NCBI RefSeq assembly: GCF_030646925.1
Contig: NZ_JAUSKL010000124.1
Coordinates: forward strand, 48,298 to 112,297
Reading direction: 5' to 3'
Source of the DNA: Candidatus Binatus sp.
GTDB taxonomy: Bacteria; Desulfobacterota; Binatia; Binatales; Binataceae
Length of the DNA stretch: 64,000 nt
Shown here: one piece after another, positions 1-64,000 of the stretch
How the letters are laid out: the number at the start of each line of letters is the position of its first letter
Numbering within the stretch: the first letter of the stretch is position 1
The notes under the pieces: model-generated
Database searches by the model: none
Told to the model about the DNA's origin: nothing
What the model saw: only the letters and a program-made list of their open reading frames with translations
Made by a program: the position numbers and the translations under genes

Positions 1-221
1 TTCATCAGATTCTCTGCGTGACGCATCTGCCGCAGATTGCCGCGTTCGCCGATCGGCACTTCGTGGTCGAAAAAGAAGAGCGCCGCGGCTCGACCAAAAG
101 CCGCGTGACGATGCTGGCCGAACCTGAGCGCACCGGCGAAATCGCGCGGATGCTCGGTGGCGAGGCCTCCGACAAGTTTCGCCGCGCCGCCAAGGAACTG
201 CTCGACCTCGCCCGCACCTGA
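1..221 (+). CDS. recN: DNA repair protein RecN, C-terminal end (partial, continues upstream of window)
   Basis: C-terminal motif ...EIARMLGGE...AAKELL typical of RecN; ORF runs off 5' window edge. Confidence 0.55.
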   Translation, partial: HQILCVTHLPQIAAFADRHFVVEKEERRGSTKSRVTMLAEPERTGEIARMLGGEASDKFRRAAKELLDLART

Positions 222-333
222 GGCGAGCGCTAGACCGTCGGTCTCAGGCTTATGCCGTCTTTAGAATCGCCACGATCTGAGGTCGGTTGACAGCCCGGCG
301 CGCATCCGATTAGCTGAAAAATCCGCATTCGGT

Positions 334-409
334 GGGGCTGTAGCTCAGTTGGGAGAGCGCCTGAATGGCATTCAGGAGGTCGACGGTTCGATCCCGTTCA
401 GCTCCACCA
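334..409 (+). tRNA. tRNA-Ala (anticodon GGC)
   Basis: Cloverleaf read directly: acceptor GGGGCTG/CAGCTCC, D-arm GCTC..GAGC, anticodon loop ATGGCAT, T-loop TTCGATC, encoded CCA. Confidence 0.9.
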
Positions 410-711
410 ATCAAATCAAGGCTTTTTCGGTTTCGGACAGAATTGGACAGGCCTTGTCTGAAAACTGTCCGAATTTGTCAAGAAAGATGGAAGTATCGCA
501 GCTTTGCGGCCATACTCTGGGCCATGGTCGGACGCCCTACGGAAAGCATGTACCGCGAACGATGGTTATCTTCGATACATGAAACGTGTGCGTTCATTCG
601 CTATTGTAGAGGCCTCACGACTCGGATAAGACCAATCCGTTCGAGATGTTTGACCCTGTGGCGCGCTTGGTTTCGGTTGGATAGAGTCTGCGTGCGATTT
701 CAAGTGAACTC

Positions 712-1389
712 ATGATGTCAGATCCAAATCGTCCAGATTACTTCTTCTCGGTTGCGTTGGTCGGGGCCATGAACCCTGCGATTCATCACTACGCATGGTA
801 TCTGCACGAGAACATTCTGAAGAAAGAGGAAGCTGACATCGCCGCGCAGAGCGGAGCAGGGGTCTGTACCGCCCAATTATCGCAACTTCAATTTGGTGCG
901 ATTCTGATCTTCTGCGATCCCATCCGATGGCAGATCTCGACGTCCGAGATTCAGGCTGTGGGTCGCATCGTGAAGATTGCGGACGATACATTCTCGGTGC
1001 TCAGACACACGCCGGTGTCGGCGTTTGGCTTTAACTTCAATCACCATCGATCTACGAGATTGCCGAAGGTCAACAACACCTTAGCAAGGATGGTGCGTAG
1101 TCTGCCCTTGGGGCTCATCTCCGAGGACAGAGAAGAGTCTGCCGGAAAGCTGAATTATCAGCACTCGGTTGGCGGAGGGCGGGTGATCACAGTTCAAATA
1201 GAACCGTCAGTGAGGGGCCCCGACCAAGTCTACGTGGCAGTAAATGTCGAGTATCGCATGACGGCCGCGGCGGGGGAATTCAAGGCTTTCGAACTCAAAC
1301 TAGAAGAGCGCTTCCCTGGAGATCGGAAATTTGCGGAACAGCAACTTGAGTTCATAGTGAAGGCTCTAAATAGCCTAGAGGCAAATTGA
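712..1389 (+). CDS. hypothetical protein (first gene of 3-gene operon next to tRNA-Ala)
   Basis: 225-aa ORF, lower GC than flanks, stop TGA abuts next ATG (1390); no domain recognised. Confidence 0.5.
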   Translation: MMSDPNRPDYFFSVALVGAMNPAIHHYAWYLHENILKKEEADIAAQSGAGVCTAQLSQLQFGAILIFCDPIRWQISTSEIQAVGRIVKIADDTFSVLRHTPVSAFGFNFNHHRSTRLPKVNNTLARMVRSLPLGLISEDREESAGKLNYQHSVGGGRVITVQIEPSVRGPDQVYVAVNVEYRMTAAAGEFKAFELKLEERFPGDRKFAEQQLEFIVKALNSLEAN

Positions 1390-2217
1390 ATGGCGACGCC
1401 TTGCTCTCTGCGAGAACCAACCGACCGGCAGGGCATCCTTCCGCCCCTCGTGCTCTCCTCAACGGCAACTCGAAGCGCGAATTCTGCCGGGCAAGTTGGA
1501 ACGTCTGAGCAATTCCAGGCTGACGCGACGGGAGAGCCCTTAAGCGAATACGCCCGCAAAAAAAGCGTACCGTTGATGGGTCGAGCGTCTGCGGCGCGGG
1601 AAGTCATAAGAGCGATCGAGGTGAGCATTAAGAGTATTTCGGCTGGGCATTCCGGAGAATTGGGTGCTATTGGCCAGACGCTGGGTCGGCCTGTGACTTT
1701 GATTGGGCGTCCCGAGTTAGCGGAGTGGTACGAAAGGCTGGGCCGTTGGGTCGGACCTTTCGGCACCCGGACTGCTCAGGCTGAGCTTGTTCGCACATGG
1801 CTTGAGACCGGCGAAGAAGGTGCTGCCTGGCTGGTCGGTCAACTTCTTTGCGAGCAGCACGCTGATGCAATTTCGGGCTCATCAAGAGTGCTGCTTCAGA
1901 TGCGAGGCGCAGCTGCACCGCATGTAGTTGCAGCACTCGCGATGAGCGCCCGTTCGGAAGCAGTGGTTCCAGCGGTGACGTTCCTGCGCATTGTAAGAGA
2001 TCTGGATGCCGAGTCGGTAGGGCCGTGGTTGCCACAAATTTCGGAGATCTTGCACCGTCTGGTGGATCACTTCGATAAAGATGTGCGGCTGGCTGCCTTT
2101 CACACTTGCATAGATCTCCTGCCCGTCGAACAGGCTAAGCGAGTCCTGGCGCACAGGAGGGCAAAGGAGGCCGATCCCGAGCTAGCGGAGCTTCTTGAAT
2201 CCTTCCTGCGTCAGTAA
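1390..2217 (+). CDS. hypothetical protein (second gene of operon)
   Basis: 275-aa ORF immediately following previous stop; helical/repeat-like composition; no recognised family. Confidence 0.5.
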   Translation: MATPCSLREPTDRQGILPPLVLSSTATRSANSAGQVGTSEQFQADATGEPLSEYARKKSVPLMGRASAAREVIRAIEVSIKSISAGHSGELGAIGQTLGRPVTLIGRPELAEWYERLGRWVGPFGTRTAQAELVRTWLETGEEGAAWLVGQLLCEQHADAISGSSRVLLQMRGAAAPHVVAALAMSARSEAVVPAVTFLRIVRDLDAESVGPWLPQISEILHRLVDHFDKDVRLAAFHTCIDLLPVEQAKRVLAHRRAKEADPELAELLESFLRQ

Positions 2218-2232
2218 GGTTCATGACCTTGG

Positions 2233-2736
2233 ATGTGGATGCGGGAGGCACAGACGCGCAACTCTTGGGATAACCGCGATCCCGCGAATCCGGCTCATCG
2301 AGAACAGGCCGAAAAAGATCTGTTACGAACTGGCGATAAGAAGGTCTCGTTCTTTCGAGTTTCCTCGTGCGACGATATCGAGCGCGTCGCGTATCTCTTC
2401 GCATTGTGCATCAAAGGAGGTCAAGACCGATTCGACTACATGCTGCTAGACGAGAGTCTTCACAGTGCGTTCCAATTCGTTCCAAAACAAGATGCTGAGC
2501 TACATCCGTATTTACGGCCTCGCCACGTAGAGCTGAACTTGGAGTACCGCAAGACTCTTGATGCATTCCTGGACCTAGCCCTTGGCAGTAACGCCACGCG
2601 CCGGTTTTATGAGCGTGAGGTCGTTTGCGCCTTCGAGGCTATGAGCGGATTGGAACGGAGGGAAATCCTGGACTTCCAAAAGCAGCCTGAAAGGTGGAGA
2701 AAGAGCCTGAGCCGTATTGCGCCAGCACCTTCCTGA
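2233..2736 (+). CDS. hypothetical protein (third gene of operon)
   Basis: 167-aa ORF 16 nt after previous stop, same strand, lower GC. Confidence 0.45.
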   Translation: MWMREAQTRNSWDNRDPANPAHREQAEKDLLRTGDKKVSFFRVSSCDDIERVAYLFALCIKGGQDRFDYMLLDESLHSAFQFVPKQDAELHPYLRPRHVELNLEYRKTLDAFLDLALGSNATRRFYEREVVCAFEAMSGLERREILDFQKQPERWRKSLSRIAPAPS

Positions 2737-2922
2737 ATCGCGTTAAAGCACTTTAGCTAGTTACACGCGCTCCCTGGGACGATAGCTGGACGCCCCCGCA
2801 GTACGGATGTAACCCACGTGGGCGGCTGAGTCCACGCTTATAGCTCGCTTAATACACAAACGTTTTTCTCGCGAAAGGGCGCGCGCAAGCTTGTGATTCG
2901 AGCGGGTAATGCCTAATTTGCG

Positions 2923-3333
2923 ATGAGCCGGTCGTTGAGCAATCCGATTTGGGGATGGCTGAGCCTCACGATCGCCGCGGTCTATTCCGTGATTTGGCCG
3001 GGATGGCGCGACGCGCATCCGGCGCCGCATCCGTTTGCGATCTGTTTCGTGCTGCGATGGTTTCACGCGATCACATGGATTTTGCTCGCAGCTTCATTCT
3101 TCATCCGATCGTCTATTGCGCCGTCGCGAACCACGCTCGCCAACGCGATCGCGCCCGCCGCGATGCTCTGTTACGTCGCGTTCATCGCCACCTTCGCATA
3201 TTTCCGCACGACCCAGGTTGGTCGAGAGCAACCTCCTCGATTTCGGACGAGACGCTCATTGTGCCGAAGCCGGGGACAAGCCAATCCCTGCGGGGTGTCT
3301 GAATGCGCAATCCTGGCAGCTCGACGCCGCTGA
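2923..3333 (+). CDS. small hydrophobic membrane protein, copy 1 (3' end diverged, reads through into Arg-rich tail)
   Basis: ORF with ~3 predicted TM segments (IWPGWRDAHP..FHAITWILLAASFFI..); body nearly identical to copy at 6369-6602; lacks the native stop seen in copy 2. Confidence 0.4.
   Translation: MSRSLSNPIWGWLSLTIAAVYSVIWPGWRDAHPAPHPFAICFVLRWFHAITWILLAASFFIRSSIAPSRTTLANAIAPAAMLCYVAFIATFAYFRTTQVGREQPPRFRTRRSLCRSRGQANPCGVSECAILAARRR
2941..3216. repeat. direct repeat copy 1 (~276 bp, ~90% identical to 6321-6596)
   Basis: Nucleotide alignment by eye: aatccgatttggggatggctgag...cgcacgaccca vs aatccgctctggggacggctgag...cgcacgaccca. Confidence 0.85.
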
Positions 3334-5651
3334 CGACGCGGTCGCGCGGCCTGACTAGCGAAGAAGCTCATCGGCGTCTTCTCGAGTCTGGCCCCAATGC
3401 CGTGACCGAGAAGAAACCACATCTAATTGTGGCGCTCATCGGTAAGTTCTGGGCTCCGGTTCCGTGGATGCTCGAAGTCACCGTCGTGCTCGAGCTTGCG
3501 CTTGGCAAGGTTCTTGAGGCGGCTGTCATTGCGGTGCTGCTGGTCTTCAATGCCTCACTGAGCCTGTTCCAGGAAACGCGCGCGCGCGGCGCGCTGGAGC
3601 TGCTGCAACAGCGGCTTGCCGTGCAGGCTAGGGTTCTGCGTGACGGCGTATGGGGTCTGATTCCAGCAGAGCAGATGGTCCCGGGTGATTTCGTTCACTT
3701 GCAAATGGGCGACCTTGTGCCAGCCGACGTCGGCATCCGCGACGGAGAGGTGTTGCTCGATCAATCGGCACTTACCGGTGAGTCGGTGCCGGTAGAAGCG
3801 GACCAGGGCAAGACTGCTTACGCCGGCTCGTTGGTTAAGCGTGGCGAGGCCAGCGGCGAGGTCACGGCGACTGGCCAGCGAACCTTTTTTGGAAGGACCG
3901 CCGAACTGGTTCGCTCAGCCAGGACGGTCAGCCACCTGCAAAGCATCATCTTCTCGATCGTGAAGTACTTGGTGGCGATGGACACGGCGCTGGCGGTCGC
4001 GGTCTTCTTGTACGCCGCGCTCGTCGGTATGCCTCTCGCCGATACGCTTCCATTCGTACTGATCCTGCTGGTGGCTTCGGTTCCGGTCGCGCTACCGGCC
4101 ACGTTCACTTTGGCAACTGCGCTCGGCGCGGTGGAATTGGCCAAGCGCGGTGTTCTCGTGACGCGTCTGTCGGCGATCGAGGAAGCGGCGGCGATGGACA
4201 TGTTGTGCAGCGATAAAACCGGAACGATCACCCAAAATCAGCTATCGCTGGTGGCGTTGCATTCATACGCGCCGTTCAGCGAACACGACCTGTTGCGGTT
4301 CGCCGCATATGCCAGCGACGAAGCGGGCCAGGACCCGATCGATCTCGCCGTTCTCGCTCGCGCCAAAGCTGAAGGCACGCTCTCGGCGCCGACTCATCGG
4401 CTCAAGTTCATTCCGTTTGAGCCAGCAAGCAAGCTTGCCGAAGCCATCGTTGGCCAGGACGGAAAAGAATTGCGCGCCCTAAAGGGTGCGCCTCAAGCGG
4501 TTGCCGCGCGGGTCGGACACACTACCGACATAGATGCCGACGTTGAGCGACTTTCAGCGGGAGGTTACCGCGTGCTCGCAGTTGCGGGTGGCGCCGACGG
4601 CAGCTTGCGCTTGATCGGACTCCTGGCGCTTCAGGATCCGCCGCGCGGGGATTCCAGGTCGTTGGTGGCAAGCCTGAACAAGTTGGGTGTTCGCGTCGTG
4701 ATGGTAACCGGAGACGGGCTCGCGACAGCTCGTGCAGTAGCTGCGCAGGTCGGGATCTCGGGCCGTGCCTGTTCGTCGCAGGATTTGCGCGAGAACATCG
4801 ATAAGGCGCTCGATTGCGCAGTCTTCGCCGGTGTCTTTCCCGAAGACAAGTTTCAGCTCGTGCGCGCCCTGCAGCAGGCGGGACATGTTGTCGGCATGAC
4901 TGGAGACGGAGTCAACGACGCCCCGGCGCTCAAGCAGGCTGAAGTTGGGATCGCGGTCGCCACCGCCACCGACGTGGCGAAAGCCTCGGCCAGCTTGGTG
5001 CTCACCAATCCCGGTCTCACTGACACCCTGGCCGCGGTCGAAAGCAGCCGGCGCATCTATCAGCGCATGCTGACCTACACGCTCAACAAGATCATCAAGA
5101 CCGTCGAGATTGGGCTCTTCCTCAGCGTCGGCGTGATTGTTACGCGCACCTTCATCATTACGCCGCTACTGATCGTAATGCTGCTGTTCACGAATGACTT
5201 CGTAACCATGTCGATTGCGACCGATCACGTATCCGCGTCCCCGATGCCGGATCGTTGGCACATCCGCCGTCTGATGCTGGCTGGAATGAGTCTCGGCAGT
5301 CTCATCCTGCTGCTGTCGTTTGGCTTGTTTTTCTGGGGGCGGGACCTTCTTCACCTGTCGCTTCTTCAACTGCAGACACTGGTCTTTGTCACACTCGTGT
5401 TCACAGGTCAGGGGATGGTCTATCTGGTGCGCGAGCGCCACCACTTCTGGAATTCTGCTCCAAGCCGATGGATGATTCTCAGCTCGATTATAGACGTGGG
5501 AGTGGTGTGTCTGATGTCGATGCGGGGCATTTTGATGGCGCCTCTGCCGGGTGCGGTGATCGCATCGGTGATTCTCGCGTGCGCGCTGTACCTGATCGCT
5601 CTGGACTTCCTGAAGGTCCCAATTTTGGCGCGCCTGATGTACACGTCGTGA
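3303..5651 (+). CDS. P-type ATPase, plasma-membrane H+-ATPase-like (P3A subfamily)
   Basis: DKTGTIT phosphorylation motif, TGES actuator motif, TGDGVNDAPALK hinge, 8-10 TM; N-terminus GLTSEEAHRRLLESGPN typical of P3A pumps. Confidence 0.9.
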   Translation: MRNPGSSTPLTTRSRGLTSEEAHRRLLESGPNAVTEKKPHLIVALIGKFWAPVPWMLEVTVVLELALGKVLEAAVIAVLLVFNASLSLFQETRARGALELLQQRLAVQARVLRDGVWGLIPAEQMVPGDFVHLQMGDLVPADVGIRDGEVLLDQSALTGESVPVEADQGKTAYAGSLVKRGEASGEVTATGQRTFFGRTAELVRSARTVSHLQSIIFSIVKYLVAMDTALAVAVFLYAALVGMPLADTLPFVLILLVASVPVALPATFTLATALGAVELAKRGVLVTRLSAIEEAAAMDMLCSDKTGTITQNQLSLVALHSYAPFSEHDLLRFAAYASDEAGQDPIDLAVLARAKAEGTLSAPTHRLKFIPFEPASKLAEAIVGQDGKELRALKGAPQAVAARVGHTTDIDADVERLSAGGYRVLAVAGGADGSLRLIGLLALQDPPRGDSRSLVASLNKLGVRVVMVTGDGLATARAVAAQVGISGRACSSQDLRENIDKALDCAVFAGVFPEDKFQLVRALQQAGHVVGMTGDGVNDAPALKQAEVGIAVATATDVAKASASLVLTNPGLTDTLAAVESSRRIYQRMLTYTLNKIIKTVEIGLFLSVGVIVTRTFIITPLLIVMLLFTNDFVTMSIATDHVSASPMPDRWHIRRLMLAGMSLGSLILLLSFGLFFWGRDLLHLSLLQLQTLVFVTLVFTGQGMVYLVRERHHFWNSAPSRWMILSSIIDVGVVCLMSMRGILMAPLPGAVIASVILACALYLIALDFLKVPILARLMYTS

Positions 5652-5717
5652 GGTTTGTCAGAAGCGCAAGTGCTTCCGGCCAGAGTCCCTATCACTCAAA
5701 ATAGCCAGATGGAACTA

Positions 5718-6266
5718 ATGATGAACAAGGTGCTGTTGGTTCTCGTCCTGATAGCAATTGCTCCTATCTCTTCAGCCTGGTCCGCAGGTCCCGACTTCAT
5801 CGTCTGCAAAAGCACCTATGCCTTGTGCACTACGGCGGAGTGCTCCCCGATAGCTGACAAGCCGGGATTCGTGTCATGTAACTGCAATGTTACGACCGGC
5901 TACTCTGCCGGACTGCGAGCCTGCGAAGAGAAAAACGCCAGCGAGGGCCGGTCGCTCAAATCGCGCTACCATCCAATCAATAGCTACGCGCGTTGCTCTA
6001 ACGATCGCCCCTGGGGATGGTGCCTGGACAGCCCCTGCGTGGTGGATAACAGCGACCCTTCAAAGGCCGCCTGTGCGTGTTCGGTGGTTAAGAATCAAGG
6101 AGATTACGTGATCGTCAACGATACCGGCTCCTACAATGAGTCCTCATGCACTACCGGACTCTATTCATCAGCGACCGTCGTGCAGCTAGATCAGGTCACC
6201 GATTTTCTGAAGACTCACGACACCCCGCTGCATCCAGTTCCTATGAAGATTTACACGGGCAAGTAG
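5718..6266 (+). CDS. secreted cysteine-rich protein of unknown function
   Basis: Start 4 nt after ATPase stop region; N-terminal signal peptide MMNKVLLVLVLIAIAPISSAWS; ~16 Cys; no family recognised. Confidence 0.6.
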   Translation: MMNKVLLVLVLIAIAPISSAWSAGPDFIVCKSTYALCTTAECSPIADKPGFVSCNCNVTTGYSAGLRACEEKNASEGRSLKSRYHPINSYARCSNDRPWGWCLDSPCVVDNSDPSKAACACSVVKNQGDYVIVNDTGSYNESSCTTGLYSSATVVQLDQVTDFLKTHDTPLHPVPMKIYTGK

Positions 6267-6320
6267 ATGCTCGCATGCTCGGGCAGGCTTTCGATGCCGA
6301 CGTGAACTGGTCCTTGGACC

Positions 6321-6596
6321 AATCCGCTCTGGGGACGGCTGAGTCACGCGATCGCTGTCATCTATTCCGTGATTTGGCCGGGATGGCGCGATGCGCATCC
6401 GTCGCCGCATCCGTTCGCGATCTATTTCGTGCTGCGATGGTTTCACGCGATCACCTGGATCGTGCTCGCAGCTTCGTTCTTCATCCGCTCGTCGATTGCG
6501 CCGTCGCGAATCACGCTCGCCAACGCGATCGCGCTCGCCGCGATGCTCTCTTACGTCGCGTTCATCGCCACCTTCGCGTACATCCGCACGACCCAT
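6321..6596. repeat. direct repeat copy 2 (partner of 2941-3216)
   Basis: see copy 1. Confidence 0.85.
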
Positions 6597-6602
6597 TCGT
6601 AA
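6369..6602 (+). CDS. small hydrophobic membrane protein, copy 2 (intact C-terminus ...IRTTHS-stop; start GTG/TTG uncertain)
   Basis: Paralogue of 2923-3333; upstream in-frame stop at ~6303 limits N-terminus. Confidence 0.45.
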   Translation: MIWPGWRDAHPSPHPFAIYFVLRWFHAITWIVLAASFFIRSSIAPSRITLANAIALAAMLSYVAFIATFAYIRTTHS

Positions 6603-6762
6603 CCGCCAACATTGACGGAGAGGCCAATTTGTCCGCATTCACGCTCGACAGGGTGCGATTCGGTTTCATCTATGACCCGTTGTGAAACATTAATGCAACA
6701 TATAAAGTATCTGAATGCGAGCTCAACATTCACCACTTAAGCCCCGAGTCGCAAGCCGACCA

Positions 6763-7101
6763 ATGGAGAGCGCAGTAGCACGGATTCTAGACGACCTCGA
6801 GCAGCGCGGGGGACTCAAGGGCTCCGATGTCGCGAACATCGTCAATGCGTCGCGGCCGACCGTGTCGCGATGGAAGAGCGGCAAAGCCTCGCCGCCGCTC
6901 GCAACTCAGACCATCATCGCCGACCTGCGCTATGTCGTCGATCGACTGTCTGACTTCTATACGCCATCCGAGACGCGACTATGGCTTCATGCGAAACATC
7001 AACTGCTGAACAACGAACGTGCGATCGATCTGATCATTGCGGACCGCACGCAGGAAGTTCTCGCCGTTATCGAACGCCTCGATGCCGGTGCTTACCTATG
7101 A
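6763..7101 (+). CDS. Xre-family / DUF2384 antitoxin of RES-Xre toxin-antitoxin pair
   Basis: HTH-like N-terminus plus C-terminal region typical of Xre/MbcA/ParS antitoxins; directly upstream of RES-domain gene. Confidence 0.7.
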   Translation: MESAVARILDDLEQRGGLKGSDVANIVNASRPTVSRWKSGKASPPLATQTIIADLRYVVDRLSDFYTPSETRLWLHAKHQLLNNERAIDLIIADRTQEVLAVIERLDAGAYL

Positions 7102-7121
7102 CCATCCAGGCTTGACCTGCC

Positions 7122-7667
7122 ATGCCGGGAGCACGGAAGCCGCGCGATCCCGCACTGCTCGACGCACTCGATGCCCTCGATAGAGTTCATTATGCCGGCG
7201 AAGCTTGGCGGGTTGTGCGCGACGGCCGGGATCCTCTGCAGGGAAATGCTTCCGGCGGACGCTGGGATCCCACGTTGTTTGACGTACTCTACACCTCCCT
7301 GGATCCGGATGGAGCCGTTGCAGAAGTTCACTTTCACCTGTCACGTCAGCCGGTCTTTCCGTCGAGGATCAGCTACCGACTGCATCGCATCAAAGTCAGG
7401 ACCGCGAAGACTCTCAGCCTTCCGGATTTAGACGCGATGGTTCCGCTTGGCGTCGATCCGGCCCGATACCGCGCGATCCTCTACGAGCCCACTCAGGCAA
7501 TCGGCGACGCCGCTTACTTCCTCGGTTTCGACAGTATCATCGCCCCGAATGCTCGCTGGTCATGCGACAACTTGATCGTATTCACCGATCAGCTCGCGCC
7601 CGCCGAGCTGGAAGTCATCGAGTCGACGGAAGTCAATTGGACCAAATGGCGGAAGAAGCTGAACTGA
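7122..7667 (+). CDS. RES-domain toxin (MbcT/ParT-like NAD-targeting toxin family)
   Basis: Conserved R (GGRWDP), E (AVAEVHFHL) and S (IIAPNARWS) positions of the RES domain; 181 aa. Confidence 0.8.
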   Translation: MPGARKPRDPALLDALDALDRVHYAGEAWRVVRDGRDPLQGNASGGRWDPTLFDVLYTSLDPDGAVAEVHFHLSRQPVFPSRISYRLHRIKVRTAKTLSLPDLDAMVPLGVDPARYRAILYEPTQAIGDAAYFLGFDSIIAPNARWSCDNLIVFTDQLAPAELEVIESTEVNWTKWRKKLN

Positions 7668-7775
7668 TCGTATTCGCCGACGTGTGATTTTGCGCGGCGA
7701 TCGACGCTTTGACTTTTGCGCTGCGATGACGCATGGCTTGTCGGGTATGCTCCATCAGCAGCGGAGGTAAGAACG

Positions 7776-8144
7776 ATGATCGACCACGTCGGTTTTAAGG
7801 TTTCTGACTTCCAGAAGAGCAAGAAGTTCTATGAAGCCGCGCTGAAGTGCCTCGGTTACGGCGTCGTCTTCGGCGACGACGCGCAAAAGTTCGCCGGCTT
7901 CGGCGGCAAGGACGGTCCGGATTTCTGGATCACCCAGGGAACGGCCGGGGCGCCGGCGCATGTCGCGCTGCGAGCCTCCGATCGCGCGACCGTCGGACGA
8001 TTTCACGCCGACGCCCTCGCCGCCGGCGGGCGCGACAACGGCAAGCCGGGCCCGCGTCCCGAATACACGCCGACCTATTACGGCGCGTTCGTGCTCGATC
8101 CCGACGGCAACAACGTCGAGGTGGTCTGCCACGCGAGCGCGTAA
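7776..8144 (+). CDS. VOC family protein (glyoxalase/bleomycin-resistance/dioxygenase fold)
   Basis: MIDHVGFKVSDFQKSKKFYEAAL... typical VOC N-terminus; GGAGG RBS upstream. Confidence 0.8.
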   Translation: MIDHVGFKVSDFQKSKKFYEAALKCLGYGVVFGDDAQKFAGFGGKDGPDFWITQGTAGAPAHVALRASDRATVGRFHADALAAGGRDNGKPGPRPEYTPTYYGAFVLDPDGNNVEVVCHASA

Positions 8145-8198
8145 CGCGAACCGGCGAAACCCGAATTTGATCGACCGACTGCGCCGCGTGTTCCCTGC

Positions 8199-9122
8199 AT
8201 GAAAATACTGGTGATGGGCGCCGGCGCGGTCGGCTCGTACTTCGGCGCGCGCCTGCAAGCCGCGGGCGAAGACGTGGTGCTATGCGCGCGGGGCCAGCAT
8301 CTCGAGGCGATTCGCGAGCGAGGCCTCGACATCGCGAGTCCTCGCGGCGATCTTAAAATTCCCGTCACCGCGACCGCCAAGCCCGCGGAGTGCGCGCCGT
8401 ACGATCTGATTATTTTCAGCGTGAAGGGTTATGACACTGACGCAGCGGCTGAATTGATCCAGGGATGCATCAAGCCGGGCGGCGCGATTCTCACGATCCA
8501 GAACGGCGTCGAAAATGAAGCGCGCCTCGCCGCGATTTTCGGCGCCGACGCCGTGATGGGTGGTAACGCGCGCGTCGGCGTCGAGATGGTTGCGCCCGGC
8601 AAAATCGTTCACTTCAGCACGGGCCATATCGATTTCGGCGAACTCGACGGCCGCGAGAGCGATCGCGCGCTTAAAATCGCCGACGCGTTTCGGCGCGCCG
8701 GCATCCTCGGCCAGCTATCTGCCGATCTCAAGACGCTGCGCTGGGACAAGTTGATTTGGAACGGCTCGCTGAATACAATCGCGACGCTGACGCGGCGGCG
8801 GGTCTGCGAACTGCTCGACGATCCTGAAAGTATGCGGCTGCTGCGCACGCTGATGACGGAAATCGCCGCCGTCGGACGCGCCGAGGGCGCAAAGCTCGGC
8901 GATGATCGCGTCGAGGCTTACATCGCGCATTCGCAGAAAAATCTGCGCGCGCTCAAAACCTCGACCCAGCAGGACCTCGAGCACGGCAAGCCGCTCGAAT
9001 ACGACGAGCTGAGCGGCGCCGTAGTGCGAGCGGCGCGCCGGCATCGAATCGATGTGCCGGCCAACGAGACTATTTACGCCCTGCTGCGATTGCTCGACGG
9101 CGCGTCGCGCTCGATTTCCTAG
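8199..9122 (+). CDS. panE: 2-dehydropantoate 2-reductase (ketopantoate reductase)
   Basis: MKILVMGAGAVGSYFGARL Rossmann N-terminus and ApbA/PanE C-terminal domain. Confidence 0.85.
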   Translation: MKILVMGAGAVGSYFGARLQAAGEDVVLCARGQHLEAIRERGLDIASPRGDLKIPVTATAKPAECAPYDLIIFSVKGYDTDAAAELIQGCIKPGGAILTIQNGVENEARLAAIFGADAVMGGNARVGVEMVAPGKIVHFSTGHIDFGELDGRESDRALKIADAFRRAGILGQLSADLKTLRWDKLIWNGSLNTIATLTRRRVCELLDDPESMRLLRTLMTEIAAVGRAEGAKLGDDRVEAYIAHSQKNLRALKTSTQQDLEHGKPLEYDELSGAVVRAARRHRIDVPANETIYALLRLLDGASRSIS

Positions 9123-9128
9123 CCGACT

Positions 9129-9842
9129 CTAACGCTTCTCGAACTGCTTGGCGCCGAACAGGATGTCCCAGCTTTTCTTGTCCTGCTGCGGCTGCTGCGC
9201 CGCCGCGCGCATCTTCTCGACTTCCGCGCCCATCACGGCAAAGCCGCGCTGCGTCGCCGGTCGCGCGCGAAGTTCGTCGTACCATTTCTTCAGATTGGGA
9301 AAGTCCTCGAGTTCCTGCCCCTGCATGCTGTGCGGCACCAGCCACGGATAGATCGCGATATCCGCGATCGAGTAGTCGCCCGCAATATATTTCGCCTCGC
9401 CGAGTCGTTTATCGATCACTCCATAGATGCGTTTGGCTTCGTTAGTGTAACGATTGATCGCGTATTCGATTTTTTCTGGCGCGTAACGGCGAAAATGATG
9501 CGCCTGGCCGAGCATCGGACCGACGCTCGCCATCTGGAACATCAGCCACTGCAACACTTCATACTTGCCGCGCGGGTCAGTCGGCATCAGTTGGCCGGTT
9601 TTTTCCGCGAGATAGATCAGGATCGCGCCGGATTCGAAAATCGAAATCGGCTTGCCATCGGGGCCATCGGAATCGGTGAGCGCGGGCATCCGGTTGTTCG
9701 GACTGATTTTCAAAAATTCGGGCTTGAACTGATCACCGGCGCCGATATTGACCGGAATCACGTTGTACTTGAGCCCGACTTCCTCGAGCATCCAGGTCAC
9801 TTTGTAGCCGTTCGGCGTGGGCCAGAAATATACGTCGATCAT
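9129..9842 (-). CDS. glutathione S-transferase (Nu-class, YghU/YfcG-like)
   Basis: MIDVYFWPTPNGYKVTWMLEEVGL..., ESGAILIYLAEK motif. Confidence 0.85.
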   Translation of the reverse strand: MIDVYFWPTPNGYKVTWMLEEVGLKYNVIPVNIGAGDQFKPEFLKISPNNRMPALTDSDGPDGKPISIFESGAILIYLAEKTGQLMPTDPRGKYEVLQWLMFQMASVGPMLGQAHHFRRYAPEKIEYAINRYTNEAKRIYGVIDKRLGEAKYIAGDYSIADIAIYPWLVPHSMQGQELEDFPNLKKWYDELRARPATQRGFAVMGAEVEKMRAAAQQPQQDKKSWDILFGAKQFEKR

Positions 9843-9968
9843 GCGCTGCTCCTTGCTGGACTCGACAGTTTTCGCGCACGGCCTGTGCGGGATGCGCCGT
9901 TGCAGATTGCAACTTTGATCACTTGCGCACCCGACGCAAGGCAAACTCGATCGAGCGGCAAGGGCCCG

Positions 9969-11097
9969 TTAAGTCGGCATCGTATCGGCGTCACCTTTGC
10001 GCACGCCCATCAGGTACGCCTCGATAAAATCATCGATCGCGCCGTCCAGCACCGCATCCGTGTTGCCGATCTCGACGCCGGTGCGATGGTCCTTCACCAT
10101 CCGATACGGCTGCAGCACGTACGATCGAATCTGGCTGCCCCACGCGATGTCTTTCTTGTCCTTGCTGAACTTCTCGAGTTCTTCCTTTTTCTTGCGCTGC
10201 TCAAGCTCGAACAAACGTGCGCGCAAAATCTTCATCGCCATCGCGCGATTCTTATGCTGCGAGCGCTCGTTCTGGCACGTCACCACGATGCCGCTCGGGA
10301 GGTGCGTGAAGCGCACCGCCGAGTCAGTCTTGTTAACGTGTTGTCCACCCGCCCCCGACGCGCGAAACGTATCGATCCGCAAATCAGCCGGATTGATGAT
10401 GATTTCGATCGTGTCGTCCACCGCTGGAAAAACGAACACCGACGCAAACGACGTATGCCGCCGCGCGTTGGCGTCGAAGGGCGAGATTCGCACCAGCCGA
10501 TGAATCCCGGCCTCGGCCTTGAGATAGCCGTACGCGAAATCTCCTTCCACCGTCACAGTCGCACTCTTGATTCCCGCGCCGTCGCCGGGTTGCAGGTCCG
10601 CGATTTCGGTGCTGAAGCCGCGGCGCTCGGCCCATCGCAGGTAGAGCCGCAGCAGCATCTCGGCCCAATCCTGCGCCTCCATGCCGCCGGCGCCGGGATG
10701 GATCGATACGATCGCGCCGAGCCGATCGTGCTCGCCGCTCAGCATCAGGCGTAGTTCCTGACGCTCGAGCTCGATGCGCGACGCGTCGAGCGCCGACGCG
10801 GTTTCGCGCGCGGCTTCGGAGTCGTCGGCGCCCTCTTCCTCCGCCATCTGGAGAAACACCCGCGCCTCGTCGAGCTTGTCGCGCAGCATCTTGTAGCCCG
10901 TGAGCTGCGCGCGCAGTTGTTCCTGCTCTTTCAGCGACGCCTGCGCTTTTTCGCGGTCGTCCCAGAAATCCTGTTTGGCGGATTGTTCGACGAGCTGGGT
11001 CTGGCGGGTGGTCAGTGCGGGGACGTCAAAGACGCCTCCCGAGCTTATCGGCGCGATCATCGAACTCGGCAAGCTGCTGCTTCATGTCGCTGAGCAT
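9969..11097 (-). CDS. prfB: peptide chain release factor 2 with programmed +1 frameshift (join 11097..11029 and 11027..9969)
   Basis: Frame-0 ORF from ATG at 11097 (MLSDMKQQLAEFDDRADKLGRRL) ends at CTT TGA C preceded by GGGAGG; +1 frame continues DVPALTT...; GGQ motif (SGAGGQHVNKT) and SPF motif downstream. Confidence 0.9.
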
Positions 11098-11198
11098 TGG
11101 AAATTTCACCTCACCTCGCGCCGGGATTAATCGGCGCCTGAGGATTCATTGTGACACAAGCGCGCGCTCCGATTAATGGGGCCTGGCTCCGCTCCTTT

Positions 11199-12383
11199 TT
11201 ACTTCGGGATTGGCTTTTGCAAAATGACGAGCACGTTTTTCCCTCGTTGCGGCACGCGTTGTCTTCCAACAAGCCCCTGCAACCGCACCTTTCCGGCGCT
11301 TATCCAATCACGAATCCAGTCTTTGAGGTCACTTTCCCAGACCATCGGTACCGATGTTGTTATTTGCCAAAGAATGTCGTGCGGAACGCGGCCTTTCTCA
11401 GCCAGCTCAGCTTCGACTTTTGCCAGTCCGATCTCGATAAATCGTTGCCGCAACGAATCGTAATAATCCGAATCGTTCATAACACCGGCGGAAAACAGTT
11501 CCCTATTTGCACTGCGATCGATTCGCCTGCGCTGACGCGCCGCAGCTCGAGCTGATTCCATTGCCTGCATGGCCATCTTTTCCGATTCCTTGAAGACTGC
11601 CATACCCTCCGGGTGGCGCGTTGCGCAGATCAAATGGAAATGGGTTCGATTGATCTCGGGATGCAATACAATAGCGCTACTAACAAAATCGAAACCGCCA
11701 ACGCGCTTTACGTTCTCGGAATAGAGTCTGACCGCCTCCTCATCGCGATCCACGCCGGTCAAACCTTCCAACCCCTTCCGGTAGGTTTCTGAACCAAACA
11801 GCGCTGTGAAGCTGTCCTGTGTATCTTTTTGAGGAGAATCCAAAAAACGGCGTATGTGACCGGTCATGAAGTTAATCAAAACTTCAACTGGATGAAGCTT
11901 CAAGATCGGTTCGATCGTGTTCATTGCGAAGCCCGTCCAGCCTGTCGGATCGATAAATACAAACGGAAAGGATCCTGACCCGCCATCCCTCACGAAGCTG
12001 AGAATCTCCCCGACGGCTCCCTCGAGTTCTCCGTTCAGCGTTTTGACGTCGATATCCGAAATGCTTGCGGTAAATTTCTGGAGTTGTTCGTACGCTCCTG
12101 GATCTCTTTCGAGGAAGAAGCAACGCAATCGTAACACGTGTCCGCGCTTCAGTTGCGTTGCTCGAGCCTTTCTCAATTCTTCCAAAGCGATTGAGAAGGA
12201 GCTATCGCTTAGCTTGCTCGATTGCACATTCCAAGGGCCGGCGAAACAGTCTATGTAGGTTATGCAAGCCCACTTAGACCCAACCTTGTGAGCAAAGCGC
12301 TCAAGGTACTTTCGAAGAATGAGATGCTTTACAAGGGTTTGTTCCCGACCAATGTATAGATCTTCCTCGCTCAAATTCCCCAC
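11199..12383 (-). CDS. three-Cys-motif partner protein TcmP-like (partner of Gp37/Gp68-family protein)
   Basis: 394-aa protein with YIDCFAGPW and FVFIDPTGW motifs; adjacency to DUF5131 protein matches the TcmP context; lower GC. Confidence 0.55.
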   Translation of the reverse strand: MGNLSEEDLYIGREQTLVKHLILRKYLERFAHKVGSKWACITYIDCFAGPWNVQSSKLSDSSFSIALEELRKARATQLKRGHVLRLRCFFLERDPGAYEQLQKFTASISDIDVKTLNGELEGAVGEILSFVRDGGSGSFPFVFIDPTGWTGFAMNTIEPILKLHPVEVLINFMTGHIRRFLDSPQKDTQDSFTALFGSETYRKGLEGLTGVDRDEEAVRLYSENVKRVGGFDFVSSAIVLHPEINRTHFHLICATRHPEGMAVFKESEKMAMQAMESARAAARQRRRIDRSANRELFSAGVMNDSDYYDSLRQRFIEIGLAKVEAELAEKGRVPHDILWQITTSVPMVWESDLKDWIRDWISAGKVRLQGLVGRQRVPQRGKNVLVILQKPIPK

Positions 12384-12429
12384 CTTTGAATCGCAATGGT
12401 TTTTATCGTTCTAGGTGACAGGAAGTTAT

Positions 12430-13182
12430 CTAATTTGGGTTCTTCCACTTGTGCGTCGTGGGAAACTCCCCATAAGTCTTTCCACGCAGCCGGCGTCCAG
12501 TCTCATGCTTTCGCACGCCGCCCCATTGCTTGAAAAAGAATGGAACACCGAACTGTCGACATTGACCTAAAAGAGATAGAACCCACTTCTCTTCCATAGG
12601 CCTTGCCTTCGGTCCGCTCTCGCCACCGACAATCACCCAGTCGATTCCGCTAAGGTCGAGCGTGCCGAGATCTTCCAGCAGAGGCTCTACCGAAAGAAAT
12701 CTGACGCAAGCAGGAGTCTCCAATAGAGCCTTAATCCGAGGCAAGCCGTATTTTCGATCTTCAACGCTCACTCCGAACCAAACATTTGGTAACTCTCCCA
12801 ACCAAGCGAGTGGCCCTGAAATGAGCTCCTTCATTCTCGTGTGGCGCTTCGTAAGAACTTGGTAGACATGCCAATTCGCCTCTTCCATGACGCGGCCGAC
12901 ATCCCCTATGTAGCTAATCGGCACGCCTTCTTGGAAGAGATCACTCATCGAGTTTACAAATATCATACGCGGAGTTAGCCACCTCAAAGGCTCGCGCAAC
13001 TTTTCTGGTACAAGTCGCAGATCAAAGCCCTGTTCGAAGGGATGTCCCCTCACCCCGCGGAACCGCTGGGCAAATCGCTCGGCGTAGCAGTTCTTGCATC
13101 CTGGACTTACTTTCACGCACCCTCTAATCGGATTCCAGGTAGCATCCGTCCATTCGATGGTACTCTTGACGCTCATTGTCAA
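12430..13182 (-). CDS. phage Gp37/Gp68-family protein (DUF5131) with three-Cys motif
   Basis: N-terminal TIEWTDATWNPIRGCVKVSPGCKNCYA (Cys-x6-Cys-x2-Cys) characteristic of the family; 250 aa. Confidence 0.65.
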   Translation of the reverse strand: MTMSVKSTIEWTDATWNPIRGCVKVSPGCKNCYAERFAQRFRGVRGHPFEQGFDLRLVPEKLREPLRWLTPRMIFVNSMSDLFQEGVPISYIGDVGRVMEEANWHVYQVLTKRHTRMKELISGPLAWLGELPNVWFGVSVEDRKYGLPRIKALLETPACVRFLSVEPLLEDLGTLDLSGIDWVIVGGESGPKARPMEEKWVLSLLGQCRQFGVPFFFKQWGGVRKHETGRRLRGKTYGEFPTTHKWKNPN

Positions 13183-13388
13183 ACCCTCGAGCGAAACTTA
13201 GGCGAAACTGGTCTGAAGTTCAACCGCCATTTCGCGAGCAGGCGGCTGCTGACGTTGATGCACCTGCACGCACATGACAATTTTCGCCGCAATAATGAGA
13301 GGTCACATTCCGTCGCGAGGCCCCGATTAATGGGGTGTCCGCCCGCCCGCCGGTGCGCCTGTATATCTGGGCGGCGCGAAATGCCGAG

Positions 13389-13420
13389 TGGCTCCCCGGG
13401 CCGGATTCGAACCAGCGACA
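13389..13420. repeat. 32-nt direct copy of the 3' end of tRNA-Asn (att-like island boundary)
   Basis: tggctccccgggccggattcgaaccagcgaca identical to 17399-17430. Confidence 0.8.
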
Positions 13421-13439
13421 CTCGAATACAGATCACAGA

Positions 13440-13784
13440 TTAGATCGTGATGAATGCTTCCAGTTTGGCGCGCACGAGTTGCGCGATTGCCTGCGGGACC
13501 TTCGCACCGGCATATCGGATTGGTCGCGCCATCGTATCGATGCTGCAGATGTGACTGGTAAGGATCTCACCCGAAATCGGTAACCCGGGTGGTAGAACGA
13601 CGCTGGTGGGAAATGGCCGAACACGAGACGTGATCGGGCAAACAAACGCCAATCCCGTGTTTTCGGCGAACAATGCTGACGAGACGACCAGCGCGGGCCG
13701 CCTGCCGGCCTGCTCCCTGCCTCGAGTCGGATCGAAATCGGTCCAAACCAGATCGCCGGCGCCCGGCACGTAGTTTCGCGCCAT
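13440..13784 (-). CDS. mazF: MazF/PemK-family type II toxin (mRNA interferase)
   Basis: MARNYVPGAGDLVWTDFDPTRGREQAGRRPALVVS... PemK/MazF fold signature; start overlaps antitoxin stop. Confidence 0.75.
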   Translation of the reverse strand: MARNYVPGAGDLVWTDFDPTRGREQAGRRPALVVSSALFAENTGLAFVCPITSRVRPFPTSVVLPPGLPISGEILTSHICSIDTMARPIRYAGAKVPQAIAQLVRAKLEAFITI

Positions 13785-14044
13785 TACTCCTCGACGACCT
13801 CGCGCCCGCGATCGGCCCCCCACTCGAATGCAGAGGAATAAGCCGCCCGCCACTGCTTAGGACTCTTCCCCCTGAAAAGCCCTTCCAATGTGAAAGACGG
13901 CGCAGCGCGACGGACAACGATATTGCCGTCCTGGGTCTCAACCTCGACGCGTTCACCGCCGCTGAGCCCGGCGCTCCTTGCGACCTCTGCGGGAAGCCTG
14001 ACTGCGAGGCTCTTGCCCCATTTTCCAACTGTTGCACGTGACAT
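13784..14044 (-). CDS. mazE: MazE/AbrB-type antitoxin (SpoVT-AbrB domain)
   Basis: MSRATVGKWGKSLAVRLPAEVARSAGL... swapped-hairpin AbrB-like N-terminus; directly upstream of mazF. Confidence 0.65.
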   Translation of the reverse strand: MSRATVGKWGKSLAVRLPAEVARSAGLSGGERVEVETQDGNIVVRRAAPSFTLEGLFRGKSPKQWRAAYSSAFEWGADRGREVVEE

Positions 14045-14215
14045 ACGGCGCTTTCCACACCCCTGAGATATTCTCAGGATATCATCGCGGGCGAGCCTTT
14101 TCAAACGAGCGAATACCGGGATGTGGCGGATGGCCAAGCGCAGGCCGTCAAAAAAGACGCCACCCGATCTCGTCGGGGCAATTTAATGGGCGGTCCGGCG
14201 AGCCGCAGATGCTGG

Positions 14216-15736
14216 CTATCTGGGATCGAATGCCGCAGCCAGATCGCGATTTCCTCCTTGGGCCGCCCGTTCTTGTTCGAGCCTGGCCAGGCGCGCTTCG
14301 AGACGTGCGATCTTCTCAACCTGCCGGCGCAGTTGTTCTATCTGCGCTGCTTGCTCCTTGTTCTTCCTGGTTTCTTTCTGTAGTTCGTTCAGCAGCATCG
14401 AGGTAAGCATCGAGTAGCGCACCGACTGGACCTTGCCATCGTCATCGTGGACCACCAGTTCCGGATAGACACGATAGACTTCCTCGGCCACCAGCCCATA
14501 CTGCTTGATAGCTTGCGGATCGTCCTTGTAGCGGAATGTCACTGGATGCAGCTTCATCAGACCTTCGGTCGAGTCTCCCTTATCGTTAATGTCGCGCTTG
14601 TAGCGAGCAGACGAGATCACTACTCCGAGCTTGCCGCTGCCATTAACTACAACATCGCTGCCTGTTACCGCCGTGCCCGCGATGCCCGCAATAAAAGTCT
14701 GCGTCTGCGTGCCCTGTAATCCGATTCGTATAGTCCCGGTGTCAGTCGAAAGACCCAAGCTCGCGATGTGGATGTTGTTCTTACCGGTGGTCAGGTTGAA
14801 GCCCGCCTGGAACCCGAGCGCGGCATTGGTTTGGCCGGTAGTGTTGTTAAACAGCGCCTGCAGTCCCACAGCCGTGTTGAAGCTGCCGGTTGTGTTCTTA
14901 AGCAGAGCTTGCGCTCCGTCGGCCGTGTTCTGCACGGCGGTGGTGTTGCTAAAGAGAGCCTTCGCGCCGGTGGCCGTGTTGTTGTTGCCCGAGGTGTTAT
15001 TGAACAGCGCCGACGACCCGCCCGCGGTGTTGCTGACGCCGATCGTGTTCGATGTCAGCGCCGAGTCTCCGCTGGCGGTGTTGAGGTTACCGGTAGTGTT
15101 GCTTCGGAGCGCGCTCGCGCCGTCAGCGGCATTGTTGCCGCCCGTGGTGTTGTTAAACAGCGCAAACGCGCCGGTCGCAGTGTTGCTGACTCCCGTCGTG
15201 TTTAATATCAGCGCCGAGGCTCCGTCAGCGGTATTGAAGATACCGGTAGTATTGAATCTCAGCGCCTGGGATCCGGTCCCGGTGTTGCTCGCACCCGAGG
15301 TGTTGAACTGCAAGGCGTCCAGCCCGGTCGCGGTATTGTCGGAACCGGTCGTGTTAGTTCGAAGGCTGTTGAGCCCGGTGGCAGAATTGCCGCCTCCAGT
15401 GGTGTTGGCCGCCAGCGCGCGGCGGCCGATGGCGGTGTTGGCGCCGCCGGAGGTGTTGGAGCTAAGCGCGGATTCGCCCGTAGCCGTGTTGTTGTTGCCG
15501 CCAACATTTCCCTTGAGGGCGCTCGCTCCACAGGCGGTATTGCCACCGCCGGTGGTATCGGCATTGAGGGCGTTGAATCCGAGCGCAGTGTTGTTGGTGC
15601 CCGTGGTGACGCTCGCCAAGGCGCCGCTTCCCAATTTGGTGTTGCTCTGGGCCAGCACGACAGCGGGGCTTGAGATCGCCGCCGCCAACACGACGATGAG
15701 GGTAGCAACGAAACGCAAACTTGAGTTCTTCATCAC
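14216..15736 (-). CDS. secreted repeat protein with C-terminal peptidase S74 / tail-fibre intramolecular chaperone domain and coiled-coil
   Basis: Signal peptide, ~25 tandem 14-15 aa repeats (NTTGxxNTAxGxxAL), then IASLG..ARYKRDI..LHPVTFRYK..GLVAEEVYRVYPELV chaperone-of-endosialidase motif, then heptad-like C-terminus. Confidence 0.7.
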   Translation of the reverse strand: MMKNSSLRFVATLIVVLAAAISSPAVVLAQSNTKLGSGALASVTTGTNNTALGFNALNADTTGGGNTACGASALKGNVGGNNNTATGESALSSNTSGGANTAIGRRALAANTTGGGNSATGLNSLRTNTTGSDNTATGLDALQFNTSGASNTGTGSQALRFNTTGIFNTADGASALILNTTGVSNTATGAFALFNNTTGGNNAADGASALRSNTTGNLNTASGDSALTSNTIGVSNTAGGSSALFNNTSGNNNTATGAKALFSNTTAVQNTADGAQALLKNTTGSFNTAVGLQALFNNTTGQTNAALGFQAGFNLTTGKNNIHIASLGLSTDTGTIRIGLQGTQTQTFIAGIAGTAVTGSDVVVNGSGKLGVVISSARYKRDINDKGDSTEGLMKLHPVTFRYKDDPQAIKQYGLVAEEVYRVYPELVVHDDDGKVQSVRYSMLTSMLLNELQKETRKNKEQAAQIEQLRRQVEKIARLEARLARLEQERAAQGGNRDLAAAFDPR

Positions 15737-16426
15737 GTTCTCTCCTCCAGAGCGCTCCAGTAGCGGCTGCTCCCCGAGCGCGATCGCCGATACCTCGCCG
15801 CCCTCGGGTAGATGCTAGGCTGTCCCTAGGATGTGGTATGCCCCAAGCGAGGGGGTTAGAGCAAGGGAGCAGCCGGAAGCTGAAACTCGCCGAGGCCGTC
15901 GCCGACGACGCACCTGCGTGGGCATAACGCCGAGGTAGAAAATCAGGATTGCGCTGCCGCTGATCTGGCGACCTGCTGACGCGCTACTTCCGCTCGAATG
16001 CGGCCGCCAGATCGCGATCTTCGTTCTTCGACAGCGTCGCGCGCTCGCAAGAGCTAAGCGCCACCCGGTTATCGGCCGGCCTTCGGTCCGCCATTTCGAA
16101 ATTAGGTGGTGCGCCCGGCTCTGCGCCTCACGACGAAGGGGCCAGGGAAGTTGATCGAGTCTGACCTCACGGTGTCGGTAAGGGTCTAATTTCTCGATAC
16201 GGCGGCCTCGTTGTCGGCGAAATTCCATTCCGAAATATTATTGGACTAGAATGCGGAAAACTGAAGCTAAGCGAATCACGCGTTCTTCGACGCTACCACA
16301 TCCTTGTTTCACCACCGAGTCCACTTTGACGCCAAATCCGCCGAAGGGGTTCTTGCACGGGAAGCGAGTGCTAATCTCAAGTTTGAGACCGAGCCCGCCG
16401 AGCTGCGCGAGATAGGAGTTAGCCAC

Positions 16427-17134
16427 ATGAAAAAGCTTTTTGCTGTGCTGCTGCTAGGAGTCGGCGCACTTCTCCACGCCCCTTCGCACGCAGCCGAAAT
16501 ACGATCTCAGCGGGAGTCGAGTCCGTACGCTTCCAGTGCTTCTGGAAGCCAGCGATACTCAATCCCACCGTCGAAGCAAACTCTGGAAATTCCGACCATC
16601 GAAGTTCCGGCTGCTCTCGAACTTCCGCCTGTCGTAGTCGGTTGCTGGCACGGAGAAGATGTCTTGGATGACGTGACGGTGGTGCTCGGAGACCACGGAG
16701 CTGATTCCTATACCTCCACCATCTACACCCTATGCTATCGCAAACGCGGCGACGGCCCCTATGAACTCTCCCTCGCTACCGCCACCGCCGGTTCCACCAA
16801 CCCGTGGGCGGGGCTCGGAGGCTTCTTGCTGGCCTCCCGAATCGCGGCGGTAGAGGCGCAGTTTTCGGACGAAAAACTGGAACTTGTGCCCGAAGACGAG
16901 CCGACTCGGTTTCGATTGCACATTAGTTTTCGCATGACCACTCACCTGTCTCTGTTCGGGATGTACGTTGGTCAGAGCAGTTACAATTGTGATGAATTGA
17001 TGTACTGCCAAGTCCGCTCCCCCTCCTCCGTCTACTGCCAAAGCGCAGGCACCACCGAACGCGATGACGGAACTTGGAAGGTGCTGGGCCACGGTCATGT
17101 CGAATTGACTCGGCTGGCCAACCAAGCTTCATGA
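16427..17134 (+). CDS. secreted hypothetical protein
   Basis: Signal peptide MKKLFAVLLLGVGALLHAPSHAAE; GGAG RBS; no family recognised. Confidence 0.5.
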   Translation: MKKLFAVLLLGVGALLHAPSHAAEIRSQRESSPYASSASGSQRYSIPPSKQTLEIPTIEVPAALELPPVVVGCWHGEDVLDDVTVVLGDHGADSYTSTIYTLCYRKRGDGPYELSLATATAGSTNPWAGLGGFLLASRIAAVEAQFSDEKLELVPEDEPTRFRLHISFRMTTHLSLFGMYVGQSSYNCDELMYCQVRSPSSVYCQSAGTTERDDGTWKVLGHGHVELTRLANQAS

Positions 17135-17398
17135 GAAACGGTGGGGCGTCGAGCAAACCGGTTAACCTCCCCTGTCCCACAGTCGGCTTGACGCCAAGCC
17201 TTCTAATACTGGATATCAGCCGACAGATCAGAGTGCCGCGCATCCTGCCCCGTTGGCCCATCCATGAGATTGAGAAGGCGGCGTGCAGCGGGCGTCTTGT
17301 CTTGGGGGACCCCACCAAAGTCCCCACAGTTGGCAAGTGACAGTAAGCCCGTTCTGAACTGAGGGGCCAAATGATCTTCGCCAATGCTAGAGTTTTAG

Positions 17399-17474
17399 TG
17401 GCTCCCCGGGCCGGATTCGAACCAGCGACATGACGGTTAACAGCCGTCCGCTCTACCGACTGAGCTACCGGGGA
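17399..17474 (-). tRNA. tRNA-Asn (anticodon GTT)
   Basis: rc reads TCCCCGG TA GCTC AGTCGGTA GAGC G GACGG CTGTTAA CCGTC ATGTC GCTGG TTCGAAT CCGGC CCGGGGA G CCA. Confidence 0.9.
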
Positions 17475-17590
17475 GCAATCCGATGCGGATTCGGAACTAT
17501 TCTTGGTATCTGCGTAGCGGATTCAAATCAAGGGTTCGCGACCGCCAACTGCGAATGCCGATACATTATGCGCTGAGCCTCGACTGACAC

Positions 17591-18427
17591 TCAATCGGGC
17601 GCTTTGGTCCCGCGCAGCGCCTTGTCCTGCACCTCGGCCATCGCCTTGACCGTCTCGACGATATACCTCGCGGGCAGAACTCCCGCGAGGCCCGAGAAAA
17701 CCGGGTCGCTGGTGAGCGAACTGTTCGCCTCAAGGATGCCCCACAGCGCAAAGCGCAACCCGGCGCTGACGAAGACCGGCGCACCGCTCGAGAATCCAGG
17801 CGTGCCGCCGCCGTCGAGCAACGACAGTTGCTGCAGGCCGGCGCCAACCACTTCGGTTTCGGCCGGCACGGGCACCGAGACATGGCCGAAGCGTGCGAGC
17901 GCTTCGAATCGCGGACGCGAGGCGCCGACGGTCGCGGCCGTCAGGTAGTAAATCTGCGCGCCGGTTTCGGGACGCGTCAGCGGGTCGTCGTTGCCAAGCA
18001 GTGAGCTCAGCGGTATCGGAGCAATCGCGGCGCCCTCGGAGGTAAACGGCACCGCGGCGACGTCGGCCTTTTCATTCAGCGGATCGAGCACCCATTTGGC
18101 CTCTGGCGGGAGCGGTTCTTCGCGCATCGCGGCGGTTTTCGAATCTTCGAGGGTGAGGAACAGCCCGCTGCGTTCGTTGCCTTGTTGATCGAGCAGATTG
18201 TGGCGAGCGGTCACGAGATAGACGAAGGACCGGCCCGGAAACGCCTCGCTCGGCACGGCGACAAAGAAGGCGGTGCCGACCTGCACGACGCGGCCGTTGC
18301 CATGGCTCACGATACCGGCGACGTTGCGCAAGGTTTGAGTCGGTACTGTATCGGCGACGGATTTAGCCGGCGCTGAAAGCGCGGCGGCGATCGCCAGCGC
18401 GAGAGTCGAGGCTACGGCATTTCTCAT
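17591..18427 (-). CDS. secreted trypsin-like serine peptidase (S1 family)
   Basis: Signal peptide MRNAVASTLALAIAAALSAPA; TARHNL His motif and GFSSGAPVF Ser motif. Confidence 0.6.
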   Translation of the reverse strand: MRNAVASTLALAIAAALSAPAKSVADTVPTQTLRNVAGIVSHGNGRVVQVGTAFFVAVPSEAFPGRSFVYLVTARHNLLDQQGNERSGLFLTLEDSKTAAMREEPLPPEAKWVLDPLNEKADVAAVPFTSEGAAIAPIPLSSLLGNDDPLTRPETGAQIYYLTAATVGASRPRFEALARFGHVSVPVPAETEVVGAGLQQLSLLDGGGTPGFSSGAPVFVSAGLRFALWGILEANSSLTSDPVFSGLAGVLPARYIVETVKAMAEVQDKALRGTKAPD

Positions 18428-18610
18428 TCGTGGGGATTCACTCACAGGCTTAAATTTTTTGGGGACGATTCCGACGTGACAGGATAGCAGTTGGAGGGGA
18501 GTTGCGGCCAATCAGAATTCAGCAATAGAAACGGCGCGGCAAAAGATTGAATCTTCGACCGCGCCGCGGATTAAGGCTCAAGTTATGCTGCTAGATGACG
18601 GCGCATATTA

Positions 18611-18946
18611 CTATCGATTGCGGCCTCCGCCGCCCGCTCCACCGCCGCCACGACGGCGATCGTCTCCGCCACCGCCGCCGCCGCCACGCGGACCGCCGGT
18701 GCTGGCGCGCGCTTCATCGATCTTGATCCGGCGTCCTTTCAGATCGGTGTCGTTCAGCGTCTGGATCGCGTTCGCCGCCTCGCTCGCCTCCGCCATCTCG
18801 ACGAAACCAAAGCCGCGCGATTGTCCGGAAAATTTGTCCGTCACGACCACCGCGCTCTCGACCTTCCCCGCCTGCGCAAACAGTTCAGCCAAGTCCTCCT
18901 GGGTAACCGCGTAGGCGAGATTCCCTACATACAACTTCGTAGGCAT
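18611..18946 (-). CDS. RNA-binding protein with RRM domain and Gly/Arg-rich tail
   Basis: KLYVGNL (RNP-2) and RGFGFVEM (RNP-1) motifs. Confidence 0.85.
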   Translation of the reverse strand: MPTKLYVGNLAYAVTQEDLAELFAQAGKVESAVVVTDKFSGQSRGFGFVEMAEASEAANAIQTLNDTDLKGRRIKIDEARASTGGPRGGGGGGGDDRRRGGGGAGGGGRNR

Positions 18947-19238
18947 ACAAGCCCTCCTTCTGAATTTGCCGGATAGCTCCTAAACAGACGACCCTGCGGG
19001 GGAACCTCGGGATCAGTGAGAAAGGCGGCGTCCGAGCGTTATCGATGATTTCAAACATATGCGCGCGACTGGTTAGTGTAAAGGACGGATGCGGCGGCGG
19101 CGCGACGCGCCGAAAACGAGCGGTGCAGATTCATCGAGCGGAGTTGTTCCGTGTCATCCCGAGCGAGCCTTGCGACGAGGGATCCCGGAGCCGGGATTTC
19201 TCGCTGCGCTCGAAATGACACGGAAAGAGTGTGGCGAT

Positions 19239-19895
19239 CTAATGACGCGTTGCGGCCGCGTCGGCAATCGGGGCGTCGAGCAGTGGCGCGAGGAAGTCGC
19301 GGATGTAGCGATTCACCAGTTCTGGCTTTTCCTGCTGCACCCAATGGCCCGAGTCGGGGATGTACTTGATCTCGAAGGGGCCGGTGAAAAGATCCTCCAT
19401 GTTGTAGGTGAGTTCCACCCCGAGTGCGAAATCCTGCTCGCCCCAGATGAGCATCGTGGGCGCGTCGATCTTGCGATTGAGCCAGTCGTTCTGCCCGGGC
19501 TTCGCCATCAGGCCGGAGCGAAAATTCGCGCGGTAGTAATTGATCGCGGCGGTGATCGAATAAGGATTGCGGAACGCGGCGCGGAAGAATTGCAAATCGT
19601 CGTCGGTGAAAACGTTTTTCTGCACGGCGCCATCGCGAAGCGCGCGCGTGAGCAGTTCGTAATCGTGGCGGCGGAACATCACGCCGACGGGCGCGTCGGT
19701 CTCGCCGTAACCGCGCATCTCGGGCGCGACACAGTCGAAGCTATCGGAGAGCGCGCGGATCTGATGCCGATACGAGTACCAGCACTCGGGGAATCCGTGC
19801 AGCATCACGACGAGCGGACCGGCGCCCGCGCGCGCGAGCCGCATCGTGAGGCCGCTCTTGAGCGTCAATTTTTCGAAGCGCCAGGGCTCGGCCAT
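19239..19895 (-). CDS. alpha/beta-hydrolase-fold protein, epoxide-hydrolase-like, apparently lacking the nucleophile-elbow segment
   Basis: HGFPECWYSYRHQ N-terminus and C-terminal GHW..QE motifs present but only 218 aa; no GHDWG-type nucleophile region. Confidence 0.55.
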   Translation of the reverse strand: MAEPWRFEKLTLKSGLTMRLARAGAGPLVVMLHGFPECWYSYRHQIRALSDSFDCVAPEMRGYGETDAPVGVMFRRHDYELLTRALRDGAVQKNVFTDDDLQFFRAAFRNPYSITAAINYYRANFRSGLMAKPGQNDWLNRKIDAPTMLIWGEQDFALGVELTYNMEDLFTGPFEIKYIPDSGHWVQQEKPELVNRYIRDFLAPLLDAPIADAAATRH

Positions 19896-19913
19896 CGTCG
19901 ATGCCGCTTCAGC

Positions 19914-21146
19914 CTACTTGTAGCGCGGCAGCAATTCCTTGCCGAAGGTTTCGATCTGCTTCCTGTTCTCGGCGAGCGGCAGCAAGCCCTGGTCGCCCTG
20001 CCATACGAACCATTCCGGATGGATATTCTCGACCATCGCGTCGAATTGGCGGCGCACCTGATCGACGGTGCCGGTATAGGCGAAGTCGGCGCGCTCCATC
20101 CGCGCGACGGTGCATTCGGACTGCGGGAGGATTCCGTTCGCGACCGGAAACTTCGCTTCGTCCTCGGGCTCGCGCCAGGCTTCGAAGAATCCAAAATGAT
20201 AGAAGAATTTTTGAAAGGCGGTGCCGCAGATTCCCTGCTGCGCGAGCGCGCGCGCCTGGTCGCGATTCTCCGCAAAGTACATCGCGTGCAGCACGCCGAT
20301 TCCCTGCCCGAGATCGAGCCTGCGGCCCGCCTTGCGCGCTTCCTCGCGAAACGCCTCGGCGAGCTTGCGGACTGCGGCCGGTTGCGAGATCAGAATCGTC
20401 GGCGTGATGTTTTCGCGCGCGCACCATCGCACGGTCTCCTCGCTGATCGAAAAAGCCTGGAACAGCGGCGGATGCGGTTTCTGGTACGGCTTCGGCACCA
20501 CGCTGATTTTCTGGATGCGGCCGAGCTCGTCCACTTCGCCCGGGAAGCCGTACTCGCGAGTCCATTCGTGCGCGAGCCACGGCGTGCCCTCCTGCGGATA
20601 CGGATACTCGTAGTACTTGCCCTTGAAACGGAACGGCTCGTCGGCCCATGCGAGTTTGAGAAAGCGGAAGACTTCTTCGAAGGCTTCGCGATTGATCCGA
20701 TCGGTCTCGCTCTTGTCGCTGGTGGTGGCGCCGACGTGAATCTTCTGCGCCATCTGGTTGAGCCATCGCGATTGATAGCCGCGCGCGAAGCCGACGAAGG
20801 TGCGGCCCTTGGTCAATTGATCGAGCCACGAAATTTCGAGCGCGAGGCGGAGCGGATTCCACCCCGGGAGGACGTAGCCGATCGGGCCCACCTTGATGCG
20901 CTTGGTGTTGTGAATCACGTGCTGGGTGAGTGTCGGCAGGCTGCCGATCTCGAGGCCTTCACTGTGCAGGTGATGCTCGGGGAAACAGACCGCATCGAAG
21001 CCGACCTCCTCGGCGAGTTGCGCAAGTTCGACGACCTCCTCGATCATGCGCTGCCATCGTTCGGTTTGATTTGCGATCGGGCGCTGGCTGCGGCGTTCTT
21101 CCATCGTCGCGGGCAGCGTGGGCAGGAAAAAGTACATCGATTTCAT
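19914..21146 (-). CDS. LLM-class flavin-dependent oxidoreductase (luciferase-like monooxygenase)
   Basis: TIM-barrel LLM signatures (FDAVCFPEHH, PKPYQKPHPPL); GGAGAG RBS before MKSMYF. Confidence 0.85.
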   Translation of the reverse strand: MKSMYFFLPTLPATMEERRSQRPIANQTERWQRMIEEVVELAQLAEEVGFDAVCFPEHHLHSEGLEIGSLPTLTQHVIHNTKRIKVGPIGYVLPGWNPLRLALEISWLDQLTKGRTFVGFARGYQSRWLNQMAQKIHVGATTSDKSETDRINREAFEEVFRFLKLAWADEPFRFKGKYYEYPYPQEGTPWLAHEWTREYGFPGEVDELGRIQKISVVPKPYQKPHPPLFQAFSISEETVRWCARENITPTILISQPAAVRKLAEAFREEARKAGRRLDLGQGIGVLHAMYFAENRDQARALAQQGICGTAFQKFFYHFGFFEAWREPEDEAKFPVANGILPQSECTVARMERADFAYTGTVDQVRRQFDAMVENIHPEWFVWQGDQGLLPLAENRKQIETFGKELLPRYK

Positions 21147-21258
21147 GCGGCTCTCCTTCTTCCTCTCAGCATTAGTCCTCGAGAAAAAAGTTTGCCAGCG
21201 AAGTACGTCGATGAAGTTCGCGTCGCGAAGAGGTGGTCCGGCGAGCGTCGCCCGCGGA

Positions 21259-21274
21259 TGTTTCACGTGAAACA
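21259..21274. promoter_or_regulatory. perfect 16-bp palindrome TGTTTCACGTGAAACA (candidate operator, site 1)
   Basis: Self-complementary; 113 bp upstream of LLM gene start. Confidence 0.4.
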
Positions 21275-21368
21275 TTTTTTCAGCCATCTCGTCTGTGTTG
21301 AGAACGCACCTGGTTTCACGAGGAATCGCAGCGAGGTGAGAAGTCCGCGCGCTCATCCGCAGGTGCGA

Positions 21369-21384
21369 TGTTTCACGTGAAACG
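21369..21384. promoter_or_regulatory. near-identical palindrome TGTTTCACGTGAAACG (candidate operator, site 2)
   Basis: 15/16 identical to site 1, shares extended GATGTTTCACGTGAAAC. Confidence 0.4.
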
Positions 21385-21399
21385 TCTGAAAGTTCAGGA

Positions 21400-21800
21400 G
21401 AGTTCAGGGGAATGAAACGCGAAGGGACCGAGGCGGATTCTCCTGTGGCACAGGCTTCAGCCTGTGGAGGTGTGATCGCCGAAGCCCGGCGTGCACGCGC
21501 GTTCGATCAAAATCAAAGGCGATCAACAGGAACGGAAGAGGATCCGGGATTCTTCGCTGCGCTCAGAATGACAAAATGTGATGACGCGACGAGTAGGCGG
21601 CATGCGGGATGATAGCAGGGGCGTCGCGGTGGCGCCGCAAGGCGGCGACATCGCGACAGCACCCTCACCGGCCTCTTTATCCTGGAGCGATTCGGCCCTT
21701 CGGCCCGAAGTCGGCTTCGCGTGCGTTCCCGCGACTTCGGCCTCCTCTCCCTCAACAAAGCGCGATTTTGTTGGTGTTGACACTCAGACCGGAAAGTGAT
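21400..21800. repeat. cluster of GC-rich palindromic intergenic repeat units (shared with 19151-19230 and 26338-26700)
   Basis: Segments ggatccgggattcttcgctgcgctcagaatgaca and cgattcggcccttcggcccgaagtcggcttcgcg recur elsewhere in window. Confidence 0.45.
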
Positions 21801-21812
21801 TAAATTCCTGTC

Positions 21813-22741
21813 ATGCAGAACCTAGCTTCATTCGACAGAATGTTCGCGACAGAAGGTGGCTGCAAGCGCTATCTGGAACGCAAGCGCTGGCCGAATGGTG
21901 TGACCTGTCCGCGATGCGGAGCAAAAGAGAAAGTCTATGCACTCGCGGCGCGGCCCTTCCATTGGGTTTGCAAAAGCGGCGCTGAAACGCTCGACAAAGA
22001 GACTGGCGAATTGGTGATTTGCCACAAGCGCAATGGATACCGATTCAGCGTCATCACACGCACAATCTTTCAGGACACAAAGATTCCTCTCAAGCTGTGG
22101 TTCAAGATCGGATTCTTGATGATCACCGCGAAGAAGGGCGTTAGCTCGCTGCAGGTCCGACGCATGGTATTTGGCGAATACTCAGGCACCGATTGGCGCA
22201 CCTGCTGGTACGTCTGCCATCGCTGGCGCGCCGCGATGAAAGGCGATGCGATCTCGCTCACTGGCGAAGTCGAGGTTGACGAAACTTACGTCGGCGGCAA
22301 GGCTTTCAACCGTCATAAAAGCGCCAAGAAACAGCGGCGCGGTGGATGGGACAAAGTTGCAGTCATCGGCGCGATCGCACGCAAAGGAATGGTCGTCGCA
22401 AAAGGGATCGAAAATACCGATACTGAAACCCTCGATAGCTTTGTGCATTCCGCCGTAGGCCCGAACGTGAGCTTAGTCGCGACCGATGAACACTCTGGAT
22501 ACCGGCTGCTTGGCCGCGATCTTCCGCACGGCGTCGTGCGCCACAGTGCGGGCGAATACGTAGTCTGCGCGGTTCACACTCAGACAATCGAGGGATTCTG
22601 CTGAAGCGCGGCATCATGGGCAGTTACCACAAAGTCAGTAAAGACTATCTGCCGCTTTATATGAACGAATTTTCTTGGCGCTACAACAATCGGAAAAATC
22701 CAAACGCATTTGCTGATTTGATTACGACGTGCGGTAACTAG
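21813..22741 (+). pseudogene. IS1595-family (ISXO2-like) transposase, frameshifted
   Basis: N-terminal zinc-ribbon (CPRCGAKE...C) and ISXO2-like DDE domain end prematurely at IEGFC-stop (22604); conserved C-terminal LKRGIMGSYHKVSKDYLPLYMNEFSWRYNNR continues in +1 frame to 22741. Confidence 0.7.
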
Positions 22742-22770
22742 CCGTCCGAATCTGGAAGCGCTAAAGTATC

Positions 22771-22965
22771 GTGGTGGCTTCCATTCGAAATGGCAACGGA
22801 AAAAAGGCCCCCAAAAAATACGTTCCAAGCGAAAAACAACGCACAGAGGACGAGCGCATAAAAGAAAAACTCGAACGTCTGACCGATGCTGATTTAAGGG
22901 AATTTGACCGAGTATTAGAGCGTGCCTTCAAACAACCACAAACGGCGCGAAAAAGTGGCGACTAA
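22771..22965 (+). CDS. hypothetical small protein
   Basis: 64-aa Lys/Glu-rich ORF in low-GC segment next to IS remnant. Confidence 0.3.
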   Translation: MVASIRNGNGKKAPKKYVPSEKQRTEDERIKEKLERLTDADLREFDRVLERAFKQPQTARKSGD

Positions 22966-23404
22966 GAACTTGCGTCTCTCTGCCGCGATATTGTGCGAGA
23001 GAGTGCTTGTGGAAAAAGACGAGGTCCTGAGCATTATCAGGCTCGTAGACACGTTCTATGTACACGTTCCGAAAGAACTCCCAGAGGCCGCAAATCCGGT
23101 AGTTCAATTGACCGCGTTGCTGTCTTTCAAACGAGGTGACGAACCAGATACCGATAAGCATCAGGTGAAATTGAAGATTCAGCCGCCAACGGGATCGGCT
23201 GCAGATTTACCGATAGTGATGGACTTTGTTTTCAAACCTGGCGATATCGCAAGCGCCAATTTGATTATGAATATCCAACTCGGAATAAAAACATTCGGGC
23301 GATTCCGATTGGACGTATTTGTCGATGATCAGGGACCGGTCGCTGAAATTCCGTTTATGCTCCTTGAGCAGCCTGAACAGAAAACTCCTGAGAGAGTCCA
23401 CTAG
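22922..23404 (+). CDS. hypothetical protein
   Basis: 160-aa ORF, low GC (~48%), no family recognised. Confidence 0.4.
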   Translation: MPSNNHKRREKVATKNLRLSAAILCERVLVEKDEVLSIIRLVDTFYVHVPKELPEAANPVVQLTALLSFKRGDEPDTDKHQVKLKIQPPTGSAADLPIVMDFVFKPGDIASANLIMNIQLGIKTFGRFRLDVFVDDQGPVAEIPFMLLEQPEQKTPERVH

Positions 23405-23693
23405 ATGCGGTGGTTACGACCGGCTCGGTCAGGGGCGCGTGCTCGATCAACACCTTAATTGGAGAAGCGATCAAACCTTTTAGTTCTCTCTCCAGCGCGT
23501 CATCGTCCAAATGATCATCGGAGTATTCTGCGAGGCGGAGTTCGATCGCGCCAACGAGACTCTGAGCGGCATCATCACTATCAAGATGCATATCCCAACT
23601 TTGAGAAACCAACCAATCCTCAAAGTCGTTCAAAGTGATATCGCGAACCAGATAGGCGAGCAGCCGTTCGCGTATTTGTGATTCGGTAATCAT
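23355..23693 (-). CDS. hypothetical acidic protein
   Basis: Start MITESQIRERLLAYL; divergent from and sharing start-codon position with 23692 ORF. Confidence 0.35.
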   Translation of the reverse strand: MITESQIRERLLAYLVRDITLNDFEDWLVSQSWDMHLDSDDAAQSLVGAIELRLAEYSDDHLDDDALERELKGLIASPIKVLIEHAPLTEPVVTTASSGLSQEFSVQAAQGA

Positions 23694-24033
23694 GGCAAAG
23701 AAACCAATACCACAAATCGTCCGCATCGGTGAAACGGAACTGCGTCGGCTGTTCAATGAGAATTATTTGCCGCAGATTGGCACGAACAAAATCGAGGAAC
23801 GGGTGATGAGAGGCGCGGGGAAGCATCCTGCGCCAGCACCAGCGCAGGAGCCGTACTGTACCGAGAGCCAACAGGTTTCTTATCGTGATCCTGCGACTGG
23901 CAAAGAGCTTGCTCGCGCACATCGGTATGTACGACCGGACGGGACGCTCGGCGCAAGCGGCAAGCCCGACCCCAAGCGAGTCTCCGTGAACGACGTTCTT
24001 TACCGAATCATCAAACAAAAAAACCGGCCATAG
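23692..24033 (+). CDS. hypothetical protein
   Basis: 113-aa ORF, low GC. Confidence 0.35.
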   Translation: MAKKPIPQIVRIGETELRRLFNENYLPQIGTNKIEERVMRGAGKHPAPAPAQEPYCTESQQVSYRDPATGKELARAHRYVRPDGTLGASGKPDPKRVSVNDVLYRIIKQKNRP

Positions 24034-24281
24034 CCTAAAAGCCGACCTGTCACGTCGATACGAACGGTATTCAAGTTGAGTGTCGATTGCGACAAAATCG
24101 CCCAACAAAGCGGGCGAGGGAAAGGAGACGGCCACTGCTCAAAAGGGACAGGGCCGCGGCGAGGAACTCGCCGCGGCTCTTTCAAATCAATTCCCGTTCA
24201 ATTCAATTTCCGCTCGAATGAATTCCTGCGGAAATCAATTCCCGCAGAGACTTTGCAGTCTCCGCGGATCTGTCGAAGCAG

Positions 24282-25037
24282 CTAGGCGGCGACCTTGGTC
24301 GTACCCTGCAATGCGGGCACTTCCGGATTGCAGATGTAGCGAATTTTCGGCATCGTCACGTCCGCGACGGTAAACGTCGCCGAGATCGGATTGCCCAGCC
24401 TGAGGTTGTCGCCCGCGCCCCAGCAGTTGTTGTCGAGATGCAGGATTCGGGGCTTGCCGCGCTCGGCCTTCGAGAAGACGAACTCCGGATCGACCTGCAC
24501 CAGCACCAGCTTGCCGTCATCCTTGTTGCGCGCCAGATGCATGCTCGCGATGTACTGGATGTCGTTGCCGGCGATCACGTCGCGATCGACCAGTTCGCAT
24601 TCGAGCGCGGTTTTGCCGTCGGCGACGACCCGTGCGACGACGCGATCGTGCCGCAAATCAAGCTTCACTTCGCCCGGCGCGACCGGAAAACCCCATCGCT
24701 CGCCTAGTTCGCGGCGCGCGTCTGCGCTATCGCAGAAACTGCGCAACACGAAGCCGCGGGGACGAACGCCGGTGCGGCCCGCGATGCGAACTTCGGCGAT
24801 CGAAAACGCACCGGCCGGACTTTCGGGACAATGCATCACATTGAAGATCGCGTAGGACGGAATCGACGGATGCATCGTGCGCGGGATCAGGTTATCGGCG
24901 GGATCGTCGTCGATCTCGATATTGATGCTCAGAATCTGCGCGCCCTTCAGCAGCCACGGCTCGGTCTTGTAGCCGTTGATAGTCGCGGCGGCTTTCGCCC
25001 AATCGGCGACGTTGAGATTTCCGTAACGTGGAGGCAT
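24282..25037 (-). CDS. acetoacetate decarboxylase (ADC)-family protein
   Basis: Pattern YAIFNVMHCPESPAGAFSIAEVRI and ADARRELGERWGFP parallels ADC-family motifs; ATG overlaps upstream LLM stop (ATGA). Confidence 0.6.
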   Translation of the reverse strand: MPPRYGNLNVADWAKAAATINGYKTEPWLLKGAQILSINIEIDDDPADNLIPRTMHPSIPSYAIFNVMHCPESPAGAFSIAEVRIAGRTGVRPRGFVLRSFCDSADARRELGERWGFPVAPGEVKLDLRHDRVVARVVADGKTALECELVDRDVIAGNDIQYIASMHLARNKDDGKLVLVQVDPEFVFSKAERGKPRILHLDNNCWGAGDNLRLGNPISATFTVADVTMPKIRYICNPEVPALQGTTKVAA

Positions 25038-26146
25038 CAACGACCTCCGGCCGCGGCGGCGGATTCGCTCGCGCCCTGAAAATGCGGCATCACTTCTTTC
25101 GCAAAAAGGCGGAGGCTGTTGAGCACCTGTTCTTGCGGGATCGTCTCGAGCGCATTCAGCAGGAAGTTCACGCGATCGACGCCGCAGGCTTCCCACTTCT
25201 TGAGTTCGCGCACGAGTCGCGCAGGATTGCCGATCGCGATACCCTCGGGCGCGCCCGACGCGTCGCCGGGGCCCGATGCTTCCTGCCGGAGTGACGGGAG
25301 CAAGCCGAGCGACGGATACGATTTGCTCGGATACGCCTCGCGCGCGGCGAGCAACTGCGACGCGAGATAATTGAAGGTGCCGGTCATCCGTTTGCCGACC
25401 TTCACGCCTACCGCATCGTCCTCATGGCAATAGAGGAAGTTAACCGTCGAAACATTTTCATTAACGAAGTCGCCGACCGGAGTGCAGTTGCGAATGATCT
25501 TGCGATAGCGCTTGACCTTCTCATCCTGCTCCGCGAAACCGCCGAAGGTCAGCCCAAGACTGCCCATCCCGCGCTCGGCGGCGTCGATTTCAGTACCCGG
25601 ACTGGTGACCGCGACCCACAGCGGCGGATGCGGTTTCTGATACGGCTTGGGCACAATCGTGCGCTGCGGCATCGACCACGAACGTCCCTGATACGAGTAA
25701 CGTTCCTGGGTCCACATCTTGGGGAGGCAATGGACGAATTCGTCCCAGGTTTTTTTGGTTTCGTCGGGGCTCGCGCGGAAGCCGCCGAGTTCGGTCCAGG
25801 TCGCGGAGCGTCCGGTGCCTACTTCGAGGCGGCCACCCGACAGGATATCGAGCACGGCGGTGCGCTCAGCGATTTTGATCGGATGATTGAACTCGGGGAC
25901 GCATACGACGATGCCGTGACCAACGCGCATCTTCTTGGTCTTCATCGCGCAGGCGGTGAGGAACAATTCAGGCGCCGGGCAGTGAGAATATTCTTCGAGG
26001 AAGTGATGCTCGACGGCCCACACCTGATCGTAGCCAAGGGTGTCGGCGAGCGCGACTTGTTCGAGGCAATTGTCGTAAACCGTTTTTTCAGTTTCGCGCC
26101 CCCAGGGTCGCGGTACCGAGATTTCATAGAAGAGACCGAATTTCAT
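25037..26146 (-). CDS. LLM-class flavin-dependent oxidoreductase
   Basis: MKFGLFYEISVPRPW..., VWAVEHHF, PKPYQKPHPPLW motifs; GGAGG RBS. Confidence 0.85.
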   Translation of the reverse strand: MKFGLFYEISVPRPWGRETEKTVYDNCLEQVALADTLGYDQVWAVEHHFLEEYSHCPAPELFLTACAMKTKKMRVGHGIVVCVPEFNHPIKIAERTAVLDILSGGRLEVGTGRSATWTELGGFRASPDETKKTWDEFVHCLPKMWTQERYSYQGRSWSMPQRTIVPKPYQKPHPPLWVAVTSPGTEIDAAERGMGSLGLTFGGFAEQDEKVKRYRKIIRNCTPVGDFVNENVSTVNFLYCHEDDAVGVKVGKRMTGTFNYLASQLLAAREAYPSKSYPSLGLLPSLRQEASGPGDASGAPEGIAIGNPARLVRELKKWEACGVDRVNFLLNALETIPQEQVLNSLRLFAKEVMPHFQGASESAAAAGGR

Positions 26147-26221
26147 GGGTTTACCTCCACATACCGGTCGTTTAGCGCAATCTTGGGCGGAACGAAAGCC
26201 CCGCGTGAGAGGAAAGAAACG

Positions 26222-26333
26222 GAATTCGAAACCCCTCACGGGTTTCGAGCTTCCTGGGGCATCGCGAAGCCGACTTCGGGCCGCAGGGCCGAATCGCAAT
26301 AAGATTAAGATGCGCGCTACGCGCTGTTAATAG
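26222..26333 (+). repeat. structured intergenic repeat element family A, copy 1 (three hairpins)
   Basis: cgaaacccctcacgggtttcg hairpin, gccgacttcgggccgcagggccgaatcg, gcgcgctacgcgc hairpin; ~95% identical to copy 2. Confidence 0.6.
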
Positions 26334-26337
26334 TTGA

Positions 26338-26800
26338 ATGGGTAAACGCCGGAAGAGATCGAGGCTGAAGTCCTCCCGAGCGAAGCCGCCTCCTCTGTCA
26401 TTCCCGCGCGTGGCTGCCGCGCGAGGAATCCCGGCTCCTCGTTCCTCTTCTGTCGCCGCGCAGTCCCTTCCGTCATCTCCTCTTCGTCATTCAGAGCGCC
26501 GCGAAGAATCCCGGATCCTTTGTTCGCGCCGACGGCACCCTCACCCGCCTCTCTATCGTAGAGCGATTCGGCCCTTCGGCCCGAAGTCGGCTTCGCGGCT
26601 GACGCGCTTCGGCGCGCCTCTCCCGCAACAAAGCGGGCGAGGCAAACCTCCGGGATTCTTCGGCGTCGCGGCCTTAGCCTCTGAATGACAACAGTGGTGC
26701 AGTTCGCTCGGTACTAGAGATTCGATGCCGTCATCGATCAGTTCAGCGAAGAGATTCGGGATTCCTCGCGCGGCAGCTTACCTACTTCGAGTCGGCCCTC
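26338..26800. repeat. dense array of GC-rich palindromic repeat units (GTCATTC..GCG..GAAGAATCCC type)
   Basis: Inverted pairs e.g. tggctgccgcgcgaggaatccc (26400s) vs gggattcctcgcgcggcagc (26760s); units shared with 21400-21800 and 19151-19230. Confidence 0.5.
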
Positions 26801-26897
26801 CGGCCCGACTCGGCTCCGCGCGCGCGGGAATGGCAGAATGCCAAACGGCATCGAATTTCTTGGTACCGAGCGAATTTCATCGATAAGCGCACACTTC

Positions 26898-28148
26898 TCA
26901 AGTGTCGGATGGAGAAGAATGGAGGTCGCGGCCGAGGCGCTCGCGGCCAAGCATGATCACGACCGCAGTTGAAACCATCACGATCGCGGCGACGCCCGCG
27001 AGCGCCGCCGAGTAGCCGAATTTCTCCGCGAGCAGCGCCTCGCCGAACGCGGCGTTGGATGCGAGCAGCACGCCCATCTGATACGCGAGGCCGGAGAACA
27101 GCCCGCGCACTTCGGGCGGTGATAGCTCGGTGAGATGCGCCGGGATGACGCCCCATGCGCCCTGCACCATGAACTGCATCAGAAAGGCGCCAGCGATCAG
27201 CATCGCGAGCGTGCCCGGATAGATCCAGAGCGGCACGACCAATCCGGCGCAGATCACCGCGAACGCCATCGTGCGGCGCCGTCCGAGCCGATCGGAAAAA
27301 TAGCCGAAGACGAGACCGCCCAGCACCGCGCCGACATTGTAGATCAGCGCGATCGTCGCGACGGTGCGCGAGTCGAAGCCGCGCTGCTTCTGCAGAAACG
27401 TCGGATATAAATCCTGGGTGCCGTGCGAGACGAAATTCATCATCGTCATCAGCAGGACCAGGTAGAGAAAGAGGCGCCAGTTCTCGCGGACCGCGCGCTT
27501 GATTTTGGCCATGTCCGGACGGTTGCGCTCCCAGGCCTCGGACTCGGGCACTTTGGCGCGGATGTAGATGGTCAGCAGCGCTGGCGCGCCGCCGAGGAAG
27601 AACATCGCGCGCCATCCGAAATACGGAAACACGAAGAAGTACGCGGCGGCGGCGAGCAGGTATCCGACCGCGTAGCCCTCCTGCAGCAGGCCGGAAAAGA
27701 AGCCGCGCCATTTCGGCGAGACCGCTTCCATCGCGAGCGACGCGCCGACGCCCCATTCACCGCCCATCGCGATACCGTAGAGCGCGCGGAGGAAGAGGAA
27801 CCATCCGTAGCTCGGCGCGAAGCCGCTCAGCACCTCGACGACTGAGTAAAAGATGACATCAATCATCAGCGGGATGCGGCGGCCGTAGCGATCGGCGACC
27901 CATCCGAAGATGAGCGCGCCAACCGGGCGCATCGCGAGCGTCGCGGTGATGGTGAAGGCGACGTCGGCGACGGATTTGTGAAATTCTTTGGCGACGGTCG
28001 GCAGCACGAAAATCAGCACAAAAAAATCGAAAGCGTCGAGCGCCCAGCCGAGAAAGCTCGCGAGCAGAGTGTGCGCGGCCTCGCTCGAGGTGATCTTGCG
28101 CGCCGGCGGGAGCGCGGGAGTCGAGGCGGTCGCGGACATGGCGTGCAA
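26898..28148 (-). CDS. MFS transporter (metabolite:H+ symporter-like)
   Basis: 12 TM, GWVADRYGRRIPLMI and related MFS signature loops. Confidence 0.85.
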   Translation of the reverse strand: MHAMSATASTPALPPARKITSSEAAHTLLASFLGWALDAFDFFVLIFVLPTVAKEFHKSVADVAFTITATLAMRPVGALIFGWVADRYGRRIPLMIDVIFYSVVEVLSGFAPSYGWFLFLRALYGIAMGGEWGVGASLAMEAVSPKWRGFFSGLLQEGYAVGYLLAAAAYFFVFPYFGWRAMFFLGGAPALLTIYIRAKVPESEAWERNRPDMAKIKRAVRENWRLFLYLVLLMTMMNFVSHGTQDLYPTFLQKQRGFDSRTVATIALIYNVGAVLGGLVFGYFSDRLGRRRTMAFAVICAGLVVPLWIYPGTLAMLIAGAFLMQFMVQGAWGVIPAHLTELSPPEVRGLFSGLAYQMGVLLASNAAFGEALLAEKFGYSAALAGVAAIVMVSTAVVIMLGRERLGRDLHSSPSDT

Positions 28149-28195
28149 TGTTTAATCGAAGCGTCGTGGCAGAGGAAGGAGCGAGGAAAAGAGAA

Positions 28196-28305
28196 GAGTT
28201 CGAAACCCCTCACGGGTTTCGAGCTTCCTGGGGCGACGCGAAGCCGACTTCGGGCCGCAGGGCCGAATCGCGATAAGATAAGATGCGCGCTACGCGCTGT
28301 TAGTA
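28196..28305 (+). repeat. structured intergenic repeat element family A, copy 2
   Basis: see copy 1. Confidence 0.6.
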
Positions 28306-28355
28306 AAAGGCATAAGAGAAAAAAGTAGGTTAGATGATTCAGCCAACGATGCGCG

Positions 28356-29369
28356 ATGAGGGCGATTCAGATGAATCGAAGTAGGAGAGCATTCATAGGG
28401 GCAGTCGCGATCGCGGTTGTGGTGGTTGTGCTGAAGGAGGTGGCAACATCGCGCGCTGAAGAAAAAGGCGACCCGTATGCGTTGCCGAAAGATTGCGCGG
28501 TGCGCGAGGGTTTCGTCGCGGTCACCGGCGGACGCGTGTGGTATCAGCGGGTCGGGAGCGGCGACGCGACGCCGCTGCTGACGCTGCATGGCGGTCCGGG
28601 CTTTGGTCACGATTATCTGCAACCGCTCGGACGATTGTGCGCCGAGCGTCCGGTGATTTTTTACGATCAGCTCGGGTCGGGAAAATCCGATCGGCCGAAA
28701 GACGATAACTTGTGGCGGGTCGCGCGCTTCGTCGAGGAACTGGGGCAGGTGCGCGCGGCGCTCGGCTTGAAGCGCGTGCATATCCTCGGGCAATCGTGGG
28801 GCACGATGCTGTTGACGTCCTATATGCTGACCAAGCCGGACGGCGTCGCGAGCGTGATTTTTTCCGATCCGGCGATCTCGATGCCGCAGTGGGTGAAGGA
28901 TGCGCGGCGGCTTCGCAGCGAGTTGCCGGCGGAGACGCAGGCGACGCTCGATCGCCACGAGAAGCTGGGCTCGACGAACTGCTACGAGTATCAAGCCGCG
29001 GTGAACGAGTACTACAAACGCCACGTATGCCGGCTGGCGGTTTATCCCGAGGTGCTCGAGCGCGCGTTCGCCGGACTCGGGCAAAACGTTTACCTCACGA
29101 TGAACGGCCCGACCGAGTTCAGCGTGACGGGAAATTTGAAGGACTATGATCGCGTCGCGCGGCTCAAGGAAATCGCGCATCCTGCGATGTTCATCTGCGG
29201 GCGTTTTGACGAAGGAACGCCGGAGGCGACCGAGTCGTATCATCGCGCGATGCCGGGCTCGGAGTTCGTCGTGATGGAAAAGAGTTCGCATATGCCGATG
29301 CTCGAGGAGCCAGACAGATATATCGAGGTGGTGCGCGAGTTCATCGGCAAAAACGATCACGCGCAGTAA
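28356..29369 (+). CDS. proline iminopeptidase-family alpha/beta hydrolase (S33), Tat-type signal
   Basis: RRAFIGA twin-arginine N-terminus; HGGPGFGHDY oxyanion region; GQSWG nucleophile elbow. Confidence 0.8.
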   Translation: MRAIQMNRSRRAFIGAVAIAVVVVVLKEVATSRAEEKGDPYALPKDCAVREGFVAVTGGRVWYQRVGSGDATPLLTLHGGPGFGHDYLQPLGRLCAERPVIFYDQLGSGKSDRPKDDNLWRVARFVEELGQVRAALGLKRVHILGQSWGTMLLTSYMLTKPDGVASVIFSDPAISMPQWVKDARRLRSELPAETQATLDRHEKLGSTNCYEYQAAVNEYYKRHVCRLAVYPEVLERAFAGLGQNVYLTMNGPTEFSVTGNLKDYDRVARLKEIAHPAMFICGRFDEGTPEATESYHRAMPGSEFVVMEKSSHMPMLEEPDRYIEVVREFIGKNDHAQ

Positions 29370-29382
29370 AGAAGGAGAAGAG

Positions 29383-29450
29383 ATCCGAAACCTCACGAGG
29401 TTTCGGGCTTCCTGGGGCAAAGAAGATGCGCGCTACGCGCTGTGAATAAG
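29383..29450 (+). repeat. structured intergenic repeat family A, copy 3 (shorter; hairpin 1 with compensatory substitutions, hairpin 3 conserved)
   Basis: ccgaaacctcacgaggtttcgg vs cgaaacccctcacgggtttcg; ttcctggggc and gcgcgctacgcgc conserved. Confidence 0.5.
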
Positions 29451-29513
29451 GGCACAAGGAACGGCGTCGCGCCGTTGTCGGGGCTAACTTAGCATTCTGT
29501 TAGCGGAGTAAAT

Positions 29514-30340
29514 TTGCCACCGGATATTGAAGTTGCTATCACTCTTCGTGAAATCAGCTCGGGAGCCAGCGTGCCACTCAGCAAAGACAAGTTACGGAGT
29601 ACTGTTTCGAAACTTGCCGAGCGCCCCGGTCATGAGGCGGTCCGCAGCGCCGTCAAGGCGCTTCTGGTTATCATCTGGGCGCGGAGCCCTCGGACGTTCA
29701 CTTCGAGAAAACTCTACCGGAAGTCAGCGGCCGGCTCGATGCCCTGATCGGTCGGACCGTTTTTGAATTCAAATCTGATCTGAGAAAAGAACGCGCAGAT
29801 GCCGAAGCGCAGCTTTCCTCCTACCTGGCTGATCGTCAGAAGGCGACGGGTGATCGGTTCATAGGGATTGCCGCTGACGGTGCTGAGTTCGTCCCGTACG
29901 AATTGCGAAACGGCAAGCTTCGCACCTTCCAACCGTTCAAAGTTTTGCGTGGTGACTGGGAAGGGCTCACGCGCTGGCTGCGCAGCTTCGTGGCACTCGA
30001 CCCGGAAAAGCGTCCCGATCCCGAGACGGTGCGAAAAGAACTTGACCGTGAAAGCCTCGTTTACGAAATCGCGCGTTCGCGAATCGGCGAACTATGGGAC
30101 GTGGCGAAGGGGCATGACGATGTGGGCCTCAAGCGGCAACTGTGGGCCGATCGTCTGAGCCTGGTGTATGGCACCGCCATCAACGACGACGATCTCTTCT
30201 TCCAGCACACCTATCTCACGATAGTGGCCAAAACCATGGCCACGCTGGTGCTTGACGTAAAAGTGCCCGATGCGCCGAAGTTGCTGTCCGGCCGAGTATT
30301 TCAGGATGCAGGAATCGAAGGGGTCGATCCCGCAATTTGA
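29514..30340 (+). pseudogene. N-terminal fragment of MmeI-like type IIL restriction-modification enzyme / class I DNA MTase (frameshifted near 29665, truncated)
   Basis: PD-ExK nuclease-like motif LDALIGRTVFEFKSDL followed by region paralleling MmeI (EMKS...AYDQALDY); only ~330 aa of an expected ~900; stops and frame change. Confidence 0.45.
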
Positions 30341-30596
30341 CAGCGCCAATCCTGTTCATCGCGATCTTGCCTCCGCGGCCGAGAAGGCGGAGCAGATCGC
30401 ATCTTCGGTCGAGATACCCGAGGCGCTTCATTTCACGCGCGCACGCCAACTGATCCGCAAATCCTTGAAGGATGCGGGACTCTGGGATCAAATCGAAAAG
30501 CTGGCCGAAGCCGCACTGCGGTAAGATCAGGCCTCTTTGGCGCCCTGTTGTCGGAGCGGCGACAGTGGTTACTCTAATACAGAGGCTGAGCATCAA

Positions 30597-33230
30597 ATGG
30601 CCGAAAACCGGTTCACCGATAAACTCCAGGAAGCGCTAGGACGCGCGCAAAACGCGGCGCTCAGCGCGCACAATCAAGCCGTCGACGCCGAGCATCTGCT
30701 GTCGGCATTGCTCGAGGATGACGAGGGTCTGGCTTCATCGATCCTGAAGCTGACCGGCGCCGATCGCGCGGGGGTGCGGCGCAAACTCGAGGCCGAACTA
30801 AAGAAGATTCCACAAGTCACCGGCAGCGGTTCGGATGCGGGGCAAATCTATGCCACGCAGCGGCTCGGGCGAATTCTCGCGCGCGCCGAACAGGAAGCCG
30901 GCAAGCTCAAGGACGATTATATCTCGGTCGAGCACGTGCTGATCGCGATGCTCGACGAGCCCGGCGCGTCGGCGAAAATCCTGCGCGAAGCGGGCGTCAC
31001 GCACGACAAGCTGATGAGCGTGCTCAAGAAGGTGCGCGGCAATCAGCGCGTGAGTTCGTCGAATCCCGAGGCAACCTACCAGGCGTTAGAGCGCTACGGC
31101 CGCGACCTGACCGAGGCCGCCAAGCAGAACAAGCTCGACCCGGTGATTGGGCGCGACGAGGAGATTCGCCGCGTGGTGCAGGTGCTCTCGCGCCGCACCA
31201 AGAATAACCCGGTGCTGATTGGCGAGCCGGGCGTCGGCAAGACCGCGATCGTCGAGGGGCTGGCGCAGCGAATTGTCGCGGGCGACGTGCCGGAGAATCT
31301 CAAAAATCGCAAAGTAGTCACGCTCGATATGGGCGCGCTGATCGCGGGCGCGAAGTTTCGCGGCGAATTCGAGGAGCGCCTGAAGGCGGTGCTGAAGGAA
31401 GTGCAGGAGGCGGCGGGCGAGATAATTCTGTTTATCGACGAGTTGCACACCGTGGTCGGCGCGGGCGCGGCCCAAGGCGCGATGGACGCGTCGAATCTGC
31501 TGAAGCCGATGCTGGCGCGCGGCGAACTGCATTGTATCGGCGCGACCACGATCGACGAGTATCGCAAGCATATCGAGAAGGACGCGGCGCTCGAGCGGCG
31601 CTTTCAGCCGGTGTTGGTCGAGGAGCCGAGCGTCGAGGATACGATTTCGATCCTGCGCGGGCTGAAGGAGCGTTACGAAGTTCATCACGGGATTCGAATC
31701 AAGGATGCGGCGCTGGTGACGGCGGCGGTGCTCTCGAAACGCTACATCACGGATCGGTTCCTGCCGGACAAGGCGATCGATCTGATCGATGAATCGGCGG
31801 CCAAGCTGCGCACCGAAAAAGAATCGATGCCGGCCGCGATCGACGAAGTTAATCGGCGCGTGATGCAACTGGAGATCGAACGCGAGGCGCTCAAACGCGA
31901 GACCGACCAGGCCTCGCGCGATCGGCTGGAGAAACTCGAGAAGGAGCTCGCGGAAATCAAGGACAAGCGCGCGACGCTGCAGGCGCAGTGGGAAACCGAG
32001 CGCGGCGGCCTCGAGAAGCTCGCGAAAATCAAGGCGGAGATCGAGCAGACCAAGCAGGGGATCGAGAAAGCGAAACGCGAATACGATCTGAACAAGGTCG
32101 CCGAGCTGCAATACGGCAAGCTCGCGTCGCTGGAAAAAGAACTCGCGGCGGAAGAAACCAAGCTGATCGAGAAGCACGGCGGCGGCGATCGATTGATCAA
32201 GGAAGAAGTGGACGAGGACGATATCGCGGAGGTCGTCGCGCGATGGACCGGCGTCCCGGTGTCGCGACTCCTCGAGGGCGAAGTGCAGAAGCTGGCGCAT
32301 CTGGAGGAGCATCTGCACAAGCGCGTGATCGGGCAGGACGAAGCGGTGATTGCGGTGTCCGACGCGGTAATCCGCGCGCGGGCGGGACTGAAGGATCCCA
32401 ATCGTCCGATCGGATCGTTTATTTTCCTGGGGCCGACCGGAGTCGGCAAAACCGAACTCGCGCGGGCGCTCGCGGAATTTCTGTTCGACGACGAAGCCGC
32501 GATGATCCGAATCGACATGTCGGAGTACATGGAAAAGCACACCGTCTCGCGACTGGTGGGCGCGCCGCCGGGCTACGTCGGCTTCGAGGAAGGCGGGCAG
32601 CTTACGGAAGCGGTGCGGCGGCGACCGTACTCGGTGATCCTGTTCGACGAAATCGAAAAGGCGCACGGCGACGTGTTCAACGTCCTGCTGCAACTGCTCG
32701 ACGACGGCCGGCTGACCGACGGCCACGGGCGCACGGTGGATTTTCGCAACACCGTCGTGATCATGACGTCGAATATCGCGAGCCAGTTGATTCTCGGATT
32801 CAAGGGCCAGAATTACGAGCGGATGAAAATCGAGGCGCTCGAGGTGCTGCGGCAGAGTTTCCGGCCGGAGTTTCTGAATCGCGTCGATGAGGTGGTGGTG
32901 TTCCATCCGCTGACTCGCGAGGAGCTGCGGAAAATCGTGGATATCCAACTTATGCGGCTGCGCGCGCGGCTCGAGGAGCGCAAGATCGAACTCGAGTTGA
33001 GCGACAAGGCGCGCGACTACCTGGCCGAGCACGGCTACGATCCGTCGTATGGAGCACGTCCGCTGAAGCGGATGATCCAGCGCGAACTCGAAACCGCGCT
33101 CGGGCGCAAGCTGCTGGCCGGCGAAATTCGCGACGGCTCGAAGGTGATGGTTGACGCGGGCCGGAACGGGCTGGAAATTTCGGGGAGTGCGCCTGCCGCG
33201 TCTGCGGATGACTCGCGCGCGGCGACGTAA
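30597..33230 (+). CDS. clpB: ATP-dependent chaperone ClpB
   Basis: Two AAA+ modules ([16 protein letters not shown]), long coiled-coil middle domain, Clp N-domain repeats. Confidence 0.95.
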
Positions 33231-33786
33231 GGCATCGAAGGAGAACGATCGCATCCGCTGTAAACTGCGCATAGCTGTGGCCGCGATCGCAGCCGCACGC
33301 GCAATCGCGAGCGCGCCGCAGATCGCGGCGTGCTTTCCGTGGAGTATCGACATGTATCGCGGACCGGAGGTGCAGCCGTTTGCGGTTGCGCCGCGGGTGA
33401 CGCCCACCGACACGATTCCCGTGCATGGCGGCGAGGCGCCGATGAGCATCGGGGAAGCGACAATCAAGATGCACAATCCGCTCGAGCCGACGCCGCAAAA
33501 TCTCGCGAAGGGCCACGTGCAATTCGACACGTATTGCGCGCCTTGTCACGGCGACAACGGCCAGGGCAAAGGCCCGGTCGCGCATCTGCTGATGAAATCG
33601 CCGAAGAATCTGATCACCGGCGCGAGCAAAAACCTGCCCGACGGATATATCTACGGCGCGATTCGCAACGGCGTGCTGACGATGCCGTCGTACGCGAATG
33701 AAATGCCAATCGAGCAGCGCTGGCAGGCGGTGATGTATCTGCGCTCGATGCAGGCGGCCCAGAAAAACAAGCTGGCCGGCAAGTAA
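33208..33786 (+). CDS. c-type cytochrome (mono-haem), possible lipoprotein signal; start uncertain
   Basis: CAPCH haem-binding motif; candidate signal/lipobox ...APQIAAC; alternative start at 33352. Confidence 0.65.
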
Positions 33787-33855
33787 CCTCGAACCGCTCT
33801 CCGACCTATTGCAACGGAACGACAGTTCCGGCGCGTAATCGCCGCCGCGATTCCG

Positions 33856-34809
33856 ATGGCAGTTAGACTTAACGTGGGCGATATCGCGAGCGTGGTGCAG
33901 GCGGCGATCGGCGGGCAAGCTGTGACGCAGGTGCTCGAAGGCGATCGCCGCTTCGATTTGGTCGTGCGATGGAAGCCGCAGTATCGCCAGAGTCTCGACG
34001 CGATCCGCGATATCCGCGTGAACGTTCCCGGCGGCGGGCAGGCGCCGCTCGCGCAGGTAGCGAGCATCCAGAATGCTGCGGGAGCATCGTTCATTTATCG
34101 TGAGCAGTTGGAGCGCTACGTGCCGGTGCGATTCGCGGTGCGCGATCGCGATCTGCAGAGCTCGGTCCGTGAAGCCAAGGCCAAGGTCGCGAAAAATGTA
34201 CACCTGCCTGAGGGCGTCCATCTTGAATGGGCTGGTGAATACGGCGAGCTTCAGGAGGCGAATCGGCGCCTCGCAGTGGTAGTGCCGTTCGCGCTGTTGT
34301 TGATCGCGGGCGGGCTCTACGGCGCGACCAATTCGTTGATCGATACCTTCATCATCATGGTGCAGATTCCGGTCGCTTGCTTGTGCGGAATCGTCGGATT
34401 GGTCATCACAGGCACGCCGTTCAGCGTGTTGGCGGCGGTGGGATTCATTTCGATTTTCGGAATCGCGGTGAGAGATGGAATCCTGCTGAGCTTTTACATC
34501 CGGCAACTGTGGGAGCAGGGGCGTCCGTTTGCCGAGGCGATCGTGCTCGGATCGGATCGGCGGTTGCGCGCGACGATGATGACCGATCTAGTCGACGCGC
34601 TCGGACTGTTGCCGGCGGCGATATCGACGCGAATCGGCGCGCAGACGCAGCGTCCGCTGGCGATCGTCGTAATCGGCGGCGCGCTCGCGATCATGGTGCT
34701 CACGCGAATGCTGCAGCCGGTGCTGATTTTCCTGTGTCATCGAAAGCTGCGACTGGCGGACAACGCGGCGCGGCCGACGCAGGTCTTCGAGCCCGGTACG
34801 CTCGCGTAA
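33856..34809 (+). pseudogene. C-terminal ~315-aa fragment of a CzcA/CusA-type heavy-metal RND efflux pump
   Basis: Matches the C-terminal TM bundle of HME-RND proteins; N-terminal ~700 aa absent (cytochrome c and clpB lie upstream). Confidence 0.7.
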
Positions 34810-34888
34810 GCGAACTTCTCTGACATTTCGTCAAGCTCGCGGAACGAGGTGAAACCGTGGTAAACGGTCGTCAGGAGGATCTCACACC

Positions 34889-35731
34889 ATGGAATTCGAG
34901 ATGCTCGCGAGCGGCTACGGCTTGCTCGAGGCGCCGCGCGTCGATGAGCGCGAACGATTCTACTTCAGCGACATCCCCAACGGCGGAGTTTACCGGCGCA
35001 ATCCCGGCGGCAGCGTCGAGACGCTGATCCCGAAGCGGCGCGGCGTCGGCGGCATGATCTTCAATCAGAGCGGCGGACTCGTGCTGACCGGCAAAGGGCT
35101 GATTCACTGGGACGAAAAGACCGGCAAGAGCCGCGACTTGTTCGCGTCGTGGGAAGGCAAGCCGGTCAGCATGAACGATCTGACGACCGACGATCACGGC
35201 GGCGTGTACACCGGCACGATTAATTTCGATCCGCTGAGCAACAACAAGCCGATTCCGGGGAGCCTGTTTCGAATAGATCCGCCCGGGCGCGCGCACAAGT
35301 TGTGGGACGGAATCGAGGTGTCGAACGGGCTCGGGCTCAGTCCCGATCGCAAGATGCTGTTTCATTCCGACTCAACCACCGGCGCGGTGTGGGTGTACGA
35401 CGTGACGCACGATCGCGGGGTGAAGGATCGGCGCATCTTTGCGAAGATGCCTGAAGGATGGCCCGACGGATTGGCGGTCGATGTGGAAGGCGGAGTCTGG
35501 GTGGCGGCGGTGCGCGTCGGCGAGGTGATCCATTTCAGCAAGGACGGCACGGTCAAGAAGCGGATCAAATTGCCGGCCTCGATGGTGACGAGCCTGACGT
35601 TCGGCGGGCGCGATCAGATGGATCTGTACGTGGTGACGGCCGACAACACCGACGATCCGAATCGCAAGGGGACGATTTTTCGCGGCCGCTCGGACGTGCC
35701 GGGTCTGCCGGTGCCGAAGGCGAATTTCTAA
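34889..35731 (+). CDS. SMP-30/gluconolactonase/LRE-family protein
   Basis: Six-bladed propeller signature segments (GPDGLAVD-like, SNGLGLSPD). Confidence 0.8.
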   Translation: MEFEMLASGYGLLEAPRVDERERFYFSDIPNGGVYRRNPGGSVETLIPKRRGVGGMIFNQSGGLVLTGKGLIHWDEKTGKSRDLFASWEGKPVSMNDLTTDDHGGVYTGTINFDPLSNNKPIPGSLFRIDPPGRAHKLWDGIEVSNGLGLSPDRKMLFHSDSTTGAVWVYDVTHDRGVKDRRIFAKMPEGWPDGLAVDVEGGVWVAAVRVGEVIHFSKDGTVKKRIKLPASMVTSLTFGGRDQMDLYVVTADNTDDPNRKGTIFRGRSDVPGLPVPKANF

Positions 35732-35756
35732 ATTCGATCGCGCGGAATATTTTCGA

Positions 35757-36644
35757 TCAGGCTTGCGATTCGATTCGTTCGGCCACCGCGCCGACGGAAG
35801 GCGCGCGAGAATCGGCCAGTAGCGCGCTGCCGGCCACGGTCAGGACGAAGGCAGCGATTCGCATCGACGCGGCGGTGCGACTAGCGGGCAGAAGCTCGGC
35901 GAAAAAGAGCATCCCGCCCGCAATCGGCACGATGTTCGAGAGCGCCGAGGATAGCGGCATCGCGATGATCCCGCGCGCCGACGTGAATGAATTCTGCAAC
36001 AGTACGATGCCGACGAGGTTGCCGAAAATCACGCCATAGAAGCACGGATCTGACATCACGATCACCAAAACCGGAGCTGACCCGCGAGCGAGAAAATCGT
36101 CGGTCATGCCCTTGGCGAACAGGCTCGCGAGGCCAAACAGGACGCCGGACAGAATCGCCGGGGCGATGCCGCTCTTGCGGAGTCGCTCGCTCGCGTACGG
36201 CGCGATACCGGCGAAAGTTATCGCGAGCGAAAATCGCAGCAGCGCGCCCGAATCCATCGCGCCGTGGCTTTCATCGGACGAGAGCGACAACGCGAGCATC
36301 AGCATTCCGACAATGATCGCGACGATCCCGAGCCACTCGATCGGACGCGCGCGCTCGCCGAGAAGCACGATCGATAACGCGACGAAAAACGCGATGCCGC
36401 CTTGCTGCATCGCCGCGACCATCGAGACTTGCGCGTTGGAAAGCGAGAGGACGTAGAGCGCGTAGCCGGCTGCCTGCACGACAAGCCCGCCCGTCCAGAT
36501 CGGATCGCGAATCCAGGCGAGGATTGCGCGCAGGACGTTCGCGCCATGGGCCGGCGGCAAAACGTCCGAGCGGGCTTTCATCATCAGCAGGCCGATCGCG
36601 AGCAGCACGCTCGAGACGGCCGCGAGGAGCAGGTACGGCAGCAT
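35757..36644 (-). CDS. polytopic membrane protein, EamA/DMT-like (last gene of hopanoid-associated operon)
   Basis: ~10 TM helices, duplicated 4-5 TM halves; 6 nt downstream of hpnI. Confidence 0.5.
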   Translation of the reverse strand: MLPYLLLAAVSSVLLAIGLLMMKARSDVLPPAHGANVLRAILAWIRDPIWTGGLVVQAAGYALYVLSLSNAQVSMVAAMQQGGIAFFVALSIVLLGERARPIEWLGIVAIIVGMLMLALSLSSDESHGAMDSGALLRFSLAITFAGIAPYASERLRKSGIAPAILSGVLFGLASLFAKGMTDDFLARGSAPVLVIVMSDPCFYGVIFGNLVGIVLLQNSFTSARGIIAMPLSSALSNIVPIAGGMLFFAELLPASRTAASMRIAAFVLTVAGSALLADSRAPSVGAVAERIESQA

Positions 36645-36649
36645 CGCCG

Positions 36650-37810
36650 CTAGCTCTTCAATTCACGCATCACGCCGCGGCGCGTGACATGGAACTGGCG
36701 CCCGGCCCATTTCACCTTGTTGCTGAACAGGCTGGCGAACCAGACGCCGGTCATCACGAGGTCTTTCATCGGGACCATCCAGAGGTCGCTCAGCAGTTCG
36801 GGCATTTTGACGACGCGCATCACGATCGCGGCAGACATCGCAAGCCGCGCCGCGATCACCAGCACGAAGGCGGCGAATGCGGCGGCGCTGCCACGCGACG
36901 CGGCGAGCAATACGATCGCCCAGAATGGGCCGTGCATCAGGATGGTCGCGATACTGAGCGGACGGACGGTGCGATAAGTGCGGGCCCATCGCAGTTGATG
37001 ATGCCAGAAATCGTTGAAGGTCTTTTCTTCAGCGGCGAGCGTCACGAGCGAACTCGACAGCCTGATTGCGTAGCCGTGCTCGACGGCGAACTTGCCGAGG
37101 TAAAAGTCGTCGGCGAGCAGATCCTTGAGTGCGCGAAAGCCGCCGATCGCCTCCAGCGCGGGACGCTTGATCGCGATCGTCGCGCCGAGTGCATAGTGCA
37201 GCGGCTCGATCGATTCGGCGAGCAGCACCTGCGGCAGAAAATCGGTGTTGATGTAGAGCGCCTCGAAGCGCGAGGCAGTCGTGCCGGTCGGGCGGGCGCG
37301 ATACGCGCAAGTGACGATCGCGGACTTGTCGTCGGAGACCAGTTCGCTGACGATGCGGCGCAGATGATCGCGTTCGACGGATACGTCGGCATCGCTGAGC
37401 ACAATGATGTCGGCTTTTTCGGCGCGATCCGCCATCTTGATCAGCTTGGCGATTTTGCGATTGGTGCAGTTCGGCTCCTCGCCGACCACCAGCGTGATGT
37501 TCGCGAATTGATATCGCTGGCGCAGCGCAACCGGAACTTCAGCCGCGGGATCTTCGTAGTCCGAAACGCCAAAAAAATAATCGAGCCGCGGGTACGCCAG
37601 TTCGAGATAGCTGATTAGATTCGCGGCGAGCGTGGAATGGATCCCGTGGAGCGGCTTCAGAAGCGCGACCTTCGGTGCGATCTTCGGCAAGGCTGGGAGC
37701 GCCGCCGAGCTGCGGCTGGCGAATTTGATCGCGGCATGGGTCGCCACGATGTAGTAGCCGATCGAAACGGCTACCCCGACCGCCGATAGTATCAGCACGA
37801 TGCTAATCAC
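36650..37810 (-). CDS. hpnI: hopanoid-biosynthesis-associated glycosyltransferase HpnI (GT2, ceramide-glucosyltransferase-like)
   Basis: GT2 fold motifs, N-terminal TM, located directly downstream of hpnJ. Confidence 0.75.
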   Translation of the reverse strand: MISIVLILSAVGVAVSIGYYIVATHAAIKFASRSSAALPALPKIAPKVALLKPLHGIHSTLAANLISYLELAYPRLDYFFGVSDYEDPAAEVPVALRQRYQFANITLVVGEEPNCTNRKIAKLIKMADRAEKADIIVLSDADVSVERDHLRRIVSELVSDDKSAIVTCAYRARPTGTTASRFEALYINTDFLPQVLLAESIEPLHYALGATIAIKRPALEAIGGFRALKDLLADDFYLGKFAVEHGYAIRLSSSLVTLAAEEKTFNDFWHHQLRWARTYRTVRPLSIATILMHGPFWAIVLLAASRGSAAAFAAFVLVIAARLAMSAAIVMRVVKMPELLSDLWMVPMKDLVMTGVWFASLFSNKVKWAGRQFHVTRRGVMRELKS

Positions 37811-37908
37811 GTGCTTTTCGCCGCGGCTGCAAAACCGCGGATCCCTTCAGGCTGTGGATCGTCTTGAGCAGCGTACACAGTAACGAGCCCAAGCGCAGTT
37901 TGGCCGGG

Positions 37909-39354
37909 TCAGACCGCGGCCTGCTGCATCTGATGCCGTCGTTGGCGCATCGTTGAAAAGAACTGCCGGCCTTCCTTCAGGAGCCGCTTCGATTCCTCGA
38001 CCGAAGTAAGCATCTTCTTTACGGATTTGAAAATGTAGCGCGGGCGAAAATAGAAGCTGCGATAGAAGCGCTCGACCGCGCCGTAAATCTCGTCACTGCT
38101 GAGACCGGGGTAAGTAATCGTGCACTTCTGATAGCCCGATTCGTCGAGCAGCGGGTCGACGGCGAGAAAGCCGTTCTTGGTAACGTAGTCGAACAGTTCG
38201 GTGCCCGGATACGGCGAGGCGAGCGAGACCTGGATTGTTTCGCAATCCATCTCGCGCGCGAATCGAATCGATTCCTCGATTGTTTCCTTGTTCTCGCCGG
38301 GCAGGCCGAGGATAAAGGTGCCGTGAATCAGGATGCCGATTTCGCGGCAATCCTTGGTGAAGCGCCGCGCGCGATCGATGCCGACGCCCTTTTTGATGTT
38401 CTTCAGAATCTGCGCGTTGCCCGATTCGTAGCCCACCACGAACAGCCGCAGGCCGCCGTCTTTCATCACCTTGAGCGTTTCGTAATCGACGTTGGCGCGC
38501 GAGTTGGTGGACCAGGTGATGTTGAGCGGCTTCAGCAACTGCGCGATTTTGCGCGCGCGCGCCGGGTCCGCGGTGAACGTATCGTCATCGAAGAACAGTT
38601 CCTTCATCCTGGGGAACTTGGACCGCATCGCCGATACTTCCTCGAACACGTTCTCGGGACTGCGCACGCGATAGCGATGCCCCTGGGTCACCTGCGGCCA
38701 CAGGCAGAACGTGCATCGCGCGGGGCATCCGCGCCCGGTGTACATCGAGACGTATGGGTACTGGCAGTAGGGGCTGTTGTATTTCAGATAGTCGAGGTTT
38801 TTTTCGTAAACCTCGGTGACGAACGGCAACTGGTCGAGTTCCTCGTCGGTGAGCGACGGACGATCGGGATTGTTATGCAGCACGCCATTCTTCTGATAGC
38901 TGATGCCGCCGATCGTGCTCCAGTCGCGGCCTTGCGCCACTTCGAGCATCGAGTAGTCGAACTCCTTGCGGCCCGCGATATCGATCGCCGAAGAAAGCTT
39001 CAGCACTTCTTCTGGCCGCGCAGTCGGATGCCCCCCGACCATCGCGATGATCGCGTTCGGATTGGCGGCCTTGATTGCTTCCGCGGTGCGCGCGTCCATT
39101 CGGAGCGACGGCGTTGAGGTATGAAGCACGACCAGGTCGTAGTTCTTCGCCTCATTAATCGTCATATCGACGGTGTAGTCGTGCGGAGGCGCGTCCAGCA
39201 GCCGCGCGCCGGGAATCATCCCGGCCGGATATGCGAGCCAAGTCGGATACCAGAAGGACCAAACTTCGCGAGTGGCCTGGTAACGAGAGCCTGCGCCGCC
39301 GTCGAAGTCGTCGTAGGAGGGCGGATTCAGGAAGAGAGTCTTCATCACATCCAT
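37909..39354 (-). CDS. hpnJ: hopanoid-biosynthesis-associated radical SAM protein HpnJ (B12-binding)
   Basis: MKTLFLNPPSYDDFDGGAGSRYQATREVWSFWYPTWLA hallmark N-terminus; CPARCTFC radical SAM cluster. Confidence 0.9.
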   Translation of the reverse strand: MDVMKTLFLNPPSYDDFDGGAGSRYQATREVWSFWYPTWLAYPAGMIPGARLLDAPPHDYTVDMTINEAKNYDLVVLHTSTPSLRMDARTAEAIKAANPNAIIAMVGGHPTARPEEVLKLSSAIDIAGRKEFDYSMLEVAQGRDWSTIGGISYQKNGVLHNNPDRPSLTDEELDQLPFVTEVYEKNLDYLKYNSPYCQYPYVSMYTGRGCPARCTFCLWPQVTQGHRYRVRSPENVFEEVSAMRSKFPRMKELFFDDDTFTADPARARKIAQLLKPLNITWSTNSRANVDYETLKVMKDGGLRLFVVGYESGNAQILKNIKKGVGIDRARRFTKDCREIGILIHGTFILGLPGENKETIEESIRFAREMDCETIQVSLASPYPGTELFDYVTKNGFLAVDPLLDESGYQKCTITYPGLSSDEIYGAVERFYRSFYFRPRYIFKSVKKMLTSVEESKRLLKEGRQFFSTMRQRRHQMQQAAV

Positions 39355-39522
39355 AAGTTGAGCATACTCCGGCAGCCTGTCCGAGTGGTTAGGCGGACTA
39401 TATCGACCGCAAGTCATGAAGGCAAGATTGCCCGAAAATTTTGAGATTAATGGATGTTTAGTGGATCATACGGGCCGTTTTTCGGTGCGTCGGGCGGCTC
39501 GACAAAGGTCGGGACTAGTTAA

Positions 39523-41319
39523 TTAGTTAATCAGGCGCGAGGCGCGTGTAGGGTATCGCGCGCCCAGCAGGTCTGTGGCGGCAGCGGTCGACGCGCTCAG
39601 CCGATGGCGCAGGATCGCGCGCTTCTTGCCTTCCGACGCGATCAAATCGAAAGCGCCGAGCCGCTCCTTGAGCCGCGCCAGTTCCGGCGCGTCAATCACG
39701 AGCACGGTACTCCCAGGGCGTTCCCACAATTCGAGCAATTGCAGGTCGTTGTTGAAGAACCAATCGGCAGTGTCGGCCGCATGGCGCGCGCCGAAATCGA
39801 GTTCGCTTTTCGGGCCCACCAGGATCACGCGGCGTCCGGTATAAAAGGCGAGCGACTGCACGTAGCGGTGATAGCAGATAAGCCGCGCGTCGGGGGCGCG
39901 TGCGGCGACTGCGCGCGCGAGGCTTGCATACGAGCGGAGTGATTCGGTTTCGAGTCGCACCCATCCGCCGGCGATCAGCGCCGATGCGAGCGTGAGCGTG
40001 AGCGCGACCAGGCCGGCTCCGCGGCGGCGACGCAGGAAAATCGCGGTGGTGACGCCGCCCCCGATCAGCAGCACAGCGCCGATCAGGAACATCGCCGGGC
40101 GCGCGGCCATCACGTAAGGCGTGCGAAATTGAGGCGCAAGGATCGCGGCGACGATCACGCCCGCGCCGAACAGCATCAGCAGCGGGCCGCTTTCGAGCAG
40201 GATTCGCGAATCGGGCGGACGATGAGCGGCGCGGGAGTCGGGCGCCGGCCATGCGCAGGAGATCAAGCCGTCGGCGATGAGGATCGCGAGCGGAGGAATC
40301 GCCGGCAGGATGTACGGAATGAGCTTGGCGCTCGCGCATGAGAATGCCACCAGCGTCACCATCGCGGCGGTCAGGCAGAAGGTGCGCGCAGGATTTTTTT
40401 GCGCGTCGCGCCAGGTCATGAACGGCACCAGCATCGACCACGGGATCAATCCCAGCGCGAGCACGGGCAGATAAAAATAGATCGGTTCGGTGTGGCTGTA
40501 GCTGGAATCGAAGATGCGCCGGAGGTGCTCGCCGACGAAATAGAAGTCGAAAAATCCCGGTTCCATAATCGTTATCGCGACGAACCACGGCAGAGCGATC
40601 GCGACGGTAATCGCGAGGCCCGCGAAAGCGCGGAATTTTCCGAGCGCCCCGCGCAGTTCGCCGCGCCACGCGAGAAACGCGAGCATCGAAAGAATCGGCA
40701 GCGCGACGCCGACGGGTCCCTTGGCCAGCACTGCGAGGCCCATCGCGGCGTACGCGATCCAGCACCATCGCGAGCCCGCGTCCCCCCGCCAATGAAGAAA
40801 GAGCGCGAAGTTGGCGATGGTCACCAACGCGGTGAGCAGCATGTCGGTGGTGAGGACCTGCGCCATCACGGCGTAAATCGGGGTGGTCGCGAGGATCGCG
40901 CTCGCGAGAATCGCGTGGCGGCGGCCGAACGTGCGCAGCGCGAAGAAGTAGGTCGCGAGCACGCCAGCGAGCGCGGACATCGCGACCGTGAATCGCGCCG
41001 CAAATTCGGTGAGGCCGAAAACGGCGAATGACAGCGTCGTCAGCCAATACAGCAGCGGAGGTTTTTCGACGTAAGCGACGTAGTTGAGATGCGGGATGAT
41101 TTTGCTGCCGCCGCGGAGCATCTCTCGCGCGATTTCCGCATAGCGGCCTTCATCCGGCTCCCAGAGCCCATACGAGCCGAGATGAAAGAAGAACACCGCG
41201 ATCGAAAGAGCCAGGATCGCAGCAACGTCGTAGGCGATGGGGAACGATTGCGACGAGGATACGCCGGACTGCGAATCAGATGCGGTCGCGGCGGCGGGAG
41301 TGATTGCGATCTCGGACAC
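39523..41319 (-). CDS. GT39/GT83-family membrane glycosyltransferase (ArnT/PMT-like)
   Basis: Multi-TM N-terminal domain with DEGRYAEIAREM catalytic-loop motif typical of ArnT/PMT enzymes. Confidence 0.75.
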   Translation of the reverse strand: MSEIAITPAAATASDSQSGVSSSQSFPIAYDVAAILALSIAVFFFHLGSYGLWEPDEGRYAEIAREMLRGGSKIIPHLNYVAYVEKPPLLYWLTTLSFAVFGLTEFAARFTVAMSALAGVLATYFFALRTFGRRHAILASAILATTPIYAVMAQVLTTDMLLTALVTIANFALFLHWRGDAGSRWCWIAYAAMGLAVLAKGPVGVALPILSMLAFLAWRGELRGALGKFRAFAGLAITVAIALPWFVAITIMEPGFFDFYFVGEHLRRIFDSSYSHTEPIYFYLPVLALGLIPWSMLVPFMTWRDAQKNPARTFCLTAAMVTLVAFSCASAKLIPYILPAIPPLAILIADGLISCAWPAPDSRAAHRPPDSRILLESGPLLMLFGAGVIVAAILAPQFRTPYVMAARPAMFLIGAVLLIGGGVTTAIFLRRRRGAGLVALTLTLASALIAGGWVRLETESLRSYASLARAVAARAPDARLICYHRYVQSLAFYTGRRVILVGPKSELDFGARHAADTADWFFNNDLQLLELWERPGSTVLVIDAPELARLKERLGAFDLIASEGKKRAILRHRLSASTAAATDLLGARYPTRASRLIN

Positions 41320-41361
41320 GGAGAGGAAGTTTAACGCGCCGCGGCGGTGGCGCGAAATCGA

Positions 41362-43071
41362 TCAATAGCCGACGGCGCCGCCGCCTTTGCGCTGATCGAA
41401 CGCGCCACGATAGTTCCCCGGCTCGATCGTGAGCGCGCCGACCGCGCCGAGCGACGGCGCCACTTTGATCTTGTAGCCCATTTCCTCGAGCGCGACGCGC
41501 GTCGCCGCGGGCATCGACTCCTCGACGATCACTACGTCCGGGACGGCCTGCTCGTGGATGCGCGGTTCGTCAACTGCATGGGCCGCATCGAGATGGAAGT
41601 CGAGGACATTCAGCGTGACCTGCAGCACGCCACTGATGATCGTCGGACCGCCGGAGCCGCCGGTGGACATCACCGGGACATTATTTTTGGTGACGATAAT
41701 CGGCGTCATCGAGGAGAGCGGGCGCTTGCCCGGCCGGATCTCGTTGGCGCGCTCGCCGGCCAGGTGATACGCGTTCGGCACGCCCGGCGCGATCGCGAAA
41801 TCATCCATCTCGTCGTTGAGCAGCAGGCCAAGCGCCGGCACGCTGATCAGCGCGCCGAACACCGTGTTGGTGGTGGTCGTCAGCGCGACCACGTTGCCAT
41901 CCTTGTCGGCGACCAGCAGGTTGGTGGTGCCGTGATCGTGCGCGGCCGGAGTATCGGGCGGCGGCGCCTTGCGATGCAGCGCGCGGTCACGCAACTCGCC
42001 GATATGCCGGTCCGAGAGCAGCTTGCCGATTTCAACGCCGACAAATGCCGGGTCGGCATACTGTGCGCGATCGATGAAGCCCTGGCGCATCACCTCGATC
42101 AGGCGCGCGAGATACGGCGGCGAATCGACGCCCAGACCCGCCAGACGGCCTCCCTCGAGCATCCCGAGCATCTCGAGCACGACGCCGCCCGACGACGGCG
42201 GCGGCATCGCCACGACGTCGTAGCCGCGGTACTGGCGGCGGATCGGACTCCGCCAGATGGGCCGGTAGTTGGTCAGGTCGTTGGCGGTGATCAGCCCGCC
42301 ATGCTCCTTCATGAACGACACGATCTGCGCGGCGACTTCACCGTGGTAAAAATTTGCGACCGGATCGTCGCCGAGCCGCTTCAGCGTCGCGGCAAGTTTC
42401 TTCGCGTAGATGGTCTCGCCGGCTTTGGCGGGCGCTCCGTCGGACTTGACGAACACTTCGCGCATGCCGGGATCGGCATTCAGCTTGGGCAACATGTGCG
42501 CAATCTCGCCGGCCAGATGCGGATTCACGGCGAAACCGTTCTCCGCGAGTTTCTCCGCCGGCGCCGCGATCTGCTGAAACTTCATGGTGCCGAAGCGCCT
42601 GAGCGCTGCGTCGATGCCGGCGATCTCACCGGGCACCGCGACCGCCAGGATGCCGTCCTTGGACAATTCCGGGTCGGGCTTGCCGTTGCGAATGTACATA
42701 TCGGGCCGCGCCATCAGCGGTGCGGTCTCGCGATAATCGAGCGCGTAGAAGCCGTGGTTCTTCGCGATGTAAATCAGCATGAAGCCGCCGCCGCCGATAC
42801 CGCATGACGCCGGATTCGTAACGCCGACCGCGAGCGCAGTCGCGACTGCGGCGTCCACCGCGTTGCCGCCCTGCTTGAGAATCTCGATACCGGCGTGGGC
42901 TGCGTCGTCGCTTTCCGAAACGACCATCCCATGGGTGCCGACGGCGGCGCGATTCGCCTGCGAATCGGCGGCGAAGCCTGCGGGCGGCCAGAAAATCGCG
43001 GACAGGAAAACGATCAGAACTGTTGCGCGACAATGCGCCAGTCTGAGATGGAAAGCGAAACTCGAACGCAT
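41362..43071 (-). CDS. ggt: gamma-glutamyltransferase
   Basis: Signal peptide; autoprocessing site ...DHGTTNLLVADKDGN; family-wide conservation. Confidence 0.9.
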   Translation of the reverse strand: MRSSFAFHLRLAHCRATVLIVFLSAIFWPPAGFAADSQANRAAVGTHGMVVSESDDAAHAGIEILKQGGNAVDAAVATALAVGVTNPASCGIGGGGFMLIYIAKNHGFYALDYRETAPLMARPDMYIRNGKPDPELSKDGILAVAVPGEIAGIDAALRRFGTMKFQQIAAPAEKLAENGFAVNPHLAGEIAHMLPKLNADPGMREVFVKSDGAPAKAGETIYAKKLAATLKRLGDDPVANFYHGEVAAQIVSFMKEHGGLITANDLTNYRPIWRSPIRRQYRGYDVVAMPPPSSGGVVLEMLGMLEGGRLAGLGVDSPPYLARLIEVMRQGFIDRAQYADPAFVGVEIGKLLSDRHIGELRDRALHRKAPPPDTPAAHDHGTTNLLVADKDGNVVALTTTTNTVFGALISVPALGLLLNDEMDDFAIAPGVPNAYHLAGERANEIRPGKRPLSSMTPIIVTKNNVPVMSTGGSGGPTIISGVLQVTLNVLDFHLDAAHAVDEPRIHEQAVPDVVIVEESMPAATRVALEEMGYKIKVAPSLGAVGALTIEPGNYRGAFDQRKGGGAVGY

Positions 43072-43200
43072 CCGGATCCTACTAACAGCCGACGCAAGCA
43101 GAAGGAAGGCGGTCGCGCGCGTTGGATTTCGCGTATCGGAGGTGCTTTGATCGCAGCGCGAGGTTCATCGGCAGCCTCGAACCGAGCACGGAGGCATGAG

Positions 43201-44019
43201 ATGCATTTCGACGAAATTATCTTCGAGAAAAAAGATCGCGTGGCGACGGTGACGATGAACCGTCCCGAGAGGATGAACGCGTGGACGCCGAAAATGGGCG
43301 CGGAGATGAGAGCGGCGATGATGGACGCCGAGCGCGACCCGTCGATTGGCGCGATCATCGTGACGGGCGCGGGACGCGCATACTGCGCGGGCGCTGATAT
43401 GGGCGCGCTGTCGAATATCGCGCAGGGCAACACGTCCGCGCGCAGTGCGGAAGTCGAGGACGAGTGGATGAATCAGCAGCGCGCGGATTATCGCAACAGA
43501 TATTCGTGGCCGCTCGCGCTGAGCACGCCGGTGATCGGCGCGATCAACGGCGCCTGCGTCGGGCTCGGATTCACCACGTGCCTCTATCAGGACATCAGGA
43601 TTGCGTCGGAGAACGCGCGGATGGGGCTCATCTTCACGCAGCGCGGACTCGCGATCGAGCACGGCAGCAGTTGGATGTTACCGCGGATCATCGGCCTTGC
43701 ACGCGCGACCGAACTCGCGATTACCGGGCGGCTGGTCGATGCGAAAGAAGCGCTCGAGATTGGCCTCGTGAATCGCGTAGCGCCGCAGGACAAGCTGATG
43801 AGCGTGGCGCACGAAATCGCGTCGGGGATCGCGTCGAAGTGCTCGCCGCTCGGAGTCGCGCAGGCAAAGAAGATGATCTATCAGCATCTGTTCACCGATC
43901 TGGCGACCGGAGTGCGCGAGGACGACGCGTCGATGGAAATGATGACGCGGTCGGAGGATTTCAAGGAAGGCGTGAAGGCGTTCGTCGAGAAGCGGGCGCC
44001 GAAGTTTACCGGTCGATAG
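43201..44019 (+). CDS. enoyl-CoA hydratase/isomerase-family protein
   Basis: Crotonase fold motifs (TGAGRAYCAGADM, GAINGACVGLG). Confidence 0.85.
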   Translation: MHFDEIIFEKKDRVATVTMNRPERMNAWTPKMGAEMRAAMMDAERDPSIGAIIVTGAGRAYCAGADMGALSNIAQGNTSARSAEVEDEWMNQQRADYRNRYSWPLALSTPVIGAINGACVGLGFTTCLYQDIRIASENARMGLIFTQRGLAIEHGSSWMLPRIIGLARATELAITGRLVDAKEALEIGLVNRVAPQDKLMSVAHEIASGIASKCSPLGVAQAKKMIYQHLFTDLATGVREDDASMEMMTRSEDFKEGVKAFVEKRAPKFTGR

Positions 44020-44112
44020 GCGCGAGCTCGTGCGATTTCCGGAGGCTCGCGCGCGCCGGAGCCGGATGATATAAACATTTGGTCTGATTTTCCCGATGAC
44101 GCCTGACGGTTA

Positions 44113-44187
44113 CGGGGTGTAGCTCAGCCTGGCCAGAGCACTGCGTTCGGGACGCAGGAGTCGCTGGTTCAAATCCAGTCACCCCGA
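44113..44187 (+). tRNA. tRNA-Pro (anticodon CGG)
   Basis: CGGGGTG TA GCTC AGCCTGGCC AGAGC A CTGCG TTCGGGA CGCAG GAGTC GCTGG TTCAAAT CCAGT CACCCCG A; T-run terminator-like tail follows. Confidence 0.9.
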
Positions 44188-44269
44188 TTTTTTCACTTTT
44201 TCACGGCTACCGGCGCGCGGGTTGCGGACGCCAGAATTCATTCCCCATCAATCGTCGAATCCGCACAGC

Positions 44270-44878
44270 ATGACAGCAGAAATCGTCCTCCTCGTCGCCG
44301 CTTACCTGATTGGATCGATTCCGACCGGCGTGATCGTCGGCCGCCTCTATGGCTTCGATCCGCGGGCGGTCGGTTCCGGCAATATCGGAATGGTCAATGT
44401 TGCGCGGGCCGGCGGTTCGAGTGCTGCGGCTATCACGTTCATCGGCGACGTGCTGAAAGGCGCGATTCCGGTGATCATCGCGCGCGGTGCGGGCTTCTCC
44501 AACGAAGTTATCGCGTGGACCGGGCTCGCTGCGTTCGCCGGCTCGATCTATTCGATTTTCCTGCGCTTCCGCGGCGGCAAGGGAGTGTCTGCCGCGCTCG
44601 GCGTATGGCTCGCGATCTCGTGGCCGGTGATCCTGTTCGCGCTGGCGATTTTCGGCGTCGTCTTCGCGGCGACGAGAATAATGTCGGTGGCGTCGATGGC
44701 GGCGGCGATCGCGTTGCCGCCGGCGGTCGCTGCGATGGGCTTGCCGCGGCATTACCTGCTGCTCGCGATATTGATGACCGCGCTGGTGTTGTTGCGGCAT
44801 CGCGAGAATATCGCGCGCTTAAGCCGGGGCGAGGAGGAAAGATTTCAGCCCAAGCGGCGCGACGCGAACGCCGGCTGA
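44270..44878 (+). CDS. plsY: glycerol-3-phosphate acyltransferase PlsY
   Basis: GSGNIGMVNVARAGG and downstream PlsY motifs; 5-6 TM. Confidence 0.85.
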   Translation: MTAEIVLLVAAYLIGSIPTGVIVGRLYGFDPRAVGSGNIGMVNVARAGGSSAAAITFIGDVLKGAIPVIIARGAGFSNEVIAWTGLAAFAGSIYSIFLRFRGGKGVSAALGVWLAISWPVILFALAIFGVVFAATRIMSVASMAAAIALPPAVAAMGLPRHYLLLAILMTALVLLRHRENIARLSRGEEERFQPKRRDANAG

Positions 44879-45058
44879 ATGCCAGTCAATTAATCGCCCG
44901 CCCGACAAGCAGGCATCGCAGCGGGTTTATGCCAGAATAAGACGTACGATTGCTTCCGTCGCCGGTTGGCATCGCGCTTGCGCCTCGCCTATCGGCGCAT
45001 CGGTGGAATTGTGCATCATTGATCAAGAGACTAATCATCAAAGTCAGGAGGACCGCCA

Positions 45059-45454
45059 ATGCAGCCAGCACAAATGAAAGAAACCGTCATCGAATTTCTG
45101 CGAGAGTTTGAGGATCCCGATCCCGCCAAACTCGAAACGATGGTCGCCGACCATTTTGAGTATCGCGTGATGACCAAAATGCCCGGCTTCGAGACCCTCA
45201 AGGGCAAGGCCGGCATCCGGCAATTCGCCGGGACGATCAAAACGATGCTGCCCAACGGGCTCAATATGAAACTCGGGCCGATCATCTGCGAGGGCGACCA
45301 CGCGTCGGTGCTCGCGGAGTCGGACACGGTCGCGGCCAACGGGCGCAAGTACGCCAACATGTATAGTTTCTATTTTCGTTTCGCCGGCGACAAAATCGCC
45401 GAAGTGCGCGAGTACTGCGACACCAACCATGCCCGCGAGGTATTTGCCGCCTAG
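45059..45454 (+). CDS. NTF2-like / SnoaL-like protein
   Basis: 131 aa, composition and length consistent with the ketosteroid-isomerase-like fold. Confidence 0.55.
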   Translation: MQPAQMKETVIEFLREFEDPDPAKLETMVADHFEYRVMTKMPGFETLKGKAGIRQFAGTIKTMLPNGLNMKLGPIICEGDHASVLAESDTVAANGRKYANMYSFYFRFAGDKIAEVREYCDTNHAREVFAA

Positions 45455-45528
45455 TATGCTGAAGCTGTCACCGCGTTCACGGCCGTATCCACACTGCTTG
45501 CTCCTTGCGCGGCTGAGGTGAAAGCTGA

Positions 45529-45924
<396 letters not shown>

Positions 45925-46029
45925 GCGATTCGGCGCGGCACTCGGCGCGCGATTCAATCAGGAGACAACGGCGGCGGGGATTCGATCCTCGCCGCCGCTC
46001 ATGTCTGCACCGATCGTAACTAATCAATG

Positions 46030-47259
46030 TCAGTCGCCACGTCCATTGGGCGTGACGGCGCGGCCGAAATCCCATTTGCGGCCCTTCTTGAACTCGCTCA
46101 CGATTCGCCGCGACACCACCATCCGATGCACTTCGTCGGGTCCGTCGTAGATGCGCGCGAATCGCGCGTGGCGATACATCCGCGCAAGCGGCGTGTCCTC
46201 GGAGACGCCCATCGCGCCGTGCACCTGGATCGCGCGATCGATCACGTCATGCAGGACCTTGGCGCCGAAGAATTTGATTAGCGAGATCTCGACGCGCGCT
46301 TCGTCGCCAGCGTCGATTTTGGCGGCGGCGCTGAGCGTGAGCTGGCGCGCGGCCTGGATCTCGGCAGCCGAGTCGGCGATCCAGTTCTGGATCGTCTGCT
46401 TGTCGGCGAGCGTACTGCCAAACGCCTTGCGATTAATCGCGCGCTCGATCATCAGCTCGAACGCGCGCTGCGCCTGCCCCAGCCATCGCATGCAATGATA
46501 GATGCGCCCCGGCCCGAGGCGTTTTTGCGCGATCCTGAACGCTTGCCCGCGCGGTCCGAGCAGGTTGGTTAGCGGCACCCGCACGTCGTTGTACTTGATT
46601 TCGCAATGCCCGCCCGACGTCTCGCCCATCACCGGCACGATACGCACAATTTCGTAGCCTCTGGTGTCAGTCGGGACCACGATCATGCTGAAACGTTCGT
46701 AGGTCGGCGCGTCGGGATCGGTGACGCACATCACGGTCGAAAACGCCGCGACGTTCGCGCCGCTGGTGAACCATTTGTGGCCGTTGATCACCCATTCGTC
46801 GCCGTCTTGAACCGCGCGCGTGCGCAGTCCGGTCGGATCGGCGCCGCTGACTTCCGGCTCGGTCATCGAGAAGCTCGGATAGACGTCGCCGTTGACCAGC
46901 GGCTCGAGCCAGCGTTTTTTCTGCTCGGCGTTGCCGTAGAGATGAAACATCGTAGCGTCCTGCGCGGAATGCGTGCCGAGGCCCGCGATCGCATACTCGC
47001 TGCGTCCGACGATTTCATTGACGAGAACGTAGGGCATGAAGCCGAGGCCGCCGCCACCGATCTCCTTGGGCAATCCGAGCGCCCATAGGTTGCGCCGCTT
47101 CGCCTCGGACTGAATTGATTTGAGCGTGCGCGAGGCTTGCTCGCCGCCGTGCTCGAGAATTTTTTCGTTCGGATAGATGAACTCAGTCAGGAAGGCGGAA
47201 ACGCGGCTTCGCAAATCCTGAATTTCGGGGCTCGATTCGAGTTCGGCAACACTTTGCAT
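46030..47259 (-). CDS. acyl-CoA dehydrogenase-family protein
   Basis: ACAD N-terminal, middle and C-terminal domain signatures (YDGPDEVHRMVVSR etc.). Confidence 0.9.
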   Translation of the reverse strand: MQSVAELESSPEIQDLRSRVSAFLTEFIYPNEKILEHGGEQASRTLKSIQSEAKRRNLWALGLPKEIGGGGLGFMPYVLVNEIVGRSEYAIAGLGTHSAQDATMFHLYGNAEQKKRWLEPLVNGDVYPSFSMTEPEVSGADPTGLRTRAVQDGDEWVINGHKWFTSGANVAAFSTVMCVTDPDAPTYERFSMIVVPTDTRGYEIVRIVPVMGETSGGHCEIKYNDVRVPLTNLLGPRGQAFRIAQKRLGPGRIYHCMRWLGQAQRAFELMIERAINRKAFGSTLADKQTIQNWIADSAAEIQAARQLTLSAAAKIDAGDEARVEISLIKFFGAKVLHDVIDRAIQVHGAMGVSEDTPLARMYRHARFARIYDGPDEVHRMVVSRRIVSEFKKGRKWDFGRAVTPNGRGD

Positions 47260-47343
47260 GGCGATCCTCCTGTGAGTGCGCGACGACTATCGGCAGCCGA
47301 ACGATCGATCTGCCCATGGTCTCGCTTTGCACACATCGCCATA

Positions 47344-47565
47344 ATGACCGCGATGCCGCGAAAGTCAAAAACCGAATCGACCGACAGCCCTTGCTGCCCC
47401 GTGTGCTCGTCGGCCAACGTCGTGCCGATCATGTACGGTCTGCCGGCGCCGCCGATGCCTGGCGAGCCGGAGCCCGACGTCGAATTCGGCGGATGCATGA
47501 TCTTCGAAGGCAAGTCACCGCGCTGGTTCTGCCGCGCTTGCGAACATCGATGGGGAGCGATGTGA
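47344..47565 (+). CDS. small zinc-ribbon protein (hypothetical)
   Basis: CPVC...CRAC paired Cys motifs; 73 aa. Confidence 0.35.
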   Translation: MTAMPRKSKTESTDSPCCPVCSSANVVPIMYGLPAPPMPGEPEPDVEFGGCMIFEGKSPRWFCRACEHRWGAM

Positions 47566-47606
47566 TGCGGCGTTAGATCCGAAGTTCATTCGACAGGAGT
47601 CGCATC

Positions 47607-48230
47607 ATGATCGATCTCGACACCTGGACGACGCCTAACGGCCGCAAAATTTCCGTGATGCTCGAAGAGTGCGGACTCGAATATTCGGTGCATCCGGTGA
47701 ATATCCGCGACGGTGAGCAATTCAAGCCGGAGTTCGTCGCGATCTGCCCCAACAGCAAGATTCCCGCGATCGTGGACAATGACGGCGGCGTCTCGATTTT
47801 CGAGTCGGGTGCAATCCTGGTTCATCTCGCGGAGAAAACCGGCAAGCTGCTGCCGTCAAAAAATCCCGCGCGCGCGAAAGTGCTCGAATGGCTCTTCTTT
47901 CAGATGGCGAACATCGGCCCGATGCTCGGGCAGGCGAATCATTTCATCAACGCGGCGCCCGAAAAACTTCCCTACGCGATCGACCGCTACACGACTGAAT
48001 GCGCGCGGCTGCTCAAAGTGATGGACGATCAGCTCGCGCGCACGGAATACATCGCGGGCGACTACTCAATCGCGGATGTCGCGCTCTATCCGTGGGTGGC
48101 CGTGGGATTTTCTCCAATCAAGGCGGCGAAGGCCGATGTGGTCGGTGAGGGCGGCAACGTCGCGCGATGGATCGCTGCGATCGGCGAGCGTCCCGCCGTG
48201 ACAAAGGGTATGGCGGTGCCGCAGGTCTGA
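47607..48230 (+). CDS. glutathione S-transferase (Nu-class), paralogue of 9129-9842
   Basis: MIDLDTWTTPNGRKISVMLEECGL..., ESGAILVHLAEK. Confidence 0.85.
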   Translation: MIDLDTWTTPNGRKISVMLEECGLEYSVHPVNIRDGEQFKPEFVAICPNSKIPAIVDNDGGVSIFESGAILVHLAEKTGKLLPSKNPARAKVLEWLFFQMANIGPMLGQANHFINAAPEKLPYAIDRYTTECARLLKVMDDQLARTEYIAGDYSIADVALYPWVAVGFSPIKAAKADVVGEGGNVARWIAAIGERPAVTKGMAVPQV

Positions 48231-48484
48231 TCGATCCGGCTAAAGCCGAGGCAACCGATTGATCGAGAACATCAGCGCCTCGGGATCACGTCCGCCCGAC
48301 GCGGCGCCCCTCGGCGCGACCTCGTCGATTCGCTTCAGTTGTCTCGTTTTTCATGATGGGGATTTAGTGCGATTCGCCCGCCCATGTACACCACCAGGTT
48401 GGCGGGAAATGCGGGAAATGAGCAGGTTCTCGAATCATTTGACAGCGTGCGGCGAGATAGGGTCGAATCGCGACGAGAATTAGG

Positions 48485-49702
48485 ATGCGATACAGCGCAC
48501 TCAACGACCTCCGCGTAATCGATCTGACGCATTTCATCGCGGGCCCTTACGCGACCAAACTGCTCGCCGACATGGGCGCCGACGTGATCAAGGTCGAGCC
48601 GCCGTGGGGCGAAGGCGGGCGCAAACTCGGACCAAATCGGAATGGCGATGCGCACGACGAGTTATCCGATCGCGGCGGACTGTTCGCGTTTCTGAATCTC
48701 AACAAACGCGCGATCACGCTGAATCTCAAACACGATCGCGGCCGCGAGTTGCTCGCGCGCCTTCTCGGCGGCGCCGATCTGCTGGTCGAGAACTTCGCGC
48801 CGGGCACGCTCGCCTCGTTCGGACTAGCGCCCGAAGAACTGATCGCGAAATTTCCGAAGCTCTCGGTGATCTCGATTTCCAATTTCGGGCAGGACGGGCC
48901 TGAGCGCGGCGGCGCGTTGAATGACCTGGTGCTGTTCGCGCGCGGCGGATGGACTTTTCCGGTCGGCGAGCGCGACCGCGCGCCGCTGACGCCGCCCGGC
49001 TCGCTGGCGCAATACGTCGGTGCGGTTTACGGGGCGATCGGCGCGTTGCAGGCAATCGCGGCGCGCGACGCCGGCCTCGGTCGCGGCCAGCACGTCGATA
49101 TCTCGCTGCTGGAGGCGACCGTCGCGACCATGATCTACGAAACCGTCTCGTTCCAGTATTCGGGAATCGTGCGCGGCCGCGAGGGTAAACGATTTGCGGT
49201 CGGGCCGTTCATGATCGTGACGCTCAAATGCAAGGACGGTTACGCCGGGCTGCATTGCGTGACCGACAAGCAGTTCGAGGGGCTTTGCGATCTGATGGGA
49301 CGTTCCGAACTGCTCGCCGATTCGCGCTTTCGCACCGCGCTGGATCGCTACACCAACAACGATGCGCTGCTGAAGATCGTCGAGGAGTTTTTTATCGATC
49401 GCGATCGCAAGTGGCTCTATGGCGAGGGACGGCGGCGCGCGATTCCGCTGGTGCCGATTCCGAGCGTCGCCGAGGTGATGGATTGGGAACAGACCAGGGC
49501 GCGCAACTATTTCGAGACGATCGATGATCCGGTGCTCGGAAAAATCCGCGTGCCGGGAACGCCGCTCCGCCTGACGTCGCATCGCGCGGAGAACTCGCGG
49601 CCGGCGCCGCGGCTCGGCGAACACAACCAGGAAATCCTCGCGGCGAATCTCGGACTGAGTCGCGCCGAAATCGACGCGCTCAAACAATCGGGCACGATAT
49701 GA
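48485..49702 (+). CDS. CoA-transferase family III (CaiB/BaiF)
   Basis: LRVIDLTHFIAGPYATKLLADMGADVIKVE N-terminal signature. Confidence 0.85.
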   Translation: MRYSALNDLRVIDLTHFIAGPYATKLLADMGADVIKVEPPWGEGGRKLGPNRNGDAHDELSDRGGLFAFLNLNKRAITLNLKHDRGRELLARLLGGADLLVENFAPGTLASFGLAPEELIAKFPKLSVISISNFGQDGPERGGALNDLVLFARGGWTFPVGERDRAPLTPPGSLAQYVGAVYGAIGALQAIAARDAGLGRGQHVDISLLEATVATMIYETVSFQYSGIVRGREGKRFAVGPFMIVTLKCKDGYAGLHCVTDKQFEGLCDLMGRSELLADSRFRTALDRYTNNDALLKIVEEFFIDRDRKWLYGEGRRRAIPLVPIPSVAEVMDWEQTRARNYFETIDDPVLGKIRVPGTPLRLTSHRAENSRPAPRLGEHNQEILAANLGLSRAEIDALKQSGTI

Positions 49703-50949
49703 AAACGATCTTTGACGGCAAGCTTAGAGTTCTCGACCTCGCGATGGGATGGGCCGGTCCGCTCGTCGGCCAGATGTTCGCCGAGATGGGCGCGGAAGTG
49801 ATCAAGGTCGAGGACACGCAGCATTTCGACTGGTGGCGCGGCTCGCTCTCGATAGCGGCGCCGGAGATGCAGCCGATCGAGCGTTCATCGCCCTTCAACA
49901 CAGCCAATCGCGGCAAGCGCGGAATCACGCTCGATCTCGCGAGTCCGCGCGGAATCGAAGTCCTGCAGCGGCTGATAAAAGTTTCGGACGTGCTGATCGA
50001 AAACTACAGTCCGCGCGTGATGGAGAAGCTCGGACTGCCGTACTCCGCGGTCGCCGCGATCAATCCGCGGATGATCATGATCTCGATGCCGTCGTTCGGC
50101 AGCGACGGCCCCGAATGCGAGACGCGCGGCTACGGCAATACGGTCGAGGCGATGGCTGGCGTCACCGGCCTGATGGGTTATCACGACTCCGAGCAGCGCT
50201 ACACGCTGAGCAATGCGCTTGGCGATCCCGTCGGCGGATTGCACGGAACTTTCGCGTTGCTCGCGGCGCTGCATGAGCGCCAGCGCACTGGCCGCGGGCA
50301 GTGGGTCGAGCTCGCGCAGGTTGAAGCGCTGATTCCGTTCGTGACGCGCGCGATGCTCGAGTACCAGTTCACGGGCGAGGCGCCGAAGCCGCGCGGCAAT
50401 CGGCATCCTGAGCACGCGCCGCATGGAATCTATCGCGCGGCTGGCGAGGAAGCGTGGATCGCGATTGCCTGCGAGAGCGATGCGCAGTGGAAAAATCTCG
50501 CGATCGCGCTGTCACTCGGTCATCTGGCGAATGACCCTCGCTTTGCCGACGCGCGAAGCCGCAAAGCCAACGAAGATGCGCTCGATGCGGAACTGTCGCG
50601 CGCGATTGCCGAAGCGGACGCTGACGAATGCGTCGCGCGGCTGCGCAATGCGGGCGCGCTCGCGGCGCCGGTTAATTCAGCGCCCGCCGTGATGAGCGAT
50701 CCGCAGTTGCAGAGCCGCGAGTATTTCGTCGCGATCGATCGCGCCGTCGTGGGAACGCATCTGTATCCGGGTGCAGTTGCGAATCTGCCCGAGACTCCGC
50801 TCCGCGATGACGCTCCTGCGCCGCTGCTCGGCGAGCACAATCGCGCCGTATTCAGCGAGGTGCTCGCGATGAGCGATGCTGAAATCGCGGAGCTCGAGGA
50901 AGCCGGCATCATCGGCTCTGCGCCGCGGCAATATCGCGCCGCGTCGTGA
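49699..50949 (+). CDS. CoA-transferase family III (CaiB/BaiF), second copy, start overlaps previous stop (ATGA)
   Basis: LRVLDLAMGWAGPLVGQMFAEMGAEVIKVE. Confidence 0.85.
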   Translation: MKTIFDGKLRVLDLAMGWAGPLVGQMFAEMGAEVIKVEDTQHFDWWRGSLSIAAPEMQPIERSSPFNTANRGKRGITLDLASPRGIEVLQRLIKVSDVLIENYSPRVMEKLGLPYSAVAAINPRMIMISMPSFGSDGPECETRGYGNTVEAMAGVTGLMGYHDSEQRYTLSNALGDPVGGLHGTFALLAALHERQRTGRGQWVELAQVEALIPFVTRAMLEYQFTGEAPKPRGNRHPEHAPHGIYRAAGEEAWIAIACESDAQWKNLAIALSLGHLANDPRFADARSRKANEDALDAELSRAIAEADADECVARLRNAGALAAPVNSAPAVMSDPQLQSREYFVAIDRAVVGTHLYPGAVANLPETPLRDDAPAPLLGEHNRAVFSEVLAMSDAEIAELEEAGIIGSAPRQYRAAS

Positions 50950-50958
50950 TCGTTTCGG

Positions 50959-51297
50959 CTAGTTCAGTCCGACGCTGTCCTTCGGGACGAAGCCAGTCGT
51001 ACCTTTGAACGCGCCGTCGAGCACTTCGATCTGCGAGCCGCGATCGTCACTGCGGAGGATTTTCACCGGCGTGTTGTTGTCCACTTGCTTCGCCGCAAGG
51101 CCTTCGCCGAGACCGCCGATCATCCCGCCGACGCCGCCCTGCTTCTTGAGATCCATGAGTTTTACGAATGTGTCTTCGTCGGGATAGACGGCCACGGTGC
51201 TCTCGCCGTTGTGCGCCACCAGTTTGTGACCGCATCCTGAGATCGCAAGCGCGATTCCCAGCGCCAATGCGCAAAAGATCAGCGTCGAAATTCGCAT
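50959..51297 (-). CDS. lipoprotein of unknown function
   Basis: Signal + lipobox LAISGC. Confidence 0.5.
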   Translation of the reverse strand: MRISTLIFCALALGIALAISGCGHKLVAHNGESTVAVYPDEDTFVKLMDLKKQGGVGGMIGGLGEGLAAKQVDNNTPVKILRSDDRGSQIEVLDGAFKGTTGFVPKDSVGLN

Positions 51298-51504
51298 CAG
51301 AAACGTCCTCCTGGGTCGCCTGCGCCAATGCCCGCCGCGGCTCGTCCCGACTCGACATTTAGCACGATGCCCGGTGAAGCGAATATCTTGCGCTCCAGAG
51401 TGCGTGCGCCTGATTTCACCGAATCGTCAAAATTGCGAGCATTCCAGTGCCATGTTACTCTCGCTGATTCATGCTCGGCGCGTGACGGCGCCGAAACGAT
51501 CGCA

Positions 51505-52041
51505 ATGAGAATCGGCCTAATCTCTGACACGCACATTCCTGAAGCATGCGAGCATCTGCCGCTCAGGGTGTTCGAGGTTTTCGCCGGAATCGATCTCGTG
51601 ATGCACGCCGGCGACGTTTATGTGAATCGCGTGCTCGACGAACTGTCACGCATCGCGCCGGTGATCGCTGCGCTCGGCAACGGTGACGAGGGCCTCGACG
51701 GCCATCGCTACAGCCTCGATCCCGACGATCGCGTACGCGAAGCGCATCTGATCGAAATCGAGGGCGTGCGAATCGGTTTGGTTCACGCGATTCCGACGCC
51801 GGACGAAACTTCGGAGGAAGTTTTCGCGCGCGCGATGGAGCGCGAGTTCGGCGGCCCGGTCGATGTGATCGTGCAGGGGCACAGCCATATCGAGGGCGTG
51901 ATGCGATTCGGCGCCACGATGGTGATCAATCCGGGGAGCGCGACCCTGCCGCGCAATTTGATCGGAGTGCCCGGCACGGTTGCAATTTTGGAAATTTCAA
52001 ACGGCGGCCAGATTTCGGCCGAGATAATCAGCCTGGCTTGA
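51505..52041 (+). CDS. metallophosphoesterase (YfcE/MJ0936-like)
   Basis: MRIGLISDTH, GD..NG, GHSH motifs. Confidence 0.8.
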   Translation: MRIGLISDTHIPEACEHLPLRVFEVFAGIDLVMHAGDVYVNRVLDELSRIAPVIAALGNGDEGLDGHRYSLDPDDRVREAHLIEIEGVRIGLVHAIPTPDETSEEVFARAMEREFGGPVDVIVQGHSHIEGVMRFGATMVINPGSATLPRNLIGVPGTVAILEISNGGQISAEIISLA

Positions 52042-52130
52042 CCCCGCGCGCACGCGCTACCGGCCGCTCTTGATAGGAGGAATCATTGTCCGCGGAAAAT
52101 CCAGCGTCGGCGACCAAACGAACGGTCACG

Positions 52131-53429
52131 ATGGAAAAAATCGTCAATCTGTGCAAGCGCCGCGGAATTGTGTTCCCTACCAGCGATATTTACGGCGGTC
52201 TCGGCTCCACCTTCGATTACGGACCGCTCGGCGTCGAACTCAAGCGCAACGTCAAAGAGGCGTGGTGGCGCGAGATGGTGCAATATCGCAGCGACGTGAT
52301 GGGGCTGGACTCCGCGATTTTTCAGCATCCGCGCACCTGGGAAGCGTCGGGGCATCTGCAGAATTTCACCGACCCGATGGTCGATTGCAGGGAATGCCAG
52401 CAGCGTTTTCGCGCCGACAAGATCGAGGGCGACAAATGTCCCGAGTGCGGCGGCGAGCTCACCGAGGCGCGCAACTTCAACTTGATGTTCAAAACTTTCA
52501 TGGGACCGGTCGAAGATACCGCGGCGACAGTTTACCTCAGGCCCGAAACCGCGCAGGGAATTTTTTCGAATTTCGAAAACGTAGTCGATACGCAACGCGT
52601 CAAGCTGCCGTTCGGCGTCGCGCAGCAGGGCAAATCGTTCCGCAACGAAATCACCACCGAGAACTTCATTTTCCGCACCCGCGAATTCGAGCAGATGGAG
52701 ATGGAGTTCTTCGTTAAGCCCGATCCTGCGGAAGAAGAAAAATGGTACCGCTATTGGGTTGATTTCCGCTTCAACTGGCACGTCAAATTCGGCATCAAGG
52801 CGGACCATCTGCGCCGCCGCGAGCACGCGACCGACGAGCTCTCGCATTATTCGAGCGGCACGACCGATATCGAGTTTTTGTATCCGTTCGGATGGGGCGA
52901 GCTCGAGGGCGTCGCCAAGCGCGGCAGCTTCGATCTCGATCAGCATGCCAAGTTCAGCGGCAAGCCCCTTACCTATTTCGACGAGGAAGCGAAAGCGCGC
53001 TACCGGCCGTGGGTGATCGAGCCTGCGCTTGGCGTCGATCGCGCGATGCTCGCATTTTTGCTCGACGCCTACGATGAAGACGTCGTCGAGGAGGAATCGC
53101 GAATCGTGCTGCGGCTCGACCCGCGGCTCGCGCCGATCAAGGTCGCGGTGTACCCGCTGCTCAGAAAAGCCGGGCAGCCGGAAAAGGCGATCGCGGTGCG
53201 CGATACGCTGAAGCGGCACTTCACGGTGGCGTACGATCAGGCCGGGTCGATCGGGCGACGCTATCGCCGGCAGGACGAAGTCGGCACGCCGTATGGCGTC
53301 ACGATCGATCATCAGACGATGGACGATGATACGGTAACCTTGCGCGATCGCGATTCGATGTCGCAGGAACGGGTGCCGATCACGCGCCTGGTGGAAGAAA
53401 TAAGCGATCGGATCGGCTGGACAAAGTAA
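52131..53429 (+). CDS. glyQS: glycine--tRNA ligase (dimeric GlyQS type)
   Basis: Class II aaRS motifs, zinc-knuckle insertion CRECQQRF..CPECGG; alternative upstream start 52086. Confidence 0.9.
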   Translation: MEKIVNLCKRRGIVFPTSDIYGGLGSTFDYGPLGVELKRNVKEAWWREMVQYRSDVMGLDSAIFQHPRTWEASGHLQNFTDPMVDCRECQQRFRADKIEGDKCPECGGELTEARNFNLMFKTFMGPVEDTAATVYLRPETAQGIFSNFENVVDTQRVKLPFGVAQQGKSFRNEITTENFIFRTREFEQMEMEFFVKPDPAEEEKWYRYWVDFRFNWHVKFGIKADHLRRREHATDELSHYSSGTTDIEFLYPFGWGELEGVAKRGSFDLDQHAKFSGKPLTYFDEEAKARYRPWVIEPALGVDRAMLAFLLDAYDEDVVEEESRIVLRLDPRLAPIKVAVYPLLRKAGQPEKAIAVRDTLKRHFTVAYDQAGSIGRRYRRQDEVGTPYGVTIDHQTMDDDTVTLRDRDSMSQERVPITRLVEEISDRIGWTK

Positions 53430-53553
53430 CCGCGCCGGCATCCGCGCCGCGCGCGCGGAGGTTTGCGCCCGGTGCTGCTGAGGCCGGTTCATGAACGAAT
53501 TATGATCGCGAGAGTCTGCAACGCGGAACGCGCGAGACGGGAGCAACGATAAG

Positions 53554-56301
53554 ATGGGTCGCATTCATCCTGAGATATTTTTCTTCGGCGCGGGCGTCGC
53601 GGAAGGACGCGCGTCGATGCGCAATCTGCTCGGCGGCAAGGGCGCCAACCTGTCCGAGATGGCGTCGCTCAAATTGCCGGTGCCGCCCGGCTTCACGATT
53701 TCGACTGAGGTCTGCAACTACTTCTACGATCACGGCCACAAGTATCCGAAGGGCCTCGCGGACGGCGTCGCGAAGAGCGTCGCGCGAGTCGAAAAAGCGC
53801 TGGGCCGCAAATTCGGCGACGCGCAAAATCCGCTGCTCGTTTCGGTTCGCTCCGGCGCGCGCGTGTCGATGCCGGGCATGATGGACACCGTGCTCAATCT
53901 CGGACTCACCGACGAAACCGTGCAGGGCCTCGAAAAGGTCAGCGGCAATCCGCGCTTTGCGTGGGACTCGTATCGGCGCTTCTGCCAGATGTTCGGCGAC
54001 GTCGTGCTGGGATTGAAGCCGGAGGACAAAAACGCCGCCGACCCGTTCGAGGAAATAATCGACCACAAGAAAATCACGCGCGGCGTCAAGCAGGACACCG
54101 ATCTCAACGTCGATGACTTGCAGGAACTGGTCAGCGAATTTCGCGCGCTGATCCGGAGCCGCGTCGGGTGCGACATCCCGCAGGATCCGAACGAGCAGCT
54201 ATGGATGGCGATTGGCGCGGTGTTCGGTTCGTGGAACAACGATCGCGCGATCGCTTATCGGCGCATCAATAATATTCCGGGCGACTGGGGCACCGCGGTC
54301 ACAGTGCAGTCGATGGTGTTCGGCAACCTCGGCGACGACTGCGCAACTGGCGTCGCATTCACGCGCGATCCGGGCACCGGCGAAAAAGGAATCTACGGCG
54401 AGTTTTTGCCCAACGCGCAGGGCGAGGATGTCGTCGCGGGAATCCGCACCGGGCGCTACATCAGCATCAAGGCGAGCCGCGTATGGGCCGAGCGCAGCGG
54501 CATCAGCGAAGCTGAGCGCGCATCGAACTTCTCGACGCTCGAAGAGAGCTTCCCCGCGGTTTACAAGGAGTTCCTCAAGATCTCGAACCAGCTTGAACGA
54601 CATTTTCGCGATTGCCAGGACATGGAGTTCACGATCGAGCGCAACCGCCTCTTCATGCTGCAGACCCGCACGGGCAAGCGCACGGCCGAAGCGGCGGTGC
54701 GGATCGCGGTCGATATGGCGGACGAGAAACTGATCGATCGCAAGACGGCGCTGAGGCGCGTCGAGCCCGAACAACTCGAACAGTTCCTGCATCCGCGGCT
54801 CGACCCCGGCGCGAAGAAGAACGTGATCGCGCGCGGATTGCCGGCGTCGCCGGGCGCCGTGAATGGCGAGGTGGTGTTTTCCGCCGATGAAGCCGTGGCA
54901 GTCGCGGCATCCGGCCGCAAAGTGATCCTGGTGCGCGTCGAAACTTCGCCTGAAGACATCCACGGGATGAACGTGGCGGAAGGAATTTTAACTGCGCGCG
55001 GCGGGATGACGAGCCACGCGGCGGTGGTCGCGCGCGGGATGGGCAAGTGCTGCGTCGCGGGATGCTCGGCGCTCGAAATTGATTACGGCGCGGGCACGAT
55101 GTCGGCGAACGGGGCAGTGATCCGGCGCGGCGAGTACATCACGCTCGACGGCTCGGCGGGCGAGGTGATCGCGGGACGCGTCGCGACCGTCGATCCTGAG
55201 ATGCCGCCGTTTTTTAAGAAATTTTTGTCGTGGGCGGACAAGGAACGCCGCCTGGGCGTTCGCGCCAATGCCGATACGCCGCACGACGCGAGGGTCGCGC
55301 GCGATTTCGGCGCTGAAGGAATCGGGCTTTGCCGCACCGAGCACATGTTTTTCGAACCGGAACGAATCGAAGCGGTGCGCGAGATGATCATGGCGGAGAA
55401 CGCGAAGCAGCGGGGCAAAGCGCTAGCGAAGATTCTACCGATGCAGCGCGGCGACTTTGCCGGAATTCTGAAAGAGATGGCCGGATTGCCGGTCACGATT
55501 CGATTACTCGATCCGCCGCTGCACGAATTTCTGCCGCGCGAGGAGGACGAGATACGCGACCTGGCGATCAAGATCGGCACCACGCCCGAGCATCTGAAGC
55601 AGGTGCGCGAGAGTCTCTTCGAGTTCAACCCGATGTTGGGCCATCGCGGTTCGCGCCTCGGCATCAGCTATCCGGAAATATACAAGGCGCAGGCGCGCGC
55701 GATCCTCGAGGCGGCGTGCGAGTTGCGCAAGCAGAATGTCAAGGCGATGCCTGAAATCATGCTGCCGCTGATCGGCGAGCGCAAGGAATTCGAGATTCTC
55801 GCCTCGGAGATTCGCGAAGTCGCGGCCGAAGTTTTCAAGGAGCAGGGCGTCAAGGTGGCGTACACGATCGGCACAATGATCGAAGTGCCGCGAGCGTGCG
55901 TGACCGCCGATCAGATCGGTGCGGTGGCCGAGTTCTTTTCATTCGGCACCAACGATTTGACGCAGATGACGTACGGAATTTCGCGCGACGACTCCGGGAA
56001 ATTTCTCGACGACTACGTGCGCCGCGAGATTTACAAGAAAGACCCGTTCCAGGAACTCGATCCGAACGGCGTCGGCGAGCTGATGCGAATCGGCATCGAG
56101 CGCGGACGCAAGGCGAACAAGTCGCTGAAGATCGGCATCTGCGGCGAGCACGGGGGCGATCCAGCGAGCGTCAAGCTGTGTCATCGGCTCGGGCTCGACT
56201 ACGTATCGTGCTCGCCGTACCGGATCCCGGTCGCGCGGCTCGCCGCGGCGCAGGCTGCGATCGAAGCGACGCAGACGAAGAAGGAATTCAAGGACGTGTA
56301 G
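53554..56301 (+). CDS. ppdK: pyruvate, phosphate dikinase
   Basis: ATP-grasp N-domain (GGKGANLSEM), phosphohistidine domain (GGMTSHAAVVARGMG), PEP-utilising TIM barrel. Confidence 0.95.
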   Translation: MGRIHPEIFFFGAGVAEGRASMRNLLGGKGANLSEMASLKLPVPPGFTISTEVCNYFYDHGHKYPKGLADGVAKSVARVEKALGRKFGDAQNPLLVSVRSGARVSMPGMMDTVLNLGLTDETVQGLEKVSGNPRFAWDSYRRFCQMFGDVVLGLKPEDKNAADPFEEIIDHKKITRGVKQDTDLNVDDLQELVSEFRALIRSRVGCDIPQDPNEQLWMAIGAVFGSWNNDRAIAYRRINNIPGDWGTAVTVQSMVFGNLGDDCATGVAFTRDPGTGEKGIYGEFLPNAQGEDVVAGIRTGRYISIKASRVWAERSGISEAERASNFSTLEESFPAVYKEFLKISNQLERHFRDCQDMEFTIERNRLFMLQTRTGKRTAEAAVRIAVDMADEKLIDRKTALRRVEPEQLEQFLHPRLDPGAKKNVIARGLPASPGAVNGEVVFSADEAVAVAASGRKVILVRVETSPEDIHGMNVAEGILTARGGMTSHAAVVARGMGKCCVAGCSALEIDYGAGTMSANGAVIRRGEYITLDGSAGEVIAGRVATVDPEMPPFFKKFLSWADKERRLGVRANADTPHDARVARDFGAEGIGLCRTEHMFFEPERIEAVREMIMAENAKQRGKALAKILPMQRGDFAGILKEMAGLPVTIRLLDPPLHEFLPREEDEIRDLAIKIGTTPEHLKQVRESLFEFNPMLGHRGSRLGISYPEIYKAQARAILEAACELRKQNVKAMPEIMLPLIGERKEFEILASEIREVAAEVFKEQGVKVAYTIGTMIEVPRACVTADQIGAVAEFFSFGTNDLTQMTYGISRDDSGKFLDDYVRREIYKKDPFQELDPNGVGELMRIGIERGRKANKSLKIGICGEHGGDPASVKLCHRLGLDYVSCSPYRIPVARLAAAQAAIEATQTKKEFKDV

Positions 56302-56324
56302 CGAGGCGCGAGCGCGGCGGCTCT

Positions 56325-57167
56325 CTACTCGGCGTATTTTTTTTCGAGCGCCTGGTATTCGTCCACGCCCATCAGCCGCACGAAATCGCCGAACACATTT
56401 GATTTCGTACCGACGCTGAGTTGCCCCGTGCGCTTCAGCTCGATCATCAATGAGCGCATCGTGTCGAACGCCGCGAGCATCGTTCCGATGTGAATCGTCA
56501 GCTTGAATGGATATTTTTTCAGCTCGTCGAGCGGCAGCAGATCGCCATTGTACACCAGCGGCAAGTCGCCGATTTTTTCGGCGTACAAGCGCAAGTCGTC
56601 GAGCGTCTTGATGCCATCGACGAAAATCAAATCGGCGCCTGCTGCTCGATAGGCGCGAGCGCGGCGCTCGACGTCGTCCCATCCGTTGACTTGCAGGGCG
56701 TCGGTGCGCGCGATGATCACCAGGTCGCGATCGCGCCGCGCGTCGCAGGCCGCGCGCACTTTCGGCGCCATCGCGTCCATCGCGATCACCTGCTTGCCCG
56801 CAAGGAAGCCGCATCGCTTCGGAAAAACCTGGTCTTCGATATGCAACGCCGACGCGCCCGCGTCTTCGTATTCGCGAACGGTGCGCCACACGTTGAGCGG
56901 ATTGCCGTAGCCAGTGTCGGCGTCGCAGATCACCGGCACATCGACGGCTTGCGAAATCGCGCGCGCGTTCGCGACCATCTCGGTCATCGTGAGCAAGCCG
57001 AGATCGGGGTATCCCCTGGCTGCTGCGGTGCCGAAACCGGTCATATAGACCGCGTCGAAGCCGGCGCTTGCCGCGAGCTTCGCCTGCAGGCAATCGAACA
57101 CGAATGGCGCCACGATAAGATTGCCGCTCGCAAGCATCTCGCGGAGCCGCGCTCTCGGCTGATTCAT
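56325..57167 (-). CDS. isocitrate lyase / PEP mutase-family protein
   Basis: ICL/PEPM TIM-barrel signatures (ICDADTGYG, KRCGFLAGK). Confidence 0.8.
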   Translation of the reverse strand: MNQPRARLREMLASGNLIVAPFVFDCLQAKLAASAGFDAVYMTGFGTAAARGYPDLGLLTMTEMVANARAISQAVDVPVICDADTGYGNPLNVWRTVREYEDAGASALHIEDQVFPKRCGFLAGKQVIAMDAMAPKVRAACDARRDRDLVIIARTDALQVNGWDDVERRARAYRAAGADLIFVDGIKTLDDLRLYAEKIGDLPLVYNGDLLPLDELKKYPFKLTIHIGTMLAAFDTMRSLMIELKRTGQLSVGTKSNVFGDFVRLMGVDEYQALEKKYAE

Positions 57168-57237
57168 CGGAATCTCCTTGTGTGAGAGAAAAAAGACGGA
57201 TTGATGCGCGCGACGGCGACGGGCCCGAGCCTCGCGC

Positions 57238-58146
57238 TCAAGCGAAGTAATCTTCGGCGCGAATCGATGGAACCTCGAGCTGGAACACGCGGCTGTTGCG
57301 CAGCACCTTCAACTGGATGTTCTCGCCGGGGTTGTGATTGCGCAGCGCCTCGTACAGCAGGCGGCGATCGTTCACCTCATTGCCGTTGATTTCGAGCAAC
57401 AGATCGCCCTGCTGCAATCCCGCCTTCTCGCCCGGTCCGCCGGGCATCACGCCCGCCACCACGACGTGCTCCCGCAGCGTGTACGACAGCAGGCCCAGCC
57501 ACGCGCGCGGGGCGGCGGTTACGCGGCGGCCGAATTTCGTAAGCTCGTCACGCACGGTGAGTACGTTGTCGCCCGGTACGCCCAGAATCGCACGGCTCAG
57601 ATCGGCGAAATTCAGGTACGACACCCCGATTACCTGCGACCTGGCATTGCAAATCGGCCCGCCGCTCATCCCGATATTGAGCGACGACGCGGTGACGCAG
57701 ACGCATCTGTCGAGCACGAATTCCCACACCGCATCGAACGGCCCGAGGTAGGTGATGATGCCGCAATCGGCGCATCGCTTTTCACCGCCCATGCTCGAAA
57801 CCGTGAATGCCTCCTGCCCGATGACGCAACTGTCGCTCGAAACCACCTCGACGAATGGCAGGCGTTCGCGATCGATCTTCAGCACGCCGAGTCCGGTGGT
57901 GTAATCCTTGCCGACGATTTTCGCTTCGTGCTGCTCGCCGTCCGGCAGCGTCACGATTACGTTCTGCGCCCCGAGCAGCAGGTAGTGCACCGTCAGGATG
58001 AGACCGTCGCTGCTGATGATCGTGCCGGTGCCGCGCCGATCGGTGCCGAGTCCGATCGCGGTCGAGACGTGCGTCGCGGGGATGTGCGAATGCACGCCGA
58101 CGGTGGCGCGCAGAACTTTCTCAAGCACTAGTGGCGGGGCATTCAC
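57238..58146 (-). CDS. trypsin-like serine protease with C-terminal PDZ domain (HtrA-like, no obvious signal)
   Basis: GMSGGPI Ser motif; PDZ-like GVMPGGPGEKAGLQQGDLLLEING. Confidence 0.7.
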   Translation of the reverse strand: MNAPPLVLEKVLRATVGVHSHIPATHVSTAIGLGTDRRGTGTIISSDGLILTVHYLLLGAQNVIVTLPDGEQHEAKIVGKDYTTGLGVLKIDRERLPFVEVVSSDSCVIGQEAFTVSSMGGEKRCADCGIITYLGPFDAVWEFVLDRCVCVTASSLNIGMSGGPICNARSQVIGVSYLNFADLSRAILGVPGDNVLTVRDELTKFGRRVTAAPRAWLGLLSYTLREHVVVAGVMPGGPGEKAGLQQGDLLLEINGNEVNDRRLLYEALRNHNPGENIQLKVLRNSRVFQLEVPSIRAEDYFA

Positions 58147-58261
58147 GATCGTAGTTTCCTGCGAATTAGGCTAGGACCGCAGGCTCAGTGTTTCAAGCGG
58201 CGGCGCGCGAAAAAAAGGGTGGTCCTCAATGAGGGCCACCCTGCATCGTTAGCGAAGAAAA

Positions 58262-58675
58262 TTACCTGGCGTTTTTCAGCGGAGCTTCAGGCGTCGCGAT
58301 TTCATTCGCGCGAATCGTGAGCAACTGCAGCGCCTGTCCGAGATCGAGTTCGCTGTACTTTTGATTCGAGTATAGCTCGTCGAGTTGCTTGACCGCCTTA
58401 TCGGAAGACACGTCATTCATCGAAAGCTGACCCGACAATTGATGGATGATCTTGCGTGCGCCCTTCCAGTGGAACAGATCGGCCGCGATGTTGAGGCCGT
58501 CGAGCTTGCCGATACTCACGCGCATCGCGTCCGAGTACCCGTTGACGTACCCGTCCTTGGCGGCGGTGTTGAGCCGATTCCAGAAACTCCCATCGTGATT
58601 AGCTTTGGGTGAGGCGAACGCCACTGCCCAGCTCGCGAGGAAACCGAGCAACACGCCGGAAGCAAATTTCTTCAT
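58262..58675 (-). CDS. secreted hypothetical protein
   Basis: Signal peptide MKKFASGVLLGFLASWAVAFA. Confidence 0.45.
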   Translation of the reverse strand: MKKFASGVLLGFLASWAVAFASPKANHDGSFWNRLNTAAKDGYVNGYSDAMRVSIGKLDGLNIAADLFHWKGARKIIHQLSGQLSMNDVSSDKAVKQLDELYSNQKYSELDLGQALQLLTIRANEIATPEAPLKNAR

Positions 58676-58977
58676 TTCGCGATGTTCCTCCCTCCGTGGG
58701 GAATTCTGTACCAAAAATACGCCGGTAACACAAAAAACATTTCTGCCATCGATGGCGTCAGCGGAGAGGTTTCTCTTTGAATTCCAGTCTGAGGGCGCGC
58801 CTACCCGGCTCGAAGCCGCCGCGACCACCCGATCCGCCACCCACCACGCCTGGTACTCTAGAATAATCCAGCACGCCGGTAAATAGCTGGAAAATCGAGT
58901 CAGGCGGGCTCTGCGGGAACGCCTTGCGAGGATATAATCGGGATTGAAGGACCGCGCCCGGCGATGCCATCCTCACT

Positions 58978-60120
58978 TTGGCGCGCGATAAGCCCATGTC
59001 GATCTACCAACACGTACTCACGTTTATCCACAGACCGCGCGCGGAGTCATTCGAGCAGCTTGCGATCGAGGTATTTCGCCATCAGTTCGCTTCGGTCACC
59101 GCGTATCGCAATTACTGCCTTGAGCTTGGTGTTGATTCCTCTGCGGTAAAGCGCATCGACGATATCCCCGCGGTCAGCAACGTCGCGTTCAAGTACGTCG
59201 ATTTGTCCGACGAATCGAGCGCGCAATCACGCGACGCGCTCACATTTCTAACGAGTGGCACGACCCAGGGGCGCGAGCGGCGCGGACGCCACGCCGTGCC
59301 GAGGCCTGAAATTTATCGTGCGTCGGCAATCGCGCATTTGCGGACGATGCTGTTTCCCGACGATCGCAAAACCGCGATGCTCGCGCTGCATCCCACCGCG
59401 GACGCGATGCCGGAGTCGTCGCTGGCGACGATGATCGGATGGTGCATCGCGGAGTTCGGTAGCGGAAGAACTTTCAGCGCGGCCTCACGCGAGGGCGTCG
59501 ATCTGAAAGGCGCGATGGATTTTCTCGACGACGCAGAAACGCGACGCGAACCGGTGTGCATCATGGGAACGACGGCGGCATTCGCGGCGCTCAATTCGGC
59601 GGCTCGCGAACGCGGCGTGAATGTTTCGCTGGCGGCGGGCTCGCGCCTGATGGATACAGGCGGTCTCAAGGGCCAGGCGATGCCGCTTTCCGCGGCGGCA
59701 GTGATCCAGAACGCGCAGGCAAATTTCGGAATCGCGCCCGCGATGGTCATCAACGAGTACGGGATGACCGAACTGTGTTCGCAGCTTTACGACGCGACCG
59801 AGTTCAATTGCCGCGACGCCGCGACTTCGCGCGAACGATTCAAGCTGGCGCCGGCGTGGCTCCGCGTCAGCGCGCGCAACCCCGCTACGCAACGGCGCGT
59901 CGATGACGGCGAACCCGGACTGCTGACGTTCTTCGATCTGGCGAATGTCGGCTCAGTCTCTGCCGTGATGAGCGAAGATGTCGGCATCGTCGAGGGCGAT
60001 CGTGTACGCGTGATCGGCCGTTCCGCGATGGGTGCGGCGCGAGGATGCGCGCTCGCGATCGGTCAGTTCGCAAAAGCCGCCGCGCCGGACGGTCGAGAAA
60101 TTGCGAGGCCGGCGCAATGA
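58978..60120 (+). CDS. LuxE-like acyl-protein synthetase
   Basis: Parallels LuxE along full length: YRNYC, IDDIPAVSNVAFKY, FLTSGTT, C-terminal RGCAL. Confidence 0.8.
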   Translation: MARDKPMSIYQHVLTFIHRPRAESFEQLAIEVFRHQFASVTAYRNYCLELGVDSSAVKRIDDIPAVSNVAFKYVDLSDESSAQSRDALTFLTSGTTQGRERRGRHAVPRPEIYRASAIAHLRTMLFPDDRKTAMLALHPTADAMPESSLATMIGWCIAEFGSGRTFSAASREGVDLKGAMDFLDDAETRREPVCIMGTTAAFAALNSAARERGVNVSLAAGSRLMDTGGLKGQAMPLSAAAVIQNAQANFGIAPAMVINEYGMTELCSQLYDATEFNCRDAATSRERFKLAPAWLRVSARNPATQRRVDDGEPGLLTFFDLANVGSVSAVMSEDVGIVEGDRVRVIGRSAMGAARGCALAIGQFAKAAAPDGREIARPAQ

Positions 60121-61412
60121 CGAAGTCCGCGCTCGAGACTGAGGCGAATCGCATCGGCGAACCGATCGAGATGGTCGCGCCGCTTTCGTCGGCGCCGTCG
60201 CTCGCAGACATCGATGCCACCCGCGTGGCGCTCCGCGATGCGTCCCGCAAACCAATCGCGCCATCTCGAATCGCCGATGCGATCGCGCGCGCAATCTCTC
60301 TTTGGCGCGATCGACAGCATCCGCGGCGCGTCGATGCGGTCGCGCGAATCACGCGCAACGCCGGATTCTCACTCCCGCTGATGAACGATTCGATCGACGC
60401 CTTGTTGCGGCCGTTCACGCGCGAAGCGTTGGCGACGCTCGCCGAACGAGTCACTCGGCGCGGCGCGAGGAAGCAGGCCGAGTTGCTCGGTTTCATCATG
60501 GCGGGCAACGTCGCTGGTGCGGGATTGCACGAAGTTGCGATCGCGCTCGTTGCCGGCGCGACGCTGCTGGTCAAGACCGCGTCCAATGAGCCGATTTTTT
60601 TTGCCGAGTTTGTCCGCACGCTCGCGGATATCGATCCTGAAGTTGCGTCGCGAATCGCGGTTTTCTCCTGGCCTCGAGATCGCATCGATCTTACGGCGGC
60701 GCACGTAGCCAACTGCGATCTCATCGTCGCTTATGGTGACGACGCGACGATCGCCTCGATTGCGGCTCGCAACCTGATCGGTTTCGGCAGTCGCGTCAGC
60801 GGCGCGGTGGTCGCCGGAAGCGCGGCCATATCCTCGCAGATCGACACGATGACAGATTTGCTCGCGCGCGACGTCGCGTACTTCGAACAGCTCGGCTGCC
60901 TTTCGCCGCATCATATTTTCGTTGTCACGCCGCGGCCGGAAATCGCGAGCAAGTTTGCAAATGAAATGTCCGTCGCGTTCGAGCGATTGTCGAAATCGAT
61001 GCCGCCTGCGAAAATCCCCCTGATCGACGCGGCTAAAATTTTAAGCGTCCGCGAGAATGCGCGATGGCGCCGCATTTCCGGTGATACGATTCAGCTCATG
61101 GAAGGTCCGCAACTCGGATGGACGGCGATTTTCGATCCTGATGCAGCGTTTTCGGTATCGCCAGGGTTTCGCACGGTCGTCATCAGCGCCGTTCGCGACT
61201 GGCAGGATCTTCGGTTCCGGCTGCTTCCAGCGAAAGGTCTTATTGAAGCGTTTGGATTTTCCGGCAATCAATCCGAGTTGGCGGATTTTCGCGCGCTCGC
61301 GGGCGAACTCGGCATTTCGTACGTCGCGCAAGTCGGCGAGATGCAGTCGCCGCCACTGGATTGGCCACATGGCGGCGGCGCGTTTCTCGACGCTATGATC
61401 GGAGTGCGATGA
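60117..61412 (+). CDS. LuxC-like acyl-CoA reductase (aldehyde-forming)
   Basis: ALDH-like fold with EQLGCLSPHHIFV catalytic-Cys region as in LuxC; start overlaps luxE stop (ATGA). Confidence 0.7.
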   Translation: MTKSALETEANRIGEPIEMVAPLSSAPSLADIDATRVALRDASRKPIAPSRIADAIARAISLWRDRQHPRRVDAVARITRNAGFSLPLMNDSIDALLRPFTREALATLAERVTRRGARKQAELLGFIMAGNVAGAGLHEVAIALVAGATLLVKTASNEPIFFAEFVRTLADIDPEVASRIAVFSWPRDRIDLTAAHVANCDLIVAYGDDATIASIAARNLIGFGSRVSGAVVAGSAAISSQIDTMTDLLARDVAYFEQLGCLSPHHIFVVTPRPEIASKFANEMSVAFERLSKSMPPAKIPLIDAAKILSVRENARWRRISGDTIQLMEGPQLGWTAIFDPDAAFSVSPGFRTVVISAVRDWQDLRFRLLPAKGLIEAFGFSGNQSELADFRALAGELGISYVAQVGEMQSPPLDWPHGGGAFLDAMIGVR

Positions 61413-62626
61413 CTGAACTCCACGAACTGTTTCTCAAGCGGCTGGCGCAAACTTCGGACGCGCCGATCGCGCTCGAAATTTCACGCGCCGAGGGATGCTG
61501 GCTCGTCGCGGCGGACGGCAGGCGCTATCTCGATTTGATTGCCGGCATCGGCGTGTCGGCGCTCGGCCACGGCCATCCCAACGTCATCGCCGCGATTGAA
61601 GCGCAGGCGCGCCGCCATCTGCACGTGATGGTCTATGGCGAATACGTGATCGAGGCCCAGGTGCAACTCGCGCGGCGACTGACTGAGCTGCTGCCGACAA
61701 AACTCGAACGCGTTTACTTCACGAATAGCGGCGCCGAGGCAATCGAAGGCACGCTCAAGGTCGCGCGCAAAGCGACCGGACGCGAAGCATTCGCGGCCTT
61801 TGACGGTGCGTATCATGGCGACACGATGGGGGCGCTCGCGCTTGCGGGAAATCCCGCGTTTCGCGCGCCCTTCGGCAATTTGCCCGGTCCCGTGCGTCAT
61901 CTTCCGTTCGGCGATTCCGCCGCGCTCGATCAGATCGATTCGACGATCGCCGCCGTTGTGATCGAACCCGTTCAAGCCGAAGGCGGCGTGCGAATACCGG
62001 CGGCTTCGTTCATGCGATCGTTGCGCGATCGATGCGATCAGGTTGGCGCGCTGCTTGTTTTCGACGAAGTGCTGACCGGCTTCGGGCGCACCGGCAAGCT
62101 TTTCGCTCTCGAACATTTCGGCGTCGTGCCAGACATCATCGTGATGGCGAAAGCGCTCGGCGGCGGGATGCCGCTCGGCGCGTTCTGCGGCAGCGACGAT
62201 CTGATCGGCACATTGTCGCACGATCCACCGCTCGGACACCTCACGACTTTCGGCGGCCATCCACTGTCGTGCGCCGCCGCGCTCGCCTCGCTCGAAGTGA
62301 TCGTGGCGGACGACCTGAGCGCGCGCGCCGCCATGATCGGCGCGGATCTCGCTCGGCGCTTGCGCGAAATCAACGCGCCCGAGATGACGGCGATTCGCGC
62401 AATCGGATTGCTCATCGGGATCGAATTTGCCGAGGCGCAATTCGCGCATCGTTTCGTCGCGGAGACAATCTCGCGCGGCGTGATCGTCAACTGGACGCTG
62501 AATGCCGACAAGGTGGTCCGACTCGCACCGCCGCTCACGATCGAAGCCGCGGAAATCGATTTCGCAGTTGCGAGGATGATCGAAGCCCTTGATGCGACGC
62601 GGCAGGAACGTCAAGTTGTCCGGTAG
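61409..62626 (+). CDS. class III (PLP fold type I) aminotransferase, acetylornithine/omega-aminotransferase-like
   Basis: GIGVSALGHGHP, DEVLTGFGRTGKLFA (Lys in MAKALGGGMPLGA region); start overlaps luxC stop (ATGA). Confidence 0.85.
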   Translation: MTELHELFLKRLAQTSDAPIALEISRAEGCWLVAADGRRYLDLIAGIGVSALGHGHPNVIAAIEAQARRHLHVMVYGEYVIEAQVQLARRLTELLPTKLERVYFTNSGAEAIEGTLKVARKATGREAFAAFDGAYHGDTMGALALAGNPAFRAPFGNLPGPVRHLPFGDSAALDQIDSTIAAVVIEPVQAEGGVRIPAASFMRSLRDRCDQVGALLVFDEVLTGFGRTGKLFALEHFGVVPDIIVMAKALGGGMPLGAFCGSDDLIGTLSHDPPLGHLTTFGGHPLSCAAALASLEVIVADDLSARAAMIGADLARRLREINAPEMTAIRAIGLLIGIEFAEAQFAHRFVAETISRGVIVNWTLNADKVVRLAPPLTIEAAEIDFAVARMIEALDATRQERQVVR

Positions 62627-62675
62627 TAGTTTGCGGTCCTCCGAGGCGGGGAATTCCAATGGCGGAAGGGCAGCG

Positions 62676-63980
62676 ATGAACGTCAGGGAAGTTGAAGCGC
62701 GGTCGGCGCCGAGGTTCCCGGACGTCTTGCGCACCACTTCAGAGCTGGAGTGGACCAAAGACGACGAGGAATCCCTCCGCACGATCAAGCTCGGCACCGC
62801 GCTCGGCGTGCTGATGCTGGTCGCGTATCTCGAGTACGATCTGCGCATCCGCGGACACGGGGGCATCGGCGCGACCTTTCACTGGATCATCCTCGGCGGC
62901 ACCGCGGTGTTTTTCGGCACCCTTTGGACGCGCGCATTCCGGCGCCAGTGGAAGCTGTGGACGTTTTCGATCTCCTTATTCCTGATGTGGATGTTCACGA
63001 TCATCAGCGCCTCGACGCGCGATCCCGAGTCGCGCTTCATCACGATGGCGCTCTGCCCGATGGCGACCGCGTCATTCGTAAACTGGGGACCACGCTGGCA
63101 GTTTTCGATGGCGGCGATTTCGCTCGCGACCTTCAGCGCCGCGCAATATTTCGTGCCGATCGAGAACCCGTTCATCATGTACCAGTGGCTGGGATTGGTG
63201 GCCGCGCTCGGAATCGCGCAGTTCACCGCGATCTACATCGATCGCTATCGCCGCCGGCTGAGCCGGCAAGTCGAGGATCTCGAGGAGGCGGCGCGCTTTC
63301 GCCAGAACCAAATCGCCACCATGGCGCATGACATACGGAGCCCGGTCGCCGCGCTCAGCGGCTACGTCAATCTGCTGGAAGAGGATCACGCTGATGCAAA
63401 GGAGCGCGCCGACGTCCTCGGGCGAATCGGCTCGACCGCGTGGTACATGGACCTGCTCGTCAGCAACGTGCTGGATTTGTACCAGGTGCAGGAACGCAAC
63501 ATCGTGGCGTCTCCGATCGATCTGGATCCGAATCTTCTGCTCGCCGAGATAACCGCGGATTGCGCGGTGCAGGCGCGCCGCCGTCATCTCTCGCTCCGCA
63601 CCGAATTTTCGAGCCTCCCGCCGTGCCGGCTCGATCCGCGCCATTTCGAGCGCATCGTGAGAAATCTGATCGCGTTTGCGATCGTTCGTTCCGTCACCGA
63701 CGAAGTGGTCCTGCGAACCGCGCTGCGCGGCCGCTGGATCGTCGTCGAGGTCACTGACGACGGCCCCTCGCCGACTCCGGACGAGCTTGCCACGCTGTTC
63801 GATGCGCCCAGCAGCGACGGCCGGAGAGGCCGTGCGCGAGGTCTGGGATTGTACATCGCGCGGGCGATGGCGCGAGCGGCGGGCGGACGCATCGAGGCGC
63901 GCTACGCCGGCGCGCGCGGGATCACACTGACCGCCGAGTTGCCGATCGAAGCGGCGCCGCGCCAACGTCAACTGGATTAA
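62676..63980 (+). CDS. membrane sensor histidine kinase
   Basis: ~6 TM N-terminal sensor, H-box MAHDIRSPVAALSGY, HATPase G-boxes (GLGLYIARAMARAAGGRIE). Confidence 0.8.
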   Translation: MNVREVEARSAPRFPDVLRTTSELEWTKDDEESLRTIKLGTALGVLMLVAYLEYDLRIRGHGGIGATFHWIILGGTAVFFGTLWTRAFRRQWKLWTFSISLFLMWMFTIISASTRDPESRFITMALCPMATASFVNWGPRWQFSMAAISLATFSAAQYFVPIENPFIMYQWLGLVAALGIAQFTAIYIDRYRRRLSRQVEDLEEAARFRQNQIATMAHDIRSPVAALSGYVNLLEEDHADAKERADVLGRIGSTAWYMDLLVSNVLDLYQVQERNIVASPIDLDPNLLLAEITADCAVQARRRHLSLRTEFSSLPPCRLDPRHFERIVRNLIAFAIVRSVTDEVVLRTALRGRWIVVEVTDDGPSPTPDELATLFDAPSSDGRRGRARGLGLYIARAMARAAGGRIEARYAGARGITLTAELPIEAAPRQRQLD

Positions 63981-64000
63981 AGCATCGCGCTTGCCCCATG

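Follow-up and report, generated by a model that had tools for sequence, protein, structure and literature searches.

TAC (toxin-antitoxin-chaperone) systems, exemplified by HigB1-HigA1-SecB^TA of M. tuberculosis, are three-gene operons in which the third gene encodes an accessory protein (PMC5105189, PMC9098466). What this protein recognises on the antitoxin is a short extension at one of its ends, and the pair can be moved from one toxin-antitoxin (TA) family to another (PMC5105189, PMC9098466). Panacea/PanA and the NetFlax network represent hyperpromiscuous TA partner domains (PMC8832971, PMC10440598). Panacea is the antitoxin domain of two-gene modules, and partner swapping has brought this one conserved family together with numerous toxin and effector domains that are unrelated to each other. 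The Xre/ParS/MbcA-RES system (PF09722 + PF08808) is in its canonical form also a two-gene module, and classical type II antitoxins usually carry a DNA-binding domain for autoregulation. In several defence systems, the effector is a metallo-β-lactamase (MBL)-fold protein (Lamassu LmuA variants, DRT-associated MBL, PDC-M48 and Avs1).

Here, we describe a three-gene operon found in a 64-kb window of DNA (the whole stretch analysed, 64,000 nucleotides from Candidatus Binatus sp.). Its three co-oriented ORFs, referred to as A, B and C, have exactly the coordinates given in the original prediction, in which they were regarded as a horizontally acquired operon of unknown proteins:

712-1389, + strand: gene A (225 aa; TGA stop codon at 1387-1389)
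1390-2217, + strand: gene B (275 aa; its ATG abuts the TGA of gene A, TGAATG)
2233-2736, + strand: gene C (167 aa; starts 15 nt after gene B)

Comparison with described systems

The trio and the TAC systems are both three-gene operons. In both cases, a constant, in A putative, accessory protein is joined with varied TA pairs, and the unrelated gene-2 proteins encoded next to A share a short terminal motif and, in some cases, also an N-terminal module. However, A is not SecB-like (no Pfam match, and no SecB among the top 50 Foldseek matches in PDB), and it is encoded by the first gene of the operon, whereas the TAC accessory protein is encoded by the third. The conserved tail of the gene-2 proteins is N-terminal (Met-Ala/Pro-...), in contrast to the C-terminal ChAD in TAC (PMC5105189). 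Furthermore, B and C of the window are not HigBA, MqsRA or HicAB, and the chaperone-like role of A is putative.

Exactly the Xre/ParS/MbcA-RES pair is present downstream of A in one locus (L014), and the N-terminal half of the antitoxin in this locus resembles that of gene-2 proteins of the HEAT type. The window itself holds a separate pair of this kind (6715-7667), which is independent of the trio. Nevertheless, the toxin-binding domain ParS_C is replaced by HEAT-like repeats in B, a RES domain is missing from C, and the canonical Xre-RES module has no A-like partner. As in the case of Panacea, a single conserved family occurs together with a variety of unrelated toxins or effectors, but A is a separate third protein, the neutraliser-like gene 2 beside A is itself variable, and no sequence relation of Panacea to the A family was detected with Pfam. 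The third gene of a subset of A-family operons, here called type II, matches the effectors of the MBL-type defence systems (E 3e-10 to 1e-8), but the window trio contains no MBL gene; SMC-like LmuB, reverse transcriptase and STAND NTPase are all absent, and neither A nor the ~190-aa middle protein of the type II operons has a PADLOC match. The trio also differs from classical type II TA systems in that no recognisable toxin domain (RES, PIN, RelE/ParE, MazF or HEPN) is present in A, B or C, and B has no DNA-binding domain. The A family was not found to be described in the literature on HEAT repeats in defence, tripartite TA systems, promiscuous antitoxins, or TBP-like proteins in conflict systems.

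Conservation of the operon

Homologs of all three proteins were found in sequence searches, and the A-B-C synteny is conserved in at least 13 contigs (the window and L001, L002, L003, L004, L013, L019, L020, L021, L022, L023, L047 and L051). Between the window and L004, dN/dS is approximately 0.23 for B and 0.12 for C. Therefore, A, B and C are not chance ORFs but genuine genes that are under purifying selection and inherited together, as expected if the operon is a functional unit, as originally proposed. None of the three proteins matches a housekeeping family, and the three genes co-occur in other genomes, but the neighbourhoods are not consistently defence islands; peptidase S41, LeuA and an oxidoreductase are encoded among the neighbouring genes. 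The GenBank annotation of B comprises only 198 aa; the 275-aa form is backed by an N-terminus that is conserved among orthologs, and the start of C at 2233 (Met-Trp) is also kept in orthologs. In sequence, B and C diverge faster than A.

The chromosomal site of the operon

The operon is located downstream of a tRNA gene:

334-409, + strand: tRNA-Ala(GGC) (ARAGORN; Rfam tRNA at 64 bits)
421-711, + strand: left edge of the island and leader of the operon (similarity to L049 ends at approximately 421; 50.2% GC)

The 3' end of recN (18-221) lies directly upstream of the tRNA gene. This ORF was identified by alignment to a gene of L049 that encodes SMC_N/AAA_23, and the fragment itself has no Pfam match. 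The NAD kinase-recN-tRNA-Ala(GGC) junction of the window is also found in a related genome (L008/L049), the alignment of L049 with the window breaks approximately 12 nt past the tRNA gene, and a different island carrying a different subtype of the same operon follows in L008/L049. Judging from this comparison, tRNA-Ala(GGC) flanks the insertion point on its conserved, chromosomal side. The location next to a tRNA gene and the difference in content at the same site are features of tRNA-linked islands. Other copies of the operon are likewise associated with tRNA or recombinase genes: the gene order is tRNA-SeC, A-B-C-type operon and tyrosine integrase in L009, and tRNA-Glu, serine recombinase and trio in L002, and the trio of L001 is cargo of an integrase/excisionase element. 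The break of homology 12 nt past the tRNA gene, together with the location of these copies, indicates that the trio is cargo of a mobile island, in support of the proposed horizontal acquisition at a tRNA hot-spot. Gene A begins 302 bp past the tRNA gene, in agreement with the predicted ~300 bp.

The original prediction also stated that the GC content of the three genes is roughly 10 points lower than that of the flanks. The trio is indeed lower than its surroundings, but the difference is approximately 5 points on average (7-8 points for A and C): the GC content is 55.3% in the trio (52.5% in A, 58.7% in B and 53.6% in C), 60.4% in the window, 61% in the recN/tRNA flank and 57.6% in the region 421-7700. 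The GC3 values of the trio (58-61%) are 12-18 points lower than those of the ATPase and PanE genes (72-77%). Thus, both GC and GC3 deviate as expected of a tRNA-linked island. Further accessory material was correctly predicted to follow the trio: a P-type ATPase cassette, bracketed by a 279-nt repeat, and the Xre/ParS-RES pair are located downstream.

The leader contains an inverted repeat (432-440/465-473). A promoter scan detected no sigma-70 consensus promoter in 421-711, the leader sequence is not conserved in L001 or L003, and no conserved operator was found in it. The tRNA was the single match in an Rfam scan of positions 1-8000. No direct repeat of the 3' end of tRNA-Ala was found in the 64-kb window, and no integrase was found among 10 selected ORFs scanned in its first ~20 kb; the far end of the island may fall outside what is recognisable in the window.

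Protein A and its family

The A family comprises 1,918 cluster representatives at E<=1e-3 and shows a patchy distribution over Binatota-like lineages, Planctomycetota, Acidobacteriota and other lineages. The hosts of the A-family modules are all uncultured. A has no match in Pfam, NCBIfam, PADLOC, PHROG or the PDB sequences, no match was obtained when 77 family members were compared with NCBIfam and Pfam, and all members are named 'hypothetical protein' in their sources. In addition, no match was detected when A was compared by tblastn with phage records (50,697) and plasmid records (72,556), or in a search of the IMG/VR viral contigs with the A-family profile. Two signature motifs were recognised in the family alignments:

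760-801, + strand: motif 1 of A, V-G-A-M-N-P-A-I-H-H-Y-A-W-Y (residues 17-30)
1006-1038, + strand: motif 2 of A, H-T-P-V-S-A-F-G-F-N-F (residues 99-109)

In motif 1, H25 and Y30 are invariant in the 77 members, and G18, M20, N21, P22, H26, P27 and W29 are conserved in at least 90% of them. In motif 2, T100 is invariant, with P101 and N108 close to it in conservation; a further invariant residue is C68 (nt 913-915). With these His-His/Cys/Thr residues, A may be an enzyme.

The AF2 model of A (pLDDT 84.7, pTM 0.82) predicts a soluble α/β fold composed of two β-α-β(3-4)-α repeats, which may be read as TBP-like or helix-grip-like. Motif 1 is located in the model in the loop and short helices that follow strand 1. 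A Foldseek search of the model against PDB yielded only weak matches, to S-adenosylmethionine decarboxylase (AdoMetDC) and to Bet v 1/START proteins (TM<=0.36), and these were rejected as a basis for the function of A because of the low TM-scores. In BFVD, one unnamed viral protein was matched (TM 0.59-0.64). In a prophage-like contig, the gene of one A homolog comes after a tape-measure gene, and that of another is located near a terminase-like gene. The former raised the possibility that A is a phage tail component, which was rejected, since phage structural genes are absent from the neighbourhood of most copies.

Proteins B and C

B, a putative neutraliser or adaptor, starts with a Met-Ala-Thr tail and has an N-terminal part of ~100 aa that is poorly conserved and rich in small and polar residues; a central motif rich in Trp follows, and the C-terminal part is made of HEAT-like repeats:

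1714-1830, + strand: central motif of B, E-W-Y-x-R-L-G-x-W-x-G-P-x-G-T-R ... W ... G..G..W (residues ~109-147; ortholog alignments)
1852-2175, + strand: HEAT-like repeat region of B (residues ~155-262; profile matches)

Within the central motif, Y114, L117, W137, G141, G144 and W147 are invariant or nearly invariant in two alignments. B has no significant match in Pfam, NCBIfam, PADLOC or PHROGs and contains neither an HTH nor a ParS_C domain; the HEAT signal of the window protein alone is below detection with Pfam. A profile of 10 B orthologs matched αRep/HEAT-like repeat proteins in PDB (E 3.3e-5 and 6.3e-4) in several repeat registers, and orthologs of B match HEAT_2 (E 6.9e-6 and 9e-4) as well as HEAT_PBS. 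The better of the two HEAT_2 matches, that of L013, reaches 26.7 bits and is just below the cut-off of 27.7 bits. B is therefore placed among the HEAT/PBS-lyase HEAT-like repeat proteins, which are characterised by tandem helical hairpin repeats of ~30-40 aa. HEAT_2 and HEAT_PBS were also matched by a subtype-3 gene-2 protein, and HEAT_2 faintly by the gene-2 protein of L051. The earlier statement that the three proteins have no recognisable domain thus holds for A and C but not for B, whose HEAT-like region is detected by profiles only; in the profile searches, B was the only one of the three to give PDB matches. A phycobilin-lyase-like function, which might be read from the PBS-type HEAT repeats, was rejected because no lyase was matched and the host is inferred to be a non-phototroph.

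C has no match in Pfam, NCBIfam, PDB, PADLOC or PHROGs, and no recurrent family emerged when 24 proteins encoded by third genes or partner genes were scanned. The AF2 model of C, at a pLDDT of 39 (4 sequences), was too poor to be used. Pfam includes AbiJ_NTD models, and the possibility that C is an AbiJ-NTD4 domain was rejected in view of the missing Pfam match. AbiJ-NTD4 has been reported in fusion with HEAT repeats (PMC3710099). The conserved features of C are an N-terminal W..RDP...A..D, S-F-F-R-V (residues 39-43) and R97-H98 (nt 2521-2526); in 8 orthologs, R4, W12, A26, S39, L90, L94, R97, H98, L103 and W155 are invariant. The C-like third genes of three operon subtypes are collinear, with an S-F-F-R-V-like strand and a His in register (E 9e-4 and 3e-3, compared with 0.14-0.26 for reversed and unrelated controls), a homology that is weak in terms of HH probabilities (10-31%).

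Interchangeable partners in A-family operons

The comparison of A-family loci showed that the two genes following A are interchangeable pairs. The combination of A with a HEAT protein and a small protein occurs in three sequence subtypes. In the type II operons (8 loci), A is followed by the ~190-aa protein and a defence-type nuclease of the MBL fold that matches the PADLOC models of LmuA (3e-10), DRT-associated MBL, PDC-M48B and Avs1a. In L014, gene 2 matches Xre_MbcA_ParS_C (24.6 bits; cut-off, 24.5) and gene 3 matches RES (1.9e-16), and in L006, A is followed by a small protein and then by a PIN protein encoded by gene 3 (2.9e-6); the ParS_C-RES pair and PIN were seen in one locus each. An AbiEii-like AAA_21/AAA_15 ATPase gene is located near A in L015. 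Because the loci were gathered by patterns derived from the motifs of A, and some of them are close relatives, these partner counts are not independent. In PADLOC-DB v2.0, no defence model matched A, B or C at E<=1, and none matched the subtype 2 and 3 homologs; solely the MBL gene of the type II operons matches effector models.

In nearly all loci, gene 2 directly adjoins A, with a gap from the stop codon of A that is mostly between -17 and +10 nt, and its product nearly always begins with Met-Ala/Pro and continues with hydrophobic residues. Among 33 loci, 21 have Ala and 7 have Pro as residue 2, compared with backgrounds of 22% for Ala and 31% for Ala or Pro (binomial p = 4e-7 and 2e-10, respectively, uncorrected for relatedness). 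This start could partly stem from translational-coupling constraints or shared ancestry rather than from an interaction motif. The similarity extends beyond the tail in L014, where the N-terminal ~90-110 aa of the antitoxin align with subtype-2 HEAT proteins (BLAST E 1e-4). The gene-2 protein is more acidic than the gene-3 protein in 14 of 14 operons, with a small contrast between B and C of the window (pI 6.19 versus 6.91).

Possible function of the trio

Because genes of the A family precede known TA pairs elsewhere, the trio is probably a three-part module of the TA or abortive-infection type. More specifically, we regard the trio as a complete version of a mobile module that tRNA-targeting islands carry as cargo, and see about an even chance that it acts as a tripartite TA-like conflict system, of the abortive-infection or addiction type, with C as the effector, B as the neutraliser and A as the accessory protein. 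In such a system, C would be a growth-inhibiting effector with the invariant Arg-His as its candidate catalytic site, and the HEAT repeats of B would hold C inactive, in the place that ParS_C takes towards RES. A may bind the conserved N-terminal part of B and serve as a constant accessory partner (a sensor, stabiliser or chaperone-like protein) on which the continued neutralisation of C by B would depend, for instance once a phage has infected the cell or the element has been lost. This functional assignment draws throughout on guilt by association with paralogous operons, and could as well hold as fail; A, B and C themselves matched no toxin, antitoxin or defence profile. The defence role suggested earlier for the trio remains plausible in that paralogous operons carry RES, PIN and defence-type MBL proteins, although no known defence model matched the trio.

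A strict anti-phage defence system, as opposed to an addiction module, overlaps mechanistically with the TA-like conflict system but differs from it in biological role and trigger. The HEAT repeats of B or a conserved pocket of A would sense a phage protein or metabolite, C would execute abortive infection, and MBL nuclease, RES, PIN or membrane proteins would be the executors in the sister operons. The matches of the MBL partner to models for the effectors of Lamassu, DRT, Avs and PDC-M48 systems, the exchange of effectors around a constant component with B and C diverging faster than A, the presence of the modules in mobile islands, the AbiEii-like ATPase near A and the A homologs next to tape-measure and terminase-like genes are all in line with such a role. 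However, the PADLOC models match none of A, B and C, and the neighbourhoods are not consistently defence islands; we thus regard this possibility as a minority one, though one to be taken seriously. An enzymatic role of A is less probable still. A catalytic or metal site would be made up of His25/His26, Cys68, Thr100 and Asn108, and the module would be an enzyme-controlled switch in which A modifies or processes the N-terminus of the gene-2 protein (Ala/Pro after Met removal) or makes or degrades a small-molecule signal. The invariance of polar, catalytic-type residues over 77 diverse members and the conservation of residue 2 of the gene-2 proteins as Ala or Pro are consistent with this idea. 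The best PDB fold matches of A, though weak, point the same way: they are to S-adenosylmethionine decarboxylase, which processes itself, depends on His and Cys and has an α/β sandwich in duplicate. However, the TM-scores (only 0.22-0.36, at a probability of 0.97-1.0) are too low for claiming a shared fold, and no enzyme family was matched by sequence.

We find it rather improbable that the trio is a non-conflict stress, regulatory or ligand-handling module that hitch-hikes on islands, composed of a helix-grip/START-like binder, a HEAT scaffold and a small partner. If so, nothing about the trio could be learnt from distant A homologs whose operons include toxin genes. The weak fold matches of A do include Bet v 1/START/SRPBCC ligand-binding proteins, C has no toxin signature, and the island in the window also holds transport genes (P-type ATPase). 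Against this speak the tight coupling of A with gene 2 and the N-terminal motif common to the HEAT-type and ParS_C/RES-type operons, the patchy, island-borne distribution across Binatota-like lineages, Planctomycetota, Acidobacteriota and others, and the rapid divergence of B and C.

Implications

Returning to the TA-like conflict system, a bolder proposal, which we put forward only tentatively, is that A represents a new widespread class of constant third component for TA and abortive-infection modules. As a soluble α/β double-repeat protein, it would recognise a short N-terminal Met-Ala/Pro-hydrophobic tail, together with an adjoining module, on otherwise unrelated neutralisers and gate the release of interchangeable effectors (C-type Arg-His proteins, RES, PIN, MBL nuclease and membrane proteins). 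With similar reserve, this might be considered either a counterpart of chaperone addiction that works through the N-terminus and without SecB, or a new type of subunit for sensing the trigger.

If this is true, a family of ~1,900 clusters without an entry in Pfam, NCBIfam or PADLOC would be a common subunit of modular three-gene conflict systems, and such systems would travel on tRNA-targeting islands of poorly studied soil and sediment phyla (Binatota-like lineages, Planctomycetota and Acidobacteriota). This would provide a new accessory-component architecture for the biology of TA systems and phage defence, with C as a candidate new small toxin with an invariant Arg-His and with HEAT repeats serving as a toxin-neutralising or sensing domain. 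It would also allow better annotation of thousands of 'hypothetical proteins'.

Organization of the A-B-C operon

Three genes, designated A, B and C, lie in the same orientation 3' of tRNA-Ala(GGC). The gene that ends just before this tRNA aligns with an SMC_N/AAA_23 (recN-type) gene found in a related genome.

334-409, tRNA-Ala(GGC)
712-1389, gene A (225 aa)
1390-2217, gene B (275 aa); its ATG abuts the TGA of A
2233-2736, gene C (167 aa), after a 15-nt gap

These coordinates agree with the original prediction of three packed, co-oriented ORFs behind the tRNA. A, B and C are genuine genes: homologs were found for each of the three, the A-B-C order recurs elsewhere, and B and C have dN/dS values of ~0.23 and ~0.12, respectively, between the window and a second trio locus (L004). 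The window lies on a contig of a Candidatus Binatus MAG, identified through 100% identity to the GenBank genes Q7S58_21285 and Q7S58_21290. The 198-aa GenBank call for B is too short, since orthologs keep the N-terminus of the 275-aa form, and C may lack annotation in that record, because the one database copy of it (P0011) belongs to a Logan assembly and not to NCBI. The predicted GC deficit is real, but its size is ~5 points overall (55.3% in the trio versus 60.4% in the window) and 7-8 points for A and C, rather than roughly 10; third-position GC is 58-61% in the trio versus 72-77% in neighbouring genes.

Using HMMs built from the three families, we detected the full A-B-C set in 12 further loci (L001-L004, L013, L019-L023, L047 and L051), complete wherever the contig was long enough, and the trio is therefore a conserved unit. 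An IS element cuts the C gene in L002.

Genomic context and mobility

The contexts of the trio and its relatives are mobile. In L001, a tyrosine integrase, an HTH_17 excisionase-like gene and a DUF3854 protein are encoded upstream of the trio; L002 has the order tRNA-Glu, serine recombinase, trio and IS elements; and in L009 an operon lies between tRNA-SeC and a tyrosine integrase. The NAD kinase-recN-tRNA-Ala(GGC) junction of the window is shared by related contigs L008/L049, where nucleotide similarity ends ~12 nt past the tRNA and a different island (SSB, SLT, HTH_36, HTH_17) with another operon subtype follows. Because the same junction carries a different island there, the tRNA-Ala site is a recurrent insertion point, with the trio in the variable part. 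No further copy of the tRNA-Ala 3' end was found in the window and no integrase among the window ORFs scanned; the island is either degraded or bounded by a far end that is not recognisable. Together with the recombinases near some of the other copies, the shared junction supports the proposed horizontal acquisition at a tRNA hot-spot, and the conserved synteny and the dN/dS values support a functional module. The accessory material suspected downstream was also found, including a P-type ATPase cassette and a Xre/ParS-RES pair, and extends to about 7.7 kb.

Several other features of the window were recorded.

2937-3215 and 6317-6595, 279-nt direct repeat (90% identity), a duplicated piece of a small ORF resembling a membrane protein (2923-3333, 6369-6602)
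3303-5651, P-type ATPase, and 5655-6266, Cys-rich 203-aa ORF, both bracketed by this repeat
6715-7101, Xre/ParS-type antitoxin (Xre_MbcA_ParS_C, weak, E 2e-4)
7122-7667, RES toxin (E 1.8e-20)
9969-11072, RF-2 (prfB-like)
12430-13182, minus, DUF5131 protein (E 4e-95)
13387-13420 and 17397-17430, perfect 34-nt direct repeat
14216-15736, minus, 506-aa ORF
17399-17474, minus, tRNA-Asn(GTT)
26209-26305, 28183-28279 and 29372-29418, ~97-nt intergenic repeat family
21654 and 26530, related 68-nt repeats

The 279-nt repeat suggests insertion or duplication of a cassette. The Xre/ParS-RES genes form a separate, canonical two-gene pair 4 kb downstream of the trio. The 34-nt repeat corresponds to the 3' half of tRNA-Asn, with its other copy 4 kb from the tRNA, and resembles the attL/attR ends of a small insertion; the 506-aa ORF inside it is tail-fibre-like, combining repeats of 51-nt period with an endosialidase chaperone domain (Peptidase_S74). 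Between RF-2 and this insertion, the DUF5131 gene, of a phage Gp37/Gp68-type family, adjoins an unannotated 394-aa ORF. The ~97-nt repeats, with a hairpin-like core (…GAAACCCCTCACGGGTTTC…), may be REP-like elements.

Proteins A, B and C

A word-indexed search with A returned only 8 relatives, and an exhaustive profile search 1,918 cluster representatives at E<=1e-3 (222 at E<=1e-30). Source names in the family are 'hypothetical protein', none of the 77 members sampled matches Pfam or NCBIfam, and we found no description of the family in the literature. H25, Y30, C68, L97 and T100 are invariant, and conservation reaches at least 90% at G18, M20, N21, P22, H26, P27, W29, W73, F94, P101 and N108; given its invariant His, Cys and Thr residues, A could also be an enzyme. 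A confident AlphaFold2 model (pLDDT 84.7, pTM 0.82) has the topology β-α-β4-α followed by β-α-β3-α, which we interpret as two copies of an α/β unit of TBP-like or helix-grip type. It had no strong match in the PDB (AdoMetDC and Bet v 1/START at TM<=0.36), and the only decent structural match was an unnamed viral protein (TM 0.59-0.64). A evolves most slowly of the three: identities of A, C and B are 58, 48 and 39% between the window and L003, and 51, 37 and 28% between the window and L001.

The N-terminal ~100 residues of B are weakly conserved and rich in small and polar residues. A Trp-rich motif (EWYxRLGxWxGPxGTR…W…G..G..W) is also conserved in B, and in a 10-sequence profile its C-terminal region matches αRep/HEAT-like repeat proteins (E 3e-5 and 6e-4); B orthologs match Pfam HEAT_2 and HEAT_PBS. 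Domain searches with C detected no domain and structure prediction gave no usable model; W12, S39 (in S-F-F-R-V) and the invariant R97-H98 are conserved. The view that none of the proteins has a recognisable domain thus holds for A and C, but not for the C-terminus of B.

Operon classes in the A family

A genome and metagenome scan with A motifs, a sampling biased by these motifs and including related contigs, yielded 42 further loci in Planctomycetota, 'delta proteobacterium' MAGs, Acidobacteriota, an FCB-group MAG and a gammaproteobacterium. In nearly all sufficiently long loci, two more same-strand genes (gene 2 and gene 3, in the positions of B and C) follow A. Clustering and domain scans gave the following classes.

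Operon classes by partner genes of A (gene 2; gene 3; occurrence)
Type I-1 (window's type): HEAT protein; small C-like protein; 13 contigs
Type I-2: HEAT protein; small C-like protein; 4 contigs
Type I-3: HEAT protein; small C-like protein; 5 contigs
Type II: ~190-aa protein; MBL-fold protein; 8 contigs
L014: ParS_C-type antitoxin; RES toxin; 1 locus
L006: 156-aa protein; PIN toxin (E 2.9e-6); 1 locus
L053: two proteins with hydrophobic, membrane-like segments (judged by eye); 1 locus
Other classes: unannotated partners; several loci

The C-like proteins of the three subtypes align collinearly (E 9e-4 and 3e-3, with 0.14-0.26 in controls), with a strand motif and a His in register, and are tentatively homologous. 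In type II (L016, L017, L018 and L040-L045; e.g. L041, 3412-5722), the ~190-aa protein matches phrog_29493 and the MBL domain of the ~370-aa partner matches PADLOC effector models (LmuA, 3e-10; DRT-associated MBL, 6e-8; PDC-M48B; Avs1a); this operon resembles a candidate defence system of its own, so far undescribed. The clearest link to a classical TA pair is L014 (9788-13263), where an IS4-family transposase gene (10331-11656) splits the A homolog and the downstream genes encode Xre_MbcA_ParS_C (24.6 bits, cut-off 24.5) and RES (E 1.9e-16). In L053 (676-2489), genes for a 254-aa protein, hydrophobic at its C-terminus, and for a 111-aa protein containing hydrophobic segments come after the A homolog; judged by eye, this may be a membrane-acting effector variant. 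The A homolog of L048 (7788-11319), with a 58-aa N-terminal extension, directly follows a PhageMin_Tail tape-measure gene on a contig that also encodes VapE and may occupy a prophage moron position; its 167-aa partner matches none of the partner classes.

Several features tie A to gene 2. The A stop and the gene 2 start are a few nucleotides apart in almost every locus. Of 33 loci, 21 encode Ala and 7 encode Pro as residue 2 of gene 2 (background, 22% Ala and 31% Ala-or-Pro; binomial p = 4e-7 and 2e-10, ignoring kinship of the loci), followed by hydrophobic or β-branched residues, a start pattern common to partner classes without other similarity. The N-terminal ~90-110 residues of the L014 antitoxin resemble subtype-2 HEAT proteins (BLAST E 1e-4) and share 'LVxWSxYGT[DE]' with them, while the C-terminal halves differ. 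In each of the 14 operons compared, gene 3 encodes a less acidic protein than gene 2.

Functional interpretation

Across the family, A is constant, the middle protein combines a shared A-proximal part with an exchangeable distal domain, and the third protein is exchangeable and, where recognisable, a toxin (RES, PIN) or defence-type nuclease. This pattern is characteristic of polymorphic toxin-antitoxin or abortive-infection systems. The closest functional precedent is TAC, in which a dedicated SecB-like chaperone binds the antitoxin at its short ChAD tail, and chaperone and tail together are transferable between TA families (PMC5105189, PMC9098466). The trio is not a TAC member, however, because A is not SecB-like and is encoded first, and the shared tail of gene 2 is N-terminal. 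Partner promiscuity also recalls Panacea/NetFlax, but there the promiscuous domain is the antitoxin itself (PMC8832971, PMC10440598). A Xre-RES identity was rejected for the trio, as C has no RES domain and B no ParS_C domain, and the trio matches none of the PADLOC systems.

Judged by association with paralogous operons, some of them single loci, a tripartite TA-like conflict module has about an even chance of being the correct reading of the trio; pooled with its rival, a strictly anti-phage system, a conflict module of either kind is quite probable. Individual roles, assigned by position and analogy, are less secure than the conflict-module reading: C would be the effector in the window, B would neutralise it through its HEAT repeats, and A would be the constant accessory partner acting on the N-terminal part of B. 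The description that fits the trio best is a TA-like or defence module of three parts, with the unannotated A family at its centre.

Follow-up and report, generated by a model that had tools for sequence, protein, structure and literature searches.

A metagenome-assembled genome of Candidatus Binatus (GenBank record) carries two similar copies of a small membrane-protein gene, which bracket a TIGR01647 P3A-type ATPase gene and a gene for a Cys-rich protein with a signal peptide. This raises the question whether the four genes represent a pump with its own small subunits or were brought together by rearrangement of the chromosome. Here, we address it for a window of 64 kb, in which all features described below lie on the forward strand. 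We consider it likely that the locus is an insertion-duplication mosaic, i.e., a local rearrangement of an ordinary kind within a variable region and not a new pump-plus-subunit system.

The direct repeat extends over 279 nt without gaps (2937-3215 and 6317-6595, at a spacing of 3380 bp), is 90% identical and represents the longest repeat detected by a repeat search anywhere in the window. This is in good agreement with the initial annotation, which had placed two approximately 90% identical copies around two genes at 2941-3216 and 6321-6596. The copies mismatch at 27 of the 279 positions and additionally differ by one indel. When one 1-nt indel is allowed, their similarity can be followed as far back as the respective start codons (ATG 2923, GTG 6302); it ends at 3215/6595, which is 8 nt (two codons and the stop) short of the native end of the gene. 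Comparison of the two copies by tblastn yields E=2.5e-47, and their resemblance is therefore not due to chance. Identity is distributed unevenly, with 76% over the first 66 nt versus 93% over the remainder (Fisher p=4e-4), and the longest exact run common to both copies comprises 31 nt. An Rfam scan of 1-12000 matched a tRNA only, so that the repeat does not correspond to any known RNA. Promoter and terminator scanning of 2200-7800 returned nothing exceeding shuffled sequences and is uninformative on operon structure.

With a metagenome-assembled genome as source, such a repeat could arise from two strain variants joined via the small gene or from a repeat duplicated by the assembler. Logan contigs, assembled with k=31, indeed break at 2992 (inside copy 1, within the shared 31-nt run) as well as at 5866 and 7119. 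Independent assembly support covers the left junction only, since the right junction (Cys-rich gene, copy 2, Xre gene) lies outside the Logan contigs, and look-ups of the exact proteins of copy 1, copy 2, the Cys-rich gene and the Xre antitoxin gave no further contigs. On the other hand, contig L171 of the independent Logan assembly is 100% identical to window positions 2992-5866 and thereby covers the 3' part of copy 1, the 3215/3216 junction, the whole ATPase gene and the first part of the Cys-rich gene. The 27 mismatches and the indel distinguish the copies, a shared run of 31 nt is too short to mislead assemblers at k 55-141, and the two copies are set apart by different flanks and different lesions. 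With the left junction exactly recovered in a second assembly and no shared run above 31 nt, we regard either form of assembly artefact as quite improbable.

The small gene encodes a membrane protein of approximately 99 aa with three helices, which belongs to an uncharacterised family. A family profile search retrieved 144 representatives (E<=1e-3) of about 95-105 aa, with the invariant residues P26, R45, W46, W52 and Y84 and the motifs WP, (L/I)RWxH, W and Y. The AF2 model likewise predicts three helices (pLDDT 87.4). Scans of Pfam, NCBIfam, PHROG and PADLOC assigned the protein to no family, and a fold search found generic three-helix bundles only, all at E>0.3. Judged by its substitution pattern, the small gene is a real coding gene, because dN/dS amounts to 0.25-0.36 in its reading frame versus 0.9-2.0 in the other two frames. 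Copy 1 exhibits the family length, the three helices and the motifs over residues 1-98, and copy 2 does so only once a frameshift is corrected; the copies score 107 and 101 bits, respectively.

Both copies deviate from the native form, each in its own way. Copy 1 (2923-3333, GenBank MDO8434944.1) starts as the native gene does and keeps codons 1-98 (2923-3215), and the final 8 nt of the native sequence are missing. It reads through a non-native tail (3216-3333) of 38 aa, 10 of which are Arg, and overlaps the ATPase start by 31 nt in the same orientation. Homology to the ATPase-upstream region of another locus, L088, begins at 3251, which identifies the tail as ATPase leader DNA. The long form of copy 1 was thus rejected as the native one: close homologues (intact P0002 and P0245) and the 144 family representatives stop soon after helix 3, at approximately 99 aa. 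Copy 2 (6302-6602, GTG start) retains the native 3' end and stop codon, and its C-terminus, IRTTHS followed by the stop, matches that of P0002. It carries a 1-nt insertion at about 6317, found neither in copy 1 nor in the loci L002 and L089, which shifts the frame after VNWSL (codon 5). Because of this frameshift, GenBank annotates copy 2 as just 77 aa from GTG 6369. The lost stop and Arg-rich tail of copy 1 and the native C-terminus of copy 2 had been read correctly before, and the insertion now accounts for the start of copy 2, which had appeared uncertain. The fused copy 1 and the frameshifted copy 2 are products of rearrangement.

The ATPase (3303-5651) is, as far as its sequence tells, a member of the P3A type and proton-pump-like. 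It scores 697.8 bits on TIGR01647 (cutoff 615.5; residues 16-738 of 782), has AHA2 (5ksd, 3.9e-124) and Pma1 as its best solved relatives, and carries the catalytic motifs DKTGT at 304, TGES at 158 and TGDGVNDAP at 533. In the phmmer alignment to 5ksd, Asn83 and Asp632 correspond to N106 and D684 of AHA2. In AHA2, D684 is the proton acceptor in TM6, opposed by N106, and R655 in TM5 controls the pKa of this Asp. At the R655 position the Binatus protein has Glu602 in place of Arg, with Lys596 and Lys599 close by. The position of the basic residue varies between fungi and plants (PMC10654040), and Glu602 is thus compatible with P3A membership. The likeness to AHA2 and Pma1 accordingly lies in the TIGR01647 score, the DKTGT and TGES motifs and the proton-site Asn and Asp, whereas the length of 782 aa, the absence of N- and C-terminal regulatory extensions and the Glu at the Arg655 position set the Binatus ATPase apart.

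Pumps of this type had been called rare in bacteria by the initial annotation, as they are in a 2023 review, according to which the function and the transported ion of prokaryotic P3A ATPases have not been determined (PMC10654040). The rarity is contradicted by more than 7,700 database proteins that are P3A-like at E<=1e-100, many of them labelled bacterial proton-efflux P-type ATPases. Hence, P3A-like pumps are abundant in bacterial metagenomes, far commoner than reviews say. The closest ATPases (82-91% identical) come from six loci, which represent three distinct contexts. Downstream of them lie Usp and/or OsmC; upstream lie either IS110, SSB and ArdC together, or IS21 remnants, or PAP2. DNA homology to these loci is confined to the ATPase coding sequence, from 3251/3335 to 5666/5679. 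P3A ATPases in Binataceae occupy mobile, mosaic contexts.

The second bracketed gene (5721-6266) encodes a putatively secreted protein of 181 aa with a signal peptide and 12 Cys residues that are invariant across 31 homologues, so that the earlier description of the pair as an H+-ATPase-like pump and a signal-peptide Cys-rich protein holds. The family is present in 152 GTDB species and is common to Legionella, Binataceae, Acidobacteriaceae and Methyloceanibacter. The AF2 model is mostly beta (pLDDT 85.5); the protein found no fold match in the PDB and no family in Pfam, NCBIfam, PHROG or PADLOC.

If the small protein served the pump, the two should occur together elsewhere, and it had been proposed that the small proteins are proteolipid-like subunits. 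More specifically, the three-helix proteins could be accessory or regulatory subunits of the P3A pump, with the overlap of copy 1 representing translational coupling. The analogues are yeast Pmp1/2, FXYD, sarcolipin/phospholamban and bacterial KdpF, MgtS and MgtR, which resemble the Binatus case in that a small hydrophobic protein is encoded beside an ATPase. P-type ATPases are known to have small membrane partners (PMC10654040). In the Binatus locus, copy 1 runs in the same direction as the ATPase gene and overlaps its start, and purifying selection was kept in both copies, with a dN/dS of 0.36 between them. Against this stands the genomic distribution: a P-type ATPase is near none of 80 loci of small-protein relatives, and a small-gene family member at none of the six closest ATPase loci. 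Many of the 80 metagenome loci are short contigs, where a missing ATPase tells less than it does in the 20-kb genome loci. Moreover, the overlap arises from the non-native tail of ATPase leader DNA, the related contig L001 holds a small-gene remnant at the same locus without an ATPase, and the fold search mentioned above yielded generic bundles only. The known regulators are single-helix proteins of about 30-70 aa, versus three helices and about 99 aa here. We therefore consider the subunit reading extremely improbable.

The Cys-rich gene shows the same lack of association. Among 80 loci of its relatives, none has a P-type ATPase within 10 kb and none has the small gene, and it is also missing beside the six closest ATPases. 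Adjacency to an ATPase is thus not conserved in 160 loci, and that in Binatus was made by rearrangement. The idea that the ATPase and Cys-rich genes form a unit, as the initial annotation had it, is not supported either, and their transfer as a two-gene cassette was rejected: they show separate, per-gene homology blocks to other genomes and co-occur nowhere else. In our judgement, small proteins, pump and Cys-rich protein are probably neighbours by an accident of rearrangement and constitute no functional system.

The order of events can be approached via the related 2.6-kb contig L001, the one syntenic relative on which the comparison rests. It comprises an upstream gene, tRNA-Ala, a 160-nt decayed small-gene remnant, glyoxalase and panE, and carries neither the ATPase nor the Cys-rich gene; 305 bp take the place of 7.3 kb in the window. 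The left anchor of this variable stretch is tRNA-Ala(GGC) at 334-409 (ARAGORN; Rfam tRNA 64.2 bits). Its region is 95% identical to L001, and homology ends at 420 and resumes only at 7763, where the glyoxalase side has 84% nucleotide identity to L001 1528-2599. The glyoxalase-family gene (7776-8144; PF00903; L170 gene calls) is the right anchor and part of the core genome. Missing from L001 are also a segment of lower GC (421-2922) with the hypothetical ORFs 712-1389, 1390-2217 and 2233-2736, all three without a match in Pfam, NCBIfam, PADLOC and PHROG scans, and a further insert (6715-7667) consisting of an Xre-type antitoxin gene (6715-7101; PF09722/NF049845) and a RES-domain toxin gene (7122-7667; PF08808). 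GC content is itself a mosaic: 54.7% in 421-2922, 60.7% in the ATPase gene, 54.9% in the Cys-rich gene and 64.1% in core genes. Since the syntenic relative has a single remnant and no ATPase, the duplicated arrangement is derived and lies within a 7.3-kb variable stretch. A locus with one small gene and no pump had been named as a check of the initial annotation; L001 is such a locus, with the gene decayed. The part of that annotation which proposed an insertion or recombination thus stands, while the subunit, the unit and the rarity do not. The L001 remnant is 80-82% identical to each copy, and the copies are 90% identical to one another; therefore, duplication took place after the split or the copies were homogenised later.

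From these observations we infer the following course. The tRNA-Ala-to-glyoxalase stretch is probably a hypervariable accessory region with the small membrane-protein gene as resident, and about 3.09 kb of accessory DNA, the ATPase, which elsewhere moves alone among mobile-element-rich contexts, and the unrelated Cys-rich gene, have ended up between two copies of it. This may have happened by Campbell-type single-crossover integration of DNA bearing an internal piece of the small gene, or by a tandem duplication in which foreign DNA was caught at the junction. On the left, the copy retains native upstream DNA and start and, cut 8 nt before the stop, reads into the ATPase leader; on the right, the copy retains the native stop and downstream DNA and has lost its native upstream region, and it would later have acquired the frameshift and a quicker 5' decay. 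A crossover between the repeats, if located beyond about 6317, would remove both inserted genes and leave a single intact small gene. The Binatus locus resembles junctions of both types in its direct repeats of one gene around foreign DNA, its 3'-truncated upstream copy, its downstream copy without native 5' flank, and the single gene that repeat recombination would restore. It differs from them in that the repeats are diverged by 10%, and unevenly so, that neither a vector nor an integrase nor a circular intermediate can be identified, and that the insert combines two unrelated genes into a mosaic of its own.

The uneven identity of the copies is not predicted by a single event with uniform divergence; it calls for 3' gene conversion or for quicker decay at the 5' end of copy 2, which is untranslated. 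This bears on a different order of events, in which tandem small-gene paralogues came first, the ATPase and Cys-rich genes were inserted later in one or two events, and the 3' 230 nt were converted. A mosaic of 76% (5') and 93% (3') identity is typical of gene conversion between paralogues, and two genes that differ in GC and are unlinked elsewhere are consistent with separate arrivals. However, the insertions must then have taken away precisely the final 8 nt of copy 1 together with the entire native upstream DNA of copy 2, a coincidence that one junction-forming event does not require, and the sole syntenic relative has one remnant, not two. We thus rate paralogues before insertion as the less likely order, with a modest chance of being correct, and prefer the insertion-duplication mosaic.

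A composite transposon or IS-bounded unit is not supported, as the repeats encode a three-helix membrane protein and not a transposase, and the repeat search reported no inverted repeats at the borders. Among the ORFs of 410-7700, Pfam, NCBIfam and PHROG revealed no integrase or transposase, which counts against the insertion reading. The stretch resembles tRNA-adjacent islands and islets in its position directly 3' of tRNA-Ala, its absence from the syntenic relative, its partly lower GC and its load of a toxin-antitoxin pair and accessory genes. Unlike these, it has no integrase, is small (7.3 kb) and looks like a patchwork of several events, and a search over 15 kb for att-like repeats of the tRNA region gave nothing of 11 nt or longer.

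A further reading, which we hold to be improbable, is that the repeats act as a recombination switch or, more remotely, that this lineage has turned the small protein into a partner of the P3A pump. In such a switch, the crossover beyond about 6317 would be mediated by RecA, the pump and Cys-rich genes would leave as a circle, and the small gene would again encode its intact 99 aa. Cells with and without the pump would then coexist in the population, and any site with the small gene could take up the circle again.

On the preferred insertion-duplication reading, the locus matters little beyond annotation: pump, Cys-rich protein and small proteins should not be annotated as one system. As by-products, bacterial P3A-like ATPases prove commoner in metagenomes than reviews state, and two uncharacterised, well-conserved families come to light, a three-helix small membrane protein and a 12-Cys secreted protein.

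The longest repeat of the entire 64 kb is a direct one, which pairs 2937-3215 with 6317-6595 over 279 nt at 90% identity and with a spacing of 3380 bp, as found by a repeat search. With one 1-nt indel, the similarity spans from the start codons of two small membrane-protein gene copies (copy 1, ATG 2923; copy 2, GTG 6302) to 3215/6595, and a tblastn comparison of the copies yields E=2.5e-47. Inside the repeat pair lie the ORFs of a P-type ATPase (3303-5651, 782 aa) and of a Cys-rich secreted protein (5721-6266, 181 aa), and the initial annotation was correct in its coordinates and description of this locus. GenBank already annotates the locus, in a Candidatus Binatus sp. MAG (contig of 124,738 bp), as hypothetical proteins and a P3A-type ATPase, with copy 1 as MDO8434944.1 (Q7S58_21300, 136 aa), the pump as MDO8434945.1 ("plasma-membrane proton-efflux P-type ATPase"), the Cys-rich protein as MDO8434946.1 and copy 2 as MDO8434947.1 (77 aa).

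The two copies differ at 27 of the 279 aligned positions, and their longest exact run in common is 31 nt. L171, a contig of the independent Logan assembly (run SRR13727527), matches 2992-5866 at 100% and reads from the 3' portion of copy 1 across the junction at 3215/3216 and the complete ATPase into the beginning of the Cys-rich gene. On the left it ends inside the single shared 31-nt run, as expected of a k=31 graph. A second Logan contig, L170, matches 7119-13416 at 99.9%. Independent assembly support is that of these two stretches; exact-protein look-ups for 5867-7118 returned no confirming contig, and the junction of the Cys-rich gene and copy 2 therein is given by the MAG assembly only.

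In the intact homologues P0002 (99 aa, contig L002) and P0245 (97 aa, contig L089), the C-terminus lies a few residues past helix 3. Copy 2 has the same ending (...IRTTHS and stop), which bears out its native C-terminus. Copy 1 departs from the native sequence at 3215/3216, 8 nt (two codons and the stop) short of the native end, and has indeed lost its native stop. Its tail of 38 residues (10 Arg) overlaps the ATPase ORF by 31 nt and is closed by the stop codon 3331-3333. From 3251 on, the tail DNA is homologous to the ATPase upstream region in another genome (L088), and thus the tail is a read-through into the pump leader, not small-protein sequence. The start of copy 2 had been called uncertain; a start problem is present, and it can be traced to an extra base at about 6317 that is absent from copy 1, L002 and L089. 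The start codon and the ancestral N-W-S codons are kept, but the extra base turns the frame from GTG 6302 into nonsense, and the only product predicted to be possible is one of 77 aa from GTG 6369, lacking helix 1. Identity between the copies is 76% in the first 66 nt and 93% in the other 227 nt (Fisher p=4e-4). This pattern fits either gene conversion in the 3' part or, in copy 2, an accelerated decay of the 5' end, which is no longer translated.

Among 5.8 billion proteins, the small protein has only four close relatives. Searched with a profile, 1.84 billion cluster representatives yielded 144 relatives at E<=1e-3, almost all of them 95-105 aa long and with invariant P26, R45, W46, W52 and Y84. 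No Pfam or NCBIfam model matches. The AlphaFold2 model shows three long helices (pLDDT 87.4), for which a fold search returned generic three-helix membrane bundles only (E>0.3). Among copy 1, copy 2 and the intact L002 homologue, dN/dS is 0.25-0.36 in the proposed frame versus 0.9-2.0 in the other two; the proposed frame is therefore coding and under purifying selection. The small gene is thus a genuine gene, and its family is uncharacterised.

A 2.6-kb contig of the related genome GCA_038217945.1 (L001) is syntenic at both flanks: its upstream gene aligns with 1-230 (87%), its tRNA-Ala region with 279-420 (95%), and its glyoxalase and ketopantoate-reductase genes with 7763-8849 (84%). The gap from tRNA-Ala to glyoxalase measures 305 bp in L001 versus 7.3 kb in the window, where it holds, in order, a segment of three ORFs, copy 1, the ATPase, the Cys-rich gene, copy 2 and an Xre/RES pair. 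GC content is 54.7% in the three-ORF segment, 54.9% in the Cys-rich gene and 64% in the adjoining core genes. Within the L001 gap lies a small-gene remnant of 160 nt, 5'-truncated and 3'-frameshifted, and hence the small gene was already present there in the common ancestor. The remnant is equally far from both copies (80-82% identity), while the copies share 90% identity (dS 0.21), so that the duplication, or the last homogenisation, is younger than the split of the genomes. Judged from this comparison, the arrangement in the window is the derived state.

The locus is built like an insertion-duplication. On the left, the small-gene copy retains its native 5' flank but is cut short at the 3' end; on the right, the copy retains its native 3' end and flank but lacks the native 5' flank; foreign DNA lies between them. 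This arrangement would result from a single crossover that integrates DNA with an internal piece of the small gene, and likewise from a tandem duplication whose junction captured DNA. Alternatively, the two copies may have pre-existed as a tandem pair that received the insertions later, although this requires extra coincidences. Insertion with duplication agrees in general form with the insertion or recombination proposed initially, given the copy anatomy and the derived state relative to L001. Neither integrase nor transposase domains were found in the 7.3-kb stretch, nor was a repeat of the tRNA 3' end of at least 11 nt found. A 54.7%-GC segment directly after tRNA-Ala contains, at 712-2736, three consecutive co-oriented ORFs (225, 275 and 167 aa) that have no match in Pfam, NCBIfam, PADLOC or PHROGs and are missing from L001. 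Likewise missing from L001 is the Xre-type antitoxin and RES-domain toxin pair at 6715-7667, between copy 2 and the core glyoxalase.

The ATPase passes the TIGR01647 equivalog (697.8, cutoff 615.5) and carries the motifs DKTGT, TGES and TGDGVNDAP. Among solved structures, AHA2 (E=3.9e-124) and fungal Pma1 are the best matches. Asn106 and Asp684 of AHA2 are conserved as Asn83 and Asp632. Arg655 of AHA2 is a TM5 residue thought to control proton release; unlike AHA2, the window ATPase has Glu602 at this position, with Lys596 and Lys599 one to two helical turns earlier. As in other prokaryotic P3A members, the eukaryotic terminal regulatory domains are lacking. The gene had been assumed to be rare in bacteria, which it is not, since more than 7,700 proteins came up at E<=1e-100 in a database search; those with an organism name come from Binataceae, Terriglobia/Terriglobales, Sulfotelmatobacter and Sulfuricella. 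The closest ATPases (six loci, L083-L088) are 82-91% identical, with Usp and/or OsmC genes downstream and either IS110 transposase, SSB and ArdC, or IS21 remnants, or a PAP2 gene upstream. These neighbours suggest that in this lineage the pump gene is passed around on mobile or stress-island DNA. AbiE also occurs at these loci, together with IS110, SSB, ArdC and IS21 fragments.

The Cys-rich family (at least 140 clusters) is well conserved: 12 Cys are invariant, and the mature domain measures about 155 aa. It occurs in 152 of the species-representative genomes scanned, including Binataceae, many Legionella, Methyloceanibacter, Acidobacteriaceae and Eremiobacterota. No model in Pfam, NCBIfam or PHROG matches, and the confident, mostly beta AF2 model (pLDDT 85.5) has no match among PDB folds. 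The commonest neighbour is a secreted DUF4440 protein, located downstream in 40 of 80 genome loci. A DUF6790 membrane protein is found nearby in 25 of the 80 genomes.

The 80 Cys-rich genome loci, covered up to 10 kb on each side, contain neither a P-type ATPase nor a member of the small-protein family. Homology of the window to other Cys-rich genes is confined to 5716-6265, and homology to the closest ATPase loci, at the nucleotide level, to the ATPase coding sequence (3251/3335 to 5666/5679). Separate homology blocks and missing co-occurrence indicate that the "two-gene unit" of pump and Cys-rich protein put forward in the initial annotation is itself a mosaic. It was also suggested there that the small proteins are proteolipid-like regulatory subunits of the pump. 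This idea finds no comparative support, as tblastn detected a P-type ATPase in none of 80 metagenome loci with small-protein relatives, where genes for electron-transfer flavoprotein and acyl-CoA dehydrogenase are the recurrent neighbours. On these comparative grounds, functional linkage of the three genes is not supported.

Elsewhere in the window, short direct and inverted repeats of 50-97 nt (21654-21721, 26209-26314, 26530-26597 and 28183-28279) share a GC-rich palindromic core (CGCGAAGCCGACTTCGGGCCG...GGCCGAATCGC) and look like REP- or MITE-type intergenic repeats. On the minus strand, a gene at 11199-12383 within a low-GC patch (~50%) encodes a 394-aa protein that matches PDC-M30A, a candidate defence family of PADLOC (E=2.3e-13); by the L170 gene calls, its downstream neighbour on the same strand encodes a DUF5131 protein.

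Altogether, a variable region beside a tRNA gene in this MAG has undergone an ordinary, lineage-specific rearrangement. If the repeats recombined homologously 3' of the frameshift, the pump and Cys-rich genes would be lost and a single intact small gene would be restored.

Follow-up and report, generated by a model that had tools for sequence, protein, structure and literature searches.

How did two genes of low GC content come to lie just upstream of prfB in Candidatus Binatus, and what might they do there? We analysed them within a 64,000-nt stretch of contig NZ_JAUSKL010000124.1 (hereafter the window), for which a first-pass annotation had described two co-oriented open reading frames of the DUF5131 and TcmP families. 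Both were found at that place on the minus strand, and together they form a two-gene cassette of about 2.1–2.15 kb. The gene names themselves were already known, as NCBI names both genes DUF5131 and TcmP in a Candidatus Binatus metagenome-assembled genome. New here are the two predicted folds, the obligate adjacency of the genes, a 16-nt repeat that brackets them, their absence from all 35 closest relatives, and an lnt-prfB spacer shared with other insertions.

A foreign cassette upstream of prfB

The features of the locus are as follows.

11166..11181, minus strand: 16-nt direct repeat, prfB-proximal copy (minus-strand CCCCATTAATCGGAGC), the native motif in the conserved prfB upstream region
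11199..12383, minus strand: tcmP, three-Cys-motif partner protein, 394 aa
12384..12429, minus strand: DUF5131-tcmP intergenic spacer, 46 nt, with Shine-Dalgarno AGGTGGGG
12430..13176, minus strand: DUF5131 / phage Gp37-Gp68 family gene, 248 aa, NCBI start at the ATG at 13176
13177..13319, minus strand: non-coding cassette leader; its GAGG Shine-Dalgarno lies about 8 nt ahead of the 13176 ATG
13320..13335, minus strand: 16-nt direct repeat, distal copy (minus-strand CCCCATTAATCGGGGC), a duplicate of the native motif upstream of prfB
13387..13420, minus strand: att-like copy of a tRNA-Asn 3' end, outside the cassette, a perfect 34-nt match

The DUF5131 frame can also be read from an alternative TTG (12430..13182, 250 aa), and an alternative TTG start for tcmP at 12374 agrees with the family consensus. 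Neither sigma-70 promoters nor terminators turned up when the cassette and its surroundings were scanned for consensus sequences, and Rfam gave no RNA family there.

GC content was 0.513 in the cassette, compared with 0.604 in the whole window and 0.618 in prfB, and GC at third codon positions was 0.55–0.57 against 0.75–0.79 in the flanking genes. The low GC reported earlier (about 50%) thus held, whereas the figure of about 65% for the flanks was too high, the measured composition of the window and prfB placing it near 60%. An independent Logan assembly (L001) was collinear with the window from 13416 to 7119 at 99.94% identity, and the cassette is therefore not an assembly artefact. The cassette is foreign, horizontally acquired and self-contained.

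Insertion boundaries and the neighbouring tRNA-Asn islet

The two copies of the bracketing repeat are 15/16 identical, a match that none of 300 shuffles equalled. In Binatus relatives the motif is present once, about 100 nt upstream of prfB, and it is doubled only around insertions. Homology to relatives stops at the edge of the prfB-proximal copy; position 11182, given earlier as the start of the cassette, is exactly where it ends. Weaker similarity extends beyond the 16-nt repeat over about 45 nt, and the cassette carries a degenerate copy of the prfB upstream region. The sequence CCCCATTAATCGG may be a recombinase site. Only the window and loci L023, L036 and L005 had flanking repeats; a search for a general insertion signature gave no significant flanking repeats in L002–L004 or L085.

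The first-pass placement of the pair, between prfB and a tRNA-Asn att-like repeat and beside toxin-antitoxin modules, was borne out, with MazEF at 13440–14137 and a RES toxin at 7122–7664. The att-like repeat is real, a perfect 34-nt match, and its source tRNA-Asn gene lies at 17399–17474 on the minus strand. It is the far end of a separate islet of about 4 kb (13421–17396). We considered whether the cassette was cargo of a tRNA-Asn island and rejected this: the cassette falls beyond the att-bounded islet, and a 16-nt repeat of its own flanks it.

A hot spot between lnt and prfB

The pair was missing from all 35 of the closest relatives, while four further Binataceae carried divergent copies or remnants in this same spacer between lnt and prfB; in L058 the pair has decayed. 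The spacer is a hot spot that also gathers HicAB and other small modules, and it offers a tidy case of a hot spot between core genes where small modules, selfish or defensive, gather. The pair is unlikely to have been passed down vertically within Binataceae: TcmP identity is 64% between the window and L177 and 58% between the window and L085, against 89% and 78% for the flanking PrfB in these two comparisons, and each DUF5131 has closer relatives elsewhere. It had been allowed that the two might prove to be ubiquitous core genes with conserved synteny. The pair is not core, being absent from 35 of 35 closest relatives, although insertion at the same site does recur, in a few Binataceae and as divergent copies.

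DUF5131 has a predicted radical-SAM fold

DUF5131 matched PF07505 over the full profile (positions 1–243 of 243; 318.3 bits against a gathering threshold of 28.9, E 4e-95), and TcmP matched TIGR04474 at 148.1 bits against a cut-off of 53, so that both family assignments of the first-pass annotation passed. The third model it had named, TIGR04471 (rSAM_mob_pairA, radical SAM mobile pair protein A), was the wrong one for DUF5131, which reached 76.6 bits where the cut-off is 355 (E 2e-21). By this score, DUF5131 is a relative rather than a member, and it thus resembles a curated radical-SAM family in sequence.

The quoted motifs, GCVKVSPGCKNCYA in DUF5131 and YIDCFAGPW and FVFIDPTGW in TcmP, were all found in the sequence. 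Near the N-terminus of DUF5131 lies C20-x6-C27-x2-C30, with all three cysteines invariant among 39 homologues. As had been claimed, this CX6CX2C spacing is not the canonical radical-SAM CX3CX2C; the family is nevertheless placed in the radical SAM superfamily, in RadicalSAM.org Megacluster-5-2, in a subgroup beside spore photoproduct lyase (PMC9477430). No PDB chain matched DUF5131 in sequence. Structure prediction, which the earlier annotation had proposed for both proteins, gave a partial TIM-barrel radical-SAM fold with spore photoproduct lyase as its closest match. Spore photoproduct lyase and the SplB-like proteins of the PA0069/Rv2578c family carry CX3CX2C, whereas DUF5131 of the window has the longer spacing, is about 100 residues shorter, and bears no sign of a photoproduct-repair role.

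TcmP has a predicted methyltransferase fold

TcmP is predicted to adopt a class I SAM-methyltransferase (Rossmann-like) fold followed by a helical linker and a basic, winged-helix-like C-terminal domain. The window protein belongs to a subfamily of about 385 aa, whose C-terminal 130 or so residues extend beyond the 263-position TIGR04474 model; this region has a pI of 10.1, and DUF5131 and TcmP are both basic. A phage TcmP homologue bears PF22560 (GMT-wHTH). Scanning 43 TcmPs against Pfam at E up to 10 gave just scattered weak matches to Methyltransf_25, Cons_hypoth95 and GMT-wHTH.

The best structural matches of TcmP were the RNA methyltransferases RlmJ, Trm1, CmoA and TrmR, with RlmJ, the 23S rRNA m6A2030 methyltransferase, the closest. 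The invariant residues of TcmP (K19-H20, D45..G49, E92, N117 and D145-P-x-G-W149) match topologically those of RlmJ (K18-H19, motif I, E118, D143 and D164-PPY; PMC3814359), as judged by the order of the motifs and by secondary-structure prediction rather than by superposition. Of these, D45..G49, E92 and N117 occupy positions at which a class I methyltransferase would carry its cofactor-binding residues, namely motif I and an acidic residue after strand 2. Motif IV of TcmP, with invariant D145-P146-x-G148-W149, departs from the D-P-P-Y/F of RlmJ (PMC3814359). Since RlmJ and the m6A DNA methyltransferases have DPPY where TcmP has DPTGW, methyl transfer by TcmP is not assured. TcmP also lacks the inserted helical subdomain of RlmJ and adds the linker and C-terminal domain. 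Sequence homology with RlmJ, or with any protein of solved structure, was rejected: hhalign gave a probability of 0.6% for RlmJ, there was no Pfam hit or PDB match, and the similarity is at the level of the fold only.

A mobile module that may act on nucleic acid

We propose, with confidence about evenly balanced, that the pair is a mobile two-gene module acting on nucleic acid, in which DUF5131 would be the conserved catalytic engine and TcmP the variable specificity subunit, and which likely serves in genetic conflict. DUF5131 would be a radical-SAM enzyme of the spore-photoproduct-lyase-like branch, in which C-x6-C-x2-C would hold a [4Fe-4S] cluster and S-adenosylmethionine would be split by this cluster to give a 5'-deoxyadenosyl radical. 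TcmP, as the obligatory partner with a SAM-methyltransferase fold and an active-site layout like that of amino-methyltransferases, would form a complex with it and bind the nucleic-acid target, presenting a base that it might also methylate and on which DUF5131 would next perform the radical step. The role would most likely be genetic conflict, as phage defence or as the marking of DNA or RNA. The analysis itself establishes the family and fold of each protein, their obligate adjacency, the foreign origin of the cassette and where exactly it was inserted; that a cluster is bound, SAM cleaved and a complex formed, that the substrate is nucleic acid, and that the role is defence are inferences. 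The cassette contains no effector besides the radical-SAM enzyme.

DUF5131 might instead be a viperin-like antiviral small-molecule synthase that turns a nucleotide into a chain-terminating analogue, a conversion that TcmP would modify or regulate, but we consider this very improbable. The partner is obligatory and combines a methyltransferase fold with a winged-helix-like domain, both proteins are basic, a nucleotide kinase or the like is absent, and the family groups with the spore photoproduct lyase / SplB-like clade, not with viperins.

Pairing and distribution

DUF5131 and TcmP are obligately adjacent. In 58 of 58 metagenomic TcmP loci DUF5131 adjoined TcmP, co-directionally in 55 and divergently in 3. 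The two genes usually overlap by 4 nt in these loci, against the 46-nt spacer in the window. TcmP formed 2,232 clusters at 50% identity, from bacteria, archaea, plasmids and actinophages. Where DUF5131 was 71–79% identical to that of the window, the partner TcmP-like proteins were just 24–64% identical. Partners can also change: on a haloarchaeal plasmid TcmP was partnered with SplB-like radical-SAM genes, and in actinophages DUF5131 directly followed DNA methyltransferases of the C5 (Bakery) or N6/N4 type (prophiGD53-3). Gordonia phage Easley carries DUF5131 with a TcmP-like partner between its integrase and immunity repressor. We rejected the idea that the pair is phage-borne, as 2.9 million viral contigs gave only 12 distant relatives (≤34% identity) and there were 9 Gordonia phage records.

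A spore-photoproduct-lyase-related engine with interchangeable methyltransferase-fold partners (TcmP variants, and the phage C5 and N6/N4 enzymes) might tentatively be read as a novel means of targeting nucleic acid, in which the partners would guide the engine to its target for a new hypermodification of DNA or RNA or for radical-mediated restriction of foreign DNA. An unlikely reading is that of a restriction-modification-like or addiction module, with DUF5131 as a toxic radical damager of unprotected DNA and TcmP as a protective methyltransferase, so that cells which lose the cassette would die and incoming foreign DNA would come under attack. The pair does follow the logic of a methyltransferase with a second enzyme, and phage DUF5131 is coupled to exchangeable methyltransferases in Bakery, prophiGD53-3 and Easley. 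Like type II restriction-modification and toxin-antitoxin modules, it is compact, self-contained and sporadic; stand-alone 2-kb DUF5131-TcmP modules sit between unrelated core genes, and HicAB modules occupy the same insertion hot spot. DUF5131 was broken beside an intact TcmP in L004 and on a P. aeruginosa plasmid, the order of loss tolerated in restriction-modification, although disrupted copies are few and the set is biased, the loci having been chosen by TcmP. On the other side, type II systems have a variable target-recognition region and a nuclease, and DUF5131-TcmP has neither (Pfam/NCBIfam; 43 TcmPs). No hypervariable or gapped segment interrupts the 43 TcmPs, whose C-terminal helix is among their most conserved parts, and DUF5131 is 70–86% identical across phyla, unlike fast-evolving restriction enzymes.

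Genomic context and relation to defence candidates

The first-pass annotation had called for a neighbourhood analysis of the pair in relation to defence islands. Some restriction-modification and TIR neighbours were present, but a strong association with defence islands was not seen, as most of the 127 neighbouring ORFs at 23 long-flank loci were housekeeping genes. Defence-type Pfam neighbours among the 127 numbered 2 TIR, 2 HSDR_N and 1 N6_Mtase, as raw counts uncorrected for background, and PADLOC run on the neighbours of the 23 loci returned hits to type I restriction-modification and four to mad2. One locus was embedded in a type I restriction-modification operon, and on an Agrobacterium plasmid the pair lay among GIY-YIG, patatin, DUF3800 and toxin-antitoxin genes. 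With housekeeping genes beside most loci, the neighbourhood lends weak support to defence, and a defence role for the pair, though plausible, is unproven.

Such neighbours would suit an accessory pair that modifies host rRNA or tRNA, a physiological function spread horizontally and not a conflict system. The structural matches of TcmP to RNA methyltransferases point the same way, as do its uniform conservation, which suggests one conserved target, and the position of the cassette beside prfB with a degenerate copy of the prfB upstream region. We nevertheless regard this as quite improbable, given the patchy distribution (35 of 35 closest relatives without the pair, and the decay in L058), the foreign composition, and copies of the pair that are carried by plasmids, lie in prophage immunity regions or are set within a restriction-modification operon.

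The DUF5131-TcmP pair is widespread and catalogued as a defence candidate. Full-text literature searches found no functional study of DUF5131, TcmP, Gp37/Gp68, PF07505, TIGR04474 or GMT-wHTH, in agreement with the earlier statement that no biochemical function is established. The suggestion that the pair is a candidate anti-phage or DNA-modification system was likewise sound and is already its published status: PADLOC lists PDC-M30 and PDC-M41 among 145 candidates from 'guilt-by-embedding' that the source describes as untested (Payne et al., bioRxiv 10.1101/2024.01.29.577857), and for these two we found no later phage-protection test in the literature. The 'Ophion' radical-SAM defence system, with three genes, is unrelated. 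If the proposed radical modification of, or attack on, nucleic acid is true, it would bring new enzymology to restriction-modification-like immunity and phage DNA modification. The window provides a clean and minimal unit of 2.15 kb, with native boundaries, that could be cloned, and natural comparisons exist in empty sites, divergent same-site alleles, one decayed copy, and copies with only DUF5131 broken.

The window pair differs in nothing essential from the 'three-Cys-motif' pair of TIGR04474 TcmP and PF07505 DUF5131 at NCBI, and PDC-M30/M41 consist of the same two proteins. Their 'B' family, FAM_00989, is DUF5131, shared by M30B and M41B and matched by the window protein at about 1e-99; their 'A' families are TcmP variants, to which the window TcmP matched weakly (M30A 48 bits, E 2e-13; M41A 2e-8). 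Unlike PDC-M30/M41, the window copy stands alone by prfB and is not embedded in restriction-modification or BREX. The source table writes these candidates A>>B, whereas the order in the window is DUF5131 then TcmP.

A foreign gene pair upstream of prfB

The first-pass annotation had proposed two co-oriented genes of markedly low GC near prfB, belonging to the Gp37/Gp68 (DUF5131) and TcmP families. Both were found as minus-strand open reading frames, and every motif it quoted was located in the cassette sequence.

12430..13182, minus strand: DUF5131 ORF, 250 aa (248 aa from the NCBI start, ATG at 13176)
11199..12383, minus strand: TcmP ORF, 394 aa

The DUF5131 protein was a full-length PF07505 member by profile match (E 4e-95) and TcmP passed TIGR04474 (148 bits; cut-off 53). 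The suggested check against TIGR04471 failed: the DUF5131 protein scored 76.6 bits against a cut-off of 355 and is only a distant relative of that model. Both proteins have 100% identical counterparts in NCBI, where they come from a Candidatus Binatus MAG, and an independent assembly (L001) reproduced the region at 99.94% identity. By composition the cassette is foreign: its GC was 0.513 versus 0.604 in the window, and its third-position GC 0.55–0.57 versus 0.75–0.79 for prfB and for the GST gene. The observation stands and its families were named correctly; the pair is an additional member of an uncharacterised family, already annotated by NCBI and already on a defence-candidate list.

Homology with relatives ended at window position 11181, the edge of a motif, CCCCATTAATCGG, that is single-copy in the genus, on the upstream side of prfB at a distance of ~100 nt. 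The window has it twice, at 11166–11181 and 13320–13335, on either side of 2,154 bp. In 300 shuffles no match as good arose, and weaker similarity around the repeat spanned ~45 nt. The same native element was also duplicated around other cargo in two comparison loci, L036 (an HD-domain gene) and L023. No recombinase was found in the cassette. Since lnt was absent from the entire window (1–64000) and no synteny with relatives was seen in the window past 11181, a larger rearrangement or island must lie upstream, between prfB and the gene that was ancestrally next to it.

The motif belongs to a conserved element upstream of prfB (window 11120–11181 and relatives' loci L008–L042), with CATAAT 17 nt later; this is probably the prfB promoter region. 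The prfB gene itself (9969–11097, minus strand) has a classical programmed +1 frameshift site, CTT TGA C, with GGGAGG before it, and its translation really begins at the ATG at 11097, which is not in the frame of the long ORF.

The lnt–prfB spacer across Binataceae

Among 80 prfB loci fetched from Binataceae species genomes, the ancestral order was lnt, a spacer of ~70–200 nt, then prfB. Where PrfB was ≥89% identical (35 loci), the pair was always missing, and 30 of these loci showed the empty site. The spacer held divergent DUF5131–TcmP pairs in three other genomes and a remnant in a fourth.

L177, a Binatus genome: pair; PrfB 89% identical, TcmP only 64%
L085: pair; TcmP 58% identical
L056: partial TcmP at the contig edge
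L058: decayed DUF5131 remnant

Closer relatives of each spacer DUF5131 were found elsewhere. Together with the divergent pairs and the remnant, this means that the spacer is a hot spot between core genes, where gain or replacement of the pair, and its loss, have recurred. This recurrent hot spot and the base-exact insertion boundaries are new here.

Other spacer cargo comprised HicA/HicB, an HD-domain gene, secreted proteins and an IS630 transposase accompanied by a gene for a protein of >1,000 aa (L023, L036, L053, L062, L063, L065, L071, L074, L087). A second variable spot was the prfB–GST spacer, the GST gene lying 0.1–6.3 kb after prfB in relatives (L008–L038) and only 25 nt from it in the window.

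Fold and family of the two proteins

The cysteine motif of DUF5131 had been described as different from the canonical radical-SAM motif. That holds, but the protein does not stand outside the radical-SAM superfamily: it matched a curated radical-SAM family (E 2e-21), RadicalSAM.org, in which DUF5131 is subgroup Megacluster-5-2, puts it beside spore photoproduct lyase (PMC9477430), and C20, C27, C30, a fourth cysteine (C206), GGESG and NSMSD were invariant across 39 homologues (70–86% identical across phyla).

The predicted TcmP model was confident (pLDDT 89.6) and had three parts, including two long helices and a small basic C-terminal helix-helix-strand-strand domain (pI 10.1); a phage TcmP-like protein has Pfam GMT-wHTH at the matching C-terminal position. 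With motif order and the predicted secondary structure as guides, the TcmP invariants K19-H20, D45-x-F-x-G49, E92, N117 and D145-P-x-G-W149 would map to the topological positions of K18-H19, motif I, E118, D143 and D164-PPY in the 23S rRNA methyltransferase RlmJ, the roles of which are established (PMC3814359). No sequence-level homology between the two was detected (hhalign probability 0.6%). Motif IV also differs (D164-PPY in RlmJ, D145-P-x-G-W149 in TcmP), so TcmP is best called methyltransferase-like. PDB and Pfam searches with TcmP gave no match.

Pairing and partner exchange

Of the metagenomic TcmP loci that extended 800 nt or more upstream, 58/58 had an adjacent DUF5131 (55 co-directional, 3 divergent), the usual gene overlap being 4 nt; the pair forms a unit. 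Beside DUF5131 proteins 71–79% identical to that of the window were TcmP-like partners only 24–64% identical; the partnership is asymmetric. On a haloarchaeal plasmid TcmP was preceded by SplB-like radical-SAM genes instead of DUF5131, and in actinophages a C5 or N6/N4 DNA methyltransferase came first, with DUF5131 directly after. The overall picture is of a conserved radical enzyme with exchangeable methyltransferase-fold partners, an engine-and-adaptor pattern that is new here, and so are the folds assigned to both proteins.

Methyltransferase swapping beside DUF5131, and DUF5131-only pseudogenes in comparison locus L004 and on a Pseudomonas plasmid, support a rival reading, a restriction-modification-like addiction module. 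However, TcmP lacks a variable specificity region, no hypervariable or gapped region being present within the window's TcmP subfamily, and we consider such a module unlikely.

At L175/L176 (2040–8070), a DUF5131 sharing 71% identity with that of the window lay between two unannotated ~370-aa proteins, the upstream one TcmP-like (24% identity). The region is prophage-like with many transposases, and a Peptidase_S24 repressor and DUF4145 come immediately before the locus.

Genomic context and proposed mechanism

The PADLOC phage-defence candidates PDC-M30 and PDC-M41, which are candidates only, comprise the same protein pair, with one B family common to two A families. In a Verrucomicrobiota genome (L005) the pair was embedded in a type I restriction-modification operon. 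On either side of it stood a direct repeat of the hsdM 5' end, 111 nt long with 81% identity (9012–9122, 11196–11306); a 60-aa HsdM_N fragment was left upstream. Gordonia phage Easley carried the pair between integrase and immunity repressor, a typical actinophage site for prophage-expressed defence genes, and an Agrobacterium plasmid carried it among GIY-YIG, patatin, DUF3800 and toxin-antitoxin genes. For S. meliloti, a TcmP gene and the defence gene hna are assigned to one putative transcriptional unit, and the two are co-regulated (PMC12445080). These contexts point to genetic conflict. Against a strong defence claim, housekeeping genes were the neighbours at most long-flank loci and the window's subfamily was rare on viral contigs.

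The best explanation overall, in which our confidence is evenly balanced, is TcmP-guided radical chemistry of DUF5131 on nucleic acid. TcmP would bind the target through its winged-helix-like and methyltransferase domains and present a base, perhaps methylating it, on which DUF5131 would perform SAM-derived radical chemistry; the outcome could be defence, or a mark on DNA or RNA. Family and fold are the near-certain parts of this reading; the chemistry and biological role are tentative, being rather more probably wrong than right. That the pair is instead an accessory RNA-modification system acting on host RNA seems quite improbable, and a viperin-like nucleotide-analogue synthase more improbable still, at the far end of what we would entertain. 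Proof that the pair performs radical-SAM chemistry on nucleic acid would make it far more interesting.

On a conjugative plasmid of P. aeruginosa (L091, 5959–9497), TcmP was accompanied by a truncated/frameshifted DUF5131 and by another, divergent protein of 444 aa that is also annotated TcmP; DUF6094 and a DEAD/DEAH helicase lay upstream of them.

Other features near the cassette

The neighbours were as the first-pass annotation described them: prfB, MazEF, a RES toxin and a tRNA-Asn repeat copy.

13387-13420 and 17397-17474: perfect 34-nt direct copy of the tRNA-Asn 3' end, bounding a ~4-kb islet
14216-15736, minus strand: 506-aa protein
7122-7664, plus strand: RES-domain toxin gene (PF08808, E 2e-20), 3.5 kb from the cassette

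The islet (13421–17396) looks like an island remnant, because no integrase was identified in it; its cargo was a MazE/MazF pair and the 506-aa protein. This protein consists of some twelve repeats of 51 nt (17 aa) in which N/T/G/A are abundant. Its C-terminal Peptidase_S74 'chaperone of endosialidase' domain makes it resemble a phage tail fibre, but no other phage genes were found near it.

Follow-up and report, generated by a model that had tools for sequence, protein, structure and literature searches.

The Yersinia high-pathogenicity island has a tyrosine integrase, lies at the 3′ end of an asn tRNA gene and is bounded by a short direct repeat, an arrangement like that of the Candidatus Binatus islet described here. 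Among enterobacterial islands at tRNA-Asn, variants become immobile once an att site or the integrase has been lost. Unlike the Binatus islet, these enterobacterial islands measure 35-45 kb, carry other cargo and normally still have their integrase beside the tRNA.

Elsewhere, CIMEs have been defined in Firmicutes (PMC5704250). At ssrA in Dehalococcoides, a small RNA gene is followed by a tandem series of islets specific to individual strains; a direct repeat of about 20 nt, copied from the 3′ end of that gene, bounds each of them, and many have no integrase and have been read as possible CIMEs (McMurdie et al. 2011, PMC3146451). The tRNA-anchored islands of Prochlorococcus, in turn, show partial tRNA copies, fragmented integrases and cargo that has been left behind (Hackl et al., 10.1101/2020.12.28.424599).

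The locus considered here lies in a 64-kb stretch of a metagenome-assembled Binatus genome, referred to in its entirety as the window. It contains a 4.0-kb islet (13421-17396) beside tRNA-Asn, which is probably the remnant of an element that integrated into the tRNA gene and has since lost its integrase through decay, and which resembles a CIME.

The tRNA-Asn repeat and the genes that it encloses

The integration target is an intact tRNA-Asn gene with anticodon GTT (17399-17474, minus strand), recognised by ARAGORN and by Rfam model RF00005 (68.2 bits). Its 3′ part recurs as a 34-nt direct repeat. The proximal copy (attL core, 17397-17430) covers tRNA nucleotides 45-76, that is the variable loop, T arm, 3′ acceptor strand and encoded CCA, and extends 2 nt into the 3′ flank. 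The distal copy (attR core, 13387-13420) is identical at 34 of 34 positions and in the same orientation, with no trace of the tRNA 5′ half beside it. A first-pass annotation had reported a perfect, same-orientation copy some 4 kb away; perfection and orientation stand, but the length is 34 rather than 32 nt. Identity stops sharply at both ends, and no chance match to the repeat was obtained in 100 shuffles. There is no third copy in the 64 kb with up to three mismatches allowed. A looser local-alignment scan of 9000-22000 for degenerate tRNA copies gave nothing above shuffle level, so the additional att copies suspected near 11130-11200 are not there. The 6-8 nt past the distal repeat contain CTCGGC (in tRNA sense), resembling the native tRNA-Asn flank of the closest relatives (L115 and L083).

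Domain searches bear out the gene content first assigned to the islet: mazEF, an S74-domain repeat protein and a secreted protein. The MazF/PemK toxin gene (13440-13784, minus strand; PF02452, E=2.4e-19; NF007386 positions 1-110 of 111) has its stop codon 19 nt from the distal repeat and follows a gene for a MazE/AbrB-type antitoxin (13784-14044, minus strand; PF04014, E=4.5e-12; NF007312 positions 2-81 of 82). Both are full length with respect to the NCBIfam models. With the antitoxin gene first, the toxin next and the MazE stop overlapping the MazF start at 13784, they have the layout of a predicted type II toxin-antitoxin operon. The next gene (14216-15736, minus strand) encodes a surface or secreted repeat protein of 506 residues with a signal-peptide-like N-terminus, at least 12 units at 51-nt spacing and a C-terminal Peptidase_S74 domain, an intramolecular chaperone (PF13884, E=3e-11). 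The S74 family has very many members; the best matches to the islet protein reach only about 50-62% identity. Upstream lies what remains of the 3′ end of a second S74-family gene, a short piece (15983-16046, minus strand; ending in NEDRDLAAAFERK and a stop). It is assigned from a 36-nt stretch that matches the intact gene's 3′ end with 81% identity, the protein similarity being weak (E=7).

On the plus strand, 16427-17134 encodes a secreted protein of 235 residues with a signal-peptide-like N-terminus, four invariant cysteines, an all-β domain and no assigned function. A word-based search had presented it as an orphan, a status rejected since a full HMMER search gives a small family: phmmer retrieves 12 homologues among 1.84 billion representatives, with nearly full-length matches. 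Its AF2 model (pLDDT 75.6) has no significant fold match in the PDB. Such cargo, in which an S74 fibre-like surface protein and a rare secreted Cys protein accompany mazEF, is typical of strain-variable surface and defence material.

Profiling of GC and codon usage, proposed earlier as a check, gave a divided picture. In mazEF and the secreted protein GC3 is 0.61-0.67 against 0.71-0.84 in the host, and the codon index is lower; on the other hand, the islet differs little from the host in GC (0.57-0.63), as does the S74 gene in GC3 and codon index. Searches for mobility genes were negative. Neither the islet ORFs nor the rest of the 64-kb window contain an integrase domain (PF00589), tblastn with the intact integrase of a relative (L093, see below) finds no match across the window, and no integration or transfer genes emerge when every islet ORF is scanned with Pfam, NCBIfam and PADLOC. 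No relaxase, oriT or T4SS genes are seen for the islet's parent, and the islet has no phage-satellite genes of PICI/P4-like kind (integrase, replication, interference or packaging). The islet DNA matches none of 50,697 phage records, nor does the att sequence match IMG/VR.

Relatives at the tRNA-Asn locus and an integrase stub

Alignment with 26 loci from Binatus relatives, each with a single tRNA-Asn, shows the genes upstream of the tRNA to be syntenic (an abhydrolase, an RRM protein and a 283-aa protein) and homology with the window to stop at the CCA end (17398/17399). About 15 different sequences follow that point, even where the 283/284-aa protein is identical. Five integrase-less islets in relatives are bounded by partial copies of the tRNA-Asn 3′ end, of 17-18 nt, 28 nt or, in degenerate form, about 30 nt; those in L105, L107, L108 and L109 measure 1.4-4.2 kb, and in L105 and L107 islets lie in tandem with tRNA copies between them. 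Empty sites matching the relatives' islets are found in two or three genomes (L106, L087, L110). None of the relatives has the islet of the window, nor a tRNA that runs straight into the 13386 flank, as its exact empty site would, and beyond the tRNA copy the islet ends share no conserved sequence. In the uncultured Binatus/Binataceae, a lineage widespread in soil and peat, tRNA-Asn is a hypervariable hotspot of integration. The reading of the repeat as the signature of a tRNA-integrated element is upheld by the loss of synteny at the CCA, the tRNA-bounded islets and empty sites, and the integrase of L093.

That integrase is the only intact one among the 26 loci. It is a tyrosine integrase (PF00589, E=4.7e-18) placed right after tRNA-Asn and followed by a Prim-Pol gene, in an element with no known conjugation or mobilisation genes. 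A second relative, L092, retains an integrase fragment of 30 aa (E=5e-7). The window shares with both a 21-nt double 9-mer, TGTGGGGAC TTT GGTGGGGTC (17308-17328, minus strand), which begins 71 nt past the CCA end. It is unique in the window, is found among 94 loci only in L092 and L093, and in all three lies 71-72 nt after the CCA end; the alignment of the window end with L093 has a z-score of 8.1. The motif signals the end of an L093-type integrative element; it may be an arm-type site.

On the opposite strand the same segment reads as an integrase stub (17309-17362, plus strand), the last 17 or so codons and stop of the gene. It ends in TPPKSPQLASDSKPVLN, where the L093 integrase ends in SPQKSPQLLTSRNALPH, with frame and stop in register and the stop 36 nt from the tRNA, compared with 37 nt in L093. 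At the protein level 6 of 18 residues are identical and, the match being short, identification of the stub depends on the DNA motif and where it lies. Similarity to the integrase does not continue further upstream of the stub. In all, the window and the L093 element have their terminal 95 nt or so in common, and the rest of the islet is unlike the known part of the L093 element.

Three stages of decay are seen at tRNA-Asn: the intact integrase of L093, the fragment in L092, and the stub in the window, where both att sites are retained. The presence of the stub beside the tRNA suggests that the islet decayed rather than arose without an integrase, making 'decayed' the better of the two descriptions, decayed or satellite-type, that the first-pass annotation had offered. 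Its observation that no integrase is present is correct at the level of domains, though the 3′ stub survives.

A second hotspot and the competing explanations

The TcmP/Gp37 cassette reported just outside the distal repeat is likewise confirmed by domain searches. Its two adjacent genes (11199-13182, minus strand) encode TcmP (TIGR04474, 4.6e-43) and DUF5131 (Gp37/Gp68; PF07505, 4e-95) and match the PADLOC candidate defence systems PDC-M30/M41 (PDC-M41B and PDC-M30B, 1e-99; PDC-M30A, 2e-13). DUF5131 lies upstream of TcmP, an order kept on an Acetobacter conjugative plasmid (NZ_CP021512.1). A 13-nt direct repeat, CCCCATTAATCGG, has just two copies in the window, where 0.05 are expected. Its distal copy (13323-13335, minus strand), outside the islet, forms one boundary of the cassette; the proximal copy (11169-11181, minus strand) is in the conserved region upstream of prfB, where synteny with relatives resumes. 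In relatives, lnt ends with this sequence, a short way upstream of prfB. The 51 nt that separate the distal tRNA repeat from the distal lnt-type repeat (13336-13386) form the junction of two hotspots, and no other genome joins the tRNA-Asn and prfB blocks. We assign the cassette to a separate, independent hotspot at the lnt-prfB junction, which is thereby set apart as a second site carrying a candidate defence pair.

It had been suggested that the cassette was a serial insertion at tRNA-Asn, in which case the whole of 11186-17396 might be one composite island. The cassette does abut the distal repeat, its composition is the most foreign (GC about 0.51, GC3 0.55-0.57), and all of the DNA from prfB to the tRNA is missing from relatives at these loci. 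Nevertheless, the prfB end has no tRNA-derived repeat, and the direct repeat that flanks the cassette is a separate one, which comes from the 3′ end of lnt and the region upstream of prfB. Further, L079 has the TcmP/DUF5131 pair in its lnt-prfB interval, and L052 and L050 retain remnants of it there, in each case far from any tRNA. The lnt-prfB spacer also varies independently: both genes were located in 65 relatives, 15 of which have a spacer of 0.4 kb or more, and in L030 a 1.5-kb insert is enclosed by a 27-nt direct repeat that copies the end of lnt. Serial insertion is not supported for the cassette, and we consider a composite island very unlikely. Much the same slight probability attaches to a false join of the tRNA-Asn and prfB regions in the metagenomic contig, by which islet and repeat would not be truly contiguous. 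The source invites the suspicion: lnt precedes prfB in about 65 of 80 relatives but is absent from the whole window, in no relative does a tRNA lie closer than 10 kb to prfB, and on a single contig of one relative the tRNA-Asn and prfB loci are 3.2 Mb apart. However, the 34-nt repeat is shorter than reads and large assembler k-mers, so that a false join is not expected there. The independent Logan assembly of the same run (SRR13727527) shows no difference as far as the repeat, with 100% identity to 17401-19177; it ends 30 nt into the repeat because its k=31 graph, unable to resolve 34 nt, breaks there. The odd junction at 13336-13386 lies outside the islet and leaves the repeat itself unaffected, and direct repeats of the tRNA end around islets recur in several independent assemblies of relatives.

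That the distal copy is instead what remains of a tandem-duplicated tRNA-Asn gene would accord with its retained orientation and with a match comprising only tRNA sequence and 2 nt. We regard this as extremely improbable: under random decay, mismatches would be spread over the copy and something of the 5′ half would persist, but all 34 positions match and similarity then vanishes abruptly at tRNA position 44. The copied block is the 3′ part, as integrase targets predict, and relatives with one tRNA-Asn here have inserts bounded by partial 3′ copies of variable length. Somewhat better placed, although still improbable, is a satellite-type cargo module that never had an integrase of its own and is moved by one acting in trans, tRNA-Asn then hosting an array of exchangeable modules. 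The perfection of both att cores fits such a module, as do the five tRNA-bounded yet integrase-less islets of relatives and the rarity of an intact integrase. Against it stand the integrase 3′ end kept beside the tRNA and the intermediate stage of decay in L092. The repeats of 17-18, 28 and 34 nt suggest several unrelated events and not one system, the islet ends have nothing conserved beyond the tRNA copy, and decay of the integrase is the documented default in tRNA islands (10.1101/2020.12.28.424599; PMC5704250). A related proposal, which we rate as unlikely, sees in the tRNA-Asn 3′ flank, and perhaps also in the lnt 3′ end, a dock for integrase-less islets shuffled in trans between strains; the perfect 34-nt repeat may then denote a module that is still exchangeable. 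If true, this would mean CIME- or tycheposon-like gene flow in an uncultured phylum without described mobile elements.

Probable history and comparison with known systems

The explanation that we favour, decay of an integrated element, would run as follows. The tyrosine integrase of the parent element would have recombined it with the 3′ end of tRNA-Asn, so that the tRNA was rebuilt from element DNA (attL) and its original 3′ end was displaced to the far side (attR). The integrase gene would formerly have adjoined the tRNA on the opposite strand, as in L093, and later have been deleted, leaving its last codons and the double 9-mer, the remainder of the islet being cargo. This cargo may be a mosaic of several events and not the load of one element. 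At the attR end, mazEF might stabilise the islet or act in defence. The islet would be immobile alone. Given that neither att core is damaged, excision could still be brought about by an incoming element that provides, in trans, an integrase with matching specificity, and it is for this reason that we term the islet CIME-like.

Compared with the islands of Dehalococcoides, where the target is a tmRNA gene and the enzyme a serine recombinase, Binatus has tRNA-Asn, and the related integrase there is a tyrosine recombinase. Tycheposons resemble the L093 element in that intact elements hold a tyrosine recombinase and a primase/Prim-Pol module (10.1101/2020.12.28.424599), but they are found in another phylum and at another tRNA; the likeness is one of features, and we do not claim membership of the family. 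With CIMEs (PMC5704250) the islet shares intact attL and attR at a tRNA 3′ end, the lack of a functional integrase and, as the stub suggests, descent from an integrase-bearing element; accretion too has its parallel, in the tandem islets of relatives parted by partial tRNA copies. It differs from CIMEs in that its parent gives no sign of having been conjugative or mobilizable, the only intact relative, L093, amounting to an integrase and a Prim-Pol gene. The islet is an ordinary kind of genomic island, already known as the CIME-like remnant, and reveals no new mechanism; its description will be of use mainly in annotation and comparative genomics.

The tRNA-Asn 3′ end as a variable junction

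The tRNA-Asn(GTT) gene, found with both ARAGORN and Rfam, occupies 17399-17474 on the minus strand. A direct repeat, AGTGGCTCCCCGGGCCGGATTCGAACCAGCGACA, is present at 13387-13420 and 17397-17430 in the same orientation. The perfect copy of the tRNA 3′ end some 4 kb away described in the first-pass annotation is thus confirmed, but with a match of 34/34 rather than 32 nt. Within the tRNA the repeat runs from nucleotide 45 to nucleotide 76, taking in the variable loop, T arm, 3′ acceptor strand and encoded CCA, and it extends two bases into the flank. The two copies cease to resemble each other abruptly at either edge, there is no trace of the tRNA 5′ half at the distal copy, and 100 shuffles never produced a match. 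The window has no third copy, even allowing for up to three mismatches, nor was a degenerate tRNA copy found near 11130-11200, where a search for further att copies had been proposed. The Logan contig of run SRR13727527 shows no difference from 17401-19177 and ends 30 nt into the 34-nt repeat, as a k = 31 graph must.

The locus was compared with 26 relative loci in which a homologous 283/284-aa protein is followed by tRNA-Asn. The 278-aa protein adjoining the tRNA in the window has the same sequence as NCBI Q7S58_21380 of a Candidatus Binatus sp. MAG, and the nearest prfB relatives are from Binatus and Binataceae MAGs. Alignment with related genomes, which had been proposed as a check, shows the genes 5′ of the tRNA (abhydrolase, RRM protein and 283-aa protein) to be syntenic with the window in all 26 loci, while homology stops at 17398/17399, precisely the CCA end. 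Beyond this point around 15 distinct flanks are seen among the 24 loci with enough sequence. Even contigs encoding an identical protein differ, with two flank types for protein P0019 and six for P0053. The diversity of flanks and the halt of homology at the CCA therefore define the tRNA 3′ end as a hypervariable junction. Several metagenome contigs from different samples (L102, L104, L098, L099, L101 and L103) end exactly at the CCA or no more than a few hundred nt past it, consistent with strain heterogeneity breaking assemblies there. The conserved 278-aa protein itself (17591-18427, minus strand) has no match in Pfam or NCBIfam and only a weak one to the PADLOC candidate PDC-S45 (E = 2.4e-4); its homologues, at least 233 in number, are in every case found in synteny with the RRM protein and tRNA-Asn.

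A local-alignment scan downstream of the tRNA detected partial 3′ copies in close relatives too. Copies of 17-18 nt lie around 3 kb downstream in L105 and L107, a 28-nt copy lies 2.1 kb downstream in L109, enclosing a single beta-lactamase-family gene, and degenerate copies of around 30 nt occur in L105, L107 and L108. The sequence following the degenerate copies (TTCGCGGCAGACCTGCACC...) is exactly that found directly after the intact tRNA in L106, L087 and L110, so that these three represent empty sites for the filled loci. No integrase genes were found in the islets of L105, L107, L108 and L109. In L115, the closest relative of the window at this locus (91% protein identity), the tRNA has CACTCGGC.. 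as its native flank; this is similar to the bases beside the window's distal copy (CTCGGC..) and not to those beside the proximal one, although the match spans only 6-8 nt. Such a likeness would be expected if the distal copy were the displaced original end of the tRNA, for which it offers weak evidence.

Islet genes and a putative integrase remnant

The contents of the islet between the two repeats (13421-17396), originally listed as mazEF, an S74-domain repeat protein and a secreted protein with no integrase, are borne out by ORF and domain matches. MazF (13440-13784) and MazE (13784-14044) are both full length with respect to their models and their ends overlap. A 506-aa protein (14216-15736, minus strand) has a signal-peptide-like N-terminus, at least 12 units of 51 nt and a Peptidase_S74 domain. 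It belongs to a very large family, with 7950 matches at E < 1e-10, whose nearest members are just 50-62% identical and whose annotation is often tail-fibre-domain or autotransporter-adhesin-like. Some 250 nt upstream of this intact gene, at 15983-16046 on the minus strand, a 36-nt stretch is 81% identical to its 3′ end and reads ..NEDRDLAAAFERK*; this is probably the leftover of a second S74-family gene, possibly arising by cassette replacement.

The fourth gene (16427-17134), on the opposite strand to mazEF and the S74 gene, encodes the 235-aa secreted protein. A word-based search retrieved only the protein itself and suggested an orphan, but full HMMER against 1.84 billion representatives yielded 12 relatives, aligned nearly end to end and sharing four invariant cysteines. 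AlphaFold, run on the HMMER alignment, models the protein confidently as an all-beta domain, to which the PDB offers no significant match. We also considered that the ORF might be spurious, overlying a decayed integrase, as hinted by three weak collinear tblastn segments. This was rejected since Pfam finds nothing even in the read-through translation, DNA similarity to L093, a relative with an intact integrase at tRNA-Asn, is gone past around 95 nt, and the full-length homologues, their cysteines and the all-beta model mark the ORF as a real gene.

None of the islet ORFs matches integrase, transposase or PADLOC defence models, and a tblastn search of the whole 64-kb window with the L093 integrase gave no hit. 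A search of viral contigs and of phage and plasmid records likewise gave no match to the islet or its att site, the exception being DUF5131, which is found on plasmids. Look-ups by exact protein sequence for MazF, DUF5131 and the nearest Binatus S74 homologue gave no entry. The L093 enzyme is a 392-aa tyrosine integrase (PF00589, E = 4.7e-18), encoded on the opposite strand with 37 nt from stop codon to tRNA. Its element (1262-4531) includes the integrase gene, a gene for a 257-aa protein and a Prim-Pol gene, the contig stopping short of the far att site. A second relative, L092, retains a 30-aa fragment 70% identical to the L093 integrase. DNA alignment downstream of the tRNA reveals a 21-nt element of two 9-mers, TGTGGGGAC-TTT-[G/T]GTGG[G/A]G[A/T]C, common to the window, L092 and L093 and beginning in each 71-72 nt past the CCA end. 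It occurs once in the window and is absent from all the other loci compared. Aligned with L093, the motif gives a z-score of 8.1, the 71 nt preceding it give 2.9, and the sequence past it gives around 0. In L093 the motif encodes the C-terminus of the integrase (..ESPQKSPQLLTSRNALPH*); the plus strand of the window reads ..TPPKSPQLASDSKPVLN* at the same place, with its stop codon in register and 36 nt from the tRNA, compared with the 37 nt in L093. The shared motif and in-register stop therefore indicate that the window keeps the terminal 95 nt or so of an L093-type element, including around the last 17 codons of the integrase, the remainder of the gene having been lost. The three loci give a series of three stages of decay: the gene is whole in L093, reduced to a fragment in L092 and, in the window, a stub accompanied by both att cores.

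The lnt-prfB junction and neighbouring variable spots

The TcmP/DUF5131 (Gp37) gene pair (11199-13182, minus strand) lies outside the islet on its prfB side and had been taken to suggest serial insertions at the tRNA. This reading does not survive comparison with relatives. Homology on the prfB side ends at around 11181-11185. The conserved order in relatives is alaS-phoH-ybeY-lnt-prfB, with no tRNA within 10 kb of prfB and tRNA-Asn next to prfB in none of 80 loci; lnt, ybeY, phoH and alaS are absent from the whole window. The window has just two copies of the motif CCCCATTAATCGG, at 11169-11181 and 13323-13335, one on either side of the cassette. In relatives it is found once per locus, at the lnt 3′ end around 100 nt upstream of prfB, and many relatives have their lnt stop codon inside it. 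L030 (8360-9915) carries two copies, in a 27-nt direct repeat that flanks a 1.5-kb insert with an HD-domain gene. Among the 65 relatives with both genes located, the lnt-prfB spacer is 96-160 nt in most and 0.4-5.4 kb in 15. In L079 it holds a TcmP/DUF5131 pair 58% and 76% identical to the window's proteins, in L052 a DUF5131 remnant and in L050 a partial TcmP. With its own lnt-type repeat, no tRNA copy beyond it and the same cassette at lnt-prfB in relatives, the pair therefore belongs to a second hotspot, and the lnt-prfB junction is such a hotspot in Binataceae.

The cassette has the most foreign composition of the region (GC 0.51; GC3 0.55-0.57, compared with 0.71-0.84 in host genes), matches the PADLOC candidates PDC-M30/M41 and is found with its gene order unchanged on a conjugative plasmid of Acetobacter. 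The lnt-prfB inserts, seen for example in L017, L065, L068, L057, L047, L079, L030 and the window (11169-13335), have lower GC and no evident integrase. Direct repeats of the lnt 3′ end enclose some of them (13 nt long in the window, 27 nt in L030), and TcmP/DUF5131 and an HD-domain protein are among the genes they carry.

Just 51 nt (13336-13386) separate the distal lnt-type repeat from the distal tRNA repeat, so the two hotspots, megabases apart in a relative with both on one contig, are fused in the window. Either the fusion is a lineage-specific rearrangement with its breakpoints at the borders of both mobile elements, or the MAG contig is chimeric. The 34-nt repeat is too short to mislead an assembler, and the islet itself is on one side of the odd junction. 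Lineage-specific rearrangement is the simplest reading, with a chimeric contig as the less likely alternative.

Variation is seen nearby as well. The GST gene adjoins prfB in the window (9945-9968) but lies 0.3-6.3 kb from it in relatives (e.g. L002, 11105-13610), so that prfB has a variable spot, the third here, on its other side too. At around 11030-11097 on the minus strand, the apparent prfB start ATG at 11097 (MLSDMKQQLAEFD...) opens a short frame that stops after 23 codons, the main ORF being in another frame; such a layout is what the classical programmed +1 frameshift in release factor 2 genes would predict. In L084, L092 and L105 nothing separates the abhydrolase gene from the luciferase-like monooxygenase and ADC genes before it, whereas the window has around 4.4 kb extra there (19914-24282). 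This extra DNA encodes another luciferase-like monooxygenase (19914-21356) and an IS1595-family transposase (21813-22604; PF12762 and PF12760, with the DDE profile matched only up to 122/153), and its GC is low, at around 0.47-0.52, over 22.6-24 kb. The adjacent alpha/beta-hydrolase ORF (19239-19895) encodes 218 aa, compared with 294-311 aa in relatives, matches only the first 50 or so positions of PF00561 and lacks around 270 nt relative to L084 by BLAST; it is probably an internally deleted gene.

Origin and classification of the islet

The core interpretation as a tRNA-integrated element is supported by the repeat, the break in synteny at the CCA, the integrase in relatives and the stub. 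Of the two forms first put forward, decayed or satellite-type, the former is preferred in view of the stub. In the best-supported account, an L093-type tyrosine-integrase element would have recombined with the segment of tRNA-Asn from T arm to 3′ end, rebuilding the tRNA gene and leaving the 34-nt direct repeat. A later deletion would then have taken out the integrase and probably further element genes, and the leftover cargo would have stayed put, perhaps aided by mazEF at the attR end.

The islet is a member of a well-known kind of feature. It has no functional integrase, one defining feature of an autonomous integrative element, and probably descends from an integrase-bearing element, possibly an ICE or IME. 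The integration-plus-replication layout of the L093 element resembles that of PICI- and tycheposon-like elements. The window's islet has a parallel in those ssrA islands of Dehalococcoides (PMC3146451) that lack an integrase, and the islands of Prochlorococcus (10.1101/2020.12.28.424599), with their own degenerate elements, fragmented integrases and partial tRNAs, provide a further parallel.
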